In this document: piece after piece, positions 1 to 64,000 of the stretch
Layout: the number at the start of each line of letters is the position of its first letter
Position numbering within the stretch: position 1 is the first letter of the stretch
DNA from: a virus
Direction: 5' to 3' (one strand)
IMG/VR virus record: IMGVR_UViG_3300050120_000169
Location: 16,088 to 80,087 of that record
DNA length: 64,000 nt
The notes under the pieces: generated by a model
Database searches by the model: none
The model's input: only the letters and a program-made list of their open reading frames with translations
What the model was told of the DNA's origin: nothing
Position numbers and translations under genes: made by a program

Positions 1-1
1 A

Positions 2-205
2 AACCTGCGCAAGAAGTGGAATATTAATGGTTTCGTGGCCGGGGTGGTTCAATCCACTTCTGACATGAGTACCAGCACGTCGTTGAAGGTGCCAGAGGTG
101 TACGACAACCTCAGCCCATTCGACTTGCAGCTAAACAAGACGCCGTACGGGCGACAGTATATGGCGATTGCCAGCAAATTCAGCGACATCTGGGGTATCA
201 GCTAA
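2..205 (+). CDS. 3' end of a virion head-tail/neck protein (partial)
   Basis: Open frame ...DLQLNKTPYGRQYMAIASKFSDIWGIS*. The TPYGRQY motif and the position before neck/tail genes match head-tail adaptors of Bcep-like myophages. Confidence 0.55.
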   Translation, partial: NLRKKWNINGFVAGVVQSTSDMSTSTSLKVPEVYDNLSPFDLQLNKTPYGRQYMAIASKFSDIWGIS

Positions 206-420
206 TGGAAGTTTTTACGCAAAAGGCCCGCCTGGATTTGGTGGAGGCCTTGGGCCTGGACCCGAAAAGTATTCAGAGCATCAATATTCAACTCGATGGT
301 CAGCAAACGCCGACCGTCACGATTGTGAAATACATTACTGATGACCAGATGAAGGTACTAGGCCAGATGCTCCAGGGCTTTGAACTGGTCGAGAAGTGGG
401 CAATTCCGCTGGAGCAATGA
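205..420 (+). CDS. hypothetical protein
   Basis: 71-aa ORF translationally coupled (TAATG) to the upstream gene. Confidence 0.6.
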   Translation: MEVFTQKARLDLVEALGLDPKSIQSINIQLDGQQTPTVTIVKYITDDQMKVLGQMLQGFELVEKWAIPLEQ

Positions 421-421
421 C

Positions 422-925
422 GTGATTCTGGTACTTGGTATCATCGATATCCCATACGCGCAAGCTGGGTCAGCGATGAAGAAGGTCAAGAAGGCTCCTA
501 AGGGTAAGGCAACGGCTAAGGCCGCCAAACCCAAGAAGGCTCCTGCCCAACGCGAGGAAACCACGGGTGAAGTAGCTTCGGCGCTGGAAGAAAAGTATCA
601 GATCATGCAGCATTTCTTTGACGAGTATGAAGGTGTGTTCATGTACGACCTGATTGAGGATCTTGAAAAGCAGATTTTCAACTTGAATAACGGATCTCCC
701 GTATTTGAAGGTGGCCCGTTCAAGAGTGGGTTGGAAAAGATGAAGGTATTGTTTGTCCAGTTTTTGGATGATCGGGAAATCGAACATCTGGGCATCCCTG
801 GGGTGCCAACCAAGGCCGCGCTCGACGGAGTGCAGTCGAAGTTCAAGTTATTTAAGGGCGAACGCCGCGCCAGTTTTATCGATACGGGGCTGTACCAACA
901 GTCGTTCAAGGCCTGGACTGAGTAG
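422..925 (+). CDS. putative neck/tail-completion protein
   Basis: GTG start after GGAG; C-terminal FIDTGLYQQSF resembles the (P/F)LIDTG motif of neck proteins; synteny. Confidence 0.55.
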   Translation: MILVLGIIDIPYAQAGSAMKKVKKAPKGKATAKAAKPKKAPAQREETTGEVASALEEKYQIMQHFFDEYEGVFMYDLIEDLEKQIFNLNNGSPVFEGGPFKSGLEKMKVLFVQFLDDREIEHLGIPGVPTKAALDGVQSKFKLFKGERRASFIDTGLYQQSFKAWTE

Positions 926-957
926 CACAGCGCGCAATCAATTGCGGAAGAACTGAC

Positions 958-1986
958 ATGCCGGGATCAATCGCTGAGTCGTATGAAAGCCAAGGGCCGC
1001 TGAATGCACCACTTCAGCAGGGCCTGGAGACGATTTCCCAGGACCAGGAGATATTGTTCACCCAGTACGTGAAGCTGATCCTACCGCTGGATGGTTATGT
1101 GTTTTGGGTGCGGTCTGATCTGGTGGGGGCGGCTGCGCTGTGCAACTGCTATAACTGCTCGAATCAGCAGGTTACCCCGACTACGCCCTATGTGAATCCT
1201 ACCCAGGCCGTGCTTGGGCCGCCTGGACCCTACCTGAAAGTACAAGGATCTCTGCACTACAGTACGTCTGTACGGCAGTCCGAAGATGAGACGATGGCCG
1301 TGAATAGTGTTATCTTCACCGCCCAGTCGGAAGTCAACGATTTCAACTTGATTGGCCCGACCGTGATGTACATCGGGACGTTTGAAGGCCGCAGATTCGC
1401 CTTCAGCAAGCGCGATGCTTGGTACAAGCAAGCTGGCCTTTATCACTACCAGGGCGACGCCGTGTACCCGGCCCTGGCGAGTCAGCTAGTTGATGATGTA
1501 AGTGCGTTTGACACCACAAACGTAATCGTTAGCAATAGCTTACCGATCTGGCTGGCGCTAAATCAGTTCATGCCTATGTATCCGAGCTTTTTGGTGGAGG
1601 AAAACATACCACCGCCCTATGCCTCAGTGCATATTCCCCCCGACAGTACGACCGCTGTAGCCGCAAGGCCTGCGTGGGGCCACACAGGAACCCATAGCCA
1701 GCTAGTGAAAGAAAAGGTTAAGATCACGGTGTACGGTTTGCGCAACTTCAGTGCGCTGGATTTTCAAGATTACGTTTTTCAAAACAGTCTTGATAACCCG
1801 ACGGTCTGGGGGTTGATGAACATGCCGGTGATGCAGGATGAGAAGCGGATCCAGTCAGAACTGACCGTGATTGCGCAGAAGAAGTCTTTCGAAATGGAAG
1901 TGAATTACTACCAGATTCGAGTCCGAGACATCGCAAGGCAGTTGATCCAAGGAGCAGTACCAGATATTTATCTTGAACCCCTGTAA
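958..1986 (+). CDS. virion structural protein (head closure/tail terminator-like)
   Basis: 342 aa; lies between neck and sheath genes. Confidence 0.5.
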   Translation: MPGSIAESYESQGPLNAPLQQGLETISQDQEILFTQYVKLILPLDGYVFWVRSDLVGAAALCNCYNCSNQQVTPTTPYVNPTQAVLGPPGPYLKVQGSLHYSTSVRQSEDETMAVNSVIFTAQSEVNDFNLIGPTVMYIGTFEGRRFAFSKRDAWYKQAGLYHYQGDAVYPALASQLVDDVSAFDTTNVIVSNSLPIWLALNQFMPMYPSFLVEENIPPPYASVHIPPDSTTAVAARPAWGHTGTHSQLVKEKVKITVYGLRNFSALDFQDYVFQNSLDNPTVWGLMNMPVMQDEKRIQSELTVIAQKKSFEMEVNYYQIRVRDIARQLIQGAVPDIYLEPL

Positions 1987-2017
1987 GGGGATTTGCTAAC
2001 CAAGTAGGGAGTTCAAA

Positions 2018-2344
2018 ATGTCACAAGGTCCGTTGGGTGTAAGCATCACCAATGTCGAAGGCAGCAACTCCAAGCTGAATTTGACTGCCGGTGCCACGCT
2101 GGTGAAGCCGCAACCGGGTCGCATCCTGTCGCTCGTTATCAATACTCCTGGGTCGACCACGACCACCCCGAGTGTTGTTATGTACGACTCGGCTACGACC
2201 GCAGGTACGGCTACTGCAAACATTGTCTATGCCAGCCCTGACAACGTGGCGGCAGGTACGGTGATTCCGGTGAATTTTCCGGTCCAGAATGGGCTTGTCG
2301 TCGTGCCAGAAACCGGGTGCGTTTGCTCCCTTTCGTACAACTAA
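2018..2344 (+). CDS. small beta-rich virion protein, paralog 1
   Basis: Shares LVKxQPG, YDSATTAGTA and FPxQNG with the next gene; GGGAG RBS. Confidence 0.6.
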   Translation: MSQGPLGVSITNVEGSNSKLNLTAGATLVKPQPGRILSLVINTPGSTTTTPSVVMYDSATTAGTATANIVYASPDNVAAGTVIPVNFPVQNGLVVVPETGCVCSLSYN

Positions 2345-2382
2345 GAGCCGGTGGCTCATTTTTAACGCATTAGGAGTTTAAA

Positions 2383-2700
2383 ATGCCACAAGGTCAAATT
2401 GCATTGGCAAACACCCCGAGCAACGGCTCGAAGTCTGCCCTTGGTCTTACGGATGCAGCAGTTAATCTGGTGAAGTCACAACCGGGTAAGGTGCTGCAAG
2501 CAAATGTGGTTGTTGCCCTGGCTGGCGCGTTGTCGATTTATGACAGTGCGACTACCGCAGGCACCGCCGCAGCAAATCTGGTGTACGCCAGTAGCACGAC
2601 TGTGGCGATTGGCACGATCATTGAACTGGATTTCCCGATGCAGAACGGCATTGTCGCCGTGCTCGGAAGCACCGGTCAAGTCGCGCTGTCATACGTCTAA
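2383..2700 (+). CDS. small beta-rich virion protein, paralog 2
   Basis: Tandem paralog of 2018..2344; AGGAG RBS. Confidence 0.6.
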   Translation: MPQGQIALANTPSNGSKSALGLTDAAVNLVKSQPGKVLQANVVVALAGALSIYDSATTAGTAAANLVYASSTTVAIGTIIELDFPMQNGIVAVLGSTGQVALSYV

Positions 2701-2743
2701 GCACGGTGTGAGAAATAACGTCTAACCTCTAAGGGATTCGGCC

Positions 2744-4123
2744 ATGACGAACGCAATTGTTCAAGTCAGCGTAAGCCAAACCATTGCACCAGCACCAAGT
2801 AAGTTGCAACGGACTGGCGCGATGATTAGTCAGGGGGGTACGACGCTCACCCCGGGGACTTACTCGCTTCTGACGCAGGACTCAGACCTGACGCCGCTTC
2901 TGACGCAGCCTCAGACCAATAGCACGCTTGCCTGGGCGTCGTCGGTTGTGACCGTTACGACTGCGGTGGCTCACGGCTACCCGACCGGCGCGCTAATCAA
3001 CCTGACCATCTCCGGTGCGAACCCTGCCGGTTATAACGGCACGTTCCTGGCGACCATTACCAGCAGCACGCAATTTACTTATCCGCTAACTGGTAACCCC
3101 GGCGCGCAGGTAAGTGCTGGTACGACGGTCAATGCCTTCGTGACCCAACTAGGGGCCATGGTCAACACGTTCTACGACCAGAACGGTCTGTTGAGTGTGT
3201 ATGTGCTTGAGCTTGGCACCGGCACCAGCACGACGGGTATCGCGTCGCTGGAGGCTTACATTGTCGCCAGCCCTGGTTTCTTCTACAGCTACTTGATTCC
3301 GCGTGGCTGGGATGCAGATTCGACTTACCCAGCTTTCCTGGCGAACTACAACGCGCCAAACGCGAAGATTTACTTCTACACGACGGTGACGTTGAGTAGC
3401 TACGCGGCCTTGACCAACAACCAGTTGAACAAGTGCTGCCCGGTGCTGATCGAAAGCACGAGTCCGGCTCTGCCGCCCGACGAGTTCTCGATGGCGGCGA
3501 TGTGGTGGACCACGCTCAATGCCAATCCCAGCAGCACGAACATGGTGCCTCCGCTGTGCTTCAGCTTCCTGATCGGCGTTACTGCCGGTACTTGGACGGG
3601 TCCGCAATTGACTGCGTTCAAGACCAACAATGTCAACTACGTCGGGACCGGCGCAGAAGGCGGGATCAGCAAAGATATCCTGTACTGGGGCAATATGCCT
3701 GACGGCAACCCCTGGAACTACTGGTACTCGGCTGACTGGTCGCAGATCAATTTGGACCTCGATATCAGCAACACGATTATCAACGGTAGCAACACCAGCA
3801 TCAATCCGCTCTACTACAACCAGGACGGTGTGAATCGTCTTCAGGCGACGGCAGTGCAGACGATGCAGGAAGCGATTGCGTACGGCTTGGCGTACGGTAC
3901 GCTGGTGCAAACCCAGCTTGATCCTACGACCTTTGCCAATAACGTGTCGGCTGGCCTGTACCTGGGTTATGTGGTGGTCAACGCCGTGCCGGTGGCGACG
4001 TGGCTGGCATCGAATCCAAGCACGTATTCCGAGGGTATTTACGGGGGCTTGGCCGCGCTCTACACGCCAGCCCGAGGGTTTGAACAGATCCTGTTCAACC
4101 TTAACGTCAGCAACTTGGCATAA
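2744..4123 (+). CDS. tail sheath protein
   Basis: 459 aa; precedes a 150-aa tube-sized gene; C-terminal YWYSADW and LYYNQDG motifs typical of myophage sheaths. Confidence 0.8.
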   Translation: MTNAIVQVSVSQTIAPAPSKLQRTGAMISQGGTTLTPGTYSLLTQDSDLTPLLTQPQTNSTLAWASSVVTVTTAVAHGYPTGALINLTISGANPAGYNGTFLATITSSTQFTYPLTGNPGAQVSAGTTVNAFVTQLGAMVNTFYDQNGLLSVYVLELGTGTSTTGIASLEAYIVASPGFFYSYLIPRGWDADSTYPAFLANYNAPNAKIYFYTTVTLSSYAALTNNQLNKCCPVLIESTSPALPPDEFSMAAMWWTTLNANPSSTNMVPPLCFSFLIGVTAGTWTGPQLTAFKTNNVNYVGTGAEGGISKDILYWGNMPDGNPWNYWYSADWSQINLDLDISNTIINGSNTSINPLYYNQDGVNRLQATAVQTMQEAIAYGLAYGTLVQTQLDPTTFANNVSAGLYLGYVVVNAVPVATWLASNPSTYSEGIYGGLAALYTPARGFEQILFNLNVSNLA

Positions 4124-4135
4124 GGGGTATAGAAC

Positions 4136-4588
4136 ATGGCAACGCAAACTAACCCCCTCATTGCCCAGGGCACGCTTAACCGGCTCCGGGGTAGTGTAGT
4201 GTGGGCGAACTTCCCCACGCTGAATGTCACGGCCCCGTTCTTGAATAAAGAAGGTATCCGGTTGGCCCTGGATGGCGAGGCTACGACTTTCATCCAGACG
4301 ATTACCGGCGCGGTAACTTCGCCGGAACCGTACCAGATGATCACACTCACCATGAACATCCTGAAGACGAACGGTCTTGCAGCGCTGTATCAGGCGCAAA
4401 TGCAGAACTCAACGTTGCTGGGAAATGGCACGGTGATTACCGACACGAACGCCTTGCCGGTCTTCCCGCTGATCAACTGCGCTATCGAGTCGGTGCGCGA
4501 GTTGAGCTTTGCCGGTGAAGATGCGGGCTTTGCGGTGGTGGTTCGTGGCTACTGGATCGTTAATAACGCGCTGTGGAATTTGCTGTAA
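4136..4588 (+). CDS. tail tube protein
   Basis: 150 aa, beta-rich, directly after the sheath gene. Confidence 0.75.
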   Translation: MATQTNPLIAQGTLNRLRGSVVWANFPTLNVTAPFLNKEGIRLALDGEATTFIQTITGAVTSPEPYQMITLTMNILKTNGLAALYQAQMQNSTLLGNGTVITDTNALPVFPLINCAIESVRELSFAGEDAGFAVVVRGYWIVNNALWNLL

Positions 4589-4615
4589 AAACCAGCGTAG
4601 TAGGGCACAGACAAA

Positions 4616-5185
4616 ATGACCAAATTAGATAAAAAACTAAATATCGTGCTCCCACTCGATTCTGGGTGGGTACACGCTACCCCTATCTCGTACGATATCT
4701 TCGAGAAGTATTTCGTGAGTATCTCCAAGGCTTTCTCGCGGTTGTTTAACGAGGGCCTTGGCACGTTTGCAGGGCCACGAGTGGCTTACCTGATGCTGAA
4801 GAAGGTGGCTGAAGAAGACGGCAACTGGGAAACACCTAATGGTGACGGTGTGAGCCAGGGGCTGATGAACGAAATTATCCGGTTGTCGAATGTGTTGCTG
4901 CCGGGTGAGCAGGGCTGGACATCACTCCCGTTGTACGAAGCGCTCCGGCAAGGAAAATTGGACCCTGACGAAAAGGCGGAGGTGCTAAACGGCCTTGTTT
5001 TTTTTACTTTGGCTTCGTCGATGGCACGGAAGGCGGACTTGAGGGGGGTGCTCTCTGGGATAGTAAAATTCTGGGATGGGCAAATCACGTTGTCCGACTC
5101 TACGGCTTTTCTAGCCTCCTTGCCGACATTGACACCAGTAGAGCCTACTGGTCCGAAGGAGCCAGCATCGCCCATACCGTCTTGA
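4616..5185 (+). CDS. tail assembly chaperone (probable -1 frameshift product extends to 5313)
   Basis: Lies between tube and tape measure genes. Slippery T TTT TTT at 4999-5005; the -1 frame is open to TGA 5311-5313. Confidence 0.7.
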   Translation: MTKLDKKLNIVLPLDSGWVHATPISYDIFEKYFVSISKAFSRLFNEGLGTFAGPRVAYLMLKKVAEEDGNWETPNGDGVSQGLMNEIIRLSNVLLPGEQGWTSLPLYEALRQGKLDPDEKAEVLNGLVFFTLASSMARKADLRGVLSGIVKFWDGQITLSDSTAFLASLPTLTPVEPTGPKEPASPIPS

Positions 5186-5343
5186 ACTGGGTGGTAGAAG
5201 ACGGGTATAGGCAGTTTTTTGGTCAGTCAGACTACGAATTTGAATTCACGTCCGCACAGCATTACAGGAACCGGCACCTTTTGGCGGCGATGAGGCCTCG
5301 GCGGTCCAGATGAAATAGCGCAATTGATTGCGGAGCGTGAATC

Positions 5344-7323
5344 GTGGCAGATAAACCAATCCTCAAGATTCCTGTGGACACCCAGGAGTGGGATCAGTTC
5401 GTAGATAAGTTCAATGCCTACCAAAAGGTGTTGGAAACCCAGGGCGAGCAGTGGGCTGACACGAACAAAGGTGTCAAGGAAGTCTCGAAATCCTTCGATC
5501 AAGTAGAAGGGTCGTTCGACAAGTTGGTTAAGGCCGCAGTAAATCCCGCGTTCGCTGATAAGAGTACCGGCACCTTTGCACGCTTTGAGAAAAGCTCGCA
5601 GAAGACTGCTGGGTTCTGGAAAGCCACCGAGCGCTCGCTCGAAAAAACCAGTAAGTATTTCGAAACCTTCGTGCGTTCGGGCATCAAGTGGGAAGGACTC
5701 GCCAAGGGCGGCGGCTTGATCGGTGGGGTGCTAGGTATTGGTGGTGCCATATTGGGCGCTACTGAAAAGGCCTCGAATGACTTTGCTGGTCAAAATAAGC
5801 TGAATCGCTCTCTTGGATTAAAGCCAGGGGAGCAACAGGCGTTCACCAACGCGTTTGGTCCTGCGGGCGCTGATGATGCACTGCTCGCCAAGATGGCAGC
5901 GGCTAAGAACGACCCTAACCAGTGGCACGGGTTGTTGGCGGCTGGTATCAATCAGCAGGAAATCCTAAGTAAGAACCCTGAGCAGCTTGCCGCCGAGTTT
6001 ATGGAAAAGGCGGGGGATCGCTTTAACAAGCTGGGTCCGAATGGCGGCGCTTGGGCGAATTCCACAGGTGTGTCAGAGTTCCTGGACCCTAATCAGCTTC
6101 GGCTTGCTGGTTCGTATAACCACGGCCAGTATCAGGGCTTCCAAGGGCAATACGAGCAAGACGTACCGAAGTTTGCCGCCCAGCAGTCTGTGCTGGATGA
6201 AGCTACCAAGGCCAAACAGGATTTCGATAAGGCGTGGACTCAGCTTGATTTGGCGTTTGACAAGGCGGCGATGAAACTCACGCCGGATGTGGTCAAGCTG
6301 GTAGACGAGTTCGCAGATATGGTGAGTGCGTTTGCTGATTCGAAAGAATTCGCTACGGATGTCAAGGATTTCAAGGAAGACATCCACACTATGGGTGTGG
6401 CCGCCAAGTGGGTAGCTGATCATTTAAATCACCTATTCGGGCTAGACAAGCCGGGTGCCGATAAGAAGACTCACGTAGACCCACAGGGGTGGGGTGGGAA
6501 GCTGTTGTCGTTTGGTAAGTACACCTGGGATGCCATAACTGGGAATCAGTTCACGCCACCTAAATACGATTACGGTGGTGATGACGACACTTCAGATGCG
6601 AATGGTGGCGCACCGAACGGTAGCGCGGGCTATGAAGACAAGATGCTCGACGCGATTAAGATGAACGAGTCGAGCGGTGTGAATGGCAAGACGAACCCTG
6701 ACACGGGCGCGGCTGGCCTGTATGGCATCATGCCCGAAAACTCTACGAAAGCCGGTATCGACCCGATGGATCCGGTGGCTAGTCGCGGATTGGCTAAAAA
6801 GATTTATGACAGTTTCCTCACCAAGTACCACGGTGACAGTGCAAAGGCTCTGGCCGCTTATGACGGCTTCGGCGGCTTGGATAAAGACATTGCCAAGTAC
6901 GGCGATCAGTGGCGCAGCCATATTGACGAATATCAAAGTACAGGTGAGACCATTAAGTATCTGAAGCGCATCGAAAAGCAGGGGCTTAATATTGGCCCCG
7001 GGACTAATGACGCCGATACCAAACCCAGCAAGCTCGACACCACGCCGATTGATGGTATGGATGTGCAACCGTACACGCCAGAAGAAGAGAAGGCGAAAGA
7101 TCAGAGTGATAAGCAGTATGTGAAGGACCAGATGAAGGGCAACCGTAATATGTTTGGGGTATTTCAAGACCTGTTCACCCCTGGTGCTGGGAATAAGTAC
7201 CTACCCCCGGACAATCAGTCCAAGGCTACGTCTGGTCAGCAAGCGCCCTATAACATCAATGTCTCGGTCAGCGCTCCCCCTGGCACTAACACGGCTGTAA
7301 CGGCTGGGGGGCTGGCACAGTGA
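5344..7323 (+). CDS. tape measure protein with C-terminal lytic transglycosylase (SLT) domain
   Basis: Helical Ala/Lys-rich N-terminus; SLT-like motifs MNESSG, GAAGLYGIMP and ALAAYDG. Confidence 0.8.
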   Translation: MADKPILKIPVDTQEWDQFVDKFNAYQKVLETQGEQWADTNKGVKEVSKSFDQVEGSFDKLVKAAVNPAFADKSTGTFARFEKSSQKTAGFWKATERSLEKTSKYFETFVRSGIKWEGLAKGGGLIGGVLGIGGAILGATEKASNDFAGQNKLNRSLGLKPGEQQAFTNAFGPAGADDALLAKMAAAKNDPNQWHGLLAAGINQQEILSKNPEQLAAEFMEKAGDRFNKLGPNGGAWANSTGVSEFLDPNQLRLAGSYNHGQYQGFQGQYEQDVPKFAAQQSVLDEATKAKQDFDKAWTQLDLAFDKAAMKLTPDVVKLVDEFADMVSAFADSKEFATDVKDFKEDIHTMGVAAKWVADHLNHLFGLDKPGADKKTHVDPQGWGGKLLSFGKYTWDAITGNQFTPPKYDYGGDDDTSDANGGAPNGSAGYEDKMLDAIKMNESSGVNGKTNPDTGAAGLYGIMPENSTKAGIDPMDPVASRGLAKKIYDSFLTKYHGDSAKALAAYDGFGGLDKDIAKYGDQWRSHIDEYQSTGETIKYLKRIEKQGLNIGPGTNDADTKPSKLDTTPIDGMDVQPYTPEEEKAKDQSDKQYVKDQMKGNRNMFGVFQDLFTPGAGNKYLPPDNQSKATSGQQAPYNINVSVSAPPGTNTAVTAGGLAQ

Positions 7324-8567
7324 GGTATTACCGCGTAGTCATTACTGACCCGACCACGAATGAAATTCTGGTGCCGAATTACAACGGTATTCCGGGTTTC
7401 ACACGGGTGGGGAACGATACGAACATTTCGTCGTACACCAGTCTTAATTACGGTCAGACTGTGACTGCGTTTGGCAGCACGAATATGTCAGCCCAGATGG
7501 TGGAAGTAGATATCCCAGTGGGGTTTTTGCATCAGCCTGGGCAGAATGCTTACATCAAGATTCATGGGGTGGGCATTGCCGAAATCGGCCAAGCAGCAGA
7601 TTTACAGGGTATGAACATCGCCGTGTATGGGGGTATGGCCGCTGGCCTACCTTTGGCTAACCCGCTTGAATCAGGGCTGTTGGTCAACGCCATGGTACTC
7701 CAGTCGTTTGGAATTTGGCTGGGACACGAGCAGTCGCTCAATATGTTCATGACTTTTCAAGGTAGTAGTCCTACATCGAACCAAACCTCTGGCAATCCGA
7801 GCAGTACGAGCACTGTGCCAGTCCCGACTACGAATGAAAATCCGGCCAATATTGTCTTTCAATGGCGACCGGGCCAACCCCTGCTCACACCAGTGGTTAA
7901 TACCTTACAAGTTGCGTACCCGAAGTACTCGATTGCCGGAGCCGTGCATAGTGGATTAGTGTGGAGTGGCGCGACTGCCACGGGCTATTTCAATACGCTT
8001 GAGCAGTTTTCTGCCTATTTATATCAAAAGTCACTTTCTATCATTAGTGGCTATGCGCCTATTAATCCACTACCACAGAACTACCCCAGCAATTACCCAG
8101 GGGTGCGGCTTGCATTGCAAAACAATACGATTACGATTCAGGATGGCACGACGCAAACCACGCCGAAGCAGATCCAGTTTATTGATTTGGTGGGCCAACC
8201 GACTTGGAGCCAACGCTATCAAGTGCAGGTGACGTGCGTAATGAGAGCGGATATTAACTGTGGTGATTATGTGCGGCTCCCGCCGTCCCCAGGAATCACC
8301 ACGCTGGGTAGTAACAGTGAGTACTTCAACCCTTCTGGGGGCAACATATACGCGACTGCTAAGGACAGCAGCATCTTCAGCGGGGTTTTTGAAGTGATAG
8401 CTGTTCGACATGTGGGGAATAACCGGGATCCGAATGCTCAGTCCTGGGTGACCACACTCGATTTATTGAATATGTCTTACGGGCAACCAGAGGTCGTAGA
8501 TACCCTGCCAGTCTTGTACAATGGCCCTACTGGTGGTAGCGCATATTCTTTCTATTTGCCGAGTTAG
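7320..8567 (+). CDS. baseplate hub protein
   Basis: 415 aa; C-terminal GVFEVIAVRHVG...W motif typical of hub proteins; synteny. Confidence 0.6.
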   Translation: MRYYRVVITDPTTNEILVPNYNGIPGFTRVGNDTNISSYTSLNYGQTVTAFGSTNMSAQMVEVDIPVGFLHQPGQNAYIKIHGVGIAEIGQAADLQGMNIAVYGGMAAGLPLANPLESGLLVNAMVLQSFGIWLGHEQSLNMFMTFQGSSPTSNQTSGNPSSTSTVPVPTTNENPANIVFQWRPGQPLLTPVVNTLQVAYPKYSIAGAVHSGLVWSGATATGYFNTLEQFSAYLYQKSLSIISGYAPINPLPQNYPSNYPGVRLALQNNTITIQDGTTQTTPKQIQFIDLVGQPTWSQRYQVQVTCVMRADINCGDYVRLPPSPGITTLGSNSEYFNPSGGNIYATAKDSSIFSGVFEVIAVRHVGNNRDPNAQSWVTTLDLLNMSYGQPEVVDTLPVLYNGPTGGSAYSFYLPS

Positions 8568-8569
8568 TC

Positions 8570-9343
8570 ATGCCAAGCTTAGACCAAACGATTTTCAAGC
8601 TAGGTTTTCAAATTTCACCGGTTATTTTGGTGAATGGTGTGGCGTCGCAAATTCCTGGGCAGATGCTACCCATTGTTGCCTTGACTCAAGCGGCTGACTT
8701 CACGCTAGGCCTGTTGAGTGGTGGTGCCAGCTTACCCTCATCGTTGGATCAATATTTTGCCCATTGGAAACCCCTACCCGGTACAACGCTGATTCAAAAC
8801 ACTATCGGCCAGTATCCCTTTGCCAATCAAGCGGTGGCGGCGAACTCGATCATTGCCCAGCCGTTGCAGATCAGTATGTTGATGGCGTGCCCAGTGCAGG
8901 AGGAAGGTGGCTATCCGGCCAAACTGGCTACCATGACGGTATTGGTGCAAACGCTCAATCAGCACAATGCGATGGGGGGCGTATATACAATTGCCACTCC
9001 AGCCCAGATTTACCCGAACTGCATCTTGCTGGCCGTGCGTGATGTGTCTAGTGGGGAGAGCAAGCAGGTACAATTTGCTTACCAGTTCGACTTCGTGCAG
9101 CCGCTGATTACGATCAACCAAGCGACGCAGGTTTATAACTCCCTGATGAACACCATTTCTGGTGGCTTACCCACGAGCTTGACCCCTTCGTGGAGTGGCT
9201 TGTCCTCCACCACGGGTGCCAATTTAGTATCAGCCCCTGGTGCAGCTATTCCCTCTCTCACCAATATGGCTGGTGCAGCGGCTTCGGGGGTTGGGTCTGG
9301 TGCGATTGGTGGTGTGCTAGGTGGCACGGGGATAGGACTATGA
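8570..9343 (+). CDS. baseplate/tail tube initiator-like protein
   Basis: Synteny in the baseplate cluster; 257 aa. Confidence 0.5.
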   Translation: MPSLDQTIFKLGFQISPVILVNGVASQIPGQMLPIVALTQAADFTLGLLSGGASLPSSLDQYFAHWKPLPGTTLIQNTIGQYPFANQAVAANSIIAQPLQISMLMACPVQEEGGYPAKLATMTVLVQTLNQHNAMGGVYTIATPAQIYPNCILLAVRDVSSGESKQVQFAYQFDFVQPLITINQATQVYNSLMNTISGGLPTSLTPSWSGLSSTTGANLVSAPGAAIPSLTNMAGAAASGVGSGAIGGVLGGTGIGL

Positions 9344-9825
9344 CTACCGTTCAGTTTCAACCATCACCCACGGCGAATACCCGGTTCCAAGCGACGCTTG
9401 ATAGTCAGGTGTACAACGTGGTTATCAATTGGAATTTGTTCGGTGCCCGGTATTACGTGAATATCTACACGTTGGCGGGTCAGCGTATTGTGACTGAGCC
9501 GTTGATTGGCTCGCCACTGGGTTATGACCTGTCTTCATTGACCAGTGATAACAACATCGCCAGTGCTGTGACGGCGGTGAGTCACACCTACACGGTCGGT
9601 AGTATTGTGCCCTTGCAGATTGCCGGGAACACCCCGACCGCATTTAACGGCACGTTCAATTGCAACATTACCGGCCCGAACAGTTTTACTTATCCCCTGC
9701 CAGGGACGATTGATCAGGCTACACAATTGGGCACGGCCACATACACCCTGAGCCTTACAGCCGGGTATTTCAACAGCACTATGGTGTATTTTCCGGACAA
9801 CGAGCAGATCATCATCACTCCCTAA
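9340..9825 (+). CDS. baseplate protein with an inserted beta-sandwich domain
   Basis: ATG overlaps the upstream stop; INWNLFGARYYVNIY motif; synteny. Confidence 0.55.
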   Translation: MTTVQFQPSPTANTRFQATLDSQVYNVVINWNLFGARYYVNIYTLAGQRIVTEPLIGSPLGYDLSSLTSDNNIASAVTAVSHTYTVGSIVPLQIAGNTPTAFNGTFNCNITGPNSFTYPLPGTIDQATQLGTATYTLSLTAGYFNSTMVYFPDNEQIIITP

Positions 9826-9851
9826 GTCCGCAATTAATTGCGGAGGAATTC

Positions 9852-10607
9852 GTGACCATTGAACTGAAGAACCCGCTGTTCAAATCGATCCCAGCGGCGA
9901 TTCATAAGCGAGTAGTGAATGCTTTCCAGTTGACAGGGAAGGCGCTCCCTTGCCACGTCACTGCTGTGAATGCTGCACCGAGTGGGGTGCTGATTACCGT
10001 GCAGTTCGATGTCAGTGATATCCACAATTTGCCACAGATTACGATTCCCCTGTTTGGGCCTGAGTACATTCGTTACCCGATCAAGGCAACTGATCTGGGT
10101 GTGGTTATGCCGGTAGATGCTAGTGTGGCTTACACCAGCGGGCAGAGTAGTGGTATTTCTGATTTGAGTGACCCGGCCAACCTTGAGGCGCTGTATTTCA
10201 TGCCGATTGGTAATAAGAACTGGGTATCAGTAGACCCTGATCAGGTGACGATTTATGCCCCCAATGGTGCGACAATACGCGACACGAACAGTGGTGCGGT
10301 CATTGTGTTGCACCCCACGGAGATAACGATTACTGTAGGGTCCAGTAGCTGGGCGATGAACAGTACTAGCGTGACTGTGACTACCACACACTACGTAGTC
10401 AATGCCTCAGCCGATGCCACGATCACCGCGCCACAGATTGTGTTGGATGGTCAGATGACGCAGGGCACCAGTGGCGCGGGCTACCCGGCGACCTTGCAGG
10501 GTCCGGTTACTGTGGTTCACGAGGTTACAGCCGCAAGTATCCCGCTCAGCACTCACTTGCACAGCGATGCTGGTGGCACGGGCGATTCTGGTCCGCCTAT
10601 CCCATAA
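9852..10607 (+). CDS. baseplate central spike protein
   Basis: Beta-repeat C-terminus ending in the HxH metal-binding tip (THLHS...SGPP). Confidence 0.75.
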   Translation: MTIELKNPLFKSIPAAIHKRVVNAFQLTGKALPCHVTAVNAAPSGVLITVQFDVSDIHNLPQITIPLFGPEYIRYPIKATDLGVVMPVDASVAYTSGQSSGISDLSDPANLEALYFMPIGNKNWVSVDPDQVTIYAPNGATIRDTNSGAVIVLHPTEITITVGSSSWAMNSTSVTVTTTHYVVNASADATITAPQIVLDGQMTQGTSGAGYPATLQGPVTVVHEVTAASIPLSTHLHSDAGGTGDSGPPIP

Positions 10608-10617
10608 GGAGCATGAA

Positions 10618-10959
10618 ATGCGGGTCTACGGAAGAATTTACAACGGGGGTGTGCCGCAATGGGTTGTGGTGGAAACTGACGCCGCAGGGAATAGCGAGTA
10701 CGTGTACGTGACGTGGCTTATTCAGGTGTTGAAGCTGTGCCTGGGTGAAAGCCCGTTCTACGCGAATTATGGTATCCCGGCTGTGCCTTCAGTTGTGCAG
10801 CAGATCTTCCCAGATTTTTATGTGGCCCAGGTGCAGCAGCAATTTCAGCAGTATTTCGCGTCGCTGATCATTAGCAAGGTGCCGAGCCTCACACCCACGT
10901 ACAACGTGAATATTCTGATGTTCAATGGAACTGTATTTTCCGCAACTATCGCGGGGTAG
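10618..10959 (+). CDS. baseplate wedge/sheath initiator (gp25-like)
   Basis: LGESPFYANYGIP motif; lies between spike and baseplate J genes; AAGGAG RBS. Confidence 0.65.
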   Translation: MRVYGRIYNGGVPQWVVVETDAAGNSEYVYVTWLIQVLKLCLGESPFYANYGIPAVPSVVQQIFPDFYVAQVQQQFQQYFASLIISKVPSLTPTYNVNILMFNGTVFSATIAG

Positions 10960-10961
10960 AC

Positions 10962-11585
10962 ATGTTTTATACCTATTTACACCTGACTACTGATGGAAAA
11001 CCTTTTTATATCGGAAAAGGGTGTGGTCATCGAGCTTGGTCGAAAGCGAATCGCAATAACCATTGGCAACGTACTGTTGAGAAATACGGCTTACAAGTAG
11101 TAGTTTTAGCTGAATGGGCAACAGAAGAAGAAGCTTTTGAGCACGAAAAAGTCCTAATTGCGTGTTTCCGTGACATGGGCCACAAATTGGTGAACCGCAC
11201 TGACGGGGGTGGCGGTGTATCTGGATTAGTGATGACTGCTGAGTGGAAGCAGAAAAAACGAGAATTTCGTACAGGCAAAAAACACTCGGTTGAAACTCGA
11301 AAAAAGATAGCAGAGGCTAATAGATTAAGAGTAAAGAAACCAGAAAGTATTGAAAAACAGCGGACAAAAATTATTGGTCGAAAAGCAACTATTGAGCAGC
11401 GTCTTAAGCAGTCCTTAGCGGCGAAAGGGAAGAAAAAGCCAGATGGTTTTGGTGAAAAAATACGTCAAGCAAGAACTGGAGTGCCTAGAACCCCAGAAAC
11501 TATTGAGCGTATGCGACAAGGGGCGCTGGCAACAGCCAAGAGAAAACGTAACGGCACGGTATTCCAGGCGACGATTGCTGGTTGA
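10962..11585 (+). mobile_element. free-standing GIY-YIG homing endonuclease with NUMOD3-like repeats
   Basis: FYTY...FYIGKG...R...E...N motifs; GKKHSVETRKKI repeat; more AT-rich than its neighbours. Confidence 0.85.
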
Positions 11586-11637
11586 CCAGCACCCGTAAAT
11601 GTTAAACTGTGCGCAGATAAAGAATTAGGTGGAATGA

Positions 11638-13053
11638 ATGTCGACCATCCCGATTATCATGACAACCACGGGTGTGCAGCCGCAGAGTCCGGCTTCACTG
11701 CTCCAGCAGTTGCTTGCGAATGTGGCGGCGACTAACCCCGGCTATACGGCGAATCTTCCAGGCACTCTTATAGAAGACATCAGTTCGACTGACGTGGGCG
11801 CGCTCGCGTTGTGCGATGCGGCCTTTGTCGAGCTTGTGAATAGCATCACCCCTGGCAGTGCCAACGCTTTCATCTTGAATCAGCTTGGTCAGCAGTTTGG
11901 GGTTCCCCAAGGTATGGGGTATAACACGAATGTGAATGTGGTTTTCACCGGCCCAGCAGGCTTCGTGATATCCCAAGGTTTTATCGTCAGTGATGGCGTC
12001 TATCAGTACGTGGTACAAAACCCTGCCATTATTCCCACGAGTGGATCCACTGGGTCGGTCTATTGCCTAGCCCAGCTTTCTGGTACTTGGGCAGTTCCTG
12101 CCGACACGGTGAATGTGATTATCAGCAGTGTGCCGAGCGGTATCACTGTAACCGTGACCAACCCCATTGCGGGAATTCCAGGGAACGGTACGGAGACCAC
12201 GGCGGCTTATCAAGCTCGTGTGGTGCAGGCAGGTTTAAGCACTTGCCAGGGCATGACCACGACCTTGCGCAACGCCCTGCAAGCTGTTAGTGGCGTGCAA
12301 CCGAACTTAGTGTCTGTGCTACAAAAGACAGGGCAGTGGGAGATTATTTGTGGCGGCGGGGATCCATACGAGGTGGCGTTCGCTATCTTTACCGGCCTAG
12401 GCGACATTTCCAACCTGATCGGTAGCACGCTGAGTGTGGCAAGTATCACGAAAGCCAACCCTGGCGTGGTAACTACCAACCAAAACCACGGCTTCACTAC
12501 TGGGCAGGTAATACATATTACCGGCATTGTCGGTATGACCGCGCTTAATGGGGTAGCACTGACGATCACGGTAACGGGCCTGGAATCCTTCACCATCGGG
12601 GTAGATACCACGAGTTACGCGACTTATGTAAGTGGCGGGGTAATTCTGCCCAATCCGCGCAATATTTCAGTCAGTATCAACGATTACCCAGACACGTATG
12701 TAATTCCATTTGTGAATCCTCCACAGCAAGTGGTGGGAATTACCGCGACGTGGAACACCATCAGCACCAACTACATCAGTCCTGCGGCTATTTCGAGCTA
12801 CGCGCAACCACCGATGATTGCTTATGTGAATGCGATCACTGTGGGTCAGCCGTTGAACTTGCTTGACTTGCAGGGCATCTTTCAGACAGCCGTTGCCCCG
12901 ATCCTGCCCGCGTCGCTGCTAATCAGTTTGACTTTTGTTGTGACCATTGACAGTGTTGTGACTGCGCCAGAATCTGGCACCCAAATTATTGTTGGCGACC
13001 CAGAATCGTACTTCTTTACGACTGCCGCTGACATTTCGATTGTCCAGCTATGA
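11638..13053 (+). CDS. baseplate J-like wedge protein
   Basis: 471 aa; G...ETTAAYQARV motif; synteny. Confidence 0.8.
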   Translation: MSTIPIIMTTTGVQPQSPASLLQQLLANVAATNPGYTANLPGTLIEDISSTDVGALALCDAAFVELVNSITPGSANAFILNQLGQQFGVPQGMGYNTNVNVVFTGPAGFVISQGFIVSDGVYQYVVQNPAIIPTSGSTGSVYCLAQLSGTWAVPADTVNVIISSVPSGITVTVTNPIAGIPGNGTETTAAYQARVVQAGLSTCQGMTTTLRNALQAVSGVQPNLVSVLQKTGQWEIICGGGDPYEVAFAIFTGLGDISNLIGSTLSVASITKANPGVVTTNQNHGFTTGQVIHITGIVGMTALNGVALTITVTGLESFTIGVDTTSYATYVSGGVILPNPRNISVSINDYPDTYVIPFVNPPQQVVGITATWNTISTNYISPAAISSYAQPPMIAYVNAITVGQPLNLLDLQGIFQTAVAPILPASLLISLTFVVTIDSVVTAPESGTQIIVGDPESYFFTTAADISIVQL

Positions 13054-13781
13054 GTACGCCTACTGTAGATAGCACTTACGTTGTAGACGGGTACTGGGTA
13101 GACGGGTACACGGTTGATGTTCCTATTACCGAAACCGTTAATAATCCAGTTACCGTGCAGACGGTGATCCCGAGCTATCTGTATTGGGAGTACAACGATG
13201 ATGTGGACTTGCAGGCATTTGTAGCGAGCTATAACTCGATTGCCCAGCAGATTTTGAACACGTTTAACCAGTTGAACTTGCCGGTGTACGCGGGAAACAA
13301 TCTGATTGTTGGCGCGTTGTTGAATTGGGTAGCTTTGGGTATCTACGGGGTGCCCCGGCCTATTTTGTCGAGTGGGAGTGTTTCCGCTGTCGGTACGTAC
13401 AACAGCTATTCGTACAATCAGGCTATTGTTCCTTACGACGATCTGGAATCACTGGGCACTATTACTCAGATTGTGACGAGCGACGATGTGTTCAAGCGCA
13501 TCCTGACGTGGAACTTGTATCGAGGGGATGGGAAGATTTTCAGTATCACTTGGTTGAAACGCCGGGTACTTCGGTTCTTGAACGGCCTTAATGGCACGGA
13601 TCCGGGTATAGATCAAACCTACCTCGTTAGCGTAACATTCAGTAGTGGCACGTTTGAGATTAATCTCGCGGACTATGTGGCGTCTCAGCCTAGTTCGTTG
13701 ATGCCTGCAACACTCCAAGCGGCTATGAAGTCGGGGGTGTTGAATGTGCCGTTTCAGTATTCTTTTGTGGTTAATCTATAA
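13050..13781 (+). CDS. baseplate wedge protein (gpI-like)
   Basis: Follows baseplate J; LNWVALGIYG and SDDVFKRIL motifs. Confidence 0.65.
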   Translation: MSTPTVDSTYVVDGYWVDGYTVDVPITETVNNPVTVQTVIPSYLYWEYNDDVDLQAFVASYNSIAQQILNTFNQLNLPVYAGNNLIVGALLNWVALGIYGVPRPILSSGSVSAVGTYNSYSYNQAIVPYDDLESLGTITQIVTSDDVFKRILTWNLYRGDGKIFSITWLKRRVLRFLNGLNGTDPGIDQTYLVSVTFSSGTFEINLADYVASQPSSLMPATLQAAMKSGVLNVPFQYSFVVNL

Positions 13782-13800
13782 GAACCACTGGGGTTAAAAC

Positions 13801-15216
13801 ATGGCTGCACTTATCGAGATCTATGCCAATAATGCCGCTACCACGCTTGCGGCGGGCATCAGTAGCACAGCCACGTCGTTGACGGTGTTGAGCGGCTCAG
13901 GCACGCCTTTTCCTAACCCAGGAGCGAATCAGTTTTTCCGTTTCACCTTGAATGACGCCCTCACTGGCTTGGAATACGAGATCATTTATTGCACGGCCCG
14001 ATCTGGAGACACGTTCAGTGGGTTGCTGCGTGGACAGGAAGGCACGACTGCACTCGCGTGGCTGTCGGCTGATAAGGTGTTTGAGGGTGTGACGGCTGGA
14101 GCCATGGCGAACCTGACGCAGGTTGAAGAAGTTCAACAGAACCTTTTCAATTACGCGACGGATACCGGGGCGGCAAATGCCTATAACATCGCATTCTCAC
14201 CCAGCCTGCAAACCCCCGTCCCAGGTGCGGTGCTTTACTGGATCGCGGCTAATCCCAACACCACGGCAAGCACGGTTATTGTGAATGGCAGTAGTGCTTA
14301 CCCGCTGCTTGGTCAGGGTCGTGCGGCCATGCAGGGAGGCGAAATTAAGTCGTTTTGTGCCATGACTTATGATGCGGCGCTGAGTAGTTACGTGCTGCTG
14401 TCGTCTACTGGGGGTGCTGTACAAGGTGTTCCTACCGTCACCAAGAGTGCTCAGCATCTAACGCTTGGGCAGGCGCAGGCGCAGTTTGCGGCCCTTAACG
14501 GTAACGCAGGTCAGGCTTTTGCAGCCGCCTCGCTGGCTAGTTCGGTGCTTTCCACTGGTAGTGGCACAACGTTGTTGTTGGAAAGTAATACAGCCATTGC
14601 GGCAGTGAATGTGGGCAACACCGCTTATGTGCCGATGTATGTAGGGGCACCCACGACGGGGAATTCTGCGGTCAACCTGACCTATGCCGGTGCAACTTAC
14701 GCGGCAATTAACGGCAGTACTTCCCAGGCATTTTCAGCCAGCAACTTAACTCTCTCGGCTGGCTTGTTGACTAGCACCGCTGGTGCTTTGCAACTTAGAA
14801 ATAACACTCTAGTCGGTTGTTACAACGTGGCTGGTAGCGCTTTCGTGCCCCTGGCTTGCGCCCCGGCGCAAAATGGTAATGAGGTTGTAACTCTTGGGCA
14901 ACTGCAAAACCCCTTGGTGGCTGCGTCTAATGCCTACGGGGTAAATACTTACGTGGGGTGCTCAGTAGCATTTACGGCCCCAGGTCCAGGTTTGTTAATA
15001 GCCTGGGGGTCTCGAAACGATTCAGCGCAAGACGCATCTTCGTACCCAGGCTATTTGTACATAAATGGTAGTGCGTACGCCAGTGATGACACGCTAATGA
15101 CCATGACCCATATGGAAGGTATTTATACGGCTGGTGGTTACAGCAGCGCGGAGTATTACGCTGGAGGCCAATCCTTCACTGTGTGGGTGTGCCTGATTTT
15201 CATCCCCTACGTCTAA
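13801..15216 (+). CDS. tail fibre protein
   Basis: RGQEGT motif; DTGAANAY repeat; Ala/Gly/Ser-rich. Confidence 0.7.
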   Translation: MAALIEIYANNAATTLAAGISSTATSLTVLSGSGTPFPNPGANQFFRFTLNDALTGLEYEIIYCTARSGDTFSGLLRGQEGTTALAWLSADKVFEGVTAGAMANLTQVEEVQQNLFNYATDTGAANAYNIAFSPSLQTPVPGAVLYWIAANPNTTASTVIVNGSSAYPLLGQGRAAMQGGEIKSFCAMTYDAALSSYVLLSSTGGAVQGVPTVTKSAQHLTLGQAQAQFAALNGNAGQAFAAASLASSVLSTGSGTTLLLESNTAIAAVNVGNTAYVPMYVGAPTTGNSAVNLTYAGATYAAINGSTSQAFSASNLTLSAGLLTSTAGALQLRNNTLVGCYNVAGSAFVPLACAPAQNGNEVVTLGQLQNPLVAASNAYGVNTYVGCSVAFTAPGPGLLIAWGSRNDSAQDASSYPGYLYINGSAYASDDTLMTMTHMEGIYTAGGYSSAEYYAGGQSFTVWVCLIFIPYV

Positions 15217-15228
15217 TAGGCACAGAAA

Positions 15229-15750
15229 ATGACTGCAATCTATTACGTTGTACCAGACGGCAAGGGAGGAATTCGTAGCGGTGGTCATTCCCCCGATGGC
15301 ACCTTGCACCCCACAGTGCCCGTGATCGTCTGTACGAAAGAAATTTCTCAGAATTTTATGGGTTACACGGAGGCTAACGGAGTACTCGTGCCTCCCCCTG
15401 CTGAATACGTGCAGGCTCAAGCGGCCAAGAAAACGGCGGATACGGCTCTGTCAGCCGGTATTACCGTAACCAGTACGACTCAGCCGCTAATCGACGGGGT
15501 GTATTCCTTGTCGCAAAGCGCTCGAAACAATATCAATTCGATTGAGAATTTCATCCTCAAACACGGCAAGTTTCCCGGTACTGCTAGTGTTTTGAATTAC
15601 CCGGATAAGCTAGGGGTTATGCACGCCTTTTACGAGGTGCAGACTTTTAGTGATTTCGCCACGGCGATAACCAACTACGTCACAGATCTGAATTCCTACG
15701 CACACGGGTTTATCCCCGCTCTGCCTGAATCCACTGTGGTTATCGCCTGA
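15229..15750 (+). CDS. tail fibre assembly/chaperone-like protein
   Basis: Directly follows the fibre gene; 173 aa. Confidence 0.5.
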   Translation: MTAIYYVVPDGKGGIRSGGHSPDGTLHPTVPVIVCTKEISQNFMGYTEANGVLVPPPAEYVQAQAAKKTADTALSAGITVTSTTQPLIDGVYSLSQSARNNINSIENFILKHGKFPGTASVLNYPDKLGVMHAFYEVQTFSDFATAITNYVTDLNSYAHGFIPALPESTVVIA

Positions 15751-15764
15751 GCACGGAGTACGAC

Positions 15765-16034
15765 ATGACCGTAACTGTATATCTTCGTGCCAATCAGTCT
15801 GCTGCGCTTTCTTGGTCGCAGGTGGACGGCAACTTCACGGCCTTGGCGACACAAGTTAATACCAATACCGCAGATATTGCGGCTTTGGGTGGTGCGCAGG
15901 GTGGACCTACAAGCAGCCGCCCGTCTGTACCAACGCTGTATCAGTACTATGTAGATACCACTTTGGGATACCCAGTATGGTGTACCGTGGTAAGTCCCCC
16001 CACTTGGGTCAACGCAGCAGGAGTCGCGTCGTGA
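15765..16034 (+). CDS. small fibre/spike adaptor-like protein
   Basis: LSWSQVDGNF and GPTSSRP...DTTLG...WVNAAG motifs common in fibre-associated proteins. Confidence 0.5.
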   Translation: MTVTVYLRANQSAALSWSQVDGNFTALATQVNTNTADIAALGGAQGGPTSSRPSVPTLYQYYVDTTLGYPVWCTVVSPPTWVNAAGVAS

Positions 16035-18340
16035 TTATCAAAAACATCAAGAAATTCATCACCTTACTGTGGCTGTTTCCGCAATTGATTGCGGGTACGG
16101 CGATGGCTCAGACTTACCATGTGCAGAACTTGGTAGTTGGCGGCACCAGTACTTTTGCCACTCGCCCGGTGTTCAACAGCAACACGCCTTATGACACGGG
16201 TAACTTGACCATCGGCAATTATGCGACGCTGGCGAGTCCGACCTTCACCGGAACACCCGTTGTGCCCGGGTATCTGACTACCGGCACCGCAGTCAGCACC
16301 TATGCTCCAATCAATGCCCCGACCTTCACAGGCGTAGGCACGATTCCGAGTGGGTGGTCGATTGCCGGTTACTTGACTAGCTCGACAGCGGCCAGTACTT
16401 ACGCCCCCCTCAGCACCCCAACCTTCACCGGTACGGTGACGGCCACTACCTTTGCAGGAGCAGGTACGAGTTTGACGGGTACGGCAGCATCGTTGAATAT
16501 TGGCGGCAATGCTGCAACAGCGACGAGCGCCACGACCGCAACTAAGATTGCGTCCGGTGCAGCGAACCAGATCTTGTACCAGTCTGGAGCGGGTGTTACC
16601 GCGTTTTTAACCGCCCCGACCAGTGCCAGTACTTACCTCGAATGGAATGGCACGGCCTTTACCTGGGGTGCAGGAGGCGGCGGTGGGGGGAGCGGTACAG
16701 TTACGAGTGTGGCTATCAGTGGAGGCACCACGGGCCTAACGTGGACTGGTAGCCCCATTACCACGAGTGGCACCTTTACCCTTGCCGGTTTGCTTGTACC
16801 CGCCAACGGCGGCACGGGCGTAGCAAGTCCTACTGCACACGGTGTTCTGGTAGCTGAGGGTTCCTCGGCTATGACTACGGCTACCATCGGTACAGCAGGT
16901 AATACGATTGTTGACCAAGGCAGTGGCGCAGATCCTAAATTCCAGTCCAGTGGTCAGATTATTCTGACTGGTGCGGACCCTACCGGGGTGGCTGACAGCA
17001 CCACGGCGATTCAAAATGCTGTTACCACGGCTGTCGTAAATGGTGAGAAGCTTTCGATCCCCCCGGGCACGTACAAGATTAGTGCGGCAATTTCCGTACC
17101 GTTTGGTACTGGCTACAGTATTTCAGGCAACAGTCGTGGTGGTACGATCATCAGTCAGACAGCGGCGAACACGGCCATTTTCAATCTTGCCAGCGGTAGC
17201 GGAGGGGTGGGCGGTCATTCCTTTGCCTTCACTGATATGACTTTGCAGTGGGCGAGCGCCCCGACGATTAGCCAAGCGCACTCGATTGGGATCAGTTTTA
17301 ACAACAGCGCTGAATCCTTCTACGACTTCCAGATCCAGCGACTGACCTGTACCAACGGTTACGAGTGCGTGGGCATCGACAACGCGACTGACACCACAGT
17401 ATGGGGAGTGTCAATGCGCGATATCGTGGTTGGTAACACTGCCTGTAGCGCGATTGACTTCAGCGAAGGCGGCACCGGCCAACCAAGTATCTCGATTGAT
17501 GGTGTGTACGCCACGGCCAGCAACATGGACGTGAGTTGCCCAGTTATCAACGTGGCAAACAATGACAGCGGGTGGTTTAACCACATCGAAGTCAATGCCG
17601 TGCCACACGGAAACACCGTGCTCTATGCTACCGGCCAGTTTGCGATTGGCACGATCAAGATCGAGCAGGGCACATACACCAACGGTCAGTATATTTACCG
17701 GTTCATCAATGCCCACGTCACGGCTAATAACCTGTTGGCAGAAGATTTGACCATCAGTGCCAGCGGTAGCGAAGTGTATGGCCTGGATATCAACGGCGGC
17801 GGGGGTGGCACTACGGCCACCATCGGTAACTACAATCTGACGTTTGCGATCGGCATTACCGGATCCTTTTATCTGGTCAACAGCGGCACAGCCCCGACCT
17901 TTACTGCCCGGTTCCTGAATCAGCCGAACGGGTTGATTGGTACGGCCAACGCGTTTTTGACCCAAGTGCCTGCCAGCGCCAGCGCGGACGGGGTATCTGT
18001 GGATGATTGGCAACAAAAGCGAATGACTGCCGATACTGGTGATGCCAGCACCACCTATGCAATTGGTAATCCGAACATGATTTTGTACAACACGCCCCTA
18101 ACTGCGGGTCGTACGGTCGAGTTCACTGATCCGTCTAACAGCATTACTGACACCAACCTGTATAATGGTGCCGAAGTGTGTGTGGTACGGACTGCTGCGG
18201 CTACGGGGGCATCGGTGATTACTGTAGAGCAGTTTCAGGCTGGTGCGATTGGCACCACGATTGCGGCGGGACAGTCTGAGTGCTTTATGTGGAAACGTTC
18301 GGTCACTAACTGGGTAGAGGTGAGCAAAAGCAGCCTGTAA
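16031..18340 (+). CDS. tailspike/depolymerase-like protein (pectate-lyase-type beta-helix) with a signal-peptide-like N-terminus
   Basis: GADPTGVADSTTAIQNA...IPPGTY motif; (A/S)PTFTG repeats; GTG start overlaps the upstream stop and follows AGGAG. Confidence 0.7.
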   Translation: MIIKNIKKFITLLWLFPQLIAGTAMAQTYHVQNLVVGGTSTFATRPVFNSNTPYDTGNLTIGNYATLASPTFTGTPVVPGYLTTGTAVSTYAPINAPTFTGVGTIPSGWSIAGYLTSSTAASTYAPLSTPTFTGTVTATTFAGAGTSLTGTAASLNIGGNAATATSATTATKIASGAANQILYQSGAGVTAFLTAPTSASTYLEWNGTAFTWGAGGGGGGSGTVTSVAISGGTTGLTWTGSPITTSGTFTLAGLLVPANGGTGVASPTAHGVLVAEGSSAMTTATIGTAGNTIVDQGSGADPKFQSSGQIILTGADPTGVADSTTAIQNAVTTAVVNGEKLSIPPGTYKISAAISVPFGTGYSISGNSRGGTIISQTAANTAIFNLASGSGGVGGHSFAFTDMTLQWASAPTISQAHSIGISFNNSAESFYDFQIQRLTCTNGYECVGIDNATDTTVWGVSMRDIVVGNTACSAIDFSEGGTGQPSISIDGVYATASNMDVSCPVINVANNDSGWFNHIEVNAVPHGNTVLYATGQFAIGTIKIEQGTYTNGQYIYRFINAHVTANNLLAEDLTISASGSEVYGLDINGGGGGTTATIGNYNLTFAIGITGSFYLVNSGTAPTFTARFLNQPNGLIGTANAFLTQVPASASADGVSVDDWQQKRMTADTGDASTTYAIGNPNMILYNTPLTAGRTVEFTDPSNSITDTNLYNGAEVCVVRTAAATGASVITVEQFQAGAIGTTIAAGQSECFMWKRSVTNWVEVSKSSL

Positions 18341-18372
18341 TTGGGGATATGTAACTAGTGCTGGGGATTACC

Positions 18373-18567
18373 ATGCCTGAGTACCCACGAAGCGACAAAG
18401 AGCGCATTGCGGCTTTGGAAAAGGATAACGAGAACATCCATATCAACATGGGGTCTTTCGTTACCCGGGATGAGTTCACCTCAGTTAAACTGATCGCGTA
18501 TGGCTTCGTCGCAATCGTATTGTCCTCGGTCTTGATCTCAATCATGGGGAGGTTCGTTTTTAAATGA
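18373..18567 (+). CDS. putative holin (one C-terminal TM helix)
   Basis: Coiled-coil start RIAALEK followed by a hydrophobic segment; upstream of the endolysin. Confidence 0.5.
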   Translation: MPEYPRSDKERIAALEKDNENIHINMGSFVTRDEFTSVKLIAYGFVAIVLSSVLISIMGRFVFK

Positions 18568-18722
18568 AACAACTTCTAAAAGAATGCCGTGAGTGCTGGT
18601 TGGTTACCAGTTTCATAACCGTCTTGTTTATCGCAAACGGGGTCAACATGTGGGTTTCGGTTTCAACGAGCCACGATCCCAGCCTACCGGTGATACTGCG
18701 ATTGCTCGACATCTTTCGATAA
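18564..18722 (+). CDS. small membrane protein (52 aa; not in the ORF track)
   Basis: MKQLLKECRECWLVTSFITVLFIANGVNMWV...; ATGA overlap with the upstream gene. Confidence 0.45.
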   Translation: MKQLLKECRECWLVTSFITVLFIANGVNMWVSVSTSHDPSLPVILRLLDIFR

Positions 18723-18731
18723 GGTGCCATC

Positions 18732-19031
18732 ATGACCGAGAAAACAATAATCTACAAAACACCCTGCGTTTGGCTGTGGGTTTCGCTGATTCTGTTCTCG
18801 GGCATCTGTGGTGGCATAACCGGCTTGTACACGGGTGTGCATGTGGCCGAGCAAACGCAGCAGACGAAGGTAGAAGTCAAGACTAATCAGATACTAGACA
18901 AAGTTGCGAGTAAATTAGACTCCAGCAAGTTGGAGCCAAAGAGAGTGGATTGCGTTAGACCTCCTGCCGCCCCGGCCCCCGCTGACAAGCCGAGTTGGTT
19001 CCACTGGTGGAATGGCAGCAACAAGCACTAG
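18732..19031 (+). CDS. membrane protein in lysis cluster (possible spanin-like)
   Basis: N-terminal TM segment, then a helical region and a Pro-rich tail. Confidence 0.4.
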   Translation: MTEKTIIYKTPCVWLWVSLILFSGICGGITGLYTGVHVAEQTQQTKVEVKTNQILDKVASKLDSSKLEPKRVDCVRPPAAPAPADKPSWFHWWNGSNKH

Positions 19032-19055
19032 CCGCAATCAATTGCGGAGAAAATC

Positions 19056-19709
19056 GTGACGTTCGCCCAGTACGAGATAGACTTTATCAACAGCCTGCAA
19101 ATGGCCGCCCAAACCAGCATGGAAATGACCGGTGTTCCTGCGTCGTTTGTCATTGCTGAGGGTGCGCTTGAATCCAACTGGGGGCGCAGCGGGTTGGTGG
19201 CGGAGGCCATGAATATCTTTGGTGTGAAGGCCGATGTCAGTTGGACCGGCCCGGTGTACATCATGCGCACGCGTGAGTGCATTCAGGGCAAGTGGGTGAT
19301 TCAGGAAGCCCGCTGGCGCAAGTACAGCAGTTGGCTGGATTCCATTACCGATCATGCCCAGTTCTTTTTACAGAACCCCCGGTACAAGCCAGCATTGCTA
19401 TGTCAGACCGGGCCTGCTTTCGCGGTGGCAGCGGCTAAAGCAGGGTATGCTACGGATCCTGACTACGCGGCAAAGATCACTGAAATCATTACCGAGCACG
19501 GCCTACAGACTCTGGATAATGTGACGTTGCTCAAGCCAGGAGTTACCCAAGTGGCCCCGGCTCCTACCCCTGCCGTAGTAGTGCCTGTGGCCCCACCAGC
19601 ACCGCCCCTAGCCTTGGTTGCTGCTACGCCTGTAGCTGCCCCACTAGCTCACCCCGGCCCGACCGTGCCGCCATTTAGCTTCTTAGAATGGTTTAAAAAT
19701 CTGTTTTGA
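19056..19709 (+). CDS. endolysin, glucosaminidase (GH73/FlgJ-like)
   Basis: ALESNWG, NIFGVKA and GYATDPDY motifs. Confidence 0.85.
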   Translation: MTFAQYEIDFINSLQMAAQTSMEMTGVPASFVIAEGALESNWGRSGLVAEAMNIFGVKADVSWTGPVYIMRTRECIQGKWVIQEARWRKYSSWLDSITDHAQFFLQNPRYKPALLCQTGPAFAVAAAKAGYATDPDYAAKITEIITEHGLQTLDNVTLLKPGVTQVAPAPTPAVVVPVAPPAPPLALVAATPVAAPLAHPGPTVPPFSFLEWFKNLF

Positions 19710-19714
19710 GTCCT

Positions 19715-19742
19715 TTGACAAATCCGGTATTGGTGCTATAGT
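19715..19742 (+). promoter_or_regulatory. sigma70-like promoter
   Basis: TTGACA-N16-TATAGT. Confidence 0.75.
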
Positions 19743-19749
19743 ACGGACA

Positions 19750-19807
19750 TGCGGTGGGCTTCCAAAACCTGAAATTCACGGGCAGTGCGGCCCTGACACC
19801 GCACCCA
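19750..19807 (+). ncRNA. 58-nt tRNA-like minihelix RNA ending in CCA
   Basis: TGCGGTG/CACCGCA 7-bp stem + C + CCA; starts at the predicted TSS. Confidence 0.4.
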
Positions 19808-20065
19808 ACAGGCATTAACTGAACCAGCAGTCACCTGGGACTGACCATGAATCATGGAAAATCATGGAAGGGTGTGTGGCCCGCTCTAAACCGCTAGGAA
19901 CGGAGGGCAAGAATGTTTGCGGGATTGATCCCCCGTTACGTACCGTGCAAGCCACGGATTGCAACATCGTTCGGTGCTAGTAGACGTACTAGCCGGATGG
20001 CTCACGAAACGGGCTATTGGTCACGGACGAGTGACGCCGGAAGGGAAAGTCATAACCGGTACGAT

Positions 20066-20493
20066 TCCGGGGAACCCGAGCACGGTCATGAATTTTGAGA
20101 AAACATGTAAGCGCCACGGTGTTACTAAACATCGGTATGTTAAGCGCAAAGGTTACGCTGATAGAGAGCAGTGCTGTAGGTGCAACACGGAAGCTGTGCT
20201 TAAACGAAGACGACGTATCAAAGATATGGCTATAGCCTATAAAGGCGGAAAATGCCAAAAATGCGGGTACGCAAAATGCAAAACTGCGTTAGAGTTTCAT
20301 CACCGTGATCGTGCAGCCAAAGAGTTCGCCATAGGCACTGATGGGGACACAAGAAGTTGGGAACGCGTGAAAAAAGAGTTAGATAAGTGTGATTTATTGT
20401 GCTCCAATTGCCACCGAGAAACGCACGAAGAACTAGATTTTGCGTGATTGTTAATCAATGGCTAGGTGGGTTCGATCCCCATACCCGGAGCCA
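20066..20493 (+). pseudogene. tRNA-Asn(GTT) interrupted by an HNH gene
   Basis: 5' part TCCGGGG... (20066-20090). 3' part: TGA-TT-GTT-AA-TCA anticodon arm, GTGGG-TTCGATC-CCCAT T arm, ACCCGGA-G-CCA. Confidence 0.65.
20088..20447 (+). mobile_element. HNH endonuclease
   Basis: CQKCG...LEFHH...CDLLCSNCHRETH. Confidence 0.85.
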
Positions 20494-20510
20494 GCCTCAA
20501 TGGAGTGAGA

Positions 20511-20735
20511 ATGCCAAAGTATCCTTTTTCAGGTGAAATCACGATACATCTATCAATCCTGGGCATGGAAGAATGCCAAGCAAAGATAGGGGCGTTTATT
20601 TCCGGCCAGCCCAACATGATGGAAATGACTCCGTTTAATATTGAGTGGCTACGCGACGTAGCTACCCAGATCGTAAAAGATACGCTTCGAGTTGAACTCG
20701 AATTACGCGATATGCACACCCAAGAAAAACTATGA
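20511..20735 (+). CDS. hypothetical protein
   Basis: GGAG RBS; coupled to the next gene. Confidence 0.55.
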   Translation: MPKYPFSGEITIHLSILGMEECQAKIGAFISGQPNMMEMTPFNIEWLRDVATQIVKDTLRVELELRDMHTQEKL

Positions 20736-21922
20736 CCATGCTTGAGCACGCGCTGAAGGCACGCATTCCTGTTATTGCCGCACAGACAGACGATTTGGTT
20801 CATGTTGGAGAAGTCCTTCAGGTTTGGGCACAAAAGCTTGCTGTAGATTGGTCTACCCTGAGCGATAAAGCGCCGCTGATGGCGAAGCACGTCTATTACA
20901 CGACCGACGAAAAGGCCGTTACCCTCATCAACTATCGCAGGCTTGAAGCGGCGGCGTGCAGTTTGGTGGTGCTAAACAGCACTAAGCCAAACTCCCTGGC
21001 CTTTGAAACCGGCCAAGTACCTGTCAGCAGGGAAATGATCGAGAAGGACATGGCAGGGTTTATTCAAGCTGCGCAGCAACCAGTTCTTAGCCGGATCATG
21101 AATGGCATGAGCCTTAAGGCCGCCCATGATTGTCTAGTACTCACCATCGCCCGTACAGGCGGCGCGGCACCGACTGAGGTACGTCGTACCCGGCTGATGC
21201 TGACCGGTGGCCTGCGCGGGTTGATTCCACTTGAAACTGAAGAAGAGGTGTTTTATGCGTGGCCGCCGAAATTGTTGGAATGGGTGGAAACGAACAGTAA
21301 ATTCTTTAGTTCTCCCCAGACCCCCCATAAGCTGGTTCCGAGAGGGTTGTTGCTCGCAGGCCCAGCAGGAACAGGGAAGACTATGGCGGCCCGCGAAATT
21401 GCGCACAGACTCAAAATTCCGCTTTACCGGCTCGACATTGCGCAAGCCCTCAACCGATATATTGGTGAGAGTGAGAACCAAGTCAGCCGTATCCTGGCTC
21501 TGGCCGAACAGGAAAGCCCGTGTGTCGTACTTCTTGATGAAGTAGAAAAGATTTTTCAGCACAGTGATGACGGCGGCACGGTGACGCGGATCCTTAGTCA
21601 GATCCTGTGGTGGCTTAGTGAGCATCGCAGCAGGGTGCTTACGATCATGACCACCAATGACATCAAGAAGATTCCGCCAGAACTGTATCGTCCTGGGCGG
21701 TTGGATCAGGTATTCTACCTACCCCGCTTGGCACTTAAGGACGCCGAGGATTTTGCGCTCGATGTGTTTAGAGACGTGCTTGATCCTGGTCTATTGACGG
21801 TTAAGGTAGTCCTTAAGCTACATGCGGCGCTTCACGCTATTGGGCGTACCGAACTATCGCACGCGGAAGTCAGCGAGACCGTGTACTCACAAATTAAACA
21901 ATCTAACTGGCTTACTTTATGA
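20732..21922 (+). CDS. AAA+ ATPase (Ycf46-like)
   Basis: Walker A GPAGTGKT, Walker B VVLLDEVEK, YIGESE pore loop, RPGRLD arginine finger. Confidence 0.85.
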   Translation: MTMLEHALKARIPVIAAQTDDLVHVGEVLQVWAQKLAVDWSTLSDKAPLMAKHVYYTTDEKAVTLINYRRLEAAACSLVVLNSTKPNSLAFETGQVPVSREMIEKDMAGFIQAAQQPVLSRIMNGMSLKAAHDCLVLTIARTGGAAPTEVRRTRLMLTGGLRGLIPLETEEEVFYAWPPKLLEWVETNSKFFSSPQTPHKLVPRGLLLAGPAGTGKTMAAREIAHRLKIPLYRLDIAQALNRYIGESENQVSRILALAEQESPCVVLLDEVEKIFQHSDDGGTVTRILSQILWWLSEHRSRVLTIMTTNDIKKIPPELYRPGRLDQVFYLPRLALKDAEDFALDVFRDVLDPGLLTVKVVLKLHAALHAIGRTELSHAEVSETVYSQIKQSNWLTL

Positions 21923-22116
21923 AAACTGTGTACGTGATTTTTTACGAAGGCCCCGAGTGGAATGACCCGATAGAGGGCTATGTATCTAACCACAGGGCTA
22001 AAACCCGGGCGGCAGAACTTAACAAGATGCGGAATATAACCGACAAATCAGCGTCGTTGGACGCCTTGAGCGAGTACGTGGTCAAATCGATAACCATCAT
22101 GGATATGCCGTCATGA
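21919..22116 (+). CDS. hypothetical protein
   Basis: ATGA-coupled ORF. Confidence 0.5.
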   Translation: MKTVYVIFYEGPEWNDPIEGYVSNHRAKTRAAELNKMRNITDKSASLDALSEYVVKSITIMDMPS

Positions 22117-22445
22117 GCAAAGCCAACCACGAAGACACCATTAACGACTTGCAGAAGGCGGTGAATGCTTTGGAAAAAGACGCCCTCCGTTGGACATTCT
22201 TCACCCATCTGCCCCGGTCATTGCAATTGGACATGATTGAAAGCTATAAAAACCCATTCGCACTTAACCGAGCACTGGCTGAGCTTATGGACCGGCCAGC
22301 AAACCCATATGAGTACCCGGGTAACGACGAACGGTTGTTCGAAGAAGCTGGAATCGAGGCTGACACCTATCGAGGCGGAGGCTGGTTTGCGCTGCGCACG
22401 ATGTTGATCAACTTTCACAAACGTTGTCAGGCTCTAAAAATTTGA
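22113..22445 (+). CDS. hypothetical protein
   Basis: ATGA-coupled ORF, 110 aa. Confidence 0.55.
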   Translation: MSKANHEDTINDLQKAVNALEKDALRWTFFTHLPRSLQLDMIESYKNPFALNRALAELMDRPANPYEYPGNDERLFEEAGIEADTYRGGGWFALRTMLINFHKRCQALKI

Positions 22446-22484
22446 TAGACCGCAATTAATTGCGGAGAACGCGTAAAAAACATT

Positions 22485-22512
22485 TTGACAAACTGCCGGG
22501 CTTACCTATACT
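22485..22512 (+). promoter_or_regulatory. sigma70-like promoter
   Basis: TTGACA-N16-TATACT. Confidence 0.75.
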
Positions 22513-23002
22513 ACGTTCATGACATAACGAATTAACGATTTCACACCGGCATGGAGGCCATCATGGAAGCTACTCTCACCGCACACGAAGCATTCCTACG
22601 CGAAGTGGCTGAATGGCGCGTCTACTATTTGGACCTCCTGCGTGACGGTATGGAAACCCTGGCACTTCGTCAAAAAACGCGTGAAGACATTTTTGCCAAA
22701 CGCGTCGCAGCCCTCGAAGCTTGCCGGATTTACTCAGCAGCTTACTAGGAGACATCATGGATAACTGCGGCCTTTGCATGAGTTTTTACTTCGACGCAAT
22801 CAACAATGTCGGGTACTTGCGTTTTACCCTCGAAGGGTACGAAGAATTTCTGTCCGACGAATATCTGTTGGAGCACGGGTTCATCTAAACCCGCCAGCAG
22901 CCTTTAACCCACTGGAGACTGTCATGAGCAAACTTATTACACTGGCGATCATCGGCACGGCTGTCGTGATGTCCTTTGCTGCCTGGGTCTAATCCAAAAC
23001 AT

Positions 23003-23030
23003 TTGACAAATCGGGCAGATGCCATATACT
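23003..23030 (+). promoter_or_regulatory. sigma70-like promoter
   Basis: TTGACA-N16-TATACT. Confidence 0.75.
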
Positions 23031-23059
23031 GCCCCCTATCCTAACCAATGGAGTGGACA

Positions 23060-23782
23060 ATGAGTAAAAAAGAGATTCCGGTTATTTTTCGAGGCGACCG
23101 GCGATTCTATCGCGTGATTGGGGTGCAAGACGATGTGTTTTACGGGTTGAATCTCGAAATCAGTCAGCACTCCCACGGGGTCATGAATCTGATCTTGGCG
23201 CTGGCCTGCATTGGCGACCCGCCCAAGACCACACCATTCAAGAAGCGCGCTCATGGTGCGTTCCTGATGGCTTACGAGGAAAACCCGGATCCCGACACCA
23301 AACCGGTCGTTGTGCAGGGGTGGCGTCTGGACAAGATCGAGCGCAAGCTGGGTAAGAACCTGTCGGCCTTCGAAGGGACTCAGCACATCATGGATCAAGT
23401 ACCTGCCATGAAGGCGTGGCTGGATGAGACCATGGAAAATGCTGGCATCGTACCGCTGTACAACGATGTGGGTGAGATTTTCCAGTATTTCTTCGGCAAA
23501 GACAACATGCCGGAGGCCGAGCGCTTCCCACTGGAATTGCCGGTTGTGGGTAAATCTGCGGATGGGGTCACTGATGTGGCCTTCACCATGGATTACAGCA
23601 AGTACAAGGGCGGTGCGATTGATCCGGCCAGTGGTGAAATTCTGCCCGAGGATCCGATGTTAGGCGATGTAGGCGACGCCAGCACCGATACCGGCCATAT
23701 GCCCCATGGATGGAAGGCACAGTCCGAGGGCGGCCCAATAGATGGCGCTGATGCTGACGCCCAAGACCCGGAGGACATGTAA
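23060..23782 (+). CDS. hypothetical protein with acidic C-terminal tail
   Basis: GGAG RBS; downstream of a promoter. Confidence 0.65.
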   Translation: MSKKEIPVIFRGDRRFYRVIGVQDDVFYGLNLEISQHSHGVMNLILALACIGDPPKTTPFKKRAHGAFLMAYEENPDPDTKPVVVQGWRLDKIERKLGKNLSAFEGTQHIMDQVPAMKAWLDETMENAGIVPLYNDVGEIFQYFFGKDNMPEAERFPLELPVVGKSADGVTDVAFTMDYSKYKGGAIDPASGEILPEDPMLGDVGDASTDTGHMPHGWKAQSEGGPIDGADADAQDPEDM

Positions 23783-24150
23783 CCATGAAGCTGCTATCGA
23801 CCAACCATAAAGTCGAGAAAGTCCGTTCGTTACGGCCTAGTGACTTAAACAACTGGGAACAGGGCTTTAGAGACACCATCGAGCGGTTGGCCTTGGCTAA
23901 CAAAATCGGTGACTTGACCGATAACCAGCTTGATGTACTTGACCGGTTGTACGAGAAACATTTTACCTAGGAGTCTATTATGATTTTCACCCCATATGAA
24001 ATGGGTTGGGCAATTTCAGTCGGTATCATTATTGGCTTTGCCTTACATGGCGTGTGTCGAATGATGCTTATTCGGAAATAAAGTCCAGCCCTAGGCCTCG
24101 CGTGCGGGGTCTATAGACGGATTTTCCCGTCGCTTACGGAGTTAGTCATA

Positions 24151-24657
24151 ATGGCAAATAAGAAACCCTTGTTTCAGAAGCAAGGTGCATGGGCGACTGG
24201 ACTGGCAACACGTCCGGTCTTTATCGATGGCCTTACGCACTCGTTGTTTTACCTGATCGTCGGCTGCAAAAACAGCGCAGACAGCTATCAAGCGGTCGTC
24301 GTTGGTCGGTTCGCACCTGACGTGTTCAAGATCAAGTTCTATGGCAAGTTCGAGGATTTCGGCTTCACCAAGAGCAGCATTTCCGACAAGTTCGGTGGCA
24401 GTAGCTTTCTGGATCGCAGCGACAAAGACGACGCGGGCTACCAGCGCTATTACACCAACCGTGACGGCTTGGCGAAGATCCTGAAGGCCTTGGGCGAAAC
24501 CCGTGGCGTGACTGTGGCACCGCTGGAGCAAGTGCTCGATGCCTATAACATGCCGCAACCCGAGCGCGCCAAGATCGCCAATCAGGTGCATCCTGCGCGT
24601 GGCGGCCACCGCCCGACCCTGCCGTTCAAACCGGTGCCGGTTTTGCAACACGCTTGA
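24151..24657 (+). CDS. hypothetical protein
   Basis: 168 aa; GGAG RBS; followed by a GC-rich hairpin. Confidence 0.65.
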   Translation: MANKKPLFQKQGAWATGLATRPVFIDGLTHSLFYLIVGCKNSADSYQAVVVGRFAPDVFKIKFYGKFEDFGFTKSSISDKFGGSSFLDRSDKDDAGYQRYYTNRDGLAKILKALGETRGVTVAPLEQVLDAYNMPQPERAKIANQVHPARGGHRPTLPFKPVPVLQHA

Positions 24658-24729
24658 CCCTCGCCAGGATCGGCCTGACCCCGCTTGAATCTAGGCGGGG
24701 TTTCTGCTATAGTAGTTACACATTCCAGT

Positions 24730-24838
24730 GCCGACACACTAGAAAAAGTACCAAGCTCAAGAGCCTTTGAGTGTGTGACTCTTTAATTCTTTCGGGAATC
24801 CCGGTGTCGGCTGGGGGGTCATGCACTTAAGGGCTTTT
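24730..24838 (+). promoter_or_regulatory. structured RNA leader (25-bp hairpin plus pseudoknot) of the replication initiator gene
   Basis: 24759-24783 pairs with 24814-24838 (many G-U pairs); loop GTGTCGGC 24804-24811 complements GCCGACAC 24730-24737. Confidence 0.6.
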
Positions 24839-24842
24839 TCTT

Positions 24843-25874
24843 ATGAGTCTCTGGACCGATCTATCAGCACGCGGGCGTAATCTGGTGTTACACGAACTGG
24901 AGCGCGTGTTCGATCCTAATACTGGGCGATTCTTGTCCCAGCTTCTTTACTGGTATTCCCCCGACTCCAAGCATGACACCCGAGCGACTGTCCAATACGA
25001 TGGGCGATCCTGGGTGGCGCGCACCAAAGAGCAGTGGATTATCGACACCAACATGTCAGAGTGGCGGATCCGGGTGGCTATGGAGCGCCTGCTTGAACTT
25101 GGTTTGATCGAGCGGCAAATACTTCCCTACCACAACCAGCAAGTCCGGCACCTGTGGCTAAATGTCCCGGCCCTGGTGGAGTTCATTGCACAAAACGATG
25201 CACGCGAAGAACTGTCTCAGGAGCAGGGGGAGTGTGAATTCCTCACGACCCCCGTGAGTGTTCCTCACGCCCTCTATAAATACAAAGAATTAGAAGAGAG
25301 CTTTACAGTCACAGCCCCTGGACAAGCCCCAGGGACTAACACCCATACCCTGGCTGACTTATCACAGGGACAGGAGAACACAACCATGAACATCAATGAC
25401 GTCCTGGCAAACAAAAAGATAGCTGCCCCCGTGGCGAATGTAACGCCCTCGGTACTGGCACTCTTTTGGAAGAAACGACAGGCCGAGTACATCGGGGGGT
25501 ATGTCAAGGATTTGACTGGCAAACAACTAGGTCAGCTTAAATTCTTACTGAAGGGTGTCGGCCCCGAGCGATCCCTCGCGGTGATTAATTTCGTGTTCGA
25601 GAACTGGGCGCGCTTTGCCCTGCAAGTAAAGTCTGACAAAGGATTGTTGACTGTTCCTGCGGCCCCGGACATTGGCTTTTTGACCGCTTATCACGACATC
25701 GCCGTGCAATTGATTGCGGAAAAACAGCCGACCTCGCCAGTGAGTGCAAAACCGGTTATCATACCGGTAACGCCAAAACTGGAGAAAAACCCGGAACCGG
25801 CTGAGGTTGAGAAGAAAATGAGTTACGAAGAAATGATGGGGTACGTGGCTTCGGTTAAGGCCGGTAAGGAGTAG
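24843..25874 (+). CDS. putative replication initiator (N-terminal winged HTH)
   Basis: W...SEWRIRVAMERLLELGLIE wHTH pattern; precedes loader-like and helicase genes. Confidence 0.6.
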   Translation: MSLWTDLSARGRNLVLHELERVFDPNTGRFLSQLLYWYSPDSKHDTRATVQYDGRSWVARTKEQWIIDTNMSEWRIRVAMERLLELGLIERQILPYHNQQVRHLWLNVPALVEFIAQNDAREELSQEQGECEFLTTPVSVPHALYKYKELEESFTVTAPGQAPGTNTHTLADLSQGQENTTMNINDVLANKKIAAPVANVTPSVLALFWKKRQAEYIGGYVKDLTGKQLGQLKFLLKGVGPERSLAVINFVFENWARFALQVKSDKGLLTVPAAPDIGFLTAYHDIAVQLIAEKQPTSPVSAKPVIIPVTPKLEKNPEPAEVEKKMSYEEMMGYVASVKAGKE

Positions 25875-25876
25875 TC

Positions 25877-26419
25877 GTGAGCGCTGTAGCGGAGCAGAAA
25901 CCAGTCGAAGTGATCGATAAGACCGTTCACTGGCAAATTCTGAAGGAAATGACGCGTGTTTGCGAAATTGCAAACGTGCCGCCTCAGTTCGTCCGTAATT
26001 CGATGAAAAGTTACTGTACCGACAGTGAGATAGAGTGGGTGCGGACGTTCAATGTCACGCGCAAGGATGGCCTGGGAGGTTTATGCCTGACCGGAGCGGA
26101 TTCTATTACGCGTTGCATGGCCGTTACCGGTACGCTGGTGCGGCATTTTGTTGATGCTCGACTGATGACGCTGAATAACGTGGTGGGTAGCCCCGAGGCC
26201 GCAGTATTGCCGACCGTACTGGTGATTCCGAATTTCTACGTCAAGAGCACGGCAGGTAAGCAGTTGACCGGCTGGCAGGTTCAAACGCTGTTCGATGTGA
26301 TGCTGGCGCGATTCAGTGCCAACAAACCGACCGTGGTTTATGTCGAGGACAAGAAGGCCCTCGCATTGGATTACGGCGCGCAGATGGCCGACCACATACA
26401 GCAATTCGCGCAAGCCTAA
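25877..26419 (+). CDS. DnaC-like helicase loader (degenerate Walker A)
   Basis: ANVPPQF, GLCLTG, VLVI, RFSANKPTVV; synteny. Confidence 0.5.
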   Translation: MSAVAEQKPVEVIDKTVHWQILKEMTRVCEIANVPPQFVRNSMKSYCTDSEIEWVRTFNVTRKDGLGGLCLTGADSITRCMAVTGTLVRHFVDARLMTLNNVVGSPEAAVLPTVLVIPNFYVKSTAGKQLTGWQVQTLFDVMLARFSANKPTVVYVEDKKALALDYGAQMADHIQQFAQA

Positions 26420-26437
26420 GATACGGAAGGATATAAA

Positions 26438-26884
26438 ATGGCGGTGAACCGTTACAGTCACCCTGTACACGGCATGAAGGGAACGCCGACTTATCAATCA
26501 TGGGAATCCATGAAGCGGCGTTGCAAAGACCCGAAGAAGAAATATGTTCAGCGCGGGATTAAAGTTTGCGAGCGCTGGGAAAGTTTTCTGAATTTTTTGG
26601 CAGATATGGGGATTAGGCCAGAAGGCACGACCTTAGAACGCCAAAATAATGATAAAGGTTATGCGCCTGGAAATTGTATATGGGCCACCATGAAAGAGCA
26701 GTCAAGAAACAAAACTTCAAATGTTTTCTTGACGTTTGACAATGAAACTCTATGTACAGCCGACTGGGCTAGAAAAACTGGTATCAGCCATAAGGTGATT
26801 CGGGAACGAGTCAACCGAGGCTGGTCCGTAGAAGATGCACTAACAATTAAGCCCGTAGTCGGAGCAAATAGTCATGGCTGTTAA
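26438..26884 (+). mobile_element. HNH homing endonuclease
   Basis: HGMKGTPTYQSWESMKRRC...RGIKVCERW...TLER.NNDKGYAPGNCIWAT. Confidence 0.85.
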
Positions 26885-28169
26885 TCTCGGTCTTCGGGCG
26901 ATTCGTCGCCTCTGCGAACAACAGGAAACATACGAGTGGTATAAGTCAAAACTGAGTCCGTTGTTGTTTAAACCGAACGAACAGCCAGTTTTTAAGTGGG
27001 TTGACGATTTCGTACGGACTCACCACGCACTACCTCAAATCGATACGTTGGTGAAATACTTCCCCGCCGTGGCTGATGTCCCGGCGACCGAAGTAGCTAG
27101 TTATTACGTGGACTTGCTGGAGAACGATTACTGCTTTTCGAAAATCGTGCAGTGTGGTCAGGATAGTGCCAACCTACTGAAAGAGAATAATGCGGCCTGG
27201 AAGCCAGCCGCCGAGATCCTGCGGCGAACGCTTAACGACATTTCCCGCCAGCAGTATCGGGAAAAGATTATGGATTTCGGAGCCGAGGCCAATAGTTTGT
27301 TGACCAAGACCTATTACGGCTTGGAGAAAGTGCCGAATATCAGCGGTTTTGGCTGGCCGTACATGGATGAAATGGGTGGGGCGATGCCCGGGGACGTGGT
27401 GAGCTTCATTGGACGCCCACAAATGGGTAAGTCTTGGCTCACGTTGTACACCGCGCTACATAACTGGCGAGTGCGCAAGCACAGTGTGTTGTTCGTCAGC
27501 ATGGAAATGAGTCACTTGCCAATCGCCCAACGTGCGGCGACGATGATTGCCCACACGAATTTGACGCAGTTAAAGCACGGGCACCATTCGGACAAGGGTT
27601 ATTCGACGCAGACCGAGAAGCTGTTTTTCTCCAGTATGGAGACGATCACCAGTCCAGTCGAAGACGGTGGCGCACGGTTGTACATTGTTGACGGTAACCT
27701 AGCAGCGGACATGGAGGACATCTTCTCCCTGGCTGATCAATTGGGATGTCAGACGGTGATTATTGACGGCGCTTATCTTTGCCGCCACAAAAACGGACGC
27801 CTGGACCGATTCACACGAGCGGCTGAAAACTGCGAAAGCATGAAGCGCTACAGCAATGACCTGATGCTCGCCAGCTTTGCTAGTTGGCAGTTCAACCGGC
27901 AGGCGGCGGATAAGCAGAAGAAAAAAGGCGGCACGGCTGAAATTGGGTTGGAAGACATCGGGTACTCGGATGCCATTCCCCAGATCAGTAGTATCGTGCT
28001 GGGGCTATTCCAAGAAGACGGGGTGGAGACTATGACCAAGAAAAACATCCGGGTCATGAAAGGCCGGGGTGGCGAGGTAGGTGAGTTCGACATTGGGTGG
28101 GATTTCAACACTATGAATTTTGATCAAATCGGGATTAAGACCGAGGATTTTCAAAATATTTATATTTGA
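26874..28169 (+). CDS. replicative DNA helicase (DnaB/SF4)
   Basis: GRPQMGKS, FVSMEM, IIDG, QFNR and KGRGG motifs. Confidence 0.85.
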   Translation: MAVNLGLRAIRRLCEQQETYEWYKSKLSPLLFKPNEQPVFKWVDDFVRTHHALPQIDTLVKYFPAVADVPATEVASYYVDLLENDYCFSKIVQCGQDSANLLKENNAAWKPAAEILRRTLNDISRQQYREKIMDFGAEANSLLTKTYYGLEKVPNISGFGWPYMDEMGGAMPGDVVSFIGRPQMGKSWLTLYTALHNWRVRKHSVLFVSMEMSHLPIAQRAATMIAHTNLTQLKHGHHSDKGYSTQTEKLFFSSMETITSPVEDGGARLYIVDGNLAADMEDIFSLADQLGCQTVIIDGAYLCRHKNGRLDRFTRAAENCESMKRYSNDLMLASFASWQFNRQAADKQKKKGGTAEIGLEDIGYSDAIPQISSIVLGLFQEDGVETMTKKNIRVMKGRGGEVGEFDIGWDFNTMNFDQIGIKTEDFQNIYI

Positions 28170-28193
28170 CAAATATCGAATTCGGCTTATAAT
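28166..28193 (+). promoter_or_regulatory. sigma70-like promoter
   Basis: Perfect TTGACA-N16-TATAAT. Confidence 0.8.
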
Positions 28194-28385
28194 GCAATCT
28201 GGTTGGGTGGCGGATTGCGCCGGAACCCCCAGGCGGCTGGGTGTCTCCCGTGCGATTTGCCGCTCGACCGCCTTAACAAGTGCGGTTAAGCGGATAGGTT
28301 GTTTGATCATGCCCACCTGGGGGATGCCCAGGGGTTGTATGGCTGGCAGGCTGTCTACTTAACCGCATTTCAACCTCAATGGAGT
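28194..28385 (+). promoter_or_regulatory. structured 5' leader with two mutually exclusive folds
   Basis: CCCCCAGG/CCTGGGGG pairing versus AAGTGCGGTTAAG/CTTAACCGCATTT pairing. Confidence 0.5.
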
Positions 28386-28389
28386 GACT

Positions 28390-29187
28390 ATGACCGTATT
28401 ACATGAATTACTTGCAGCAGAAAAGACGGTGACCAGTGCGCGTGACCGCCTCACCGAAGACACAGACAACAAGTTCGGCAAGCAGGAATCCTTCTTTACC
28501 GGGGGCACCAAAACCCTCGAAATGTTGGGTGACGATCAAGCCAATAAGTCCATCGAAGCCGCAGCGCGGGCCGACAAGGAACTGGCAACCACTGTGGTAG
28601 CGACACTTGACTACTACCTGACGTATTGGGCCAAGGCCGAGACGTTACTGGCGCAAAAGAACCTGACCAATACCCGGGCACTGGCTGACCTCGAATTTCG
28701 CGGCACCACGATTGCCAACGATGTACCGGTTGACGAACTGATGGGCCTGGAAGTGCGGCTGACGGATTTTCGTAAGCTGGCTTTGCGGATCCCCACGCTC
28801 GATGCCAGCCGGGAATGGCAGTACGATACGAGTGCCGAGCAACAGGGCACCTATCGGGCGGTCAAGCCTACTGTTACGACCAAAACCGAGAAGGTGGAAG
28901 TACCGGTTATTCTGGTGCAACCGACCAAGGAACACCCGGCACAGGTCAAGATCAGTAGCGCGGACAAGGTGGTGGGCACGTTCACGACCCAGCATACCAG
29001 CGGCGCTATTGCGGCGATTCAGAAGGCCAATTTGCTGGCGGTGATCGATGATCTGATCATTTCTGTCAAGGCCGCCCGGGTGCGTGCTAACTCGGTAGAA
29101 GTCAGCAAGGTCCCGGGTTTGGGCGAAACGATCAAAACACTGTTGATGGAGCCGTTGAAGGCGGCCCCGATCAACAATGCGGTATAA
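28390..29187 (+). CDS. unknown helical protein encoded directly upstream of the large structured RNA
   Basis: 265 aa; CAATGGAGTG RBS; own promoter; stop codon 5 nt before the RNA's closing helix. Confidence 0.8.
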   Translation: MTVLHELLAAEKTVTSARDRLTEDTDNKFGKQESFFTGGTKTLEMLGDDQANKSIEAAARADKELATTVVATLDYYLTYWAKAETLLAQKNLTNTRALADLEFRGTTIANDVPVDELMGLEVRLTDFRKLALRIPTLDASREWQYDTSAEQQGTYRAVKPTVTTKTEKVEVPVILVQPTKEHPAQVKISSADKVVGTFTTQHTSGAIAAIQKANLLAVIDDLIISVKAARVRANSVEVSKVPGLGETIKTLLMEPLKAAPINNAV

Positions 29188-29192
29188 ACAGT

Positions 29193-30151
29193 AAGTGCGA
29201 AACAGGTAGCGTTATCGTTATAGTTGGCGTCGGGTTAGGTTGGTTCGAATCCAACCCGTCCCGCCAAGTTTTCCGCAATTAACTGCGGAGGATTTCACGG
29301 GACGGTGGCCGAGTGGATACAGGCCCACATGCGAATGTGGAAAGACCCAGTTTATGATTTTCGTATCACCTGTCAGCATTGTCTTATGCAACAGCGGCAA
29401 AAGTAGTCCGGCAAGCAGCTTCGCGCACCCCTGATAAGAGCGCGAAGCATAAGTCAAGGTCATCGGTTCGAACCCGGTCGCCTCCTCCTGAGTAACTTGT
29501 AAAACTATGAATGCTAAGCAGTACATTCTTGACCGGAGTTTGGAAATAGGGGATTGCTGGATATGGCAGCAATCTACGGATAAGAATGGTTACGGTTGTG
29601 CCTGTTTTAATGGTGTGTATTTAGGCGCTCACCGGCTTTCATTCATGGCTTTTGTTGGGGAAATACCTTCTGGTATAAAAGTGTTACATACTTGCGATAT
29701 TCCTTCTTGTGTGCGACCACAACATCTATTTCTTGGAAGTCATCAAGACAACATGGATGATATGGTTAAAAAAGGGAGGTCTGCCAAGGGTGTGCATATG
29801 AATACTGGAAGTGCGCACGGTTCAGCGGTTTTGACGGAAGACCAAGTTTTACTAATTCGCAAACTTTGTGAAGAAGGTAGGTCACAAAATTCAGTGGAAA
29901 GAGAATTTGGATTGTCCAAAGGACTAGTGAATAAAATAGTGCGTAGAAAACTATGGACCCACATATAGGTTACTGAGCGGAGGCGTAGCTCAGCGGTAGA
30001 GCATTGGCTAATTGAGTTATCGTAACTGGCTTGGATGTGATGAAAAACGCAGTTGGGTGAAAGCCGAAGTCCCCAGCAGGAGTCGGGCATGACAAATGCG
30101 CGGGGGCTTTCTAACTGGCCTTGGACACAGGACCGGGCAGAAAGCGCACTT
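29193..30151 (+). ncRNA. large structured RNA with two circularly permuted tRNA-like domains
   Basis: Closing helix AAGTGCG 29193-29199 / CGCACTT 30145-30151; permuted domains at 29232-29348 and 29452-30009. Confidence 0.7.
29507..29968 (+). mobile_element. HNH homing endonuclease embedded in the RNA linker
   Basis: CWIW...GYG...AHRLS...VLHTCD.PSCVRPQHLFLGSHQDNMDD plus a C-terminal HTH. Confidence 0.9.
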
Positions 30152-30164
30152 CAATGGAGTGACC

Positions 30165-30347
30165 GTGATTGATACCACACAAACCCCGTATTACAAGGGT
30201 TACAAAGCCTTCCTAGATTACAACCGGGGCGATACCCCCATGCCTGACAACCCATTTGTAGAAGGTAGCAATGATTACGGGCGGTGGGTTGATGGGTATG
30301 GCGATGCTCTTGGCGACTGGGAAGCCTGGATGGAAAGCGATATTTAG
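30165..30347 (+). CDS. small hypothetical protein
   Basis: GGAG RBS; YYKGY...NPF...WVDGY pattern. Confidence 0.5.
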   Translation: MIDTTQTPYYKGYKAFLDYNRGDTPMPDNPFVEGSNDYGRWVDGYGDALGDWEAWMESDI

Positions 30348-30356
30348 GAGCAGCAC

Positions 30357-31193
30357 ATGGCATTGAATTTTGTTGGTGGTAAGCCGGTAAAAGTGGATAA
30401 GAAGATTATCCCTGTTGAAGAAATAAAAACCCCCGCTCCCCCTCCTTCGGGGGACTTCAAGTATTCGGATAAAGAACTGGCCGCGTTCCTGCTTGAGCAA
30501 GCACAGCAAATCAAGGCTGCGACTGCTGTACCGGGTTCGTTGTTGACCGCACAAGAACCGGAAAAGATACCGATCTACGTCAATGTTACGCATACAGTGG
30601 CCCCCGCCCCCTCGATTTTTGGATCATCGGGCATTCTAAACAACGAATTGTATGCCCAAGGCGTCACGCCACCCCCCGGGACGGTATTGGCCGATGGCAC
30701 GACCACGTACTTGAGTAAGCTGCAAATCCCCGTTTCGGAATTAACGGTCGAGGACCAAGTAAAGCTTTCTCAGGACCAAGAACCGCAGTCAATTGCGGTG
30801 GAACAGGCGCACTCGGAAGTGCTGACGTTGGTAGACGAGTACACCGAACTGCAAGCGGAAATCGATGCCGTTGACATTTCTGCCCAGTTGAAAGCCCAGG
30901 AAACGATCAAAAAGCGGCTGGCGCAGATTGCCAAATCCGATAATTACCCGTCGAATAAACCCGTACAGCTATGCGGCACGCATGGCAACTACGTGGAGTT
31001 CAGCGCGGCGGCCAACTCGGTGAAGATCACCGACAAGGCGGGTATGGCGATGTATCTCGGTGCGCCAGTGTGGATTGAGCACACCGAAATGACGCTGGCC
31101 GAAGCCAAGAAGATCCTCAGCGAAAACGAACTTGCCAAGTACACGTCTAACGTCCCGGGTAGTCGGACGCTCAAAACCGTTTATAAGGGGTAG
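30357..31193 (+). CDS. hypothetical protein
   Basis: 278 aa; AGGAG RBS. Confidence 0.65.
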   Translation: MALNFVGGKPVKVDKKIIPVEEIKTPAPPPSGDFKYSDKELAAFLLEQAQQIKAATAVPGSLLTAQEPEKIPIYVNVTHTVAPAPSIFGSSGILNNELYAQGVTPPPGTVLADGTTTYLSKLQIPVSELTVEDQVKLSQDQEPQSIAVEQAHSEVLTLVDEYTELQAEIDAVDISAQLKAQETIKKRLAQIAKSDNYPSNKPVQLCGTHGNYVEFSAAANSVKITDKAGMAMYLGAPVWIEHTEMTLAEAKKILSENELAKYTSNVPGSRTLKTVYKG

Positions 31194-32086
31194 TCATGGT
31201 AGATACCGATGTCCTAATTGCGGCCTTGGCTGACCAGCACGATATTATTGACTCGCTGTTGGCCGAGCTTATTACTGCGAAACCCGGATGGTTCCCTACA
31301 CAAAGTCCGTTGTGGCTGCGAATTGTATCCGCGCACGAGATTTTGGTGGAGGCCCAACGTGAGCAAAAAGGGTAAGCCTAAGTTTTATGTGCCCTGTACT
31401 CCGGCTGGCACGCCCTGCGTGTGGAATGCCGGAAAGACTGAGCAAGAAGCGTGGGAGAACCTCATGATGGATGCCAGTCATATGCCGTACACAGGCATAG
31501 ATGCGTTCAAAGCTCGGGGCTACACAGTGGAGGAATGGGATTATGATCCGCGATGAAGTAAAGCCGGATTGGCTACAACTTTGTTTCGACAATAACTACA
31601 TCGATTTTGTGGAGTTTCCCGAGGGTGCGGCGTATGAAAACGCGGCTATCCACAAATTCATGTACACCTGGGGTATCCTTGCGGGCTTGAATTCCTGTGG
31701 GTACGAAAACCGCTGGTGTTACTCTACAGAAGAAGATGCACACCGGGCGCTGATGGACTGGCGATTACGTGGTGGTGAGGAAGAACCCGATGGCTGGCAC
31801 CGTGAATTAGCACACGGTCGCCGCCGTCCAGATGGAGACGCAAGCCGTGAATACATCAACTGGTAAAGGCCCGCACATCTGCTGGGTAGTGTATGAGCAC
31901 CCGTTGGACTTCCCTGATGGGTATGTGGCCCGACAGTTCATTAATGGCAAGCCTACGGAAACTTGCTTGCGCTTTAAGGAACTAGGGCAACTTCGGGTTA
32001 TACTCTGCTGGAATTACCCGGAAATTCGCTATTTTCCGCGCCATGCGAGTGACGAACCGCAGATCAAAGAAATGTGGATGTAGAGC

Positions 32087-33094
32087 ATGAATCTTGAACA
32101 GGGGCGGGCGTTCTTGGAATGCCTGGGCGTCAAGCAATCCAAAATGAAGTCGGATGCGAAGTGGTTGCGCTGTAGCTGCCCGTTGGCTAGATGGACACAC
32201 CAACACCATAAAGATAGTAACCCCAGCTTTGCCCTATCACTGGATAGCACGCAGGCCCCCTTCTATACCTGTTTTACCTGCTTTAGTGGTAGTGCTGAGG
32301 ACCTACTCCAAACGCTCGAACTGTACACCCGGGAAACCCCCGAGCTACAGCATATGTACAACTTCGCACGGGCGCATGAGATCCTAGATGACGCGGAGTT
32401 GATGCTGCCGGTGATGGGCGAGTACACCGAGGGTGTAAGCGAGGAACATAAGAAATTCGTGCCTTGGCCCGAAACCTACCTGCAATCATTTATACGTGCC
32501 AGTCAGCATCCACTACCGGCTGAGTACCTAATGTCCCCAAAGGATCACTTAAATGAATTTGGACAAAAATGTAGAGCAATCCCTGCCGAGCGGCTCATCA
32601 CTTTTGACGTCAGGTACGATCCAAGCAAGGGGATGGTGGTGTTTCCTTACCGGGATGCATATGGGCGACTGGCCGGTATGCGAGGGCGTTCCCTTACCGA
32701 AAAGAAGCACTATGACTATACATGGCAAGGTGTTAATAACGCTGGTTTAGTGTGGTACAACGAGCAATGCCTGGACACCTTACCGGGCTGGGTAGTGGTG
32801 GTAGAAGGGCAAATTGATGCCCTACGCGTGAGTGAGCGCTGGCCTAAGGTAGTGGCTAACATGACGGCCAAACCCAGCACGTCCAAGCTTGAGAAGCTGA
32901 TGCACGCCCAGGGCACAATCCTAATCCCTGATGCTGATGCGGGCGGGGTAAATAGTGTCAAGCGCTACATTGAGTACCACCAGATGCACGATCAACCCCT
33001 ACGGGTTTTACACCTCCCAGACCTAGGGCAGAAGTTGGATCCAGACGACTGTGATCCAGATTATCTTCATTCTCGAATTTTGGAGATACTTTAA
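32087..33094 (+). CDS. DNA primase (Zn finger + TOPRIM)
   Basis: CPLA...H...CFTC; VVVEGQIDAL; DAD motif. Confidence 0.85.
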   Translation: MNLEQGRAFLECLGVKQSKMKSDAKWLRCSCPLARWTHQHHKDSNPSFALSLDSTQAPFYTCFTCFSGSAEDLLQTLELYTRETPELQHMYNFARAHEILDDAELMLPVMGEYTEGVSEEHKKFVPWPETYLQSFIRASQHPLPAEYLMSPKDHLNEFGQKCRAIPAERLITFDVRYDPSKGMVVFPYRDAYGRLAGMRGRSLTEKKHYDYTWQGVNNAGLVWYNEQCLDTLPGWVVVVEGQIDALRVSERWPKVVANMTAKPSTSKLEKLMHAQGTILIPDADAGGVNSVKRYIEYHQMHDQPLRVLHLPDLGQKLDPDDCDPDYLHSRILEIL

Positions 33095-33100
33095 TATCAT

Positions 33101-33128
33101 TTGACAAACCCCAGATTCGGCGTACAAT
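33101..33128 (+). promoter_or_regulatory. sigma70-like promoter
   Basis: TTGACA-N16-TACAAT. Confidence 0.7.
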
Positions 33129-33185
33129 CCAGATAGTGCCAGGGAGCACTTTTTGAGGTTTAGTCCTGATTATCTGGAGTTCAAT

Positions 33186-33959
33186 ATGACTGTCTCATGG
33201 CTGAAACAAGGTGAAGCTAGTGTTGTAATTGCAAAACAAGAAGAAGCCGCATATGAAATGCGCAAGGAAGAACAGGGAAAAATGTCCCGGTTCTGGATGA
33301 AGGAAGGTGAAGAATGCCGAATTACGTTTGTGGACGGCGATCTTGACCCAGAAAAGCAGATTTTGATCCCGCCTCGTTATTACGAGCACATGTTGTACCT
33401 CGATGGCAGTTGGAATAACCACTTTGTTTGTCCTGAGAAAACGGCCCCTCACCTGGGTGACAAATGCCCTATCTGTGCGGGCAACGAGTACCCCTACCTC
33501 GCATCGCTTTTCACCATCATCGACCACCGCGAGTGGCAAAGCCAGAAGAACCCTGGCAAGGTCTACAAGGACCAAGCCAAGTTGTTTGTAGCTAAGGCCA
33601 AGACCGTAGAACTATTGAACAAGATCGCGGTTAAGCGTGGCGGCCTCGCTGGCTGCACGTTTGACGTGATGCGGATCGGTGAAAAGAGCGCCAATGTGGG
33701 TACGAACTTCGATTTCGTGGAGAAACAATCCATTGAGGTGCTGAAGGAAAAATACGTGCAGGAATGGACCGACCCGAAGACCAACAAAACCACCAAGATT
33801 TGCGTGTTTGTCCCAGCGAAATACGAAGAACAGATCGTGTTCCGCAGTGGTGCGCAACTTGAGGCCAAGGGTTTCGGCGCACCGAAGGTCAGCGGCTACA
33901 GCAGCAACACCCCGTCAGCCGGTGCTGGCGATATGACTGACTACGCAAACCAACTGTAA
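33186..33959 (+). CDS. single-stranded DNA-binding protein (gp32-like)
   Basis: RFWMKEGE, H...C...CPIC zinc motif; lies between primase and helicase genes. Confidence 0.65.
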   Translation: MTVSWLKQGEASVVIAKQEEAAYEMRKEEQGKMSRFWMKEGEECRITFVDGDLDPEKQILIPPRYYEHMLYLDGSWNNHFVCPEKTAPHLGDKCPICAGNEYPYLASLFTIIDHREWQSQKNPGKVYKDQAKLFVAKAKTVELLNKIAVKRGGLAGCTFDVMRIGEKSANVGTNFDFVEKQSIEVLKEKYVQEWTDPKTNKTTKICVFVPAKYEEQIVFRSGAQLEAKGFGAPKVSGYSSNTPSAGAGDMTDYANQL

Positions 33960-34084
33960 GTCAACGGGGCGAGCAATTAGGCAAAGGAAGTGTATCCTCC
34001 ACACTTTCCTGCCAGCACCTTATCCCAGTGGGTGTTTGCCGAATAGATTGGGAATCGCTCGCCCCCCCCCCTAATGGAGTAAAA

Positions 34085-35428
34085 ATGACTTTACGCGTGC
34101 TGGACGTACAGCCGAAGTTCACGTCCGCTATGGCGGTTTATGACTTTAATTTGGCGATTGAGGCCAAGTTCAAATTCATGAGCAGATTTGGCGACCCGGT
34201 GAATATGTCATACCGTGAAGGCAACTTGCTGTACGTGCCGCGTGAAGTAGTTCCTGTAGGCAAGGAAGATTACCGAGTTAGCAACAAGGTGTCCGCAATC
34301 AATTGCGCGATTGTGCCACGTAACGCCGAGCAGATACCCCTTTCGTCTAAATCATTAGACCTGCTTCGAAGCGGACAAAATCATGTTTTTAATGCGCCTA
34401 CTGGATGGGGCAAGAGTGTAGTAGGTGGTTTTATAGCCGCAGCGTTAGGTCAGACGACAATTATTATTGTCAATAAGACAGACCTGATGGATAGCTGGTA
34501 CGACGCCTTAGTAAATGTGCTAGGCATACCACCGAAACTGGTGGGCAAGGTGCAGCAGGACACCTGTAACTGGCAGGGAAAGCAGTTTGTGATCGCTATG
34601 GCGCATAGCGTGTGCAAGGAAGACAGATACCCCGATGAAATGTACCGGTATTTTGGGTTCATGATTGTCGATGAAGTAGATGCGATGGCCCCGGATTTCT
34701 TTGCCGGAATCTTCTCCAAATTCCCGGCGCGATACCGGTTAGGGTTCTCAGCCACCACTGACCGATCAGACGGTAAATGGAAGATCCTGACATACAATAT
34801 CGGTCCCGTATTGGTGCAAGGTACGATTCTCCCGATGGTGCCCAAGATTCTGGTCAAGAAGACCAAGTGGCGCATCCCCCGGTGGAAGAAGTGGGTAGAC
34901 GGGGAGGTAAAGGAAGAACCGATACCGCACAGCCCTGGACGCATGACGCTGGTAACTAAGGCCATGGCAAGCAGCTTGCCTCGTAATATGGAAATTGTTG
35001 AGTTCGTTAAGGCCGCGTACAAGGCTGACCGGACTACTTTGATACTGAGTGACTTAAGGGATGGACATCTTGACCCCCTGTTCTTGTTGTTGACCAAACA
35101 GGCAGGGATACCCGGCGATAAGATTGGTTATTACGTTGGGGGCATGACCAAGCAGGAATTAGAGGTAACGAAAAAGGCCAAGGTAGTGCTGGCGACTTAC
35201 AAGATGGTAAATAGAGGCACGAACGTCCCACATTGGGACTCCCTGGTACTAGCTACACCTAAATGTGATGTACGTCAGGCAGTGGGCCGGGTTATTCGGT
35301 TTATGACTGATAAAAAACAACCCGTTGTATTGGATCTTGTGGATGTAGATCCGATTTTTCATACCTTTCATTTATCACGGGTGAAGTATTATTACAGTAT
35401 TAAAGCAGAAATTGTGAGGATGGACTGA
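34085..35428 (+). CDS. superfamily 2 DNA helicase
   Basis: APTGWGKS, IVDEVD, SAT and QAVGRVIR motifs. Confidence 0.85.
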   Translation: MTLRVLDVQPKFTSAMAVYDFNLAIEAKFKFMSRFGDPVNMSYREGNLLYVPREVVPVGKEDYRVSNKVSAINCAIVPRNAEQIPLSSKSLDLLRSGQNHVFNAPTGWGKSVVGGFIAAALGQTTIIIVNKTDLMDSWYDALVNVLGIPPKLVGKVQQDTCNWQGKQFVIAMAHSVCKEDRYPDEMYRYFGFMIVDEVDAMAPDFFAGIFSKFPARYRLGFSATTDRSDGKWKILTYNIGPVLVQGTILPMVPKILVKKTKWRIPRWKKWVDGEVKEEPIPHSPGRMTLVTKAMASSLPRNMEIVEFVKAAYKADRTTLILSDLRDGHLDPLFLLLTKQAGIPGDKIGYYVGGMTKQELEVTKKAKVVLATYKMVNRGTNVPHWDSLVLATPKCDVRQAVGRVIRFMTDKKQPVVLDLVDVDPIFHTFHLSRVKYYYSIKAEIVRMD

Positions 35429-35430
35429 TC

Positions 35431-35862
35431 ATGACCGATGACGCATTCAACCGCTGGTACAAGAATCACAAGAAGGACTTTAACGACAAGCGGAAAAGTC
35501 GCTACCATACTGATCCCGAGTACAAGAAGCGGGTGTTGGCGGCCAGTCGGCAAACCCGAGAAGATCGGCGTAAAGGTGTGGTGAAGTCGGCTACTAGTCA
35601 GAGTGGGGTGGTAAATCTGTCGGCCTTAGCCGAGGACCTAGAGATATCGGTTTGGACGCTTCGGAACTGGATGGCTAACGATTATTTTCCAAGACCCCAG
35701 ATAGAGGGTGGGGGGCTATGGTTCACGCCCTGGCAAGTAGCACTCGTGGCACTGATTCAAGAATTCATGAAAGATAACAACGTTCGACGCCTAAGCGCCG
35801 CCCAGCGCCAAGATTTACAAAAAGTCTTGACCTATATCCATGCCCATTGGGGTGATGCATGA
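35431..35862 (+). CDS. MerR-like HTH DNA-binding protein
   Basis: LSALAEDLEISVWTLRNW...FPRP. Confidence 0.6.
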   Translation: MTDDAFNRWYKNHKKDFNDKRKSRYHTDPEYKKRVLAASRQTREDRRKGVVKSATSQSGVVNLSALAEDLEISVWTLRNWMANDYFPRPQIEGGGLWFTPWQVALVALIQEFMKDNNVRRLSAAQRQDLQKVLTYIHAHWGDA

Positions 35863-36215
35863 GTGTAACTATCCACAAACCTAATCCGTACGCCAAACAT
35901 CTGGTTAGTGAGCCAGTGAAGGGCACCACGACTGTAACCCATGTCCAAACCCTGGGGAAAGGTCAAAAAGAAGAAAAGCTACTATCGTCAACCGATGAAC
36001 TGGTAAGCAAAGGTCTGATTGTCCCCAAGGAGCAGCTTCACATGTTGGAGGTAGGGGGCGGTACGACGATCAACCTGGGCAATTTCGAATCGGCACGAAT
36101 TGATGTACGGCTCACAGCGCCATGTACAAAGGCTGATTTGATGGAAACCTACGAATTTGCCAGCGATTGGGTAAGCGAACGCATTATTGCGGCAGTCAAA
36201 GCCGCTAAGGGGTAG
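35859..36215 (+). CDS. hypothetical protein
   Basis: TINLGNFESARID motif common in phage proteins near recA. Confidence 0.6.
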   Translation: MSVTIHKPNPYAKHLVSEPVKGTTTVTHVQTLGKGQKEEKLLSSTDELVSKGLIVPKEQLHMLEVGGGTTINLGNFESARIDVRLTAPCTKADLMETYEFASDWVSERIIAAVKAAKG

Positions 36216-36218
36216 ACC

Positions 36219-37475
36219 ATGCCAGTTACAGTAGGAAAACCCGGCACGAAACCGGGACCGGTAAAAATTACAGCGGATGTAAAATCGATAGTGCCTGTCA
36301 ATGCCCCGGAACCGGCTAAGAAAAAAATAACCAGTGAGTTGTCGGTTGTATTGGCTCAGATCAAAAAGGATAAAGGCGATAAGGTTGTCTACCGGGGGCG
36401 CGATGTTCCTGATGTAAAACGCTGCCCAACTGGCGATTTTGAGTTTGATTTCAATACCGGTGGGGGCTTCCCGCGTGGGCGCATATCGCTCATTTACGGG
36501 CCTGAGTCTAGCTGCAAGACCACGTTTGCTCTACGTGCCGCCGCAGTGGCGCAGCGCGGCCCGAAAGAATGTAATAAGGTGGTGTTTGTGGATGTAGAGC
36601 ACTCCTTTGATACGGCGCGGGCCGAGGAACTGAGTGTGGATGTAGACGAATTGATTGTGGTTAAGCCCGGTTACGGCGAAGAAGCGGCGGACATTATCGT
36701 TGCTGTGATTGCCGCTGAGGATGTCGCAATGGTTATTGTTGATTCCCTGGCCGCCATGATTTCTACGGCTGAGATTGATAAATCAATGGAGAAGTTCGAC
36801 GTTGGCACCAGCGCGATCCTAATTAAGCGCATGACCAATAAGGTTAATAACCAGCTTTCAGCCGAGGCCAAGCGAGATCATTACCCGGCTGTGATCCTGA
36901 TCAATCAGATTCGGTACAAGGTTGGTGTGGTATTTGGCAACCCGGAAACGACACCGGGCGGGAAAAACCCGCATTTCTTGTCTGCGTTGACCGTTCGGGT
37001 GAGTGGCAAGAACAAGATTGTTGGTGCCGTGAATCCAGATAAACCGTCATATAAAGAATTGACTTGCGACATTATCAAAGCCAAGGTGGGCATCATCCGC
37101 AGCCACTTTGAGTTCGATATGGCGATGTTTGCACATGGCGACCTACTGGCTGGGGAAACCAAAAGTTGGGGGCTGGTAAAAGACGAACTTCAGGCGGCTG
37201 GGTTGTTGAAGAAAGGCCCGAAGGAAAAGGGTTGGGAACTGGAAGGAAAAGTGTACCCAACTCAGCAGGTGATCGAAGACACGTACTACGCCGAAGCCGA
37301 CTTCTCGTTGCACCTCCAGCAGTTGGTGATTGCCCAGTACGATGGCAAGAAGACGGTTTTTGATAACACCAAGAAATTCCTGGCACAATCTGATCAAGAA
37401 GTGGAAGCTCAGCCAATTGATACGACGGGGGGGATGCTTTTCCAGGAGTCTAAAGATGTCGAATCCATATCTTGA
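36219..37475 (+). CDS. recA: RecA/UvsX-like recombinase
   Basis: GGFPRGRI, YGPESSCKTT, FVDVEH, IVDSLAA, INQIR and FGNPETTPGG motifs. Confidence 0.9.
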   Translation: MPVTVGKPGTKPGPVKITADVKSIVPVNAPEPAKKKITSELSVVLAQIKKDKGDKVVYRGRDVPDVKRCPTGDFEFDFNTGGGFPRGRISLIYGPESSCKTTFALRAAAVAQRGPKECNKVVFVDVEHSFDTARAEELSVDVDELIVVKPGYGEEAADIIVAVIAAEDVAMVIVDSLAAMISTAEIDKSMEKFDVGTSAILIKRMTNKVNNQLSAEAKRDHYPAVILINQIRYKVGVVFGNPETTPGGKNPHFLSALTVRVSGKNKIVGAVNPDKPSYKELTCDIIKAKVGIIRSHFEFDMAMFAHGDLLAGETKSWGLVKDELQAAGLLKKGPKEKGWELEGKVYPTQQVIEDTYYAEADFSLHLQQLVIAQYDGKKTVFDNTKKFLAQSDQEVEAQPIDTTGGMLFQESKDVESIS

Positions 37476-37824
37476 ACGAGCCGCCAAAAAGCTAATTGGC
37501 GACACAGGACGGGCTAGTGAGAAGCGCGTGGCTCGCTCAATGGGCGGTCGGCTGCAACCAGCCAGTGGGGCTGTGGACGGCCACAAGGGTGATTTCAAGC
37601 TAAAACGACGAATGAAGTTTTTGGCTGAGGCAAAAAGTACCACTGGTGATACACTCAAACTCGATCTTGGGTGGTTAATGAAAATTACATCTGAAGCGTT
37701 GGCCCAACGTGCTAAACCCATGCTGGTGGTGAGCTTTACCACTCCCGAGGGCAAACTTCGCGGGCTAAAGGAAGACTGGGTGTGTATCCCACGCCACGTA
37801 TTCGATGAGTTGACGGAGGAATGA
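37456..37824 (+). CDS. PD-(D/E)xK Holliday junction resolvase-like nuclease
   Basis: E...PASGA...KGD...AEAKST. Confidence 0.7.
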   Translation: MSNPYLERAAKKLIGDTGRASEKRVARSMGGRLQPASGAVDGHKGDFKLKRRMKFLAEAKSTTGDTLKLDLGWLMKITSEALAQRAKPMLVVSFTTPEGKLRGLKEDWVCIPRHVFDELTEE

Positions 37825-38081
37825 AAATGATGGATTGTACTGAGGCAGAAACCCGGTTGGCGAAATGTGTTGAAATGCTGGAAGAACAATTTCGGGGGGA
37901 ATTTCATTTCGCGGTGTTTGTGATGCGGCGTCCCATTGATGGGGAACCGGATTCAGATGTCATTGAAGGCACGTATATGAGCACGTTGCCAAACCCTGAG
38001 TTACGGTCCTGTGTAGTTGGTATGATTGATGGCACGGATCCTGACGATATAGAGCAGATTCAAGGTAGTTCGATCAACTAG
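37821..38081 (+). CDS. hypothetical protein, paralog of the next gene
   Basis: EAETRLAKCVEMLEEQF resembles EADKKMRKCVDYIQKQF. Confidence 0.5.
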   Translation: MKMMDCTEAETRLAKCVEMLEEQFRGEFHFAVFVMRRPIDGEPDSDVIEGTYMSTLPNPELRSCVVGMIDGTDPDDIEQIQGSSIN

Positions 38082-38092
38082 CGAGGTTTGTC

Positions 38093-38338
38093 ATGACCGG
38101 TGATGAAGCTGACAAAAAGATGCGCAAATGCGTTGATTACATCCAAAAGCAGTTTGGGCAGGGTGAAACGGCTTTTGGACTGGTCGTGGTTGTACGAACT
38201 GATGAAGACCCTGAGGGGGATTTAGGCTATAGCGGCTCAATGACCCTGCGCGAAACCGGCGATGTAATCCAAGCCTATCTCGAAGGCGAAGGCCCAGCCG
38301 ACGAGCGTGGCGATTTCAAACCCATCCTGTTGAACTAG
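38093..38338 (+). CDS. hypothetical protein
   Basis: GAGG RBS; paralog of the upstream gene. Confidence 0.5.
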   Translation: MTGDEADKKMRKCVDYIQKQFGQGETAFGLVVVVRTDEDPEGDLGYSGSMTLRETGDVIQAYLEGEGPADERGDFKPILLN

Positions 38339-38345
38339 GACTACC

Positions 38346-39239
38346 GTGACCGCTGGCTGGCTTAAAGAAGCTGTGATTGGGATGGGCACTCCACAGGTGT
38401 CGATCATCCAGCGCATCAAGGCAAATCTGGGCGGTCATACTCAACCCAGGGCCAAGGACGTGGTACACGCGTCGGACGCCACGAAGCCTAACTTTTGCCC
38501 ACGACATTGGGCGTTGCTGGATATCGAAAAGAAAAAGATCCCCGAGGAATACATATCGACGGCCTTGGCCGCCACGTTCGACGTAGGACGCGCCACGGCG
38601 GACTTGGTAACCGAGCATTGGCTAGGCGACTCGGCCATCGGTAATTGGAAATGTGCGACCTGCGGTGAGCAGCGATCCTTCTGTTCGAAACCCAAGAACG
38701 GGTGCGCAAAGCAGTTAGGATGCAACTGGCGTTATAAGGAAGTGGTATTCGAGTCCAAGGAGTACGGTGTTAGTGGATCAATTGACGTAATGGTGGACCT
38801 TGGCGCGGCGCTGGTGGCAGCGACCGAGCTAAAGATTATCAAGGTCGAGGACTTTGCCGAGATCAAACAACCGTTGGCCGAACACGTACTACGCACCCAA
38901 ATGTATTTGAAGCTGATTTCCGATAGCAATTCCGCGTACAAGAACCGGATCAACTTGCACGAGGCCCGAGTGTTTTATGCCAGCCGAGGTTACGGTAAGG
39001 CCAATTTGGATCACAATAAAGAGGTTCTGCCGTTCAAGGAATTTGTGGTCAAGCGCAACGACGAACGGGTAGTGCCGCTGCTCAAGAACGCCCAGCAGGT
39101 TATGATTTTTAGACAGACTGGGGAGATGCCAAGCGGTATCTGCACGTTACCCAGTGACAAGTACGCTAAGCACTGTACAACCTGCAAGGGCTGTTTCTCG
39201 GGCCAATACCCGGCTGCACAACCGTCTTTGGAGTTGTGA
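38346..39239 (+). CDS. Cas4-like PD-(D/E)xK exonuclease
   Basis: HAS...CPR, GSID...ELK, Q.Y and C-terminal C..C...C. Confidence 0.7.
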   Translation: MTAGWLKEAVIGMGTPQVSIIQRIKANLGGHTQPRAKDVVHASDATKPNFCPRHWALLDIEKKKIPEEYISTALAATFDVGRATADLVTEHWLGDSAIGNWKCATCGEQRSFCSKPKNGCAKQLGCNWRYKEVVFESKEYGVSGSIDVMVDLGAALVAATELKIIKVEDFAEIKQPLAEHVLRTQMYLKLISDSNSAYKNRINLHEARVFYASRGYGKANLDHNKEVLPFKEFVVKRNDERVVPLLKNAQQVMIFRQTGEMPSGICTLPSDKYAKHCTTCKGCFSGQYPAAQPSLEL

Positions 39240-39913
39240 TGGTAGTCGCGTACACGAACCACAATCCACAACCGGTGTTGGCCGTGCCTGCGCCTAAGAA
39301 AGCGATGTCAGTATTGGGTAGTAGCGCCAAGAATACAGAGTTCAACGGCAGCGACGAGTGGTACACGCCACAATTCTGTATCGACATGGCCCGGGAAGTA
39401 CTCGGACATATTGATTTAGATCCGGCGTCTAGCTTTCAGGCCAACTTTCGGGTGCACGCTGATCATTACTTCACGGCTGAAGAGGATGGACTAAGCAAAC
39501 CGTGGACACATCCATATGGAGGTGTGGCGTTACCGAGCAAAATATGGCTTAACCCGCCTAACTCGTTAATGACGCGTTTTGCCAAGAAAATCGTCACGGA
39601 GATAGAGGCCGGTCATGTTGAGTCTATGATTGTGGTCATCAACACCCGCTGCGATACCGGTTGGTTTATTGACATGTTTAAGCGCTTTGGCGGGTACTTC
39701 ACCCGGGGCCGCGTTGGGTTCGAAAAGCACAATGCAGAGACCGGAGAGCTAATAAGCAGTACGGATGGCGGTGCGCCGACCGGGCAAGTATTTTTTTATC
39801 ATGGACCTGATCGAGAAAAATTCGTATCGGTATTTAGTCGTTACGAGGGGTATTACGTGCCACCCGAATCGGTGACGCGTTTTTCCGGTAAGAAGTGGCG
39901 AGGGTCGAAATGA
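39236..39913 (+). CDS. phage DNA N6-adenine methyltransferase (catalytic motif NPPN)
   Basis: DEWYTP, IDLDPAS, DGL..W and WLNPP motifs. Confidence 0.75.
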   Translation: MMVVAYTNHNPQPVLAVPAPKKAMSVLGSSAKNTEFNGSDEWYTPQFCIDMAREVLGHIDLDPASSFQANFRVHADHYFTAEEDGLSKPWTHPYGGVALPSKIWLNPPNSLMTRFAKKIVTEIEAGHVESMIVVINTRCDTGWFIDMFKRFGGYFTRGRVGFEKHNAETGELISSTDGGAPTGQVFFYHGPDREKFVSVFSRYEGYYVPPESVTRFSGKKWRGSK

Positions 39914-40416
39914 TTGTTGTTGGCATTGATCCGAGCACCTGGGTAGGCCTAGCCAGAAGTGACGGCCATGGCGACATCATGGGCAAGTGTGTACACGTAG
40001 ATCTGGTTGGCTGGGAACGCGTGCAATTGATTGCGGAAAACGTGTACAGAACCCTGGAGGTTTGGGAGCCAGAGTTGGCGGTAATAGAAAATTATGCCCT
40101 AGGGATGAAAAAAAGCCCCGATACCCTAGTGACACTGATCGCAATCGGTACTATGATTAGATCCTCGTTGTACAACTTGAACATCCCCTGGATTGAAATT
40201 AGACCCAGTACGCTCAAGAAATGGACAACCGGTAAAGGCAATGCCAAGAAGCCACAGATGGCGGAAGCAGTGAAGAATCGGTGGGGTTACACTTCCCCCT
40301 CTGATGACATTGTAGATGCAGCGGCCCTCGCAGAAATGGGCCACATTCTTGTAGCAAATGGGTTAAAAAATCTTCCAGACGGAGTAAAACATGGACTCAG
40401 CAACTTTCAAGCGTGA
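39910..40416 (+). CDS. ruvC: RuvC-like Holliday junction resolvase
   Basis: VGIDPS, AVIE, P.TLKK..TGKGNAKK and DDIVDA motifs. Confidence 0.8.
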   Translation: MIVVGIDPSTWVGLARSDGHGDIMGKCVHVDLVGWERVQLIAENVYRTLEVWEPELAVIENYALGMKKSPDTLVTLIAIGTMIRSSLYNLNIPWIEIRPSTLKKWTTGKGNAKKPQMAEAVKNRWGYTSPSDDIVDAAALAEMGHILVANGLKNLPDGVKHGLSNFQA

Positions 40417-41113
40417 CGTATTCCGCACGGTGGGAGTGAAGACGGCTAAATTTGGGTTGCGCAACACCGCTCGATCTAACGCAGACGCGAATTTGTTTCA
40501 CGGAATTATGGGTTTGAACACCGAAGTAGGCGGTATGCTGCAAGGCCTCCAGCCTTATCTCCTGGGATTCCAGCTTAGCCCGGAACTATTGCAAAACGCG
40601 TTCTTGTCGCTGGGCGGTGTGGGCTACTATGCCGTGATGGTCGCCAAGACTCTCAAGGTCAAAGTACCCGGTGCGGGCAAGAAATCCAAGCTGAAAGACA
40701 TGACGCCCACCGAGGCGCTGCTGACCCTTGACCAGCTTGCGGGTGATCTGCTGTATGCGGCGATGGGTGTTTTCCATTCTGGCGAAGTCAGCAAGGCGGA
40801 TGCGGCAGTGGCTATTGAGCAGTTCATGAAAGTCTTGTGGCCGGTGGCTTACGACCTCGTGAGTGTGCCTATGTCTGACGTGTTCGAGAACTACGTCGAG
40901 CGGATTGCCCCGGCATACCCAGTAGGCCTATTTTCCACCAATGAGGAAATGATCGGCAATGCCAAGACGGCCATGCTTGCCGATGAAGACCAGCACATTC
41001 AGCAATACGTGGATGCGCGTAAGCAGGCACAGGCGGTTAAAAAGTCAGCCAAGTTGGCAGTGAAGCTGGCGAAAGAAGGGATGGACAAAGCCGAGAAAGC
41101 TGAAGCGGCCTAG
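40391..41113 (+). CDS. MazG-like all-helical protein (acidic motifs degenerate)
   Basis: LFHGIMGLNTEVG resembles MazG-like NTP-PPases. Confidence 0.4.
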   Translation: MDSATFKRDVFRTVGVKTAKFGLRNTARSNADANLFHGIMGLNTEVGGMLQGLQPYLLGFQLSPELLQNAFLSLGGVGYYAVMVAKTLKVKVPGAGKKSKLKDMTPTEALLTLDQLAGDLLYAAMGVFHSGEVSKADAAVAIEQFMKVLWPVAYDLVSVPMSDVFENYVERIAPAYPVGLFSTNEEMIGNAKTAMLADEDQHIQQYVDARKQAQAVKKSAKLAVKLAKEGMDKAEKAEAA

Positions 41114-41135
41114 TGCAATTGATTGCGGAAACCCT

Positions 41136-41163
41136 TTGACAAATGGGGCGCACGCGTTATAAT
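41136..41163 (+). promoter_or_regulatory. sigma70-like promoter
   Basis: TTGACA-N16-TATAAT, 8 bp after a palindrome copy. Confidence 0.8.
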
Positions 41164-41206
41164 CAATTCATAAGTTTTAATGAAACATACACAGACGGAG
41201 TATCAC

Positions 41207-42022
41207 ATGACCGACGAAGTAATGACAGACGCAGAAGAACAGCAACCCCTCGAAAAAGTTGACGTAGGGGTGAAATCCAAAGGCAAGGCCACGGGTAACA
41301 CCATCGCAGACGTGGCGGCCAAGGTCGAAGGACTGACCAAAACCAAAGCCCGCAATCGTGCCGACGAACTGGCTGAAAACATCGAAGCCAATTACTTCGA
41401 ACTGGGCGGCGTGCTGAAGGTGATCATGGATAACGGGTGGTTCGAAGGCTATGACAGCTTCCAAACCTTCGTGTTTGAACGCTATGGTTTCCAGAAGCGC
41501 AAGGCCGAGTACCTGATGGGTCTGTATGACCATCTGGTGACCAAGCAAATCCCGTGGGAAAAAGTCGCACATCTGGGTTGGACTAAGGTTGCAATCCTGG
41601 CCTCTGTACTGACGCTCGAAAACCTTGACGAATGGGTGGCACGAGCCGAAGCATCGACGGTGCTGCAATTGACGGCTATGATCAAGGCCAAACCAGAAAG
41701 CGGCGGCGAGTCCACCACCAGTGACGAGGTGGTTACGCTCAAGTACAAGTTTCACAAGGATCAGGCTGAAACGATCCAAACCGGGCTTGCCAAGGCCAAG
41801 GGCGATTTCCAGACCGAGTATGATACGGTCGCAATGGAAAACGTGTTTGCTGGCTATCTGGCAGGGCAATTCGGCGCGGCACCTTCAGCAGGGGGCGACC
41901 TCAAGGCGATCATGAAGGACGCTGGGTGGGAAGCCGTCTTGGGAGCTTTCGATGAACTGTTCCCCGAAATCAATCTGGCAGTAACGCTACCCGGTACGGA
42001 CGCCGAGCAAGCAGCGGCGTAA
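41207..42022 (+). CDS. putative DNA-binding protein (DUF3102-like N-terminal region)
   Basis: FELGGVL...SFQTFV...GFQKRKAEYLM...LGWTK. Confidence 0.5.
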   Translation: MTDEVMTDAEEQQPLEKVDVGVKSKGKATGNTIADVAAKVEGLTKTKARNRADELAENIEANYFELGGVLKVIMDNGWFEGYDSFQTFVFERYGFQKRKAEYLMGLYDHLVTKQIPWEKVAHLGWTKVAILASVLTLENLDEWVARAEASTVLQLTAMIKAKPESGGESTTSDEVVTLKYKFHKDQAETIQTGLAKAKGDFQTEYDTVAMENVFAGYLAGQFGAAPSAGGDLKAIMKDAGWEAVLGAFDELFPEINLAVTLPGTDAEQAAA

Positions 42023-42031
42023 CGCGTCTCC

Positions 42032-42104
42032 AGCACTGCTTCATTCCCCATGGGGCAGTGCTTTTCTAGCGGGAAGGCTTTTTAACCCGGCCTTCCCCTT
42101 TTTT
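42032..42104 (+). terminator. tandem intrinsic terminators
   Basis: AGCACTGC.../...GCAGTGCT+TTT and GGGAAGGC/GCCTTCCC+T-tract. Confidence 0.65.
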
Positions 42105-42627
42105 ACCTCTAAAGGAGTAGATGCCGTGTCGGTAACCATTATCCGGCCCGTTTCATCGCCCAAAACTCCGCCCGTTGCAGATCCTGCTGTACCCCACGAG
42201 TACAATATTCTTGATGCCCTTGCTGAATTGCATTCGCATAAAGGTACGCTTATGCTCGTACACCGGAGTTCACCAGAGGCTTATCAGGTGCTGGCGTACG
42301 ACAAAGACACCGGACGGGTTAAGTTGAAAGGCCCACACGGGCAATTGCTGCACCCTGTTGTGACGGCGCGTGAAGCTGCGCTATACACCCCGTTGTGGAG
42401 GTAGAACGTGAACAAAGAGCAAGTACTTCAGGAGCTAGTGGGTAAGCTGCGTGAGCTTGACCTTGATGACGGAGTGGTTGGCATCATTGCCGTCAAAGGC
42501 CGCAACGAAACCACGACCGTGCAGGCATTCAGCACGGCTCATAACAGTTTGATGGCGATTGACTACGCCCAGATCGTGCTCGATATAGCGTCGGCTATCA
42601 AACACCGAGTTCGGTCCATCGTCTAAT

Positions 42628-43092
42628 ATGCTAAGCAAAGAACAAGCAGCCAAATATATGGTACTCGCATGGCTGAAGGATTGGTCCGTGCGGCTGTACC
42701 TGGGCACAATTTACCAGACGAACATTCCAGAAGATCCAAAGCAAATCCATAAGGATTACCCTTGGATGCCAGTGTTGGAAAGTTTGTATTTCCATGGCCG
42801 AGGTCGTAAGTATTGCCGTACCTTTATTGCAATGACTTACCCAGATCTGAATAATGCCCTATGCGACGCGGCGGATAATAAGGCGCTGTTGGCTTTGGCT
42901 CCGCGCATCTTGGGCCTGAATAACAAGAATATCCAACTGCAAACGATGTTGCGGAAACCAGATTATGCTGAATGTAAGCGTAGTCAGCTTGACTTTCAGG
43001 CAAATCGGATGATGTCGGACAGCAAGCGGGAAGAACGAAAAAATGCCCTTCGTAGTAACTGGGGAACCGTTAAAGGGAAATGTAACTCATGA
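42628..43092 (+). CDS. hypothetical protein
   Basis: 154 aa; coupled to the deacetylase gene. Confidence 0.55.
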   Translation: MLSKEQAAKYMVLAWLKDWSVRLYLGTIYQTNIPEDPKQIHKDYPWMPVLESLYFHGRGRKYCRTFIAMTYPDLNNALCDAADNKALLALAPRILGLNNKNIQLQTMLRKPDYAECKRSQLDFQANRMMSDSKREERKNALRSNWGTVKGKCNS

Positions 43093-43763
43093 AAACCCTT
43101 ATTGTGTCTTGCCACCCTGATGACGAAGCGATTAGTTGCGGGGGGTTGATTCAGAACCGCTTACGGGACGGCCACAGGGTATTTGTGTTGGCGATGTGTG
43201 GCCGGTATTACCAGTACCCAGATCCCGATAAGATGAAAGAGCTACGTCAGGCCCAGCACGCTGAGCTACAGGCTAGTTTGAATGTCCTGGGTAAGAATTA
43301 TCTGGACCAGATAGCCTACGATTTTTGTGATTACTCCAATGGCGAACCCACCAAGGAGGGGTATCACAAGTGGCTGGACGTGATTGAAGACCACCTCGTA
43401 CGGGGGTACGATGAAGTGGTTATTCCAAATCCCTACGATAACCATCAAGACCACCGGCATTTGCACGAGTGCTGTAAAATCGCCCTGCGCTCGTACAACC
43501 TGGGCGCGGTTAAGCGGATCCTGATGTGGCACGCCCTAGACGGTAGCTATCAGGAACGGTCAACATGGTTCGAACCTATGACCCTCGGCCAGCTTGAAAA
43601 TAAGAAGAACGCCCTGTTGTGTTACCGCACTGAAGTACGGCCCCTGCCACACCCTAGGGCACTGGATAACCTTGATGCTCACGCACGAGTAACCGGTAGT
43701 CAGGCAGGGTTGCTGTACGCCGAGCCTTTTACCGTCTATATGATTCGTGGAGAATTAGAATGA
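43089..43763 (+). CDS. PIG-L/LmbE-family N-acetylhexosamine deacetylase
   Basis: HPDDEAISCGG and HQDH motifs; K..AL.CY..E; AEPF. Confidence 0.85.
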   Translation: MKTLIVSCHPDDEAISCGGLIQNRLRDGHRVFVLAMCGRYYQYPDPDKMKELRQAQHAELQASLNVLGKNYLDQIAYDFCDYSNGEPTKEGYHKWLDVIEDHLVRGYDEVVIPNPYDNHQDHRHLHECCKIALRSYNLGAVKRILMWHALDGSYQERSTWFEPMTLGQLENKKNALLCYRTEVRPLPHPRALDNLDAHARVTGSQAGLLYAEPFTVYMIRGELE

Positions 43764-44452
43764 AAATCGAACAAATTGATGTGAGTTTGGCGTCGGCTCA
43801 GGCATCGTCAAATTTCTTTAACGCGTTGTCGAAAGTGTACGATCTGTCGAATATGGAGGTGCTCGATGCCTTCGCCCGTAATGGGCAACTGACGGTTAGC
43901 CATTATGCCCACTGGGTAAAGGCCGTAGACTGTTGGGAGTTTTGCGATGAGCATCGGGAGGCGCTGCAATCAATTGCGGGTGTGCGTGAGGTGGTAATCG
44001 GCTGTTCGTATGACTTGTCCGATGCCGAACGTATCATGGAAGTGAGCAAGTACGACATGGTGGTAATTGATGCCCCACAAAGCTTCCATAACAGTAATCA
44101 CGGTGGTCCGATGTGTGGGCATTTGGATTTTCTGACGGACTACACCGAACACCTGTTGAAAGACCGGGCACTGGTTATGTTGTACGTCAACAAGGTGCCT
44201 TACGATCCGGCGAAGGAAGGACACCACGGGCTAGACTCGTACGAGAACTTCGATTTTGATATGTGGATGAAGCGCCGATTAGAGTTTTACGGCTGGGTGG
44301 ACATCAATGAGCAGGTTGCCTTACAGGCCTACGAGGATGTTTTTCACCGGATGGGCCGCAAGATCAAGTCGGTTTTCATGCACCCCCTGCCGGATAATGT
44401 TCCCGGCAAACCGCCTGCATTCTATATGGTGCTCGAAACGGTCAAGGTATAG
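43760..44452 (+). CDS. Rossmann-fold, SAM-dependent methyltransferase-like protein
   Basis: VLDAFARNG, VDCWE and YDMVVIDAP strand pattern. Confidence 0.5.
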   Translation: MKIEQIDVSLASAQASSNFFNALSKVYDLSNMEVLDAFARNGQLTVSHYAHWVKAVDCWEFCDEHREALQSIAGVREVVIGCSYDLSDAERIMEVSKYDMVVIDAPQSFHNSNHGGPMCGHLDFLTDYTEHLLKDRALVMLYVNKVPYDPAKEGHHGLDSYENFDFDMWMKRRLEFYGWVDINEQVALQAYEDVFHRMGRKIKSVFMHPLPDNVPGKPPAFYMVLETVKV

Positions 44453-44454
44453 AC

Positions 44455-45885
44455 ATGAAAATTCTTGTGGATCCGGTCTACACCCAGCGTGTTCGCATTT
44501 GCTCCGGCAGCTATCTTGCGTGGCAGATAGTCGAGGAAATGAGCAAGCGCCGCGAGGATGTATTTTTCTATATGATCCTGCCCGAAGAAAAAATGGAGCA
44601 GGCGGACTGGGATTGGATCAACAGTAGGCCCTACCGCGACCGAGTTACGCTGCTAGACATGTACACCAATCCGGTGGATCGGTTGAGTGAGTTGTACATG
44701 CTGCGCGATGGCTTGCATAAAATCTTGCACCCGCTTAACCGTAATACCTGGGATATCGATATTGTGGTCAGTGGCCGGATCCCGGTGTTGAAACATATGA
44801 TGATCCACAGTAGTAGACCGGGCGGTAAGCTACGTAGTGCCAGGGCGTTCTTTGGCACTGACAACATGCCCTGCCTGCCTGGACGGGACACAGTTCCGTG
44901 GCATGAGCACGCGTACGCCGACACGATTATGTCCTATGCTATGTCGGACGGAATCTTGATCAGTGGTATGTGGATGAAGAAGCTGATCGCGCACACGGCC
45001 CGTGAAGTATTGTCACCAGCTTGGCAGAAACGTGCGTTGGCAAACGTGTACGGCGCGAACCTGATCAAGCTGGAGCGGCTCAAGATGGGACGAGATTATG
45101 TTCCCGGTAAGGATTTCAATATCGGCTTTACCGGGCGCATTACCGGCACTCGGAATTTTGAGGGGGTGGCTGAGTTATTCCGTAAGCAATTCAGTTTCCC
45201 GCTTGGGCCAAACAAGGCCTGCCTTAAATTCAGTATCAGTACGAACAGTCAGTGTGTTGGGGCGGCTGACGCGGGGGAGATCGATTTTATCGACTATCAG
45301 ATGAATGACCGGGCGGCCTTTTACACATTTTTGGAGACCCAGCATCTGGTGGTCAACTTGAGTTCTACCGAGGACTTTTCGATTACCACGCACGAGACGT
45401 TGCGGCATGGCGTGCCGATGATTGTGTATGATCGGCCCTGGACTGAATTTTTAGGCCCAGACTACCCGTTCCGGGTAAAGGGTGAAACCGAGGCCTATGC
45501 ATTGATTAACGCGTTTGTGGCCGATTATCCGAAGATGTACAAGCTATTCTCGGATTGGGAAAGCACTTGGTGGAAGAACTATGTGGAAAGTCCTGAAACC
45601 AACGTGACTACCAGCGAAAAGTTGATTCAACTGATCAATGATTTCGAAATCAAGCGGGCCGAGGCATTCCTTAAGCAGGGGGCTATGGCACGGGAGCGGC
45701 TGCAATCAATTGCGGAAACCGAACTGGATTTGACCGAGATAGCCTTTGAAAGCATCCCCAAAGGCGACCGGGTAACATCGCTGGCGCTGGGGCGTGTACC
45801 TAATACCTTGGTGTGGAAAGTCATTGCATACGAACTTGGTTATACTGATACAGCTAAAACCGGCATTATGGTAAGGAAGACCTAA
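44455..45885 (+). CDS. GT-B glycosyltransferase (GT4-like)
   Basis: MKILV start, IGFTGR, SSTEDFSITTHETLRHGVP (EX7E motif). Confidence 0.7.
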   Translation: MKILVDPVYTQRVRICSGSYLAWQIVEEMSKRREDVFFYMILPEEKMEQADWDWINSRPYRDRVTLLDMYTNPVDRLSELYMLRDGLHKILHPLNRNTWDIDIVVSGRIPVLKHMMIHSSRPGGKLRSARAFFGTDNMPCLPGRDTVPWHEHAYADTIMSYAMSDGILISGMWMKKLIAHTAREVLSPAWQKRALANVYGANLIKLERLKMGRDYVPGKDFNIGFTGRITGTRNFEGVAELFRKQFSFPLGPNKACLKFSISTNSQCVGAADAGEIDFIDYQMNDRAAFYTFLETQHLVVNLSSTEDFSITTHETLRHGVPMIVYDRPWTEFLGPDYPFRVKGETEAYALINAFVADYPKMYKLFSDWESTWWKNYVESPETNVTTSEKLIQLINDFEIKRAEAFLKQGAMARERLQSIAETELDLTEIAFESIPKGDRVTSLALGRVPNTLVWKVIAYELGYTDTAKTGIMVRKT

Positions 45886-46737
45886 ATGGATGCGCTGGAA
45901 AAGACCAAAGCCCTAGGCCGTGTTTTTCTGCCGGTGGAAGCGCTTGAGCCAAATAAAGATAACCCAAACACGATGTCGGACGCAGAATTTAATATGTTGT
46001 CCGATAACATCGAGAAGACTGGGATTACCGATCCAATTTTTGTTCGGCTTATTTCGCCAGGACAGTACCGTATTGTCGGTGGACACCACCGCTGGGAAGT
46101 GGCAAAGCTCCTGGGGTTTGTTGAAGTCCCATGCACTGTGATCGATGATCCCGAGTTCGATGATGATGCAGAAAAGTATCAAATGGTGCGTATGAACGTG
46201 ATTCGAGGTCGCATGACCCCGGATAAGTTCCTTAAGTTGTACAACAGTCTCAATAAGAAGCATGGGGCTGAAATCATGGCCGAGGCCTTCGGTTTTGTTG
46301 ACGAAGAACAGTTCAAGAAGCTCACCAAGCAGATGAGCGCTACCTTACCACCGGAACTCCAAGGGGATTTTGAGAAGGCGGCCAAAGAAATCAAGACTAT
46401 CGACGGCCTCTCTAAACTACTTAACGGGATGTTCAGTAAATATGGTAATACTCTCGACTATAACTTTATGTTGCTAGATTATGGCGGGAGAGATAGTGTG
46501 TGGATTCGTATGGCAGCTTCTGAAAAGAAAAAGCTGGTGTCCTTAGGGTATAAATGTGTAGATGGGTCGGTTAGTTTGGATTCTGTGTTGAATGGGTTGA
46601 TTGACTTTTCTTTATCAGACAAAGGTAGCCAGATATTGGCTCAATTGATAAAAGAAGGGAAGAAAGTTACACTTTCGGATGGGATTGAATTACCCACTCT
46701 GGAGAATTTAGATGAGCACCCTAAAGGGCACTATTAG
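45886..46737 (+). CDS. ParB/Srx N-terminal domain protein
   Basis: LEPNKDNPN, GITDPIFV and IVGGHHRW motifs. Confidence 0.8.
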   Translation: MDALEKTKALGRVFLPVEALEPNKDNPNTMSDAEFNMLSDNIEKTGITDPIFVRLISPGQYRIVGGHHRWEVAKLLGFVEVPCTVIDDPEFDDDAEKYQMVRMNVIRGRMTPDKFLKLYNSLNKKHGAEIMAEAFGFVDEEQFKKLTKQMSATLPPELQGDFEKAAKEIKTIDGLSKLLNGMFSKYGNTLDYNFMLLDYGGRDSVWIRMAASEKKKLVSLGYKCVDGSVSLDSVLNGLIDFSLSDKGSQILAQLIKEGKKVTLSDGIELPTLENLDEHPKGHY

Positions 46738-47233
46738 AAAAGCTGGGAAGAAAGTAAGGGATTGGTTAGGTGATATTAAAGCTGTGCAATTGATTGCGGA
46801 AGGGTGCGGTGAATGTATGCCCTATACTGGTCGAGTAGATAAAAACGGGTATGGTAGATGCCCCTGGGAAGGGGTTGGAAATACTTTAACGCATCGGTTA
46901 GCCTATGCAGTGGCTCATGACTTATCACTAACAGATATCGAGGGTGTAGTGGTTCGACACACTTGTGATAACCCTCCGTGTTGTAACCCTAATCATTTAG
47001 TTGTCGGGACACACGGGGATAATTGCAAAGATAAAATTATTCGCGGAAGACTTCCGGTTGGAGAAGACGCAGGTCCGTCTAAATTGACCGAAGCCCAAGT
47101 TAGAGAAATTAAAACTAGATTATTGGGCGGAGAACGTGGCAAAGTGTTAGCAAAAGAGTTTGGCGTCCACGTGATGACGATTAGTGATATCAAGCGTGGG
47201 GCCACATGGAGGCATGTAAATGTCCAAGTTTAA
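46712..47233 (+). mobile_element. HNH homing endonuclease
   Basis: GYG...THRLAY...VRHTCDNPPCCNPNHL..GT...N plus an HTH. Confidence 0.85.
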
Positions 47234-47702
47234 GCGTATCGAAGAACTGCCTGCCACAGTGCTATTGGATGTGCGGGCGGGTATATACGAGCCGATAATC
47301 CTGGCCCAGTACTTGCAAAAGCAGGGGTATTTTACTGACGTAGCCGAGGCTACCTTGACCCAATTAGTTGGGGCTTATCGCAAAAGTTTGAAGATCCCCG
47401 AGGGGACTTCCGAAGACTCGGTGCCTGACGAGTTCAACCCCCTGGCAGAAATCCTGGCAGTAGCCAAACAGCAGAAAGAACGCGTCCGGCTGGCAGTGTC
47501 TAAAGAAAAAGAAATCAATATGCCGCTCGACGCCACGAACAAGGTGATTCAAGAGTACCAGCAGACATTAGCGCTCATGCAGAAGATGCAGATCGAACGT
47601 GATTTGGCAGATACTAAGGTAAAACTACCAGCGGGATCCAATAATGTGACGGCTCGTATCAAAGATATGATGCGCTGGGCGAACACGCAAGACCGAGAGT
47701 AA
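47220..47702 (+). CDS. helical protein, possibly terminase small subunit-like
   Basis: HTH-like N-terminus and coiled coil; adjacent to ParB (weak evidence). Confidence 0.3.
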   Translation: MSKFKRIEELPATVLLDVRAGIYEPIILAQYLQKQGYFTDVAEATLTQLVGAYRKSLKIPEGTSEDSVPDEFNPLAEILAVAKQQKERVRLAVSKEKEINMPLDATNKVIQEYQQTLALMQKMQIERDLADTKVKLPAGSNNVTARIKDMMRWANTQDRE

Positions 47703-47707
47703 CGGGT

Positions 47708-48325
47708 ATGAAAATTATTGCTGAGAGGCATAAGGACGGACACCGGCAGTGGTTGTGTGTCTGCTTGTGTGGTAAAGAGGGGTGGTTCAAGGCCTCCCCC
47801 GGCACTGCTGGGCCACCAGAAACTTGTAGATGCAACAAGACAGTAGTGGTAAATCCCAAGAAGGTGGGTGCCCCCAACTTCCGCCATGGAAAATCGACCA
47901 CCAGAGTCCATGTGATGTGGACTACCATGAAGCAGCGGTGCCTAAATACTCGATCTACGATCTATGCGGAATACGGTGGTAGAGGCATCAAGATTTGTGA
48001 GCGCTGGCTGTCCTTTGATAATTTTTATGCCGATATGGGGGATCCGCCAGAAGGCATGATGTTAGGGCTTTACCCTAACCCCGATGGGAATTACGAGCCG
48101 GGTAATTGCGCCTGGGTTACGCGTGCAGAGAATAAAAGAAAAGCCCATAAGTACACTATCGATGGTGTATCTAAGACACTTAAGGAGTGGGCTAAAGCAA
48201 CGGGCTTGCCGTACAGTACGTTGTACAACAGGTTGGTGATCAACAAGATGGATCCGATAAAGGCCGTTACAAAAAATCGAGCAACGGTAGAAACTAAAAC
48301 TGGTGTATCTCATAGGTGCCTATAA
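47708..48325 (+). mobile_element. HNH homing endonuclease
   Basis: WLCVCLCG, MKQRC, YGGRGIKICERW and GNYEPGNCAW motifs. Confidence 0.8.
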
Positions 48326-48633
48326 TGAGTCTGACCAATGACCCTAATGATCCTGGCCTAAAAAAGATTGGACCAGACAATTTACAAGAAAAGTACCTCG
48401 TATTGTCCGAGGAAGAACGGGCGAAAGGCTTCGTTCGCCCTTACCGCGACGCATACCGGCATGACGTGTGCGGGGCTGTGACCGTGATGGGACGTGCCCT
48501 GTCGGAGACTTATGCCCGGGATCCCTATTTTTACAGCGGTACTTATTGTGTGCGATGCAAGAACCATTATCCGGTGGGTGAATTCCACTGGTATGAGTTC
48601 GACGGCACCGAGGGACCGACGCTAGGTGAGTAA
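48325..48633 (+). CDS. hypothetical zinc-binding protein
   Basis: H..CG...C..C..H motif. Confidence 0.6.
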   Translation: MSLTNDPNDPGLKKIGPDNLQEKYLVLSEEERAKGFVRPYRDAYRHDVCGAVTVMGRALSETYARDPYFYSGTYCVRCKNHYPVGEFHWYEFDGTEGPTLGE

Positions 48634-48928
48634 TATGTCATGCGGCTGGCAAGTAAGAACACCATCCCCTATAATTAAACAGTTGTCCGGGGGGTGGGCC
48701 ATGACCGAAGATGAGCTACAAAAAGAGATTCGGGTATTGGATTTGCTACCGCCATGGCAGAGAAAGGTGTACCTAGAAGAAGTACAAAAAGCCAGAGGCG
48801 TTGCTGTGGCAAACCGCATGAGATTGGCTCTGGTGGAGTACTGGAAGTCTCAGCGGTAAAGATTGACGCAATCAATTGCGGAGTGGCTGTGATCGAAATC
48901 TTTTTACGTTAGACTTTCAAATACTTCT

Positions 48929-48956
48929 TTGACAAACGTAGAGATTGCGCTATAGT
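48929..48956 (+). promoter_or_regulatory. sigma70-like promoter
   Basis: TTGACA-N16-TATAGT. Confidence 0.75.
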
Positions 48957-49015
48957 TGAATCACTGAAACGAAACACCCTTTTTAAACGAAACACACCGG
49001 CACGGAGGCCACCAA

Positions 49016-49441
49016 ATGAACACCACCACCAAAATCGCTCGCATCTACGTCCGCGACGAAACGCTGCTCGATCTGATCACCACGCATTGCAAGAAAACCG
49101 ACAAGACCAGTGAAGTGACCAAAACCCTCAAGGGCCTGGGCTTCAGCGCTTCACCCTCCCGCGTGAATCGCCTGATGGGCCGCTACGCTAAAAAGGCAGG
49201 GGTGGGCAAAATCACGGCGCTGACTGACAACAAGAAGGTGTTGTTGAACGCGGTCAAGGCTCACGCCATCGAGCACTACGAAGAAGGCGGTTGGGATTAC
49301 GTGGTTGAAACTTTCAACGACCAGGATATCTTGGACGTGATCGACAACTCGTGGACGGTGCCGGGTGCAATCGCTCGGGTCGCAAAACACGCCAAGGCAA
49401 TTGCTGACCAACACCAAGAAGTAATGGCCGGAGCCTACTAA
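49016..49441 (+). CDS. early hypothetical protein
   Basis: GGAGG RBS after a promoter. Confidence 0.6.
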   Translation: MNTTTKIARIYVRDETLLDLITTHCKKTDKTSEVTKTLKGLGFSASPSRVNRLMGRYAKKAGVGKITALTDNKKVLLNAVKAHAIEHYEEGGWDYVVETFNDQDILDVIDNSWTVPGAIARVAKHAKAIADQHQEVMAGAY

Positions 49442-50021
49442 AATGGGCTTTGTCAGCAAAACCGAACAGGTACGAGCCGCCATCCGCGCAGGGGATCGCC
49501 GGGTGGCCCTCAAGCTGGCTTCGGACTTCCGGGTGGGCATTACCACCGAACAGCGCAAAGCACTCAAGAAGGGTTACGAGTGCCTGCACTACGCGGACAC
49601 CTATAAACAAATGGGTGTGGACACTGACGAGGCCATCAAATACGCGTGGTGGCTGCTTACCACCATGCCGGTGATTACCGGGGCAAAAAATGTTTAAAGT
49701 TTGCGTGCATTTGGGCCAGGGCTTCCCAGATACGGCTTTCGTGCTGGATGATAACCCTTACAAGGGGGACTTCCAGGCGGACACCGAAGAACTCGGCTTG
49801 GCGTTCTTGACTCATATTCGCCGCCGCTATCCTGACGTCGTGTATAAGCTGGTGGAGGTGGATCAACGCGGTTTGACCTTGCGGGTGGTTCAATGATCAA
49901 GAATCGTAAAGGCGGCAAGTTGGTGACGACTGGCTTATTCGTGTTGGCTTACGGGCCAGAATTGATCGGCGGGGCAATCTTGATTGCCTGGGCCATGGTT
50001 GTCTGTCTATAAGAAATATAT

Positions 50022-50049
50022 TTGACAAACTCAGTGTCTGTACTATACT
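50022..50049 (+). promoter_or_regulatory. sigma70-like promoter
   Basis: TTGACA-N16-TATACT. Confidence 0.75.
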
Positions 50050-50089
50050 GAAATTGCAGGACAACTTTCACACTAGCACGGAGGCTATC

Positions 50090-50608
50090 ATGACCAAGAC
50101 CGAACAGCAGGCCGCTATCAAGGCCACGATTCAAGAATTGCTTGCCACCAGCGACCGCGCAGTTGAACGCGGGCTTTTGCGCATCTACGAACGCCAAACC
50201 GCTGACGAGCAAGCCAGCGACACCACACACCACCATAACGCCCGGGGTTTCACTGGCCTGGACGCAGATTTTCTTTCCCGTGCCGCCAAGGGTTGTTTGC
50301 GGTACGGTCACCTCACCGACCGGCAAATGCCGTATGTCAGGAGCAAGATGATGAAATATTGGGCACAGCTTGCGGAAGTCGCAGCAGCGAACGGCAAACC
50401 CATTTTGGCCGCTGATGATGCGGCAGCAGAAGTACGCAAGGCAGAAGATGCACGGGTGGCCCAGGTGACCACTCATGAGGATGACGTGGCGGATGAACGC
50501 CGTTGGGATGCGGAAATCCAGCAGGCCGAGGCAGCGGAAGAACAGCGCCGGATGGATTACAAGTTTGGGATTACCAGCCCGCAAGCCCCGCTTGGTAATA
50601 GTTATTAA
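50090..50608 (+). CDS. early hypothetical protein
   Basis: GGAGG RBS; IYERQTADEQ...N..GF...DA.FLS motif. Confidence 0.65.
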   Translation: MTKTEQQAAIKATIQELLATSDRAVERGLLRIYERQTADEQASDTTHHHNARGFTGLDADFLSRAAKGCLRYGHLTDRQMPYVRSKMMKYWAQLAEVAAANGKPILAADDAAAEVRKAEDARVAQVTTHEDDVADERRWDAEIQQAEAAEEQRRMDYKFGITSPQAPLGNSY

Positions 50609-50794
50609 GGCGACGAGTATAAACCCGACTGCGTGTATCAGCACGCGGCGTAATGAAGCAGCATATGGCACATGTGTCCGCGCTTTTTCCAAGGGTTATG
50701 CGCGGTAAGTAAGTCTCCTCTCCAGAGCATCGGAGTTCCAGTCCTAGCCGGGGGGACAATGTGCCTTACCCGGCACCCCTAATTTCTGGAGGAT

Positions 50795-51196
50795 ATGATG
50801 TCGACAATTAAGAATACAGAAGAAATTCTGTTGAAGAAGGCCCTCATTACCTTGAATGCCCTGGGCGCTCGGTATGTGATTCTGATCGGTGATGCCCAGT
50901 ACAACTCAGAATTGCCGCTGGAAGAACCAAAGAAAAAAATCAAACGCGTGTCCGACCCGACGAAACCCAAAAATGGGCCGTATGTGAAAGAAGCGCTGGA
51001 GCCACTTCAGCCTGGGGGTATGCGAATCATCATCATGCAACCGGGGGACGATTTTGAGCGGTTTTGTTCGAATGTGGGTGCGTACTGCCACCACCATTTC
51101 ACGCCCCCGGGCTATGCGGGCAAGGGTAGTGGTGAGTTCTACGGCTTTGAACGCAATCCCGAGCAGAAGACCGTCACGGTCTATCGGTTCAAATAG
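50795..51196 (+). CDS. hypothetical protein
   Basis: GGAGG RBS; 133 aa. Confidence 0.55.
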   Translation: MMSTIKNTEEILLKKALITLNALGARYVILIGDAQYNSELPLEEPKKKIKRVSDPTKPKNGPYVKEALEPLQPGGMRIIIMQPGDDFERFCSNVGAYCHHHFTPPGYAGKGSGEFYGFERNPEQKTVTVYRFK

Positions 51197-51466
51197 GCAT
51201 CAGCGCGCAATCAATTGCGGAGGCTTGAGTGGAGAAGAATAGGATTCTGAACGAGGACGTCATTAGCACTAGAGTTGTATGTAGAAGGCTAGGGATTGGG
51301 GTGTCCGTTGATTTTTTACGATCCTGCGGCCTTATCCCAGTAATTGTGAACGGTAAAACCAATTATTGGCGTTTGTCGGATGTACCTCTGATGTGTGTGG
51401 CGATTGCTAAGAACTTATCTGACAGGGCCAGCGGGATTCTACGTGAGCCTTACGAAGATTAAATAT

Positions 51467-51494
51467 TTGACAAATTTAGTATGAGTGCTAAAGT
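51467..51494 (+). promoter_or_regulatory. sigma70-like promoter
   Basis: TTGACA-N16-TAAAGT. Confidence 0.6.
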
Positions 51495-51538
51495 TGAACT
51501 GCCAAATAATGGCTTTTTTAACACTTGGAGTTATGGAA

Positions 51539-52261
51539 ATGGCTAAGACCCCCGAAGATTTTGAAAAGCAAGACCCTGTGAATCAGAATTTTTTCAGTAA
51601 GGATTCTGAAATTGACCCTGCCCTAAGTGGCCGTGAGGCGCGCATTGTGCGTGTGAAATCACTTTTGGCGAAGGGCGGTCGGTTATCCATGGAAAAAGCG
51701 GAAGCTCTTTACTGGGTAAAGGCTAAAGGGGATTATAAGGAGAACAAGAATGACACGACTACGTGGCCCCAGTTTGTGGAACAAGAATTCCATATGCGAG
51801 GACAGGAGGCTTCTGTTCTAGTCCGTACTTACGATTATTTTCGCAGTAGGCAAATCTATTGGAAAGAAATCAAAGACGTAGATTTCTATAAGTTGGTTCT
51901 CATGTCTCGGTATGGGAACACTGATAAGCAGAACATCAAGGAACGGGTAATCCAGGCCCAGATGATGTTATCCGATGATTTCAAGGACATGCTTCAAGGG
52001 GTTAGTAAATCCGTGTCGGCAAAATGTACCAAAAAGACGCGCCCATTGCATTGGACTGACGACCAAAAAGCTTATGTCATAGGTGTTGCCAAACAACATC
52101 ATGTGCCCACGGATAAGGCATCCCTGTCGGATATCCTTTTTGATATGGCTAAAGCTCTGGACGAAGTATCTTTAGAACCAAAGGGCGACCTTATTCAACA
52201 CATGAAAATGATTGGCAAGGAGGCAGCGCAAGCCGCACTTGCTCAAGCGTTTAATAGCTAA
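51539..52261 (+). CDS. divergent paralog of 41207..42022
   Basis: Aligned by eye: FV..EF...YD....QI.W..I..V...K. Confidence 0.5.
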   Translation: MAKTPEDFEKQDPVNQNFFSKDSEIDPALSGREARIVRVKSLLAKGGRLSMEKAEALYWVKAKGDYKENKNDTTTWPQFVEQEFHMRGQEASVLVRTYDYFRSRQIYWKEIKDVDFYKLVLMSRYGNTDKQNIKERVIQAQMMLSDDFKDMLQGVSKSVSAKCTKKTRPLHWTDDQKAYVIGVAKQHHVPTDKASLSDILFDMAKALDEVSLEPKGDLIQHMKMIGKEAAQAALAQAFNS

Positions 52262-52279
52262 TTCAGTGAGATCCATAAA

Positions 52280-52678
52280 ATGGTAACTTTCCCCCCTACA
52301 ACGGTTGCAAAACTATTGAAAGTCTCTGTCAACACTTTGGCAGAAATGGTTGAGGGGGGAATAGTCCCAAAACCTGACGGCAATAACGGGAGGCCCTATT
52401 GGGACGTGTCAACATACCACGCTATCAAAAACGCCTATTTCCCCCCGCCTTTGCCTGCTTTTGTGGGGGGTGTTCGAACTGGGAGACGTAGATCCGTAAT
52501 TTGTGTAGAGAAAAATTATAGATTTACATCTATAGCAAAAGCCGCTAGTTGGATTTATGAGAGTGCCCTTTGTGCCAATGAGCACGCCGCTTCGGTTTCT
52601 ATAGGGAACGCTTGTCGCGGTAATAAAAGACTTAAATCCTATATGGGTTTTACTTGGAAATATGAGGAAAATATTTGA
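52280..52678 (+). CDS. HTH protein with a NUMOD1-like C-terminal DNA-binding motif
   Basis: VAKLLKVSVNTL; FTSIAKAA...IGNACRG....GFTWKY. Confidence 0.55.
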   Translation: MVTFPPTTVAKLLKVSVNTLAEMVEGGIVPKPDGNNGRPYWDVSTYHAIKNAYFPPPLPAFVGGVRTGRRRSVICVEKNYRFTSIAKAASWIYESALCANEHAASVSIGNACRGNKRLKSYMGFTWKYEENI

Positions 52679-52702
52679 CAATCCCAGTTATTGACCTATA
52701 GT
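52675..52702 (+). promoter_or_regulatory. sigma70-like promoter
   Basis: TTGACA-N16-TATAGT. Confidence 0.75.
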
Positions 52703-52750
52703 TAAATCACTGGGAAACACAACACGTAACACACATCAATGGAGTGAATC

Positions 52751-53053
52751 ATGACAACCACCAGCCAACAAGTCGCAGAAACCATCCTGATCCAACTCGG
52801 TGGCCGCAAGTTTGTGGCGATGACCGGAGCCAGTAAATTCCTGGCAATCAAGGACGGCCTCTCATTTTTCATTCCACAGTCCAAGGGGATCCGCAAGGTC
52901 ACTATCGTGCTGGGCGGCAATGACCTCTACCGTGTCGATTTCTACGGTGTGCGCAAAGATGTGATCACCTACAAGGGTGGCAGCACTGACGTGTATTTTG
53001 ACCGCCTCCAAGACATTTTCACCGAGGCCACTGGCCTTTATACCCACCTATAA
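52751..53053 (+). CDS. conserved-type phage hypothetical protein
   Basis: ILIQLGG..F.AMTGA...DLY...F...TGLYT motif. Confidence 0.65.
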   Translation: MTTTSQQVAETILIQLGGRKFVAMTGASKFLAIKDGLSFFIPQSKGIRKVTIVLGGNDLYRVDFYGVRKDVITYKGGSTDVYFDRLQDIFTEATGLYTHL

Positions 53054-54193
53054 GGAAATCATGGCAATCCAAAAAATTCGTAAGCACGCCGTCCATCGGA
53101 CAGTAGACGATGCGGCAATTGAACGCTTGCACGGCGGCACTATCAAGGATGTCAGCGTGGAGTTGTTGGGGGAGCAGATCATTTCCCTACGCTTCACCCT
53201 GTCCGATGGTGCGGACGTCACTATCAGCCCCATGCGTAACGAGATTGGCGGCATGGGGTACATCAAATTGAATACGAGTCTGTAGCATGAGCAAATTCAA
53301 GGTAGGCGACCGGGTGCGAGCGGTGAATGGAGATCACCCAACTGATATTTACTACAGCTATACCGGTACAGTTGTTGACCCTCACGGCCAAGAGCCATGG
53401 TACGTCCATGTACAGCGTGATGATGGTATGGAGGGCAATGGTTATCACGGCTCGTGGCTGGCTTCGGAAGATAAATTGGAATTACTGGTTGATGGCCCTG
53501 ACCAATCATGTTTGCCGAAATCTAAACCCAAGCACGTCATGGGTCTTGATCCCGAAGAATTCGATTGGGACGCCCACAAAACGTTTATTAAGGGGTTGTG
53601 ATGGTTACGAAAGAGCTACTTCAGCAGACGCTCGATGCCCTGATTGAGGCCCAATCTCACTTAGATTATTGTGGCTATGGCGACTCCTGGGAACGGGAAT
53701 GTGCAGCAGCCCAAGATTTAGAAGGCAAAATTCAGCGAGCTATTGACGCGGCACAGAAGGAGTTGTAATGGGCTACCGGGCCGAATGCCTATGCTCGACT
53801 AAACGCCTACCTCAGTGTCAAGCACGGAGACTGTGGGGCTACGCCAATGACACTTCGGCCACGGATTTTCAATGCACCAAACGTGCCCGCTACCGAGTAG
53901 GTGGTAGGTATTACTGTATGCGCCATGCGGAAATTGCGGCGCTGCGAATGTTGGAAAATGAGATAGAAGGGCAAGGGAGTCTATTATGATCGACAACCCA
54001 TTGACGGAAGAAAAGAAAGCCACCATTGATGCCATGACCCAGTTAGAACTCTGTAGAGAGTGGCGCTTCGGTAAGATTGGCGACATTTTCTGGCAGGGAG
54101 AAGCCGGTGAGTACGCGAAAGAACGGCTATGGCGTCATTACGGTGGCTTCACTCCAGAAATTTCCAAGGAGCTAGGCTGGGGTTGAAATACAT

Positions 54194-54221
54194 TTGACAA
54201 TCGAGACGGGCACACTATAAT
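54194..54221 (+). promoter_or_regulatory. sigma70-like promoter
   Basis: TTGACA-N16-TATAAT. Confidence 0.8.
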
Positions 54222-54257
54222 TCGTACATGGAAACCCCCGCAATGGAGTGCATCGAA

Positions 54258-55286
54258 ATGACCGAATCCTTATCACTTTTTGGGCAAAATATTCCGGTCG
54301 ATATTCTTCGGGCATACCGCAATAAGTGGCCGGAAATGGCCGATGAGAAATTTTGGGATGCGGCCTGCTCGGCTCTGGAACTTTACGCACCCCCACCTAA
54401 ATCCCTGACGATTAAAAATCCAGAAAGAAAATGGGAACTGGTTTCCGCCTATCAAAAGACTGTACGGCGCGGTGACTTGCCCCTGGCCTTACGATTGGTC
54501 AGCGCAATGTGTAGTTTGCCGGGGGAACTCCCTTACTTTTGGCGGCGCATATGCACAACCGCTGCTGAGGATATAGGCCCAGGAGACGACGGTGTAATGA
54601 ATCTGGTCATGGCTTGCTCGGAAATTTACACACCGAAAAAGACTGCCGAATGGCAATACCCGATTCTCTGCTTTATCACGGAAATGATGTGCATGGCCGA
54701 ACGATCACGGGCCTATTGTGCCATGGCGATTATTGACGGTCAGATTAAGGCGGGAGTGATGCCCCAGGGGCTGACCGATGACGAAAAGAAGTTGGTCTCG
54801 GCAATTCGGAAATGCAATGATGCTACGGGATGGGCAATTACGAACGCATGGCGCGGCGAGGGTATGCTCAAATTTCAATTGATCGAGTACCCTCTGCACT
54901 TGGAATCTAACGGGTACACAGCACCAGAACCGATGATGATCAAGGGCCTACCTAATTACGCCTACGATATGCATACTAGAGTAGGGAAATCGGTCTGTGC
55001 GAAACTTACGGGCTACGCGGTATTAAAAGATTTCTTCGTCAAAAACCCTACGCTGGAAAATAAAGCGGTTGCGGTGGGATGGGCACTATTCTTTGAGGAA
55101 GGCGGTAAAATTGCCGGGGAACTGATCAACGAAACCCTAACGGGCCTGGAAGCAAAATTTATTGCCGCTAAATTCGGATGGAAACTTGAATCGTGGTTGG
55201 CATTGCGCACTATAATTGCAAAATTGCTGGCTGATGGGTCAGTGAATGAACAGCGGGTTAAGGTAGCAAATTTGCAGGGGTACTGA
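54258..55286 (+). CDS. protein resembling the helical C-terminal region of RarA/MgsA, without the ATPase domain
   Basis: LVSAYQKTVRRGD, WRRI...AAEDIG and YAYDMHT motifs; no Walker A. Confidence 0.5.
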   Translation: MTESLSLFGQNIPVDILRAYRNKWPEMADEKFWDAACSALELYAPPPKSLTIKNPERKWELVSAYQKTVRRGDLPLALRLVSAMCSLPGELPYFWRRICTTAAEDIGPGDDGVMNLVMACSEIYTPKKTAEWQYPILCFITEMMCMAERSRAYCAMAIIDGQIKAGVMPQGLTDDEKKLVSAIRKCNDATGWAITNAWRGEGMLKFQLIEYPLHLESNGYTAPEPMMIKGLPNYAYDMHTRVGKSVCAKLTGYAVLKDFFVKNPTLENKAVAVGWALFFEEGGKIAGELINETLTGLEAKFIAAKFGWKLESWLALRTIIAKLLADGSVNEQRVKVANLQGY

Positions 55287-55530
55287 ATATGATCCTGCTT
55301 CAAGTAATGCGGGGCGCTAAGTGGGTATCTGTTAGTACCTTGTCGGTTTTAAGGAAGGGTGATGTCTATCGCACGCGCACCGGCTTGAATAGCTGGGGAG
55401 AGCCTAAGACTGCACAAGCTCACGCCCGACGTAGGCCGCACCCCAGCTATCCCGACGTGACAGTGTGGATGGTAGATGGAATGGTAGAGACAATTAAGCG
55501 CTAAGCGCGCAATCAATTGCGGAGTAGCAC

Positions 55531-55890
55531 ATGAAGGATGACATTCTAGCAACTCGGTGTGACAGGGCATTGCAGAAGCTGGCGAAGTGGCGAACTCTAC
55601 TCACCGGCTGGCAACTGGGAACCCGGCCCAAGGGCGACCCAGAAGGCGACGCAGTGCGGGATCAACGCGAGACCCTGTTGTTGATGAGGGTAGAGGTCAA
55701 TACCTTGGCCCACCTACTTCTCAGCAAGAAGGTGTTCACCCAGCAGGAATTTCAGCAGACGCTGATTACCGAATGCGAGGCGATGCAAAAAATGTTGGAG
55801 GCTCGCTTCCCGGGGGTGGTGGCTGAAGATTATGGATTGCGTATGGACATGCAAAAGGCCGCCGAGACTATGAAGAATTGGAAGCCGTAG
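55531..55890 (+). CDS. hypothetical protein
   Basis: GGAG RBS overlapping a palindrome copy. Confidence 0.6.
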   Translation: MKDDILATRCDRALQKLAKWRTLLTGWQLGTRPKGDPEGDAVRDQRETLLLMRVEVNTLAHLLLSKKVFTQQEFQQTLITECEAMQKMLEARFPGVVAEDYGLRMDMQKAAETMKNWKP

Positions 55891-56390
55891 TGCTCATTCA
55901 AAGCCAATTGAAGGAAGTGCTAGATTACCACCCTGAAACTGGTTTATTTGTGTGGAAGGTGCGGGCAAGTAATAGAGTTGGAGTTGGGGTAGTTGCTGGG
56001 ACTACGAACAAAGATGGGTATATTGTAATTGGGTACAAAGGATGCCGCTATATGGCGCACCTATTAGCCTACTTGTGGATGGAAGGAGTATATCTGATTG
56101 GAGAGGTTGATCATAAAGACACTAACCCATCAAATAACAGGTGGGTGAATCTACGTCCAGCTACTCGTACCGAAAATGCTAGGAATACAAACACCCCCAA
56201 GTCGAATAGTTCTGGTGCAAAAGGGGTAACATGGCATAGGGCTAGTAAGAAGTGGCGGGCTTTTATAAAAGTTAATGGTAAGCAGATACATCTGGGTTTA
56301 TTTAGTAGCTTTGATGAAGCTGTAGCCAAACGTGCCAAGGCAACAGTTGAATTACACGGGGAATTTTCAAACTATGAGGTGAAACCATGA
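55890..56390 (+). mobile_element. HNH-AP2 homing endonuclease
   Basis: YHPETG, VDHKD.NPSNNRWVNLR; AP2 domain SGAKGV...KWRA.I...IHLG.F. Confidence 0.85.
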
Positions 56391-57222
56391 CCGTACTAAC
56401 GTTCTCGTTTTTGTATGCCGTCATTCTCTGGGTGGTTGTCATACTGGTGGGTGTGGGGGCTGACAAGCTGGACGCCAAGAAGCGTTACATCGCGGCTCGG
56501 TGGACCAGTCTGGTGGAGGCTATCCTGTGTATGCTGGCGGCTATGTACACCATTATGTGTTTTATGGCTTAGGAGCAGTATGGACACGCTACGTGCCAAG
56601 TTTCAAGGTGGACCGCGAGATAAGAAAACCCGAAGTCTCAAGGGGGTGAGTTTCCCGCTGACCATCGAAGTCCCAGAAGACTGTGGGTTTCACAACGTGC
56701 GCGGCCACTACTGTAAGCGGGGCGAGAGCCAGGGCGTGACTGCGACCTATGAGTGGGTGCCAGCGACATGATCACCAACAAATCGAAGCACAGCAAGCGT
56801 GCGATGCTACAGGATCACCTGAATCGGGCGGTCATGGAGAATGAGCAGCTTACCTGGGAAATCACGGCGATGGCCCAGCACTTTTCCCGGCTCAAGCAGT
56901 TGTTGGAAGAAAATGGTGCCCAACGGATTCACTTAGAGGCGGAGATTGCAAAATGCAAGAAAAAGAAGGCTACCAGTACAAAACGACCTGGGCCGCTACA
57001 GGTAGCGCTCTCTGCGAGGCTATTGAAAGCAAAAACTGGGACCAAGCGGAGTTTGTCTACCGCGAAGCGGAAGTAGAGTACCAGCGATATAACGGAAGTA
57101 GAAGCGACTACGCGGTGGCCTTGGCGACATTCAAAGCCCTCCAGGCGGCACGGGCGGCGGTGGCAGCGGCAGAAGCTGCGCAATTGATTGCGGGTGGCAC
57201 GGGTAAGCCGAAGAAATAATCT

Positions 57223-57250
57223 TTGACAAACGTAGATAATGCCCTATACT
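57223..57250 (+). promoter_or_regulatory. sigma70-like promoter
   Basis: TTGACA-N16-TATACT. Confidence 0.75.
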
Positions 57251-57691
57251 GGAATTACTGAATCGCAACACACCGCCACGGAGGGCATCATGACCAACAA
57301 AACTTTTCACGACTACCAAGACGCAGCTAACGCAGCCCTTACCGAACTTGGTTTGCCGATTCAGTTTTTTTGGGGCACCTCCAAGGAAGCCATGAAGGTG
57401 ATTGCCAACCGCTTTCAAGCGCAAGCCAAAGCCCAACGCGACGCCGCTCTCAAGGCCAATTAAGGAGACGCGATGAACATCGATCAAATTATTGCCCTGG
57501 CGATCCAGCACGAAGGTACGGACGATAGTGCCATTCTGGCCCGCGAAGATGCACAGTTTCTGCTCACCGAGCGCCAGCACGTAACCAGTGCTTACGACCG
57601 GGCGTTGACATCACTGCGCCACAGTGTCGGGGTGTTTCACCCTGACTACAAACGCGCTGCAACGGGTCTTAGCGCATGAGTCTCTTTCTTT

Positions 57692-57892
57692 GGCTGATGG
57701 GCTTGATCTGGACACCAAGCCCTAAGCCCTACCCGATGTGCCGCCCCAACGTAGTGGGCCGCACGCACAGAACGGCAGACGCCGCCCCCGATGAATATGG
57801 TTAGGTAAGCGACAACCGAAACTATAGATACTGAGTGTCCAGTTGAAAACGTTGATGGGTATAAGCGAACGGTCCCGCGTTCTATCGGGACC
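57692..57892 (+). ncRNA. candidate pseudoknotted structured RNA
   Basis: Hairpin GGGCTTG/CAAGCCC whose loop CTGGACAC complements GTGTCCAG 57835-57842. Confidence 0.45.
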
Positions 57893-57910
57893 ACCTTTAA
57901 GGAGCGTGAA

Positions 57911-58078
57911 ATGGGTATCAGAGGTGCATACGCCGTATGCGAAAAACACGGCTCAGAAATTGCGAAGGGCGTGGGCAAGAAAATGGTCCGCGCACCGGTC
58001 CCCAAGACCAAGAAACAGCGGTATCATTCTGGCTGTCCGCAGTGCAAGAAGGACGCTCGGGATGCCGTAGCGCTGTAA
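57911..58078 (+). CDS. small basic zinc-finger-like protein (55 aa; not in the ORF track)
   Basis: TAAGGAG RBS; CEKH...CPQC. Confidence 0.55.
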   Translation: MGIRGAYAVCEKHGSEIAKGVGKKMVRAPVPKTKKQRYHSGCPQCKKDARDAVAL

Positions 58079-58084
58079 GAATAC

Positions 58085-58171
58085 GGGCTTTATGGCATGG
58101 GTGCTGGGTAAGAGAAGCTTCCTAGGTAAGCCTCTTACTTAACAGCGGTTCAAATCCGCTGGGGTCCACCA
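58085..58171 (+). ncRNA. tmRNA-TLD-like / Ala-acceptor tRNA-like RNA
   Basis: GGGCTTT/GGGGTCC-A-CCA with G3-U70; T arm AGCGG-TTCAAAT-CCGCT; no D stem; long central helix. Confidence 0.55.
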
Positions 58172-58176
58172 GTTTT

Positions 58177-58264
58177 GGAAGTGTGGCTGAGTGGGTTAAG
58201 GCAGCGGTCTTGAAAACCGTCGAGTCGAAAGGCTCCGTGGGTTCGAATCCTACCACTTCCGCCA
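58177..58264 (+). tRNA. tRNA-Ser(TGA)
   Basis: Complete cloverleaf, long variable arm, G73, encoded CCA. Confidence 0.95.
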
Positions 58265-58415
58265 GATGTACGTGTGGATAGGGTGGTCCCCGTGCCCCCG
58301 AAAGGCACGTAAGCAATGAGGGAGTAAAACGTGAGACGACCTGTTCCCTCCTTCGGTTGGTACGAATCTCGACTAGCTATCGGGAATATTTCAACCGGGG
58401 TCGGTCGGCCAGTAC

Positions 58416-58498
58416 ATGCGGGTGGCTGAGTGGACTAAGGCACTGGCCTGCAAAGCCAGCGAACTTCGGTTCCGTGGGTTCGAATCCCACCCCGCATT
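58416..58498 (+). tRNA. tRNA with GCA (Cys) anticodon and long variable arm
   Basis: ATGCGGG/CCCGCAT, CTGGC-CTGCAAA-GCCAG, GAAC-TTCG-GTTC variable arm, U73, no encoded CCA. Confidence 0.85.
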
Positions 58499-58501
58499 AA
58501 C

Positions 58502-58577
58502 GGGCGTGTAGCGCAATTGGTAGAGCACTTGATTCTGAGTCAAGAGGTTCTAGGTTCGAGACCTAGCGCGCCTGCCA
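58502..58577 (+). tRNA. tRNA-Gln(CTG)
   Basis: Cloverleaf; CTTGA-TTCTGAG-TCAAG anticodon arm; G73-CCA. Confidence 0.85.
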
Positions 58578-59357
58578 CTTAAAGGGGTAACTGTGGTAAC
58601 CACATCAGTTGGTCTGCATGGCGGTATATTCACCGATGACGGGGGAACTATTACCTATTCCCCCAGTAAGCAGCTTGTGCGGGATTTGAACCCTGGCTGG
58701 CGCTTCTGGAAGGCTTCACGCGCTCGCCAGTGCATGGAAGACGAGATTGTGGCGTACTGGGAAGCAATGTTTGACAAGGATATGGAGAAATCATGAGCTA
58801 CAAAACGTATGAAGAATTGGGCAACGCTGTAGTCGCTTCGCCCACGCATAGCCTGCGAGTACGCATAGGCCCAGTGGAAGTTGGCGGCACGTACGACAGC
58901 ACGACGCGGATCCTTGTGTGGCAGGCGGAATTTGCTGTGCGCAATGAAGAATATGTCAAGAACCTGCTGAGCATTTACGGCGAAGCTATTCATTAACCCG
59001 CAATTAATTGCGGAGGAACCATGCTATTAGTCCTGTACATGGAGTACCTGGGCAGGTGTGTAGCTTCGGGTAGATTCGCCTTAGCCCCGTTGTCCTATAA
59101 GCCCTGGCTAGATTCGCTCACGAGCTACGCTGAAGACACAGGCGCAACGTTTGGCGAAATGGTCCGAGAAGAAATTGATCCCACTTGGGTAGGAGACTAG
59201 CCGTGGAATTCCTATGGGCACTTCTCGGTGCTGCTGCTCTGGTGTGCGTTATCCACTTCGGTATGTTGGCTTATGACTGCAACCAGTCAGGCGGGACACT
59301 GGTAAAAGCCGTGATGCCGTTTGAGTTTGTATGCATCAATACCCAGCGATAAACCCT

Positions 59358-59385
59358 TTGACAAATTGCCGTGATGCTTTACAAT
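59358..59385 (+). promoter_or_regulatory. sigma70-like promoter
   Basis: TTGACA-N16-TACAAT. Confidence 0.7.
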
Positions 59386-59587
59386 GAACTCTGGTAACAA
59401 CCGCCATGGAGGGCAAAATGAGTAACTTTGAACAGAAAGAGCAAGAACACATCACGGCCTACCAGCAAGGCCGTAACGACCGTCAGGCTAATAGGCCTCA
59501 CCGCGCTCCGCGCAGCGATGGCACCGAGTGGGCATATAACACCGGCTGGCATGATGGCAAAAAGAATTTCACCGAGAAGAAACCCCC

Positions 59588-59881
59588 ATGTCCCATTTTG
59601 TAGTCCGCCGTTTGCTCAAGCACGATGGCAATGTAGAAGTCCTGGGCGATCCCATGTCGATGGCTCAGATACGCACTTTACTAACGGCTGACAGCCTGGA
59701 TGTAGTAGTTTTACAGAATGGCATGGTAATGATTGTTGATGATAATGGCATCGAGCGCAAACTGCCGGTCAACCCTATGGCAACTGAAATGTATTTGCGG
59801 CGCTGTGTACCGGGCGCTGTGGCAAAGATCTACGGGGATGTGGTGATAGTGCCAGATGCGGATTTTGATCCCGTACAATAA
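59588..59881 (+). CDS. hypothetical protein (DUF3846-like)
   Basis: MIVDDNG...LPVNPMAT...IYGDVV. Confidence 0.55.
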   Translation: MSHFVVRRLLKHDGNVEVLGDPMSMAQIRTLLTADSLDVVVLQNGMVMIVDDNGIERKLPVNPMATEMYLRRCVPGAVAKIYGDVVIVPDADFDPVQ

Positions 59882-60155
59882 TGGGCTTAGTCCATATAAG
59901 GAGAACTCCAATGAACCAGCACCAACCGAGAAAGCACAAACCCCACTGCCGTTACTGCGTGAAGGAAGCTGTGGATCAACACGATGATGGATCACATGTG
60001 TGTGAGGATCATCAGAAACACACGCGGTGGGGGCAGGTAGCGGTCGCCATGTTGGACCGGCCCTACGATGAATGCCAGATAGACGAACCCAAGTAGCAGT
60101 CTCTAAACAGACCGTCCGCAATCAATTGCGGCGGCCTTTTTTATGTGGGGTAAAA

Positions 60156-61889
60156 ATGACCGGTGCCGTACGACTCATAGCATTAACCAAACCCGTGATA
60201 GACGAATGTATAACAGCCGAGGATCTAGTGGCCTTCTGCGCTCGTGTTAGCAACCCAGCGAATCAGGCCAACCACGACACAGCAGGTAAGTTGTTGAAAT
60301 ATCTGGCGAAGAACAAGCACTGGTCCCCATTTGAAATGGTTAATGTGGTACTGGAAATCACGACGACCCGGGACATTGCCCGTCAGATCTTGCGACACCG
60401 ATCTTTCAGTTTTCAGGAATTTTGTGTTACTGGGGACACTCGGATTACCTTGGAATTGCCCAACGGAGTGGCAAAGGGGAAACGGGCTGCATACACCAGA
60501 ACTATTGAACAGTTATACCGCCTTCAACAAGAATCCCCTAAACGTTTGCCCAAGTGTGTCCGAGTTTTTGATGAGAACACTAGGGCTTTTGTCACGGCCC
60601 CGATCAAAGAAGTATTCCAGACGGGAGTTAAGCCTGTTTTTCGTATCACGATGGCGAACGGAAAAACCATTGATTGCACTAAGGAGCATAAATTCCTTAC
60701 TCAAGAGGGTTTTATACCTATTGAAGACGCAATTGGTCTTAAGGTGCTTGGCACAAAGGCTGTAATGACCAACCCCAATACTTTTCTAGCCTGTAATGGA
60801 GTTACTGCACACCAGGATCGTGATTGGTTAGTGGCCTCCAAGAGTCGCTCTATTCAGGCAGGTTCTGGACTACAAGGCATAGCCAAAGAGGCGGGGGTAA
60901 CAACCCATACCATACGTAAGTGGTTGAAACACCATCAAGTACAGTTCACCAAGAAAGAGGTGTCTTCTTATACACCCGCTTGGAATAGAGGGGTCACAGG
61001 GTACAGCACGGGTAAGCGTAGTCTTACGACTATTCAAAAAATGAGAGCTTCGGCAAAGAAGGGGGCGGATTCCAATTTGTGGCGCGGGGGAGTTAGCAGG
61101 TCGGAAAGACTACGTATTGCTGACTGGTGCACGGCTCACAGGGCAGAATTTTTAATCAAGGCTGGGTATAAGTGCCAACGCTGTCGTAGTAGCTTGAAAC
61201 TAGAACTCCACCATATGCAGACAGTTGCTGCTCGTCCTGATCTGGCTTATGACAAAGAGAACATAGAAGTTCTGTGTAACGTTTGTCATGACAAACACCA
61301 TGCTTTGAACGGGGACGCCAAAAAATGGCGTGAAAAACATAAAGGCCACACACTAACAGTGGAGTGGTGCAAAGTAAGTAAAGTGGAATTTCTAGGTGAT
61401 CACATGACTTACGACCTAGAAGTTCAGCATGACTCCCATAACTATGTGGGGAATGGTCTGGTTGTGCATAACAGTCAACGCTACGCGGCTGTAGTGGACT
61501 TCGCGGAGCCACGCGAGGCGCGGATGCAGGATGCCAAGAACAGACAGAACAGTACCCCGGCTGATGACGCGTTGCTGGCTGGTTGGTGGGAGCAGGCACA
61601 AGCAACGCATATTACGAACACAGAGAAGCTATACAAGACGGCGCTCGATGCAGGTATTGCCAAGGAAGTGGCCCGGTCGGTGTTGCCAGAGGGTCTTACG
61701 ACCAGCCGCCTATATATGTCGGGGTCGCTCAGGAGTTGGATTCACTACGTGCTACTGCGCACGGGCAATGGCACCCAGTTAGAACACCGGCATATCGCGC
61801 TGCGCTGTCAGGGGGTGCTGGTTGAGCAGTTCCCTGCACTTTCAGTACTTTTCGAGACAGAACATGACCAAGCTGACAGTACTCATTGA
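60156..61889 (+). CDS. thyX: flavin-dependent thymidylate synthase with an intein
   Basis: ARVS, HWSPFE, RQILRHRSFSFQEF|SQRY, AKEVARSVLP and TQLEH motifs. Confidence 0.92.
   Translation: MTGAVRLIALTKPVIDECITAEDLVAFCARVSNPANQANHDTAGKLLKYLAKNKHWSPFEMVNVVLEITTTRDIARQILRHRSFSFQEFCVTGDTRITLELPNGVAKGKRAAYTRTIEQLYRLQQESPKRLPKCVRVFDENTRAFVTAPIKEVFQTGVKPVFRITMANGKTIDCTKEHKFLTQEGFIPIEDAIGLKVLGTKAVMTNPNTFLACNGVTAHQDRDWLVASKSRSIQAGSGLQGIAKEAGVTTHTIRKWLKHHQVQFTKKEVSSYTPAWNRGVTGYSTGKRSLTTIQKMRASAKKGADSNLWRGGVSRSERLRIADWCTAHRAEFLIKAGYKCQRCRSSLKLELHHMQTVAARPDLAYDKENIEVLCNVCHDKHHALNGDAKKWREKHKGHTLTVEWCKVSKVEFLGDHMTYDLEVQHDSHNYVGNGLVVHNSQRYAAVVDFAEPREARMQDAKNRQNSTPADDALLAGWWEQAQATHITNTEKLYKTALDAGIAKEVARSVLPEGLTTSRLYMSGSLRSWIHYVLLRTGNGTQLEHRHIALRCQGVLVEQFPALSVLFETEHDQADSTH
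60423..61472 (+). mobile_element. intein (350 aa) carrying an HNH endonuclease domain
   Basis: Starts CVTGDT, block B CTKEHKFLT, ends YDLEV...NYVGNGLVVHN before Ser; internal CQRC...LELHH...N...LCNVCHDKHH. Confidence 0.9.
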
Positions 61890-62484
61890 TGGGCAGTGTG
61901 CGGTAATCACGCTTGAGGCCGACGAGGTTGAGATAAATTCGCCAGAAGGTGTGACGTTCAAGCTACCGGAGCAAGGCACAGCAGGTTGGCCGGGTACGCC
62001 TGGAAACCCGCCTGGGCATGGCAAAAGTCCACCCGTAGTGCCCAATTGCTTGGTGACCGGCACCACAGGGCATCTATGCGACCCGGAAGGTGTCAACCAC
62101 CCCCAGCACTACAACAGTCACCCCTGTGGGCTGGAAGTGATACAAGTCACGAACTACCTAGGGTCATTCAACCTAGGATGTGTGTTCAAGTATGTGGTTC
62201 GTACTGACTCGAAAGATGGGTTGAAGGATCTTAAGAAAGCTCTGTGGTATGCCGACGAAGAAACGAGAAATCGAGAATATTGGGATGCTCGATCAACGTT
62301 GAAGCTTAACGTTCATCGCTGGACTGTCTTGCGTAATAACCTTGAGCAGTTTATCAAATTCGAGCCGGATGCCCATGTACGCAACGTGCTGGGTGCGCTA
62401 TTTAAAATGTATTTTGAAGATGGCACACCGGAAGTGCTGCGAAAAGCCGTGGGGTTCCTGCATCAAGAGCGAGGTGGGAAATGA
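61864..62484 (+). CDS. DUF3310-like protein
   Basis: VNHPQHYN...FNLG..KY..R...KDGLKDLKKALWY. Confidence 0.7.
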   Translation: MTKLTVLIDGQCAVITLEADEVEINSPEGVTFKLPEQGTAGWPGTPGNPPGHGKSPPVVPNCLVTGTTGHLCDPEGVNHPQHYNSHPCGLEVIQVTNYLGSFNLGCVFKYVVRTDSKDGLKDLKKALWYADEETRNREYWDARSTLKLNVHRWTVLRNNLEQFIKFEPDAHVRNVLGALFKMYFEDGTPEVLRKAVGFLHQERGGK

Positions 62485-62584
62485 AGAACCGTATGGCAAG
62501 CACTAAAACATGGGTGGCAATCAATCTCACGATTGTCTTTGTGCTGTTGTTGGCAATGAGGCTATACGCCTAAAGGAGTAGTAA

Positions 62585-63067
62585 ATGGCTGATTTTATTG
62601 AACGCGTACTAGAATTTAATCGCGCTGCGGGGCGTCCCGAGACTTTCGACACGCATCTGGTGTCCGCGCATATCGGCTATCAGATGGAAGAAATGTCCGA
62701 GAAGTTGTTGCTCGGGGTGATGGCTGGCGCACAGACGGCTGAGTCCCAGCTTCACGCCTGGGCAGTCAAGCACATGGCGAACGAGTTGCACTTGATGGGC
62801 CTGAAATTCAAAAATGGGTTCTACGATGAGCTTGTCGGCCACGCGAACAAGAAGGAACTGCTCGATGCCGATATCGACCTCGCGGTCTTTACGATGGGCA
62901 GTATGATGGTCCAGGGCGCTGATGTCCTGGGGGCCACCAACGAGGTGTGCAGCGCAAACGAACGAAAGAAGTTCGAAGACGGTACTTATCACAAATCTAC
63001 GGAGGGTAAAATAATTAAACCGATTGGGTGGGTTCCACCCGACATGACGCCTTATGTTGGGAAATAA
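62585..63067 (+). CDS. MazG-like NTP pyrophosphohydrolase (PRA-PH-like)
   Basis: EEMSE, ELLDADID, EV..AN..K and GKIIKP.GW.PPD motifs. Confidence 0.75.
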   Translation: MADFIERVLEFNRAAGRPETFDTHLVSAHIGYQMEEMSEKLLLGVMAGAQTAESQLHAWAVKHMANELHLMGLKFKNGFYDELVGHANKKELLDADIDLAVFTMGSMMVQGADVLGATNEVCSANERKKFEDGTYHKSTEGKIIKPIGWVPPDMTPYVGK

Positions 63068-63070
63068 TCT

Positions 63071-63098
63071 TTGACAAACCGCTGACTTTGGCTATACT
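63071..63098 (+). promoter_or_regulatory. sigma70-like promoter
   Basis: TTGACA-N16-TATACT. Confidence 0.75.
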
Positions 63099-63163
63099 GG
63101 AATCTGCTCCAACCGCAACGGAGTGCAGCCAAATTTGGCACCCAACTTTTATAGGACACAGAC

Positions 63164-63613
63164 ATGTACACGACAAAACCAACGTTCATCCACATACGCA
63201 GCGGCTATGACGCAGACGGTCGCCCTTTGCCGCATGGCGGTAAAACCATTGCTTTCGATATCTTGCACTACAAGGACGAGGCCGAAGTCGAATGCCAAGC
63301 CGTCCAGTACTACATCGCTGTTTGCCCCCGCAAGCAGAACTACAACCGCAAGATCGGCGCGCAGGTTGCGCTGGGCCGCCTGCTTCCCAAACGCCAGAGC
63401 ACGGCGGAAAAACACCCGATCAGTACCCTGTACTTGAACAAAGACGACGATGTACAGGTCAAGTTGCTCAATCATCTGGGGCTGGCGTTTCCGCAAACGG
63501 TAACGGCGGCAGCAGTGGCAGAAAAAGTGGCCGAAGTCGATCCGAATTTGGCGGCGGCAGTGGCTGAATCGCAAGCTGTCGAAGGTGTCGGGCTTTATAC
63601 CGAGGCCGATTGA
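63164..63613 (+). CDS. hypothetical protein
   Basis: GGKTIA...AVCP...NYNRKIG..VALGRL motif; AGGA RBS. Confidence 0.6.
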   Translation: MYTTKPTFIHIRSGYDADGRPLPHGGKTIAFDILHYKDEAEVECQAVQYYIAVCPRKQNYNRKIGAQVALGRLLPKRQSTAEKHPISTLYLNKDDDVQVKLLNHLGLAFPQTVTAAAVAEKVAEVDPNLAAAVAESQAVEGVGLYTEAD

Positions 63614-63957
63614 CCATGGGCTACTGTGAAATTACGGGCGTAGACTTGGAGGAGTTTATCCAGGCGGTCTACGCCTTGAGTTGTCCGGTCGGCCTGGGGA
63701 TGTTGCATTACAAACCCGACCCGTTGTCCAAGGAAGATATCAGCGAATGGGTGGCGTCGATAGCCGCACACCAAGGCGGTAACGATATCGCGTTGAACAT
63801 GGATTATGTGCTGGGCCGATGTTGCAAGATGGTGGTGTGGCGACGGCAGGATCGGTTGTATATCCGTGATGACTGGTACGACCATTCTCCAGATGAACTA
63901 GCCCAGTTGTTGAACCGGGTCGGCAGGGCTGATGCGCCAAAGGTCAATAGCATTTGA
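63610..63957 (+). CDS. hypothetical protein
   Basis: S.PVGLG.LH...MDYV.GR.CKM. Confidence 0.55.
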   Translation: MTMGYCEITGVDLEEFIQAVYALSCPVGLGMLHYKPDPLSKEDISEWVASIAAHQGGNDIALNMDYVLGRCCKMVVWRRQDRLYIRDDWYDHSPDELAQLLNRVGRADAPKVNSI

Positions 63958-64000
63958 CCGTAACAATCACTAACCCGAAGCGATGCAGTAAGTGCAAGCG

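What the first reader, a model, noticed from the sequence alone, without database searches (positions are those of the whole stretch)
29486..29978. HNH homing endonuclease sits exactly in the linker of permuted domain 2
SEEN: the 153-aa HNH ORF (29507-29968) lies between the acceptor 3' and 5' strands and is bracketed by a stem (AGTAACT 29491-29497 / GGTTACT 29968-29974). Both tRNA halves remain perfectly complementary across ~490 nt. The equivalent linker in domain 1 holds a copy of the genome-wide palindrome. INFERENCE: the linker is a neutral, looped-out or excised position, which independently supports the permuted fold. If RNase P and 3' nucleases cut it out, tRNA processing would release the HNH mRNA, mimicking an intron without splicing.
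Basis: partly seen in the sequence, partly recalled or inferred. Interest (0 to 1): 0.75.

Follow-up and report, generated by a model that had tools for sequence, protein, structure and literature searches.

The report
Homing endonuclease gene nested inside tRNA-mimic RNA
A phage non-coding RNA built from two circularly permuted tRNA look-alikes carries a mobile HNH endonuclease gene exactly in the dispensable hairpin that closes the second look-alike's acceptor stem, and a 97%-identical wild relative has a 27-base hairpin there instead.

Summary
The 153-aa ORF at 29507-29968 is an HNH_3 endonuclease. It fills the 493-nt linker (29486-29978) between the 3' acceptor strand (29479-85) and the 5' acceptor strand (29979-85) of a permuted tRNA-like domain, and is bracketed by the AGTAACT/GGTTACT stem.

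A 31.8-kb contig from another metagenome, about 97% identical, joins 29488 directly to 29979 through 24 other bases. That gives a 27-nt hairpin linker that encodes a full TCCA end.

About 90 non-redundant permuted domains lie downstream of DUF7873 genes in other phage contigs. Their linkers are 6-101 nt, none holds an ORF, and their acceptor stems covary.

The host RNA is an undescribed tandem tRNA mimic. Its connectivity (T arm, closed acceptor stem, D arm) matches bacterial Y RNA YrlA, but it scores below Rfam's threshold and this genome has no Ro60 gene.

Best reading: a free-standing homing-endonuclease cassette replaced the apical part of a hypervariable, peripheral hairpin. Excision of the linker by RNase P and 3' trimming, which would release the HNH mRNA, is plausible but untested. 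It rests on the M. smegmatis YrlA precedent, on NCCA enrichment and on the allele boundaries.

The scan had noted this stretch before, in this genome only.

The parts
28166..28193 (+). Consensus sigma-70-type promoter (TTGACA-16-TATAAT, 12/12) upstream of the DUF7873 gene. No terminator-like site lies between it and the RNA.
28384..29187 (+). DUF7873 gene, the conserved upstream neighbour of the tRNA-mimic RNA. Function unknown.
   Evidence: Pfam PF25283, E 2e-59. Syntenic with permuted domains in 29 IMG/VR loci and 58 of 80 metagenome loci. No informative fold match.
29232..29348 (+). Permuted tRNA-like domain 1: closing helix GGGTT/GACCC, T arm 29239-55, 3' acceptor strand 29256-62, GCCA 29263-66, linker hairpin 29267-98 (palindrome copy 29272-89), 5' acceptor strand 29299-305, D arm 29308-24, GCGA-capped hairpin 29325-40.
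   Evidence: weak beta_tmRNA (permuted) match
29418..29448 (+). 9-bp hairpin between the two domains. The X5 allele carries two compensatory double changes in it (29420/29446 and 29421/29445).
29453..29488 (+). Domain 2, 3' half: anticodon-stem 3' strand GTCAA 29453-57, variable loop GGTC, T arm 29462-78, 3' acceptor strand CGCCTCC 29479-85, then TCC 29486-88.
29489..29978 (+). Allele-specific cassette (490 nt) that stands in place of 24 nt in the HNH-less allele. It holds the bracket stem 29491-97/29968-74 and the HNH ORF. GC is 41-43%, against 52-58% in the flanks.
29507..29968 (+). HNH_3 endonuclease ORF (153 aa) with an HTH-like C-terminal tail. No Shine-Dalgarno motif is visible upstream.
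29979..30008 (+). Domain 2, 5' half: 5' acceptor strand GGAGGCG 29979-85, D arm 29988-30002, anticodon-stem 5' strand TTGGC 30004-08.
30009..30095 (+). 3' flank of the RNA, predicted to pair with 29384-29416 and so close domain 2. The equivalent long-range helix covaries in relatives.

Best explanation
A free-standing HNH_3 homing-endonuclease gene cassette has replaced the apical part of the hairpin that closes the acceptor stem of domain 2. Domain 2 belongs to a conserved phage non-coding RNA made of two tandem circularly permuted tRNA mimics, each ordered T arm, 3' acceptor strand, linker, 5' acceptor strand, D arm (YrlA-like connectivity). The site tolerates 490 foreign bases because the linker is the one hypervariable, peripheral element of the fold. 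The tRNA-like body still forms across it through the 7-bp acceptor stem, the roughly 9-bp stem that the cassette carries, the 5-bp anticodon-stem equivalent and the D/T-loop contacts. The replacement itself is shown, as are conservation and covariation of the fold and the foreign composition of the cassette. Three steps are inferred. The locus is probably transcribed from the promoter at 28166 together with the DUF7873 gene. RNase P probably cuts before G29979, and 3' trimming with CCA repair probably ends the other strand at U-C-C(-A). That would leave a multi-piece tRNA mimic and free a fragment carrying the HNH mRNA. The enzyme probably spreads by cutting HNH-less alleles.
For: (1) HNH-less allele: a 31.8-kb contig in run X5 differs at 14 of 589 and 16 of 413 flanking positions. 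It joins 29488 to 29979 through 24 other bases, which gives a 27-nt linker that folds as a hairpin and encodes TCCA. A second, more divergent HNH-less contig in X3 joins 29488 to 29985 through 29 bases. (2) HNH+ junctions are seen in runs from separate studies (X3, X4). (3) Family: 38 of 57 T arms downstream of DUF7873 have a 7-bp partner within 130 nt, against 4.1% for shuffled controls. These carry 32 distinct acceptor sequences. A further 55 non-redundant domains come from metagenome loci; apart from two spurious long-range matches their linkers are 6-79 nt, and none holds an ORF. (4) RNAalifold on 7 relatives: 48 of 74 pairs have compensatory changes, covering both T arms, both acceptor stems, both linker hairpins and a helix closing domain 2. 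(5) Close strains keep the domain-2 pairs. In X5, 29454 T>C and 29455 C>T swap G-U and G-C pairs. An X4 loose end shows D-stem G-C changed to A-U and 30007 G>A. (6) Un-permuting the two halves in silico gives a sequence that ARAGORN calls a complete tRNA at every junction tried. (7) The ORF is HNH_3, its GC is 41-43% against 52-58% in the flanks, and its nearest homologue is only 46% identical. (8) Homing-endonuclease-type ORFs sit beside the same RNA in L006 (NUMOD3) and L003. HNH_3 homologues lie in tRNA arrays in L077 and L081. (9) For processing: the allele boundary sits at N73-CC and at +1, 14 of 38 domains have NCCA, and M. smegmatis YrlA gives a precedent.
Against: There are no RNA data, so transcription, processing, HNH translation and RNA function are all untested. 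The HNH start has no visible Shine-Dalgarno motif, unlike neighbouring genes. The cassette is a replacement rather than a clean insertion, because the two alleles share no linker sequence beyond TCC; the route of entry is therefore unclear. No close HNH relative was found at a second site, so mobility is inferred from family membership and composition only. In several relatives the linker hairpin continues the acceptor helix without a break, which is not an ideal RNase P substrate. The insertion could be recent enough that an inactivated domain 2 has not yet decayed.
Confidence: 0.7

Rival explanations
1. The HNH insertion has functionally split or killed domain 2. The paired halves persist only because the event is recent, and the phage gets by on domain 1 alone or without this RNA.
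For: Many relatives carry a single permuted domain (L009, L012, L013, L016, L019-L021, L023, L024, L026), so one domain may be enough. The low GC of the cassette suggests recent arrival. No expression data exist.
Against: HNH+ contigs occur in several runs, including a slightly diverged strain (X4). Both halves are unchanged in T arm, acceptor stem and D arm, and the few changes seen in close strains keep the pairs. The cassette brings its own ~9-bp stem, which holds the halves together.
Confidence: 0.15
2. Domain 2 is a true permuted tRNA gene. The transcript would be circularised or ligated at the anticodon loop and then opened at the acceptor ends, giving a decoding tRNA (possibly Met/CAU), with the HNH segment removed as the intervening sequence. 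This is how the permuted tRNAs of Cyanidioschyzon merolae are made.
For: The un-permuted halves pass ARAGORN as a tRNA, and one junction gives anticodon CAT. In L161 an ordinary tRNA-Met(CAT) sits at the same place, directly after DUF7873. NCCA ends are enriched.
Against: The open ends of the anticodon stem run on into long covarying helices rather than a 7-nt loop. The anticodon called depends entirely on the junction chosen. The genome has no RtcB ligase, and bacteria have no known bulge-helix-bulge endonuclease (general knowledge).
Confidence: 0.05
3. The 490-nt segment is a self-splicing intron (group I or II) that carries its own endonuclease.
For: Endonuclease ORFs looped out of structured RNA in tRNA genes are typical of group I introns (general knowledge).
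Against: Only 18 nt before and 10 nt after the ORF are non-coding within the cassette, which leaves no room for a ribozyme core. No intron family matched at E up to 10.
Confidence: 0.02
4. The element is a two-piece (permuted) tmRNA, with the HNH gene in its intervening segment.
For: The permuted part of Rfam beta_tmRNA gives weak matches to domain 1 of the window (13.7 bits) and to both domains of L005 (24.5 bits).
Against: ARAGORN finds no tmRNA. All scores are far below the gathering score of 84 bits. There is no G3-U70 pair (G3-C70 in domain 1, A3-U70 in domain 2). No tag frame or pseudoknots were recognised. The D arms are full tRNA-type D arms.
Confidence: 0.03

Closest known systems
Bacterial/phage Y RNA YrlA (Rfam RF02553; Chen et al. 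2014, PMC4201824)
   Same: Same connectivity: T arm, acceptor-like stem closed by a loop, D arm, with the RNA ends in place of the anticodon or variable arm. The tRNA-type T and D loops are canonical. M. smegmatis YrlA, with a 7-bp stem, is cut by RNase P and receives CCA. The YrlA model gives sub-threshold full-length matches to relatives' domains (L027 38.8 bits, L017 29.7, L022 28.9). Some relatives encode Ro60.
   Different: There is no Ro60/TROVE gene in this complete genome, and no YrlA match in the window even at E 10. Scores are below the gathering score of 69 bits. There are two tandem domains in one RNA of roughly 400 nt. The RNA is syntenic with DUF7873, not with Ro60. In G002 a separate classical YrlA-like module lies next to the Ro60 gene. 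The Ro-binding motif GNCGAAN0-1G was not found by eye.
Free-standing homing endonucleases in phage tRNA gene regions (T4 SegB; T5 HNH nickases) - from general knowledge
   Same: An intron-less endonuclease gene sits among tRNA-type genes, whose conserved sequences would serve as likely targets. HNH_3 homologues of this ORF lie in tRNA arrays in L077 and L081.
   Different: Here the gene is nested inside a single RNA gene, between the two acceptor strands of one domain, rather than between genes.
Endonuclease ORFs in peripheral loops of group I introns
   Same: A mobile ORF is looped out of a structured RNA at a position that does not disturb the fold, bracketed by a stem.
   Different: There is no ribozyme and no splicing. 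Removal, if any, would be by host tRNA-processing enzymes.
Two-piece (permuted) tmRNA genes
   Same: The 3' tRNA-like part with CCA lies upstream of the 5' part. The intervening segment is excised and the pieces stay paired.
   Different: No tag frame, no alanine identity pair, full D arms, and no ARAGORN or Rfam call.
Permuted tRNA genes of Cyanidioschyzon merolae
   Same: The 3' half lies upstream of the 5' half, and a linker joins the acceptor ends.
   Different: Those mature through a circular intermediate into decoding tRNAs. Here the anticodon-side ends continue into long helices.

Membership tests
HNH_3 endonuclease (Pfam PF13392) | Profile match above the curated cut-off | tested here: met
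   46.4 bits against 24.8, E 3e-12, residues 40-83; PHROG HNH families score up to E 1e-29.
Homing endonuclease (mobile, free-standing) | Presence/absence polymorphism at one site between otherwise near-identical genomes | tested here: met
   The X5 contig, ~97% identical, lacks the 490 nt and has 24 other bases there.
Homing endonuclease (mobile, free-standing) | Cleavage of the endonuclease-less allele near the insertion site | not testable with these tools
   Needs purified protein and DNA of the HNH-less allele.
YrlA / bacterial Y RNA | tRNA-like domain in the order T arm, closed acceptor stem, D arm | tested here: met
   the YrlA model aligns over T arm, acceptor stem and D arm of L027.
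YrlA / bacterial Y RNA | Rfam RF02553 gathering score (69 bits) | tested here: not met
   No match in the window at E up to 10. Relatives score at most 38.8 bits at the DUF7873-linked domains.
YrlA / bacterial Y RNA | Encoded next to a Ro60 (TROVE) gene and bound by Ro60 | tested here: not met
   No TROVE gene in the complete 80-kb genome. TROVE is present in 3 (strong) to 5 of 15 related contigs, but 5-10 kb away from the RNA. Binding is not testable.
Two-piece tmRNA | G3-U70 alanine identity pair, tag reading frame, pseudoknots | tested here: not met
   G3-C70 and A3-U70. ARAGORN finds no tmRNA. beta_tmRNA scores 13.7 bits against a gathering score of 84.
Group I/II intron | Ribozyme core flanking or enclosing the ORF | tested here: not met
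   Only 18 + 10 non-coding nt within the cassette; no intron family at E up to 10.
Decoding tRNA (permuted gene) | 7-nt anticodon loop closed by the anticodon stem | tested here: not met
   The anticodon-stem strands 30004-08 and 29453-57 continue into other helices. Domain 1 has a GCGA tetraloop hairpin instead.
RNase P substrate | 12-bp acceptor/T-stem stack, T loop, and N73-CC(A) after the 3' strand | tested here: met
   7 + 5 bp, T loop TTCGAAC, UCC in the window and UCCA in the HNH-less alleles. Actual cleavage is not testable here.

The most novel reading that the evidence does not exclude
Host tRNA-processing enzymes act as the 'splicing' machinery for an intron-less mobile gene. RNase P would cut before G29979, and 3' trimming plus the CCA-adding enzyme would finish the UCC end. 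This would release a roughly 490-nt HNH mRNA and leave a multi-piece, CCA-ended tRNA mimic that is possibly aminoacylatable. It would mean that the acceptor-closing linkers of this large, undescribed family of phage tandem tRNA mimics are excised intervening sequences that can carry cargo: an HNH gene in domain 2 and a DNA palindrome in domain 1.
Probability: 0.3. Interest if true: 0.8.

Novelty: new variant of a known kind. Interest (0 to 1): 0.62.

Why it matters
The case is a natural insertion experiment on an uncharacterised, widespread phage RNA. DUF7873 genes, which flank this RNA, gave 549 hits in metagenome contigs. The polymorphism shows which part of the fold is dispensable and confirms the long-range acceptor pairing. 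It also suggests a third way for a homing endonuclease gene to live inside an RNA gene, besides introns and intergenic spacers: inside a loop that tRNA-processing enzymes may remove. Finally, it supplies matched HNH+ and HNH- alleles. These make RNase P cleavage, homing specificity and the function of the tRNA mimic (Ro60 partner, decoy for tRNA-targeting enzymes, or other) directly testable.

Tried and rejected
- blastn of 29150-30150 against the GenBank phage collection: no match.
- Exact-pattern scans of IMG/VR for the domain-2 halves: none.
- The closest relative, L001 (93% aa identity in DUF7873), is cut by the contig end inside domain 1. The rest is not elsewhere in that record.
- Downstream protein 30357-31190 has no relatives in IMG/VR.
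- Rfam: no family reaches its gathering score in the locus, and there is no intron, YrlA or tRNA match in the window's RNA at E up to 10.
- ARAGORN sees only the four ordinary tRNAs at 58 kb.
- Tandem identical tRNAs as the source of the T-arm/D-arm pairs were rejected. There is no 5' half upstream of domain 1 and no matching 3' half downstream.
- No RNA holder was listed among the sequencing runs.
- DUF7873 gave nothing informative: no PHROG family, no PDB sequence match, and no structural match beyond generic helical bundles (AlphaFold pLDDT 82).
- TROVE, RtcB and CCA-adding-enzyme genes are absent from this genome.
- None of 67 HNH_3 homologue loci has the gene inside a permuted linker.
- None of 55 further metagenome domains has an ORF-bearing linker. 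The 502-nt candidate in L161 is an ordinary tRNA-Met plus a chance complement.
- The other endonuclease-like ORF at 26438-26884 is unrelated to this HNH.
- The first structure job failed and was resent.

Full report
**What is in the sequence.** The window is part of an 80,087-bp IMG/VR phage record that CheckV rates complete. Between the DUF7873 gene (28384-29187) and the next protein genes lies a stretch of about 900 nt. Its only long ORF is the 153-aa frame at 29507-29968.

That ORF is an HNH_3 endonuclease. Pfam gives 46.4 bits against a cut-off of 24.8, with an HTH-like tail, and PHROG HNH families score up to E 1e-29.

Upstream of the ORF lie a tRNA-type T arm (29462-78) and the strand CGCCTCC (29479-85). 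Downstream lies its exact complement GGAGGCG (29979-85), followed immediately by a textbook D arm (29988-30002).

This stem extends to about 9 pairs. It forms, together with all 7 acceptor pairs, in the minimum-free-energy fold of the whole 913-nt stretch with the ORF included.

Domain 1 (29232-29348) has the same permuted order, with a 32-nt linker hairpin after GCCA. That linker contains a copy of a palindrome whose pattern matches about 9 sites in the window against 0.04 expected. All coordinates and statements in the observation hold.

**The decisive test: HNH-less alleles.** Sequencing runs that hold this DNA were found and their contigs were laid on 28900-30400.

- Run X5 (watershed metagenome) has a 31.8-kb contig that differs at only 14 of 589 and 16 of 413 flanking positions. 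It joins 29488 directly to 29979 through 24 unrelated bases.
- The resulting linker is 27 nt, folds as a hairpin on top of the acceptor stem and reads TCCA after the 3' strand.
- A shorter, more divergent contig in X3 joins 29488 to 29985 through 29 bases. Its linker also begins with A after TCC.
- HNH+ junctions are spanned by contigs in X3 and X4, so the arrangement is not an assembly artefact and circulates in more than one sample.

The polymorphic block is bounded by N73-C-C on one side and by base +1 of the 5' acceptor strand on the other. Those are the ends a mature tRNA would have. The two alleles share no linker sequence, so the event is a cassette replacement and not a clean insertion.

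The ORF region has 41-43% GC against 52-58% around it. Its nearest homologue among 5.8 billion proteins is 46% identical.

**The host RNA is a conserved family.** DUF7873 homologues in IMG/VR (29 loci) are almost always followed by one or two domains with the same order: T arm, 7-nt strand, short linker, complementary 7-nt strand, D arm.

- Without selecting on pairing, 38 of 57 non-redundant T arms in the 1.3 kb downstream have a 7-bp partner within 130 nt, against 4.1% for shuffled 7-mers.
- These domains have 32 different acceptor sequences, and 14 of 38 are followed by NCCA.
- A metagenome scan found 549 DUF7873 relatives. Of the 80 fetched, 58 carry such domains, giving 55 further non-redundant ones. 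Their linkers are 6-79 nt once two spurious long-range matches are set aside.
- RNAalifold on seven relatives predicts both T arms, both acceptor stems with their linker hairpins, the D arms and a long-range helix closing domain 2. Of 74 pairs, 48 show compensatory changes.
- The anticodon-stem equivalent of domain 2 covaries: tcaca/tgtga, ccaca/tgtgg, tccc/ggga, tcct/agga, aattcg/cgaatt, and ttggc/gtcaa in the window.
- Close strains change G-U to G-C or A-U in this stem, and one changes a D-stem G-C to A-U.
- Joining the two halves of domain 2 in silico gives a sequence that ARAGORN calls a tRNA at every junction tried.

The fold is therefore real, and the window's copy is intact across the 493-nt linker. 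In about 93 surveyed domains no other linker carries an ORF, so this insertion is a rare, derived state.

**What the RNA resembles.** No Rfam family reaches its threshold. The best sub-threshold matches are YrlA (L027 38.8 bits, L017 29.7, L022 28.9, each full-length over the model; gathering score 69) and the permuted part of beta-proteobacterial tmRNA.

YrlA has the same connectivity. M. smegmatis YrlA, with a 7-bp stem, is cut by RNase P and gets CCA added in vivo (PMC4201824).

This genome has no TROVE/Ro60 gene. Three related contigs have a clear one and two a weak one, out of 15 checked, always 5-10 kb from the RNA. One of them also has a classical YrlA-like module right next to its Ro60 gene.

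I therefore treat the DUF7873-linked RNA as a new tandem tRNA mimic that works like YrlA in architecture. It is not shown to be a member of that family.

tmRNA membership fails: no G3-U70 pair, no tag frame, no ARAGORN call. A group I or II intron is excluded by lack of space and lack of any match. A decoding permuted tRNA is unlikely, because the anticodon-side ends run into long covarying helices and the genome has no RtcB.

DUF7873 itself remains of unknown function.

**How it most likely works.**

- Shown: a foreign HNH cassette occupies the hypervariable acceptor-closing hairpin, and the tRNA-like body is conserved around it.
- Inferred, fairly safely: the position is tolerated because it is peripheral, and the cassette's own stem keeps the halves together.
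- Inferred, less safely: a perfect sigma-70 promoter at 28166-93, with no terminator before the RNA, drives one transcript. RNase P and 3' trimming then remove the linker and free the HNH message. The ORF has no visible Shine-Dalgarno motif, which fits the low expression usual for such genes but is also a weakness of the idea.

Endonuclease-type ORFs beside the same RNA in L006 (NUMOD3) and L003, and HNH_3 homologues in tRNA arrays, suggest that tRNA-like loci are recurrent landing sites.

**Verdict.** The case is a new variant of known kinds, namely a free-standing homing endonuclease and a YrlA-like tRNA mimic. It has good experimental handles because matched HNH+ and HNH- alleles exist.

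The scan had already noted this stretch in this genome. I found no record of it on other DNA.

Noticed in passing
window 29210-29222, 29355-29366, 30016-30024; L003, L005, L007, L010 equivalents: A GTTATCGT / GTTAYYGT motif recurs 4-5 times in the predicted single-stranded parts of the tandem RNA, both in the window and in relatives. It may be a protein-binding site.
   Followed up: no
L006:4722-5300 (-); L003:4966-5298 (-): Extra ORFs lie between DUF7873 and domain 1 in relatives. The L006 ORF has NUMOD3 motifs and looks like a GIY-YIG-type homing endonuclease, so the RNA locus is a repeated landing site.
   Followed up: partly
L099 minus strand 811-870 (G002, next to the TROVE gene at 46683-47363): A classical YrlA-like module (T arm, 7-bp stem closed by TTCG, D arm) lies beside a Ro60 gene in a relative. 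The same relative also has the DUF7873-linked tandem RNA about 9 kb away.
   Followed up: partly
L066:2472-2560: A permuted tRNA-like domain whose 5' piece resembles a tmRNA 5' end lies directly after an HNH_3 homologue. It may be a two-piece tmRNA next to a homing endonuclease.
   Followed up: no
L161:974-1049: An ordinary tRNA-Met(CAT) follows DUF7873 where other phages have the permuted domain. This hints that the mimic arose from a tRNA gene at this site.
   Followed up: partly
window 28166-28193: A perfect 12/12 sigma-70 consensus promoter lies upstream of the DUF7873 gene.
   Followed up: no
window 46805-47218: A second HNH_3 paralogue (35% identity) sits between protein genes. It is preceded by a variant of the genome-wide palindrome at about 46786-46800.
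   Followed up: partly
window 29418-29448: This 9-bp hairpin, with a 13-nt loop containing CTGATAA, has no equivalent in the more distant relatives examined. The X5 strain carries two compensatory double changes in it.
   Followed up: partly

Follow-up and report, generated by a model that had tools for sequence, protein, structure and literature searches.

What does a phage do with a sugar deacetylase, a methyltransferase-like protein, a glycosyltransferase and a ParB homologue that are encoded side by side? The genes in question lie in a window of 64,000 nucleotides (positions 16,088 to 80,087 of the virus record IMGVR_UViG_3300050120_000169), part of an 80-kb phage contig from a peat metagenome. 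A preliminary description had proposed that they form an operon for DNA hypermodification, in which a transferred sugar is deacetylated and perhaps modified further. Both the chemistry of such a module and the identity of its acceptor have to be considered.

Organization of the locus

The module consists of four genes on the plus strand (43089-46737), whose starts and stops overlap or abut, so that they are translationally coupled; at two of the junctions the overlap is a 4-nt ATGA. These genes and their surroundings are as follows.

42126 to 42626, plus strand: two small open reading frames (92 and 72 amino acids) at the head of a tightly packed block
42628 to 43092, plus strand: orphan basic protein of 154 amino acids, pI 9.6
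43089 to 43763, plus strand: PIG-L/LmbE-family zinc deacetylase (PF02585; HPDDE and HQDH motifs)
43760 to 44452, plus strand: class I SAM-methyltransferase-fold protein, 230 amino acids (AlphaFold2, Foldseek, VIA-align)
44455 to 45885, plus strand: GT4-like GT-B glycosyltransferase, 476 amino acids (structural model, Foldseek, EX7E motif)
45886 to 46737, plus strand: ParB-CTPase/Srx-fold protein with a GxxR motif (Pfam ParB_N)
46712 to 47233, plus strand: HNH endonuclease gene (PHROG HNH families)
47220 to 47702, plus strand: helical protein of 160 amino acids, weakly homologous to Summit gp112
54228 to 55286, plus strand: AAA+ ATPase with weak MgsA_C similarity and homologues in relatives

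All four of the closely coupled genes that had been described are therefore present. The range originally assigned to the operon, 42628-47702, stands for these genes and fails at its ends, where it takes in an orphan reading frame first and the HNH and 160-residue helical proteins last, none of which figured in the proposed system. The 154-residue orphan has no Pfam or PHROG match and no homologue in nine related phage genomes, and is probably not part of the conserved system. The HNH gene, which separates parB from the next gene, is probably a mobile insertion; its product is 84% identical to its counterpart in G001, the closest relative, a value above that of the flanking genes. The 160-residue protein is a candidate small terminase, since it corresponds to the conserved gene that lies between parB and terL in siphophage relatives.

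A terminator-like hairpin (42060-42078) is found upstream of the two small reading frames, and there is no strong sigma-70-like site from the head of the block until 48929. Neither small reading frame has a Pfam match; the 92-residue one is kept in G001, and the 72-residue one is an orphan. In several relatives, the gene directly upstream of the deacetylase encodes a homologue of the AAA+ ATPase, which in this phage is located 8 kb downstream. The sugar island as a whole sits in the replication/recombination module, adjoining the packaging genes and far from the structural genes.

The sugar enzymes

The core enzyme of the module is the glycosyltransferase. Its AlphaFold2 model (pLDDT 88.2, pTM 0.86) is a GT-B fold with two Rossmann domains, as had been predicted for a protein carrying an EX7E motif. 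Foldseek aligns it with the GT4 enzymes PglA, BshA, MshA, SenB, and LmbT at E values of about 1e-10, with a probability of 1.00 and TM scores of 0.5-0.68 for the first four. The EX7E glutamates (E306 and E314) and the diphosphate-binding G227-R228 are invariant among 29 homologues. Sequence profiles are less informative: the NCBIfam search gave no matches, and the only Pfam match is PF20706 at 17.3 bits, below the cut-off of 26. Because no profile, Glycos_transf_1 and GT4-conflict included, scores above its cut-off, the enzyme is named GT4-like by fold and motif and not as a member of a profile family. The N-terminal (acceptor) domain is basic (pI 8.85), while about 60 additional residues at the C-terminus form a winged-helix-like domain, with weak structural matches (TM 0.4-0.5), that is not basic (pI 6.4). 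The family comprises 446 cluster representatives, and a pattern scan of 185,579 species genomes returned a single match, which makes the family look phage-restricted. A fold search among viral proteins placed giant-virus group 1 glycosyltransferases among the structural neighbours.

The deacetylase matches Pfam PIG-L (PF02585) with an E value of 5e-15 and 56.6 bits (cut-off 28.2). Its HPDDE (residues 9-13) and HQDH (residues 119-122) motifs are intact and align with those of diacetylchitobiose deacetylase, and its assignment as a PIG-L/LmbE enzyme is thus confirmed. The best NCBIfam match is the BshB1 equivalog TIGR04001, at 32.9 bits against a cut-off of 182.5.

The 230-residue protein has no Pfam match. 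Its AlphaFold2 model (pLDDT 92.9) nevertheless has a class I SAM-methyltransferase fold, in agreement with the initial suggestion, and finds Foldseek matches at E values of about 1e-9. VIA-align ranks TYW2 at the top (Z 16.9, rmsd 2.9, 170 residues aligned), followed by RlmI-like, Trm5, and RsmD-like enzymes, with 464 chains at Z of at least 8. The alignment shows atypical motifs, LDAFARNGQLT and D-T/A-P-Q: the canonical GxGxG of motif I reads FARNG, and D-T/A-P-Q takes the place of the (D/N)PP(Y/F) of motif IV. E60, the acidic residue that follows strand 2, is retained. Given these motifs, SAM use and methyl transfer are no more than plausible. Among the fully covered loci of the relatives the methyltransferase occurs only where there is also a deacetylase, and in this phage it is present in the absence of any aminotransferase; this distribution fits an action on the de-acetylated 2-amine. 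The predicted function of the protein is the transfer of an alkyl group, probably methyl, to the nitrogen that the deacetylase exposes.

The glycosyltransferase-ParB pair

How does a ParB homologue come to be associated with sugar enzymes? The protein matches Pfam ParB_N (PF02195) with an E value of 7e-12 and 45.6 bits (cut-off 26.3), carries the GxxR motif as GHHR within VGGHHRWEVA, and aligns with the N-terminal nucleotide-binding domains of Noc and ParB in PDB sequence matches. No HTH family was found by Pfam, and an Atlas search with residues 105-283, for which the query model is itself of low confidence, gave no recognised fold or family.

Relatives of this ParB are held by 22 phage records. 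In each of the eight representatives inspected, which cover all lineages among these records, a distant member of the glycosyltransferase family is encoded directly upstream of ParB. The family HMM detects the ParB-adjacent enzymes of Kitkat (6e-20 and 9e-14), RcDurkin (3e-14), JP1 (4e-8), and VH2_2019 (4e-6), and the pair is found in at least seven phage lineages, with hosts from Arthrobacter to Vibrio. The Arthrobacter phage Kitkat has only ParB in common with the genome studied here (blastp, 1e-6), so its pairing is not explained by genome synteny. The glycosyltransferase and ParB are thus a conserved pair across unrelated phages, which is a new finding. It also supports the earlier view that the ParB/Srx protein belongs with the cluster, as does the precedent of a phage ParB homologue that activates a DNA-modifying enzyme (PMC13229309).

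The sugar-tailoring genes that precede the pair differ by lineage. Deacetylase homologues head the island in DLP5, Summit, RcZahn, KarBoss, and G001, and relatives carry genes for a 4,6-dehydratase, a PseC/LegC-like aminotransferase, and a GNAT protein, that is, enzymes of 4-amino-4,6-dideoxy sugars. The deacetylase and methyltransferase of the present phage are the smallest tailoring set among the loci seen.

Is there a base-priming enzyme?

The window had been noted to contain no visible hydroxymethylase or TET/JBP gene, and this holds for the whole contig and ten relatives. Six-frame profile searches, which could miss very divergent priming enzymes, detected neither the ThyA family (PF00303) nor TET/JBP (PF12851) in these 11 pair-bearing genomes, the contig itself being probably incomplete; the 2OG-oxygenase families PF13640 and PF13532 were absent from 10 genomes. 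With all of these families absent, the known handle for O-glycosylation is missing. The window does contain a thyX gene with an intein (60072-61889). The only DNA methyltransferase found nearby is of the Dam type, and this genome has no TGT-family enzyme. PolA and TerL were not detected in the contig, which is therefore probably missing about 20 kb.

Comparison with known systems

The module has elements in common with several systems. The T4 alpha- and beta-glucosyltransferases also have a GT-B fold, transfer a hexose from a UDP-sugar, and protect the genome. However, they use UDP-glucose on 5hmC that is incorporated before replication, and have neither a ParB partner nor a deacetylation step. 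They are not among the top 50 PDB matches of the glycosyltransferase, and in the viral fold search a protein with the annotation DNA alpha-glucosyltransferase comes no higher than rank 39. In the DpdA/DpdB 7-deazaguanine system a ParB-like NTPase and a DNA-modifying transferase act together; the chemistry is different and the TGT-family enzyme is absent here. The early steps of bacillithiol and mycothiol synthesis offer the same pairing of enzymes, where a GT4 protein (BshA or MshA) transfers GlcNAc and a PIG-L protein (BshB or MshB) de-N-acetylates the glycoside, but here the equivalog scores are far below threshold, the pathway context is absent, and the genes are set apart by their restriction to phages and their ParB partner.

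Similarity is also seen with the phage clusters for DNA sugar hypermodification (Pyle et al., bioRxiv 10.1101/2023.12.21.572611 / Cell Rep 2024; Burke et al., PNAS 2021). Shared features are a GT-B fold resembling BshA, MshA, and Pgl, neighbouring ParB-like, terminase, endonuclease, and sugar-tailoring genes, and a phage-restricted distribution with lineage-specific glycan variety. By contrast, the starting point of those clusters is 5hmC, supplied by a C5-methyltransferase together with 5mYOX or else by an enzyme of the ThyA type. The genome studied here and ten relatives have no detectable enzyme of these kinds, and the preprint nowhere uses the words deacetylase, aminotransferase, or amino sugar. 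Another parallel is provided by the ParB-dependent phage thymine dioxygenases (O'Toole et al., PNAS 2026, PMC13229309), where a ParB-CTPase-fold protein without an obvious DNA-binding domain is encoded beside a DNA-modification enzyme, with glycosyltransferase, terminase, AAA, and endonuclease genes nearby. The partner there is a dioxygenase; here it is a glycosyltransferase, there is no TET/JBP domain, and the dependence on ParB is putative.

A proposed pathway and its alternatives

What, then, is modified? We give an even chance to post-replicative glycosylation of the phage DNA with a HexNAc, followed by deacetylation and N-alkylation. The glycosyltransferase would use a nucleotide sugar, most likely UDP-GlcNAc, as the donor of an N-acetylhexosamine that it attaches to DNA. 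The ParB-like protein may help it to engage double-stranded DNA; the analogy is with the phage thymine dioxygenase, which is activated by a ParB. The PIG-L deacetylase would then strip the acetyl group to leave a cationic glucosamine, and the methyltransferase-fold enzyme would use SAM to alkylate, and probably methylate, the freed amine. With so bulky a cationic adduct, the genome would be protected against the nucleases of the host. The enzymology of transfer, deacetylation, and further modification that was first put forward agrees with the folds, motifs, and co-occurrence in relatives, whereas the GlcNAc donor and the DNA acceptor, like the order of the steps and the role of ParB, we infer.

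The case for DNA is built on gene context, published analogues, and restriction resistance. Phage GT-B enzymes that resemble T4 beta-GT, BshA, MshA, and PglH glycosylate DNA, and their genes have ParB-like, terminase, and epimerase neighbours (bioRxiv 10.1101/2023.12.21.572611). On dsDNA, a ParB homologue from a phage serves as the activator of a DNA dioxygenase, and the genes most often found next to such dioxygenases encode glycosyltransferases, ParBs, terminases, and endonucleases (PMC13229309). DNA of the cluster carrier DLP3 resists 15 of 15 restriction enzymes (PMC7326821), and that of DLP5, another carrier, is also restriction-resistant (PMC7326821, PMC8228603), a non-specific trait that is common to many unrelated S. 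maltophilia phages from the same laboratory (PMC8228603). Points against a DNA acceptor include the lack of a base-priming enzyme in the searches above, the weak structural matches and non-basic character of the winged-helix-like domain, and the dideoxy-sugar enzymes of relatives, which are also typical of protein or capsid glycosylation.

The main rival to DNA glycosylation is an unlikely one, that the amino sugar is attached to a phage protein in the virion or elsewhere (capsid, tail, portal, or packaging), the tailoring genes diversify a surface glycan, and ParB is a mere neighbour. GT4-type enzymes often act on proteins, lipids, and small molecules (SdgB and PglA are among the Foldseek matches), and the giant-virus neighbours, like the failure to find a base-priming enzyme in the searches described above, fit this explanation. 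The 4,6-dehydratase, PseC/LegC-like aminotransferase, and GNAT proteins of the relatives are typical of bacillosamine- or viosamine-type protein glycans. However, the island is remote from the structural genes, the acceptor domain is basic, DLP3 DNA is restriction-resistant, and the pairing with ParB persists even in an otherwise unrelated phage. Might the host envelope be the target instead, with LPS/O-antigen, capsule, or pilus glycan modified to block superinfection? It is well known that prophages can encode glycosyltransferases which change surface glycans. LPS modification was also proposed by the authors of the DLP3 study from an RfaB-type domain match (PMC7326821). This is very improbable for an island that lacks a flippase or membrane component (Pfam, PHROG), for a glycosyltransferase gene that, with one match in the scan of species genomes, does not resemble a lysogenic-conversion cassette, and for carriers that include a phage of a Gram-positive host, Arthrobacter. 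A further alternative, in which the glycosyltransferase and deacetylase make a small GlcN-conjugated metabolite in the manner of the two opening reactions of the bacillithiol or mycothiol pathway, would account for BshA and MshA among the best structural matches and for BshB1 as the top NCBIfam match of the deacetylase. Even so, it is hardly to be expected given the sub-threshold BshB1 score, the absence of an NCBIfam match for the glycosyltransferase, and the addition in relatives of 4-amino-4,6-dideoxy-sugar enzymes, which are ill-suited to thiol cofactors. To our knowledge, Proteobacteria, the hosts of most cultured carriers, do not use either thiol.

The role of ParB is a separate issue, and the following alternative fits either acceptor. 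ParB might stand outside the sugar pathway and serve in packaging or pac-site handling with the candidate small terminase and TerL, or in phagemid partition, its adjacency being positional. The gene order parB, helical protein, terL is retained in no fewer than 12 loci, the glycosyltransferase is less well conserved than ParB, and DLP5 is kept as a phagemid, a state that its authors tied to ParB domains. We consider this role rather doubtful, because ParB adjoins the glycosyltransferase here and in G001 although TerL is not adjacent, and because Kitkat, whose pair is at the right genome end, has no annotated terminase among the five genes downstream of ParB. The classical ParB HTH is moreover not recognised by the Pfam and low-confidence Atlas searches, and ParB activation of a DNA-modifying enzyme has a precedent (PMC13229309).

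Returning to DNA as the acceptor, a bolder proposal can be made tentatively. ParB and the GT4-like enzyme may form a self-sufficient two-gene system for DNA glycosylation that dispenses with ThyA-type hydroxymethylases and TET/JBP enzymes and places the sugar on a canonical base, on the backbone, or on a handle from an unrecognised enzyme; in this phage the product would be an N-alkylated glucosamine. If so, we know of no earlier case in which deacetylation on the DNA itself yields an amino-sugar modification.

Significance

In the literature cited here, every phage DNA glycosylation that has been characterised begins with an oxidised pyrimidine (5hmC, 5hmU, or 5-hydroxycytosine), which is supplied by an enzyme of the ThyA or TET/JBP type. 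Nuclease-resistant DNA is one practical context in which a cationic amino-sugar adduct would be of interest; understanding how phages escape restriction and CRISPR is another. The existence of cultured carriers of the cluster or the pair (DLP3, DLP5, Summit, RcZahn, KarBoss, and Kitkat) makes the acceptor question directly testable. If the target is DNA, a new attachment chemistry is indicated, and ParB-fold proteins would gain a second client enzyme.

The phage and its contig

The window is taken from one viral contig of 80,087 bp, of which it covers bases 16088-80087; the contig is contained in peat and watershed metagenome runs, with no RNA run listed among them. A tailed phage is indicated by genes for tail sheath, baseplate, portal and major head protein, and a replication and recombination module runs in one direction (DnaB-like helicase, primase, a second helicase, UvsX/RecA, exonuclease, Dam methyltransferase and RuvC). 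Despite a CheckV completeness estimate of 100%, the contig is probably a fragment, about 20 kb short, because neither PolA nor Terminase_6N (the large terminase, TerL) has a match anywhere in the 80,087 bp, whereas the closest relative, the 99.5-kb genome G001, has PolA at the contig end. Absences in this genome alone are therefore weak evidence.

Four tRNA genes (Phe, Ser, Cys, Gln) are clustered at 58085-58577 of the window. At locus L001 (genome coordinates), a patatin-like phospholipase gene (5308-6108; Pfam E 1e-31) lies upstream of the portal gene, beside the head genes. The head-morphogenesis gene is followed at L001:9294-12281 by a gene for a 995-aa protein with ADP-ribosyltransferase-like (Alt-like) and NUDIX-like regions, which may be an injected internal protein.

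The four-gene block

The four genes of the preliminary description are all present as stated and are translationally coupled:

43089-43763, + strand, PIG-L/LmbE deacetylase
43760-44452, + strand, methyltransferase-fold protein (230 aa)
44455-45885, + strand, glycosyltransferase (476 aa)
45886-46737, + strand, ParB protein

The range first assigned to the operon also takes in an orphan 154-aa ORF, an HNH endonuclease gene and a 160-aa helical protein (47220-47702). Free-standing HNH endonuclease genes occur between conserved genes at 46712-47233, 47708-48325 and 55878-56390. The copy at 46712-47233, between ParB and the 160-aa gene, shows 84% identity to its counterpart in G001, more than the genes on either side, which is what a mobile homing endonuclease gene would be expected to show. 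A self-contained unit (41136-42078) lies directly upstream of the sugar block; in it a sigma-70 consensus promoter (41136-41163, 12/12 perfect) precedes a 280-aa DUF3102-like gene ended by a terminator-like hairpin (42060-42078).

The deacetylase belongs clearly to the PIG-L/LmbE family, its HPDDE and HQDH motifs being intact. The methyltransferase-like fold proposed for the 230-aa protein was borne out by a Foldseek check: the protein, which has no Pfam or NCBIfam match, is modelled with high confidence as a class I SAM-methyltransferase fold. The closest structural matches are TYW2, RlmI-like, Trm5 and RsmD-like proteins (Z 16.9-14.1), with generic methyltransferases close behind. Motif I reads FARNG where GxGxG is usual, and D-T/A-P-Q stands at motif IV in place of (D/N)PP(Y/F); the acidic residue after strand 2 is retained. 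With these motifs, SAM-dependent alkyl transfer is no more than plausible.

The glycosyltransferase is modelled as GT-B, in agreement with the original assignment, and its structural matches are the GT4 enzymes PglA, BshA, MshA, SenB and LmbT. E306-x7-E314 and G227-R228 are invariant; sequence-profile scores lie under every curated threshold. There is a weak match to PF20706 ('conflict-system GT4'), a family that came from work on bacterial cell-death systems (PMC8195603) and not on phage DNA. The final ~60 residues are weakly winged-helix-like (TM 0.4-0.5), and a search for longer fused forms of the enzyme found none, which is weak evidence. The last protein of the block is likewise what it was taken for: it carries ParB_N, with GHHR as the GxxR motif, and aligns to the nucleotide-binding domains of Noc and ParB. 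No HTH was recognised in it by Pfam and fold searches.

The glycosyltransferase family is small: of 1.84 billion cluster representatives, 446 match it at E <= 0.001. It also looks phage-restricted: when 185,579 species genomes were scanned by pattern, the single match lay on a short contig (4.4 kb) from a metagenome-assembled genome. Scanning viral contigs with a single sequence found nothing; an alignment-based scan did yield matches. Cultured carriers are the Stenotrophomonas phages DLP5, DLP3 and Summit, Rhodobacter phage RcZahn, Vibrio phage KarBoss, and the Rhizobium phages RHph_Y1_11 and TM16.

The glycosyltransferase-ParB pair

Is the adjacency of glycosyltransferase and ParB peculiar to this phage? 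Relatives of the ParB were found by tblastn in 22 phage records, and eight that represent all lineages of the 22 were inspected (Summit, RcZahn, KarBoss, RHph_Y1_11, VH2_2019, Kitkat, RcDurkin and JP1). A glycosyltransferase of ~480-530 aa lies directly upstream of ParB in all eight, with at most one or two small ORFs between; in RcZahn, ParB is gene 1 and the glycosyltransferase is at the record's end. The remaining records are close relatives of the inspected eight, and in two of them the ParB match overlaps a gene annotated as a glycosyltransferase. The ParB-paired enzymes of Kitkat (two genes, 6e-20 and 9e-14), RcDurkin (3e-14), JP1 (4e-8) and VH2_2019 (4e-6) are recognised as distant members of the family by an HMM made from the aligned glycosyltransferases. 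When the glycosyltransferase was used in a viral structural search, the Kitkat and BeatusComedenti enzymes ranked second and third.

In a comparison of ten genomes, the proteobacterial phages have much of the replication module in common, so that among these the adjacency might reflect inherited synteny. With Arthrobacter phage Kitkat this genome has ParB alone in common (38% identity; blastp E < 1e-6). The recurrence of the pair in a genome otherwise unrelated argues for a functional coupling of the two proteins. Because no sugar-nucleotide-tailoring genes are annotated beside the pair in RcDurkin, JP1 and Kitkat, the pair is taken as the core and the tailoring genes as accessories. This pairing is the main new result. 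In Kitkat, a methyltransferase gene is found five genes past ParB. The gene directly upstream of the paired glycosyltransferase in RcF-cluster and JP1 phages encodes a small YAcAr/SLOG-family protein annotated 'DprA-like' (RcDurkin gene 20, L031:4816-5205, Pfam E 7e-7; JP1_003, L032:983-1399, 5e-9), and this may assist the pair as a nucleotide-binding protein.

Gene order and tailoring sets

In cultured carriers and metagenomic loci the order begins with the deacetylase, sometimes preceded by a RapZ-like P-loop protein and an AAA+ ATPase, and continues with a 4,6-dehydratase-type SDR and a PseC/LegC/DesI-type aminotransferase, both assigned on scores that are all under equivalog cut-offs. The methyltransferase-fold protein, glycosyltransferase, ParB, helical protein and TerL then follow. 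The tailoring set differs between lineages. Among cultured carriers the island is complete in DLP3, DLP5, Summit, RcZahn and KarBoss, RHph_Y1_11 has the acetylated variant, and Kitkat and RcDurkin have the glycosyltransferase without the tailoring genes.

Tailoring genes by lineage
This phage: deacetylase and methyltransferase only
G001 (closest relative): deacetylase, SDR and aminotransferase, without methyltransferase
Rhizobium phages: GNAT acetyltransferase, SDR and aminotransferase, without deacetylase or methyltransferase
Vibrio PG28-like phages: a different deacetylase, two unknown genes, another methyltransferase and a WbqC-like protein

No SDR or aminotransferase was found by tblastn in the whole contig. 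Among fully covered loci the methyltransferase is never found without the deacetylase, and in this phage no aminotransferase accompanies it; both observations are consistent with a methyltransferase whose substrate is the amine that deacetylation exposes.

Shortly downstream of TerL, pyruvate-phosphate-dikinase-like genes are annotated in RHph_Y1_11 (L005:13239-15401) and VH2_2019 (L016:14692 onward). Unannotated ORFs of ~700 aa occupy the same position in the metagenomic loci L009-L011 and L014, and no counterpart of the dikinase-like gene was identified in this contig.

The search for a priming enzyme

Which enzyme would make the acceptor base? The window had been said to lack a hydroxymethylase or TET/JBP gene, and the observation extends to relatives: six-frame HMM searches of 11 pair-carrying genomes, among them eight isolate genome records and one metagenomic genome with terminal repeats, detected no ThyA-family enzyme and no TET/JBP domain. 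A 2OG-FeII_Oxy_2 or _3 domain was found in none of ten genomes searched. The DNA methyltransferase of the adjacent region is Dam-type, not C5. If the sugar goes onto DNA, no source is visible for the usual hydroxymethyl handle.

ThyX is carried by this phage, Summit, DLP5 and RcZahn. Here, the gene for this flavin-dependent thymidylate synthase (60072-61889) is split by an intein with an HNH endonuclease domain, and genes for a DUF3310 protein (61822-62484) and a MazG-like pyrophosphohydrolase (62585-63067) follow downstream. As a hidden hydroxymethylase ThyX was rejected as a general explanation, being absent from nine of ten relatives scanned, the closest included. The gene between ParB and TerL was dismissed as a divergent dioxygenase, since its product is helical, has a coiled-coil annotation in V-YDF132 and shows no HxD motif. 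The 240-aa and 280-aa upstream proteins were also rejected as priming enzymes; both are helical and one is DUF3102-like.

A model for the pathway

Systems of this kind are already known. Phage GT-A and GT-B enzymes have been found experimentally to put diverse glycans on 5hmC in DNA; the GT-B enzymes resemble T4 beta-GT as well as BshA, MshA and PglH, and ParB-like proteins, terminases and sugar-modifying enzymes are encoded nearby (Pyle et al., bioRxiv 10.1101/2023.12.21.572611). The commonest neighbours of the ParB-dependent phage dioxygenases of O'Toole et al. are glycosyltransferases (31%), ParBs (27%), terminases (19%) and endonucleases (17%) (PMC13229309). The reading judged most likely, at about an even chance, is ParB-assisted transfer of HexNAc to phage DNA followed by de-acetylation and alkylation of the amine. 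After replication, the glycosyltransferase, helped by ParB, would place HexNAc on phage DNA; the PIG-L enzyme would then de-acetylate it and the methyltransferase-fold enzyme would alkylate the exposed amine, giving a cationic adduct that would shield the genome against host nucleases. The donor sugar, the acceptor, the order of steps and the role of ParB are given here as we infer them.

Glycosylation of a virion protein is the main rival; the sugar chemistry of the relatives and the missing priming enzyme speak for it, the genomic position of the cluster and the pairing of its glycosyltransferase with ParB speak against it, and it is considered rather improbable. Whatever the acceptor, ParB may serve packaging instead of the sugar pathway, a doubtful but somewhat stronger prospect; modification of host glycans and synthesis of a bacillithiol-like metabolite are unlikely. 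As to the DNA of carriers, DLP3 genomic DNA resisted 15 of 15 restriction enzymes (PMC7326821) and DLP5 is listed as restriction-resistant (PMC8228603). The same is listed for many unrelated S. maltophilia phages (PMC8228603), and the resistance is therefore not specific to the cluster. The papers that describe the Vibrio relatives are silent about DNA modification.

ParB-assisted modification of phage DNA would here take a form not described in the literature consulted: a priming enzyme is not detectable, the amino sugar would arise through deacetylation and N-alkylation, and the partner of ParB would be a glycosyltransferase. The cultured relatives make this model directly testable.
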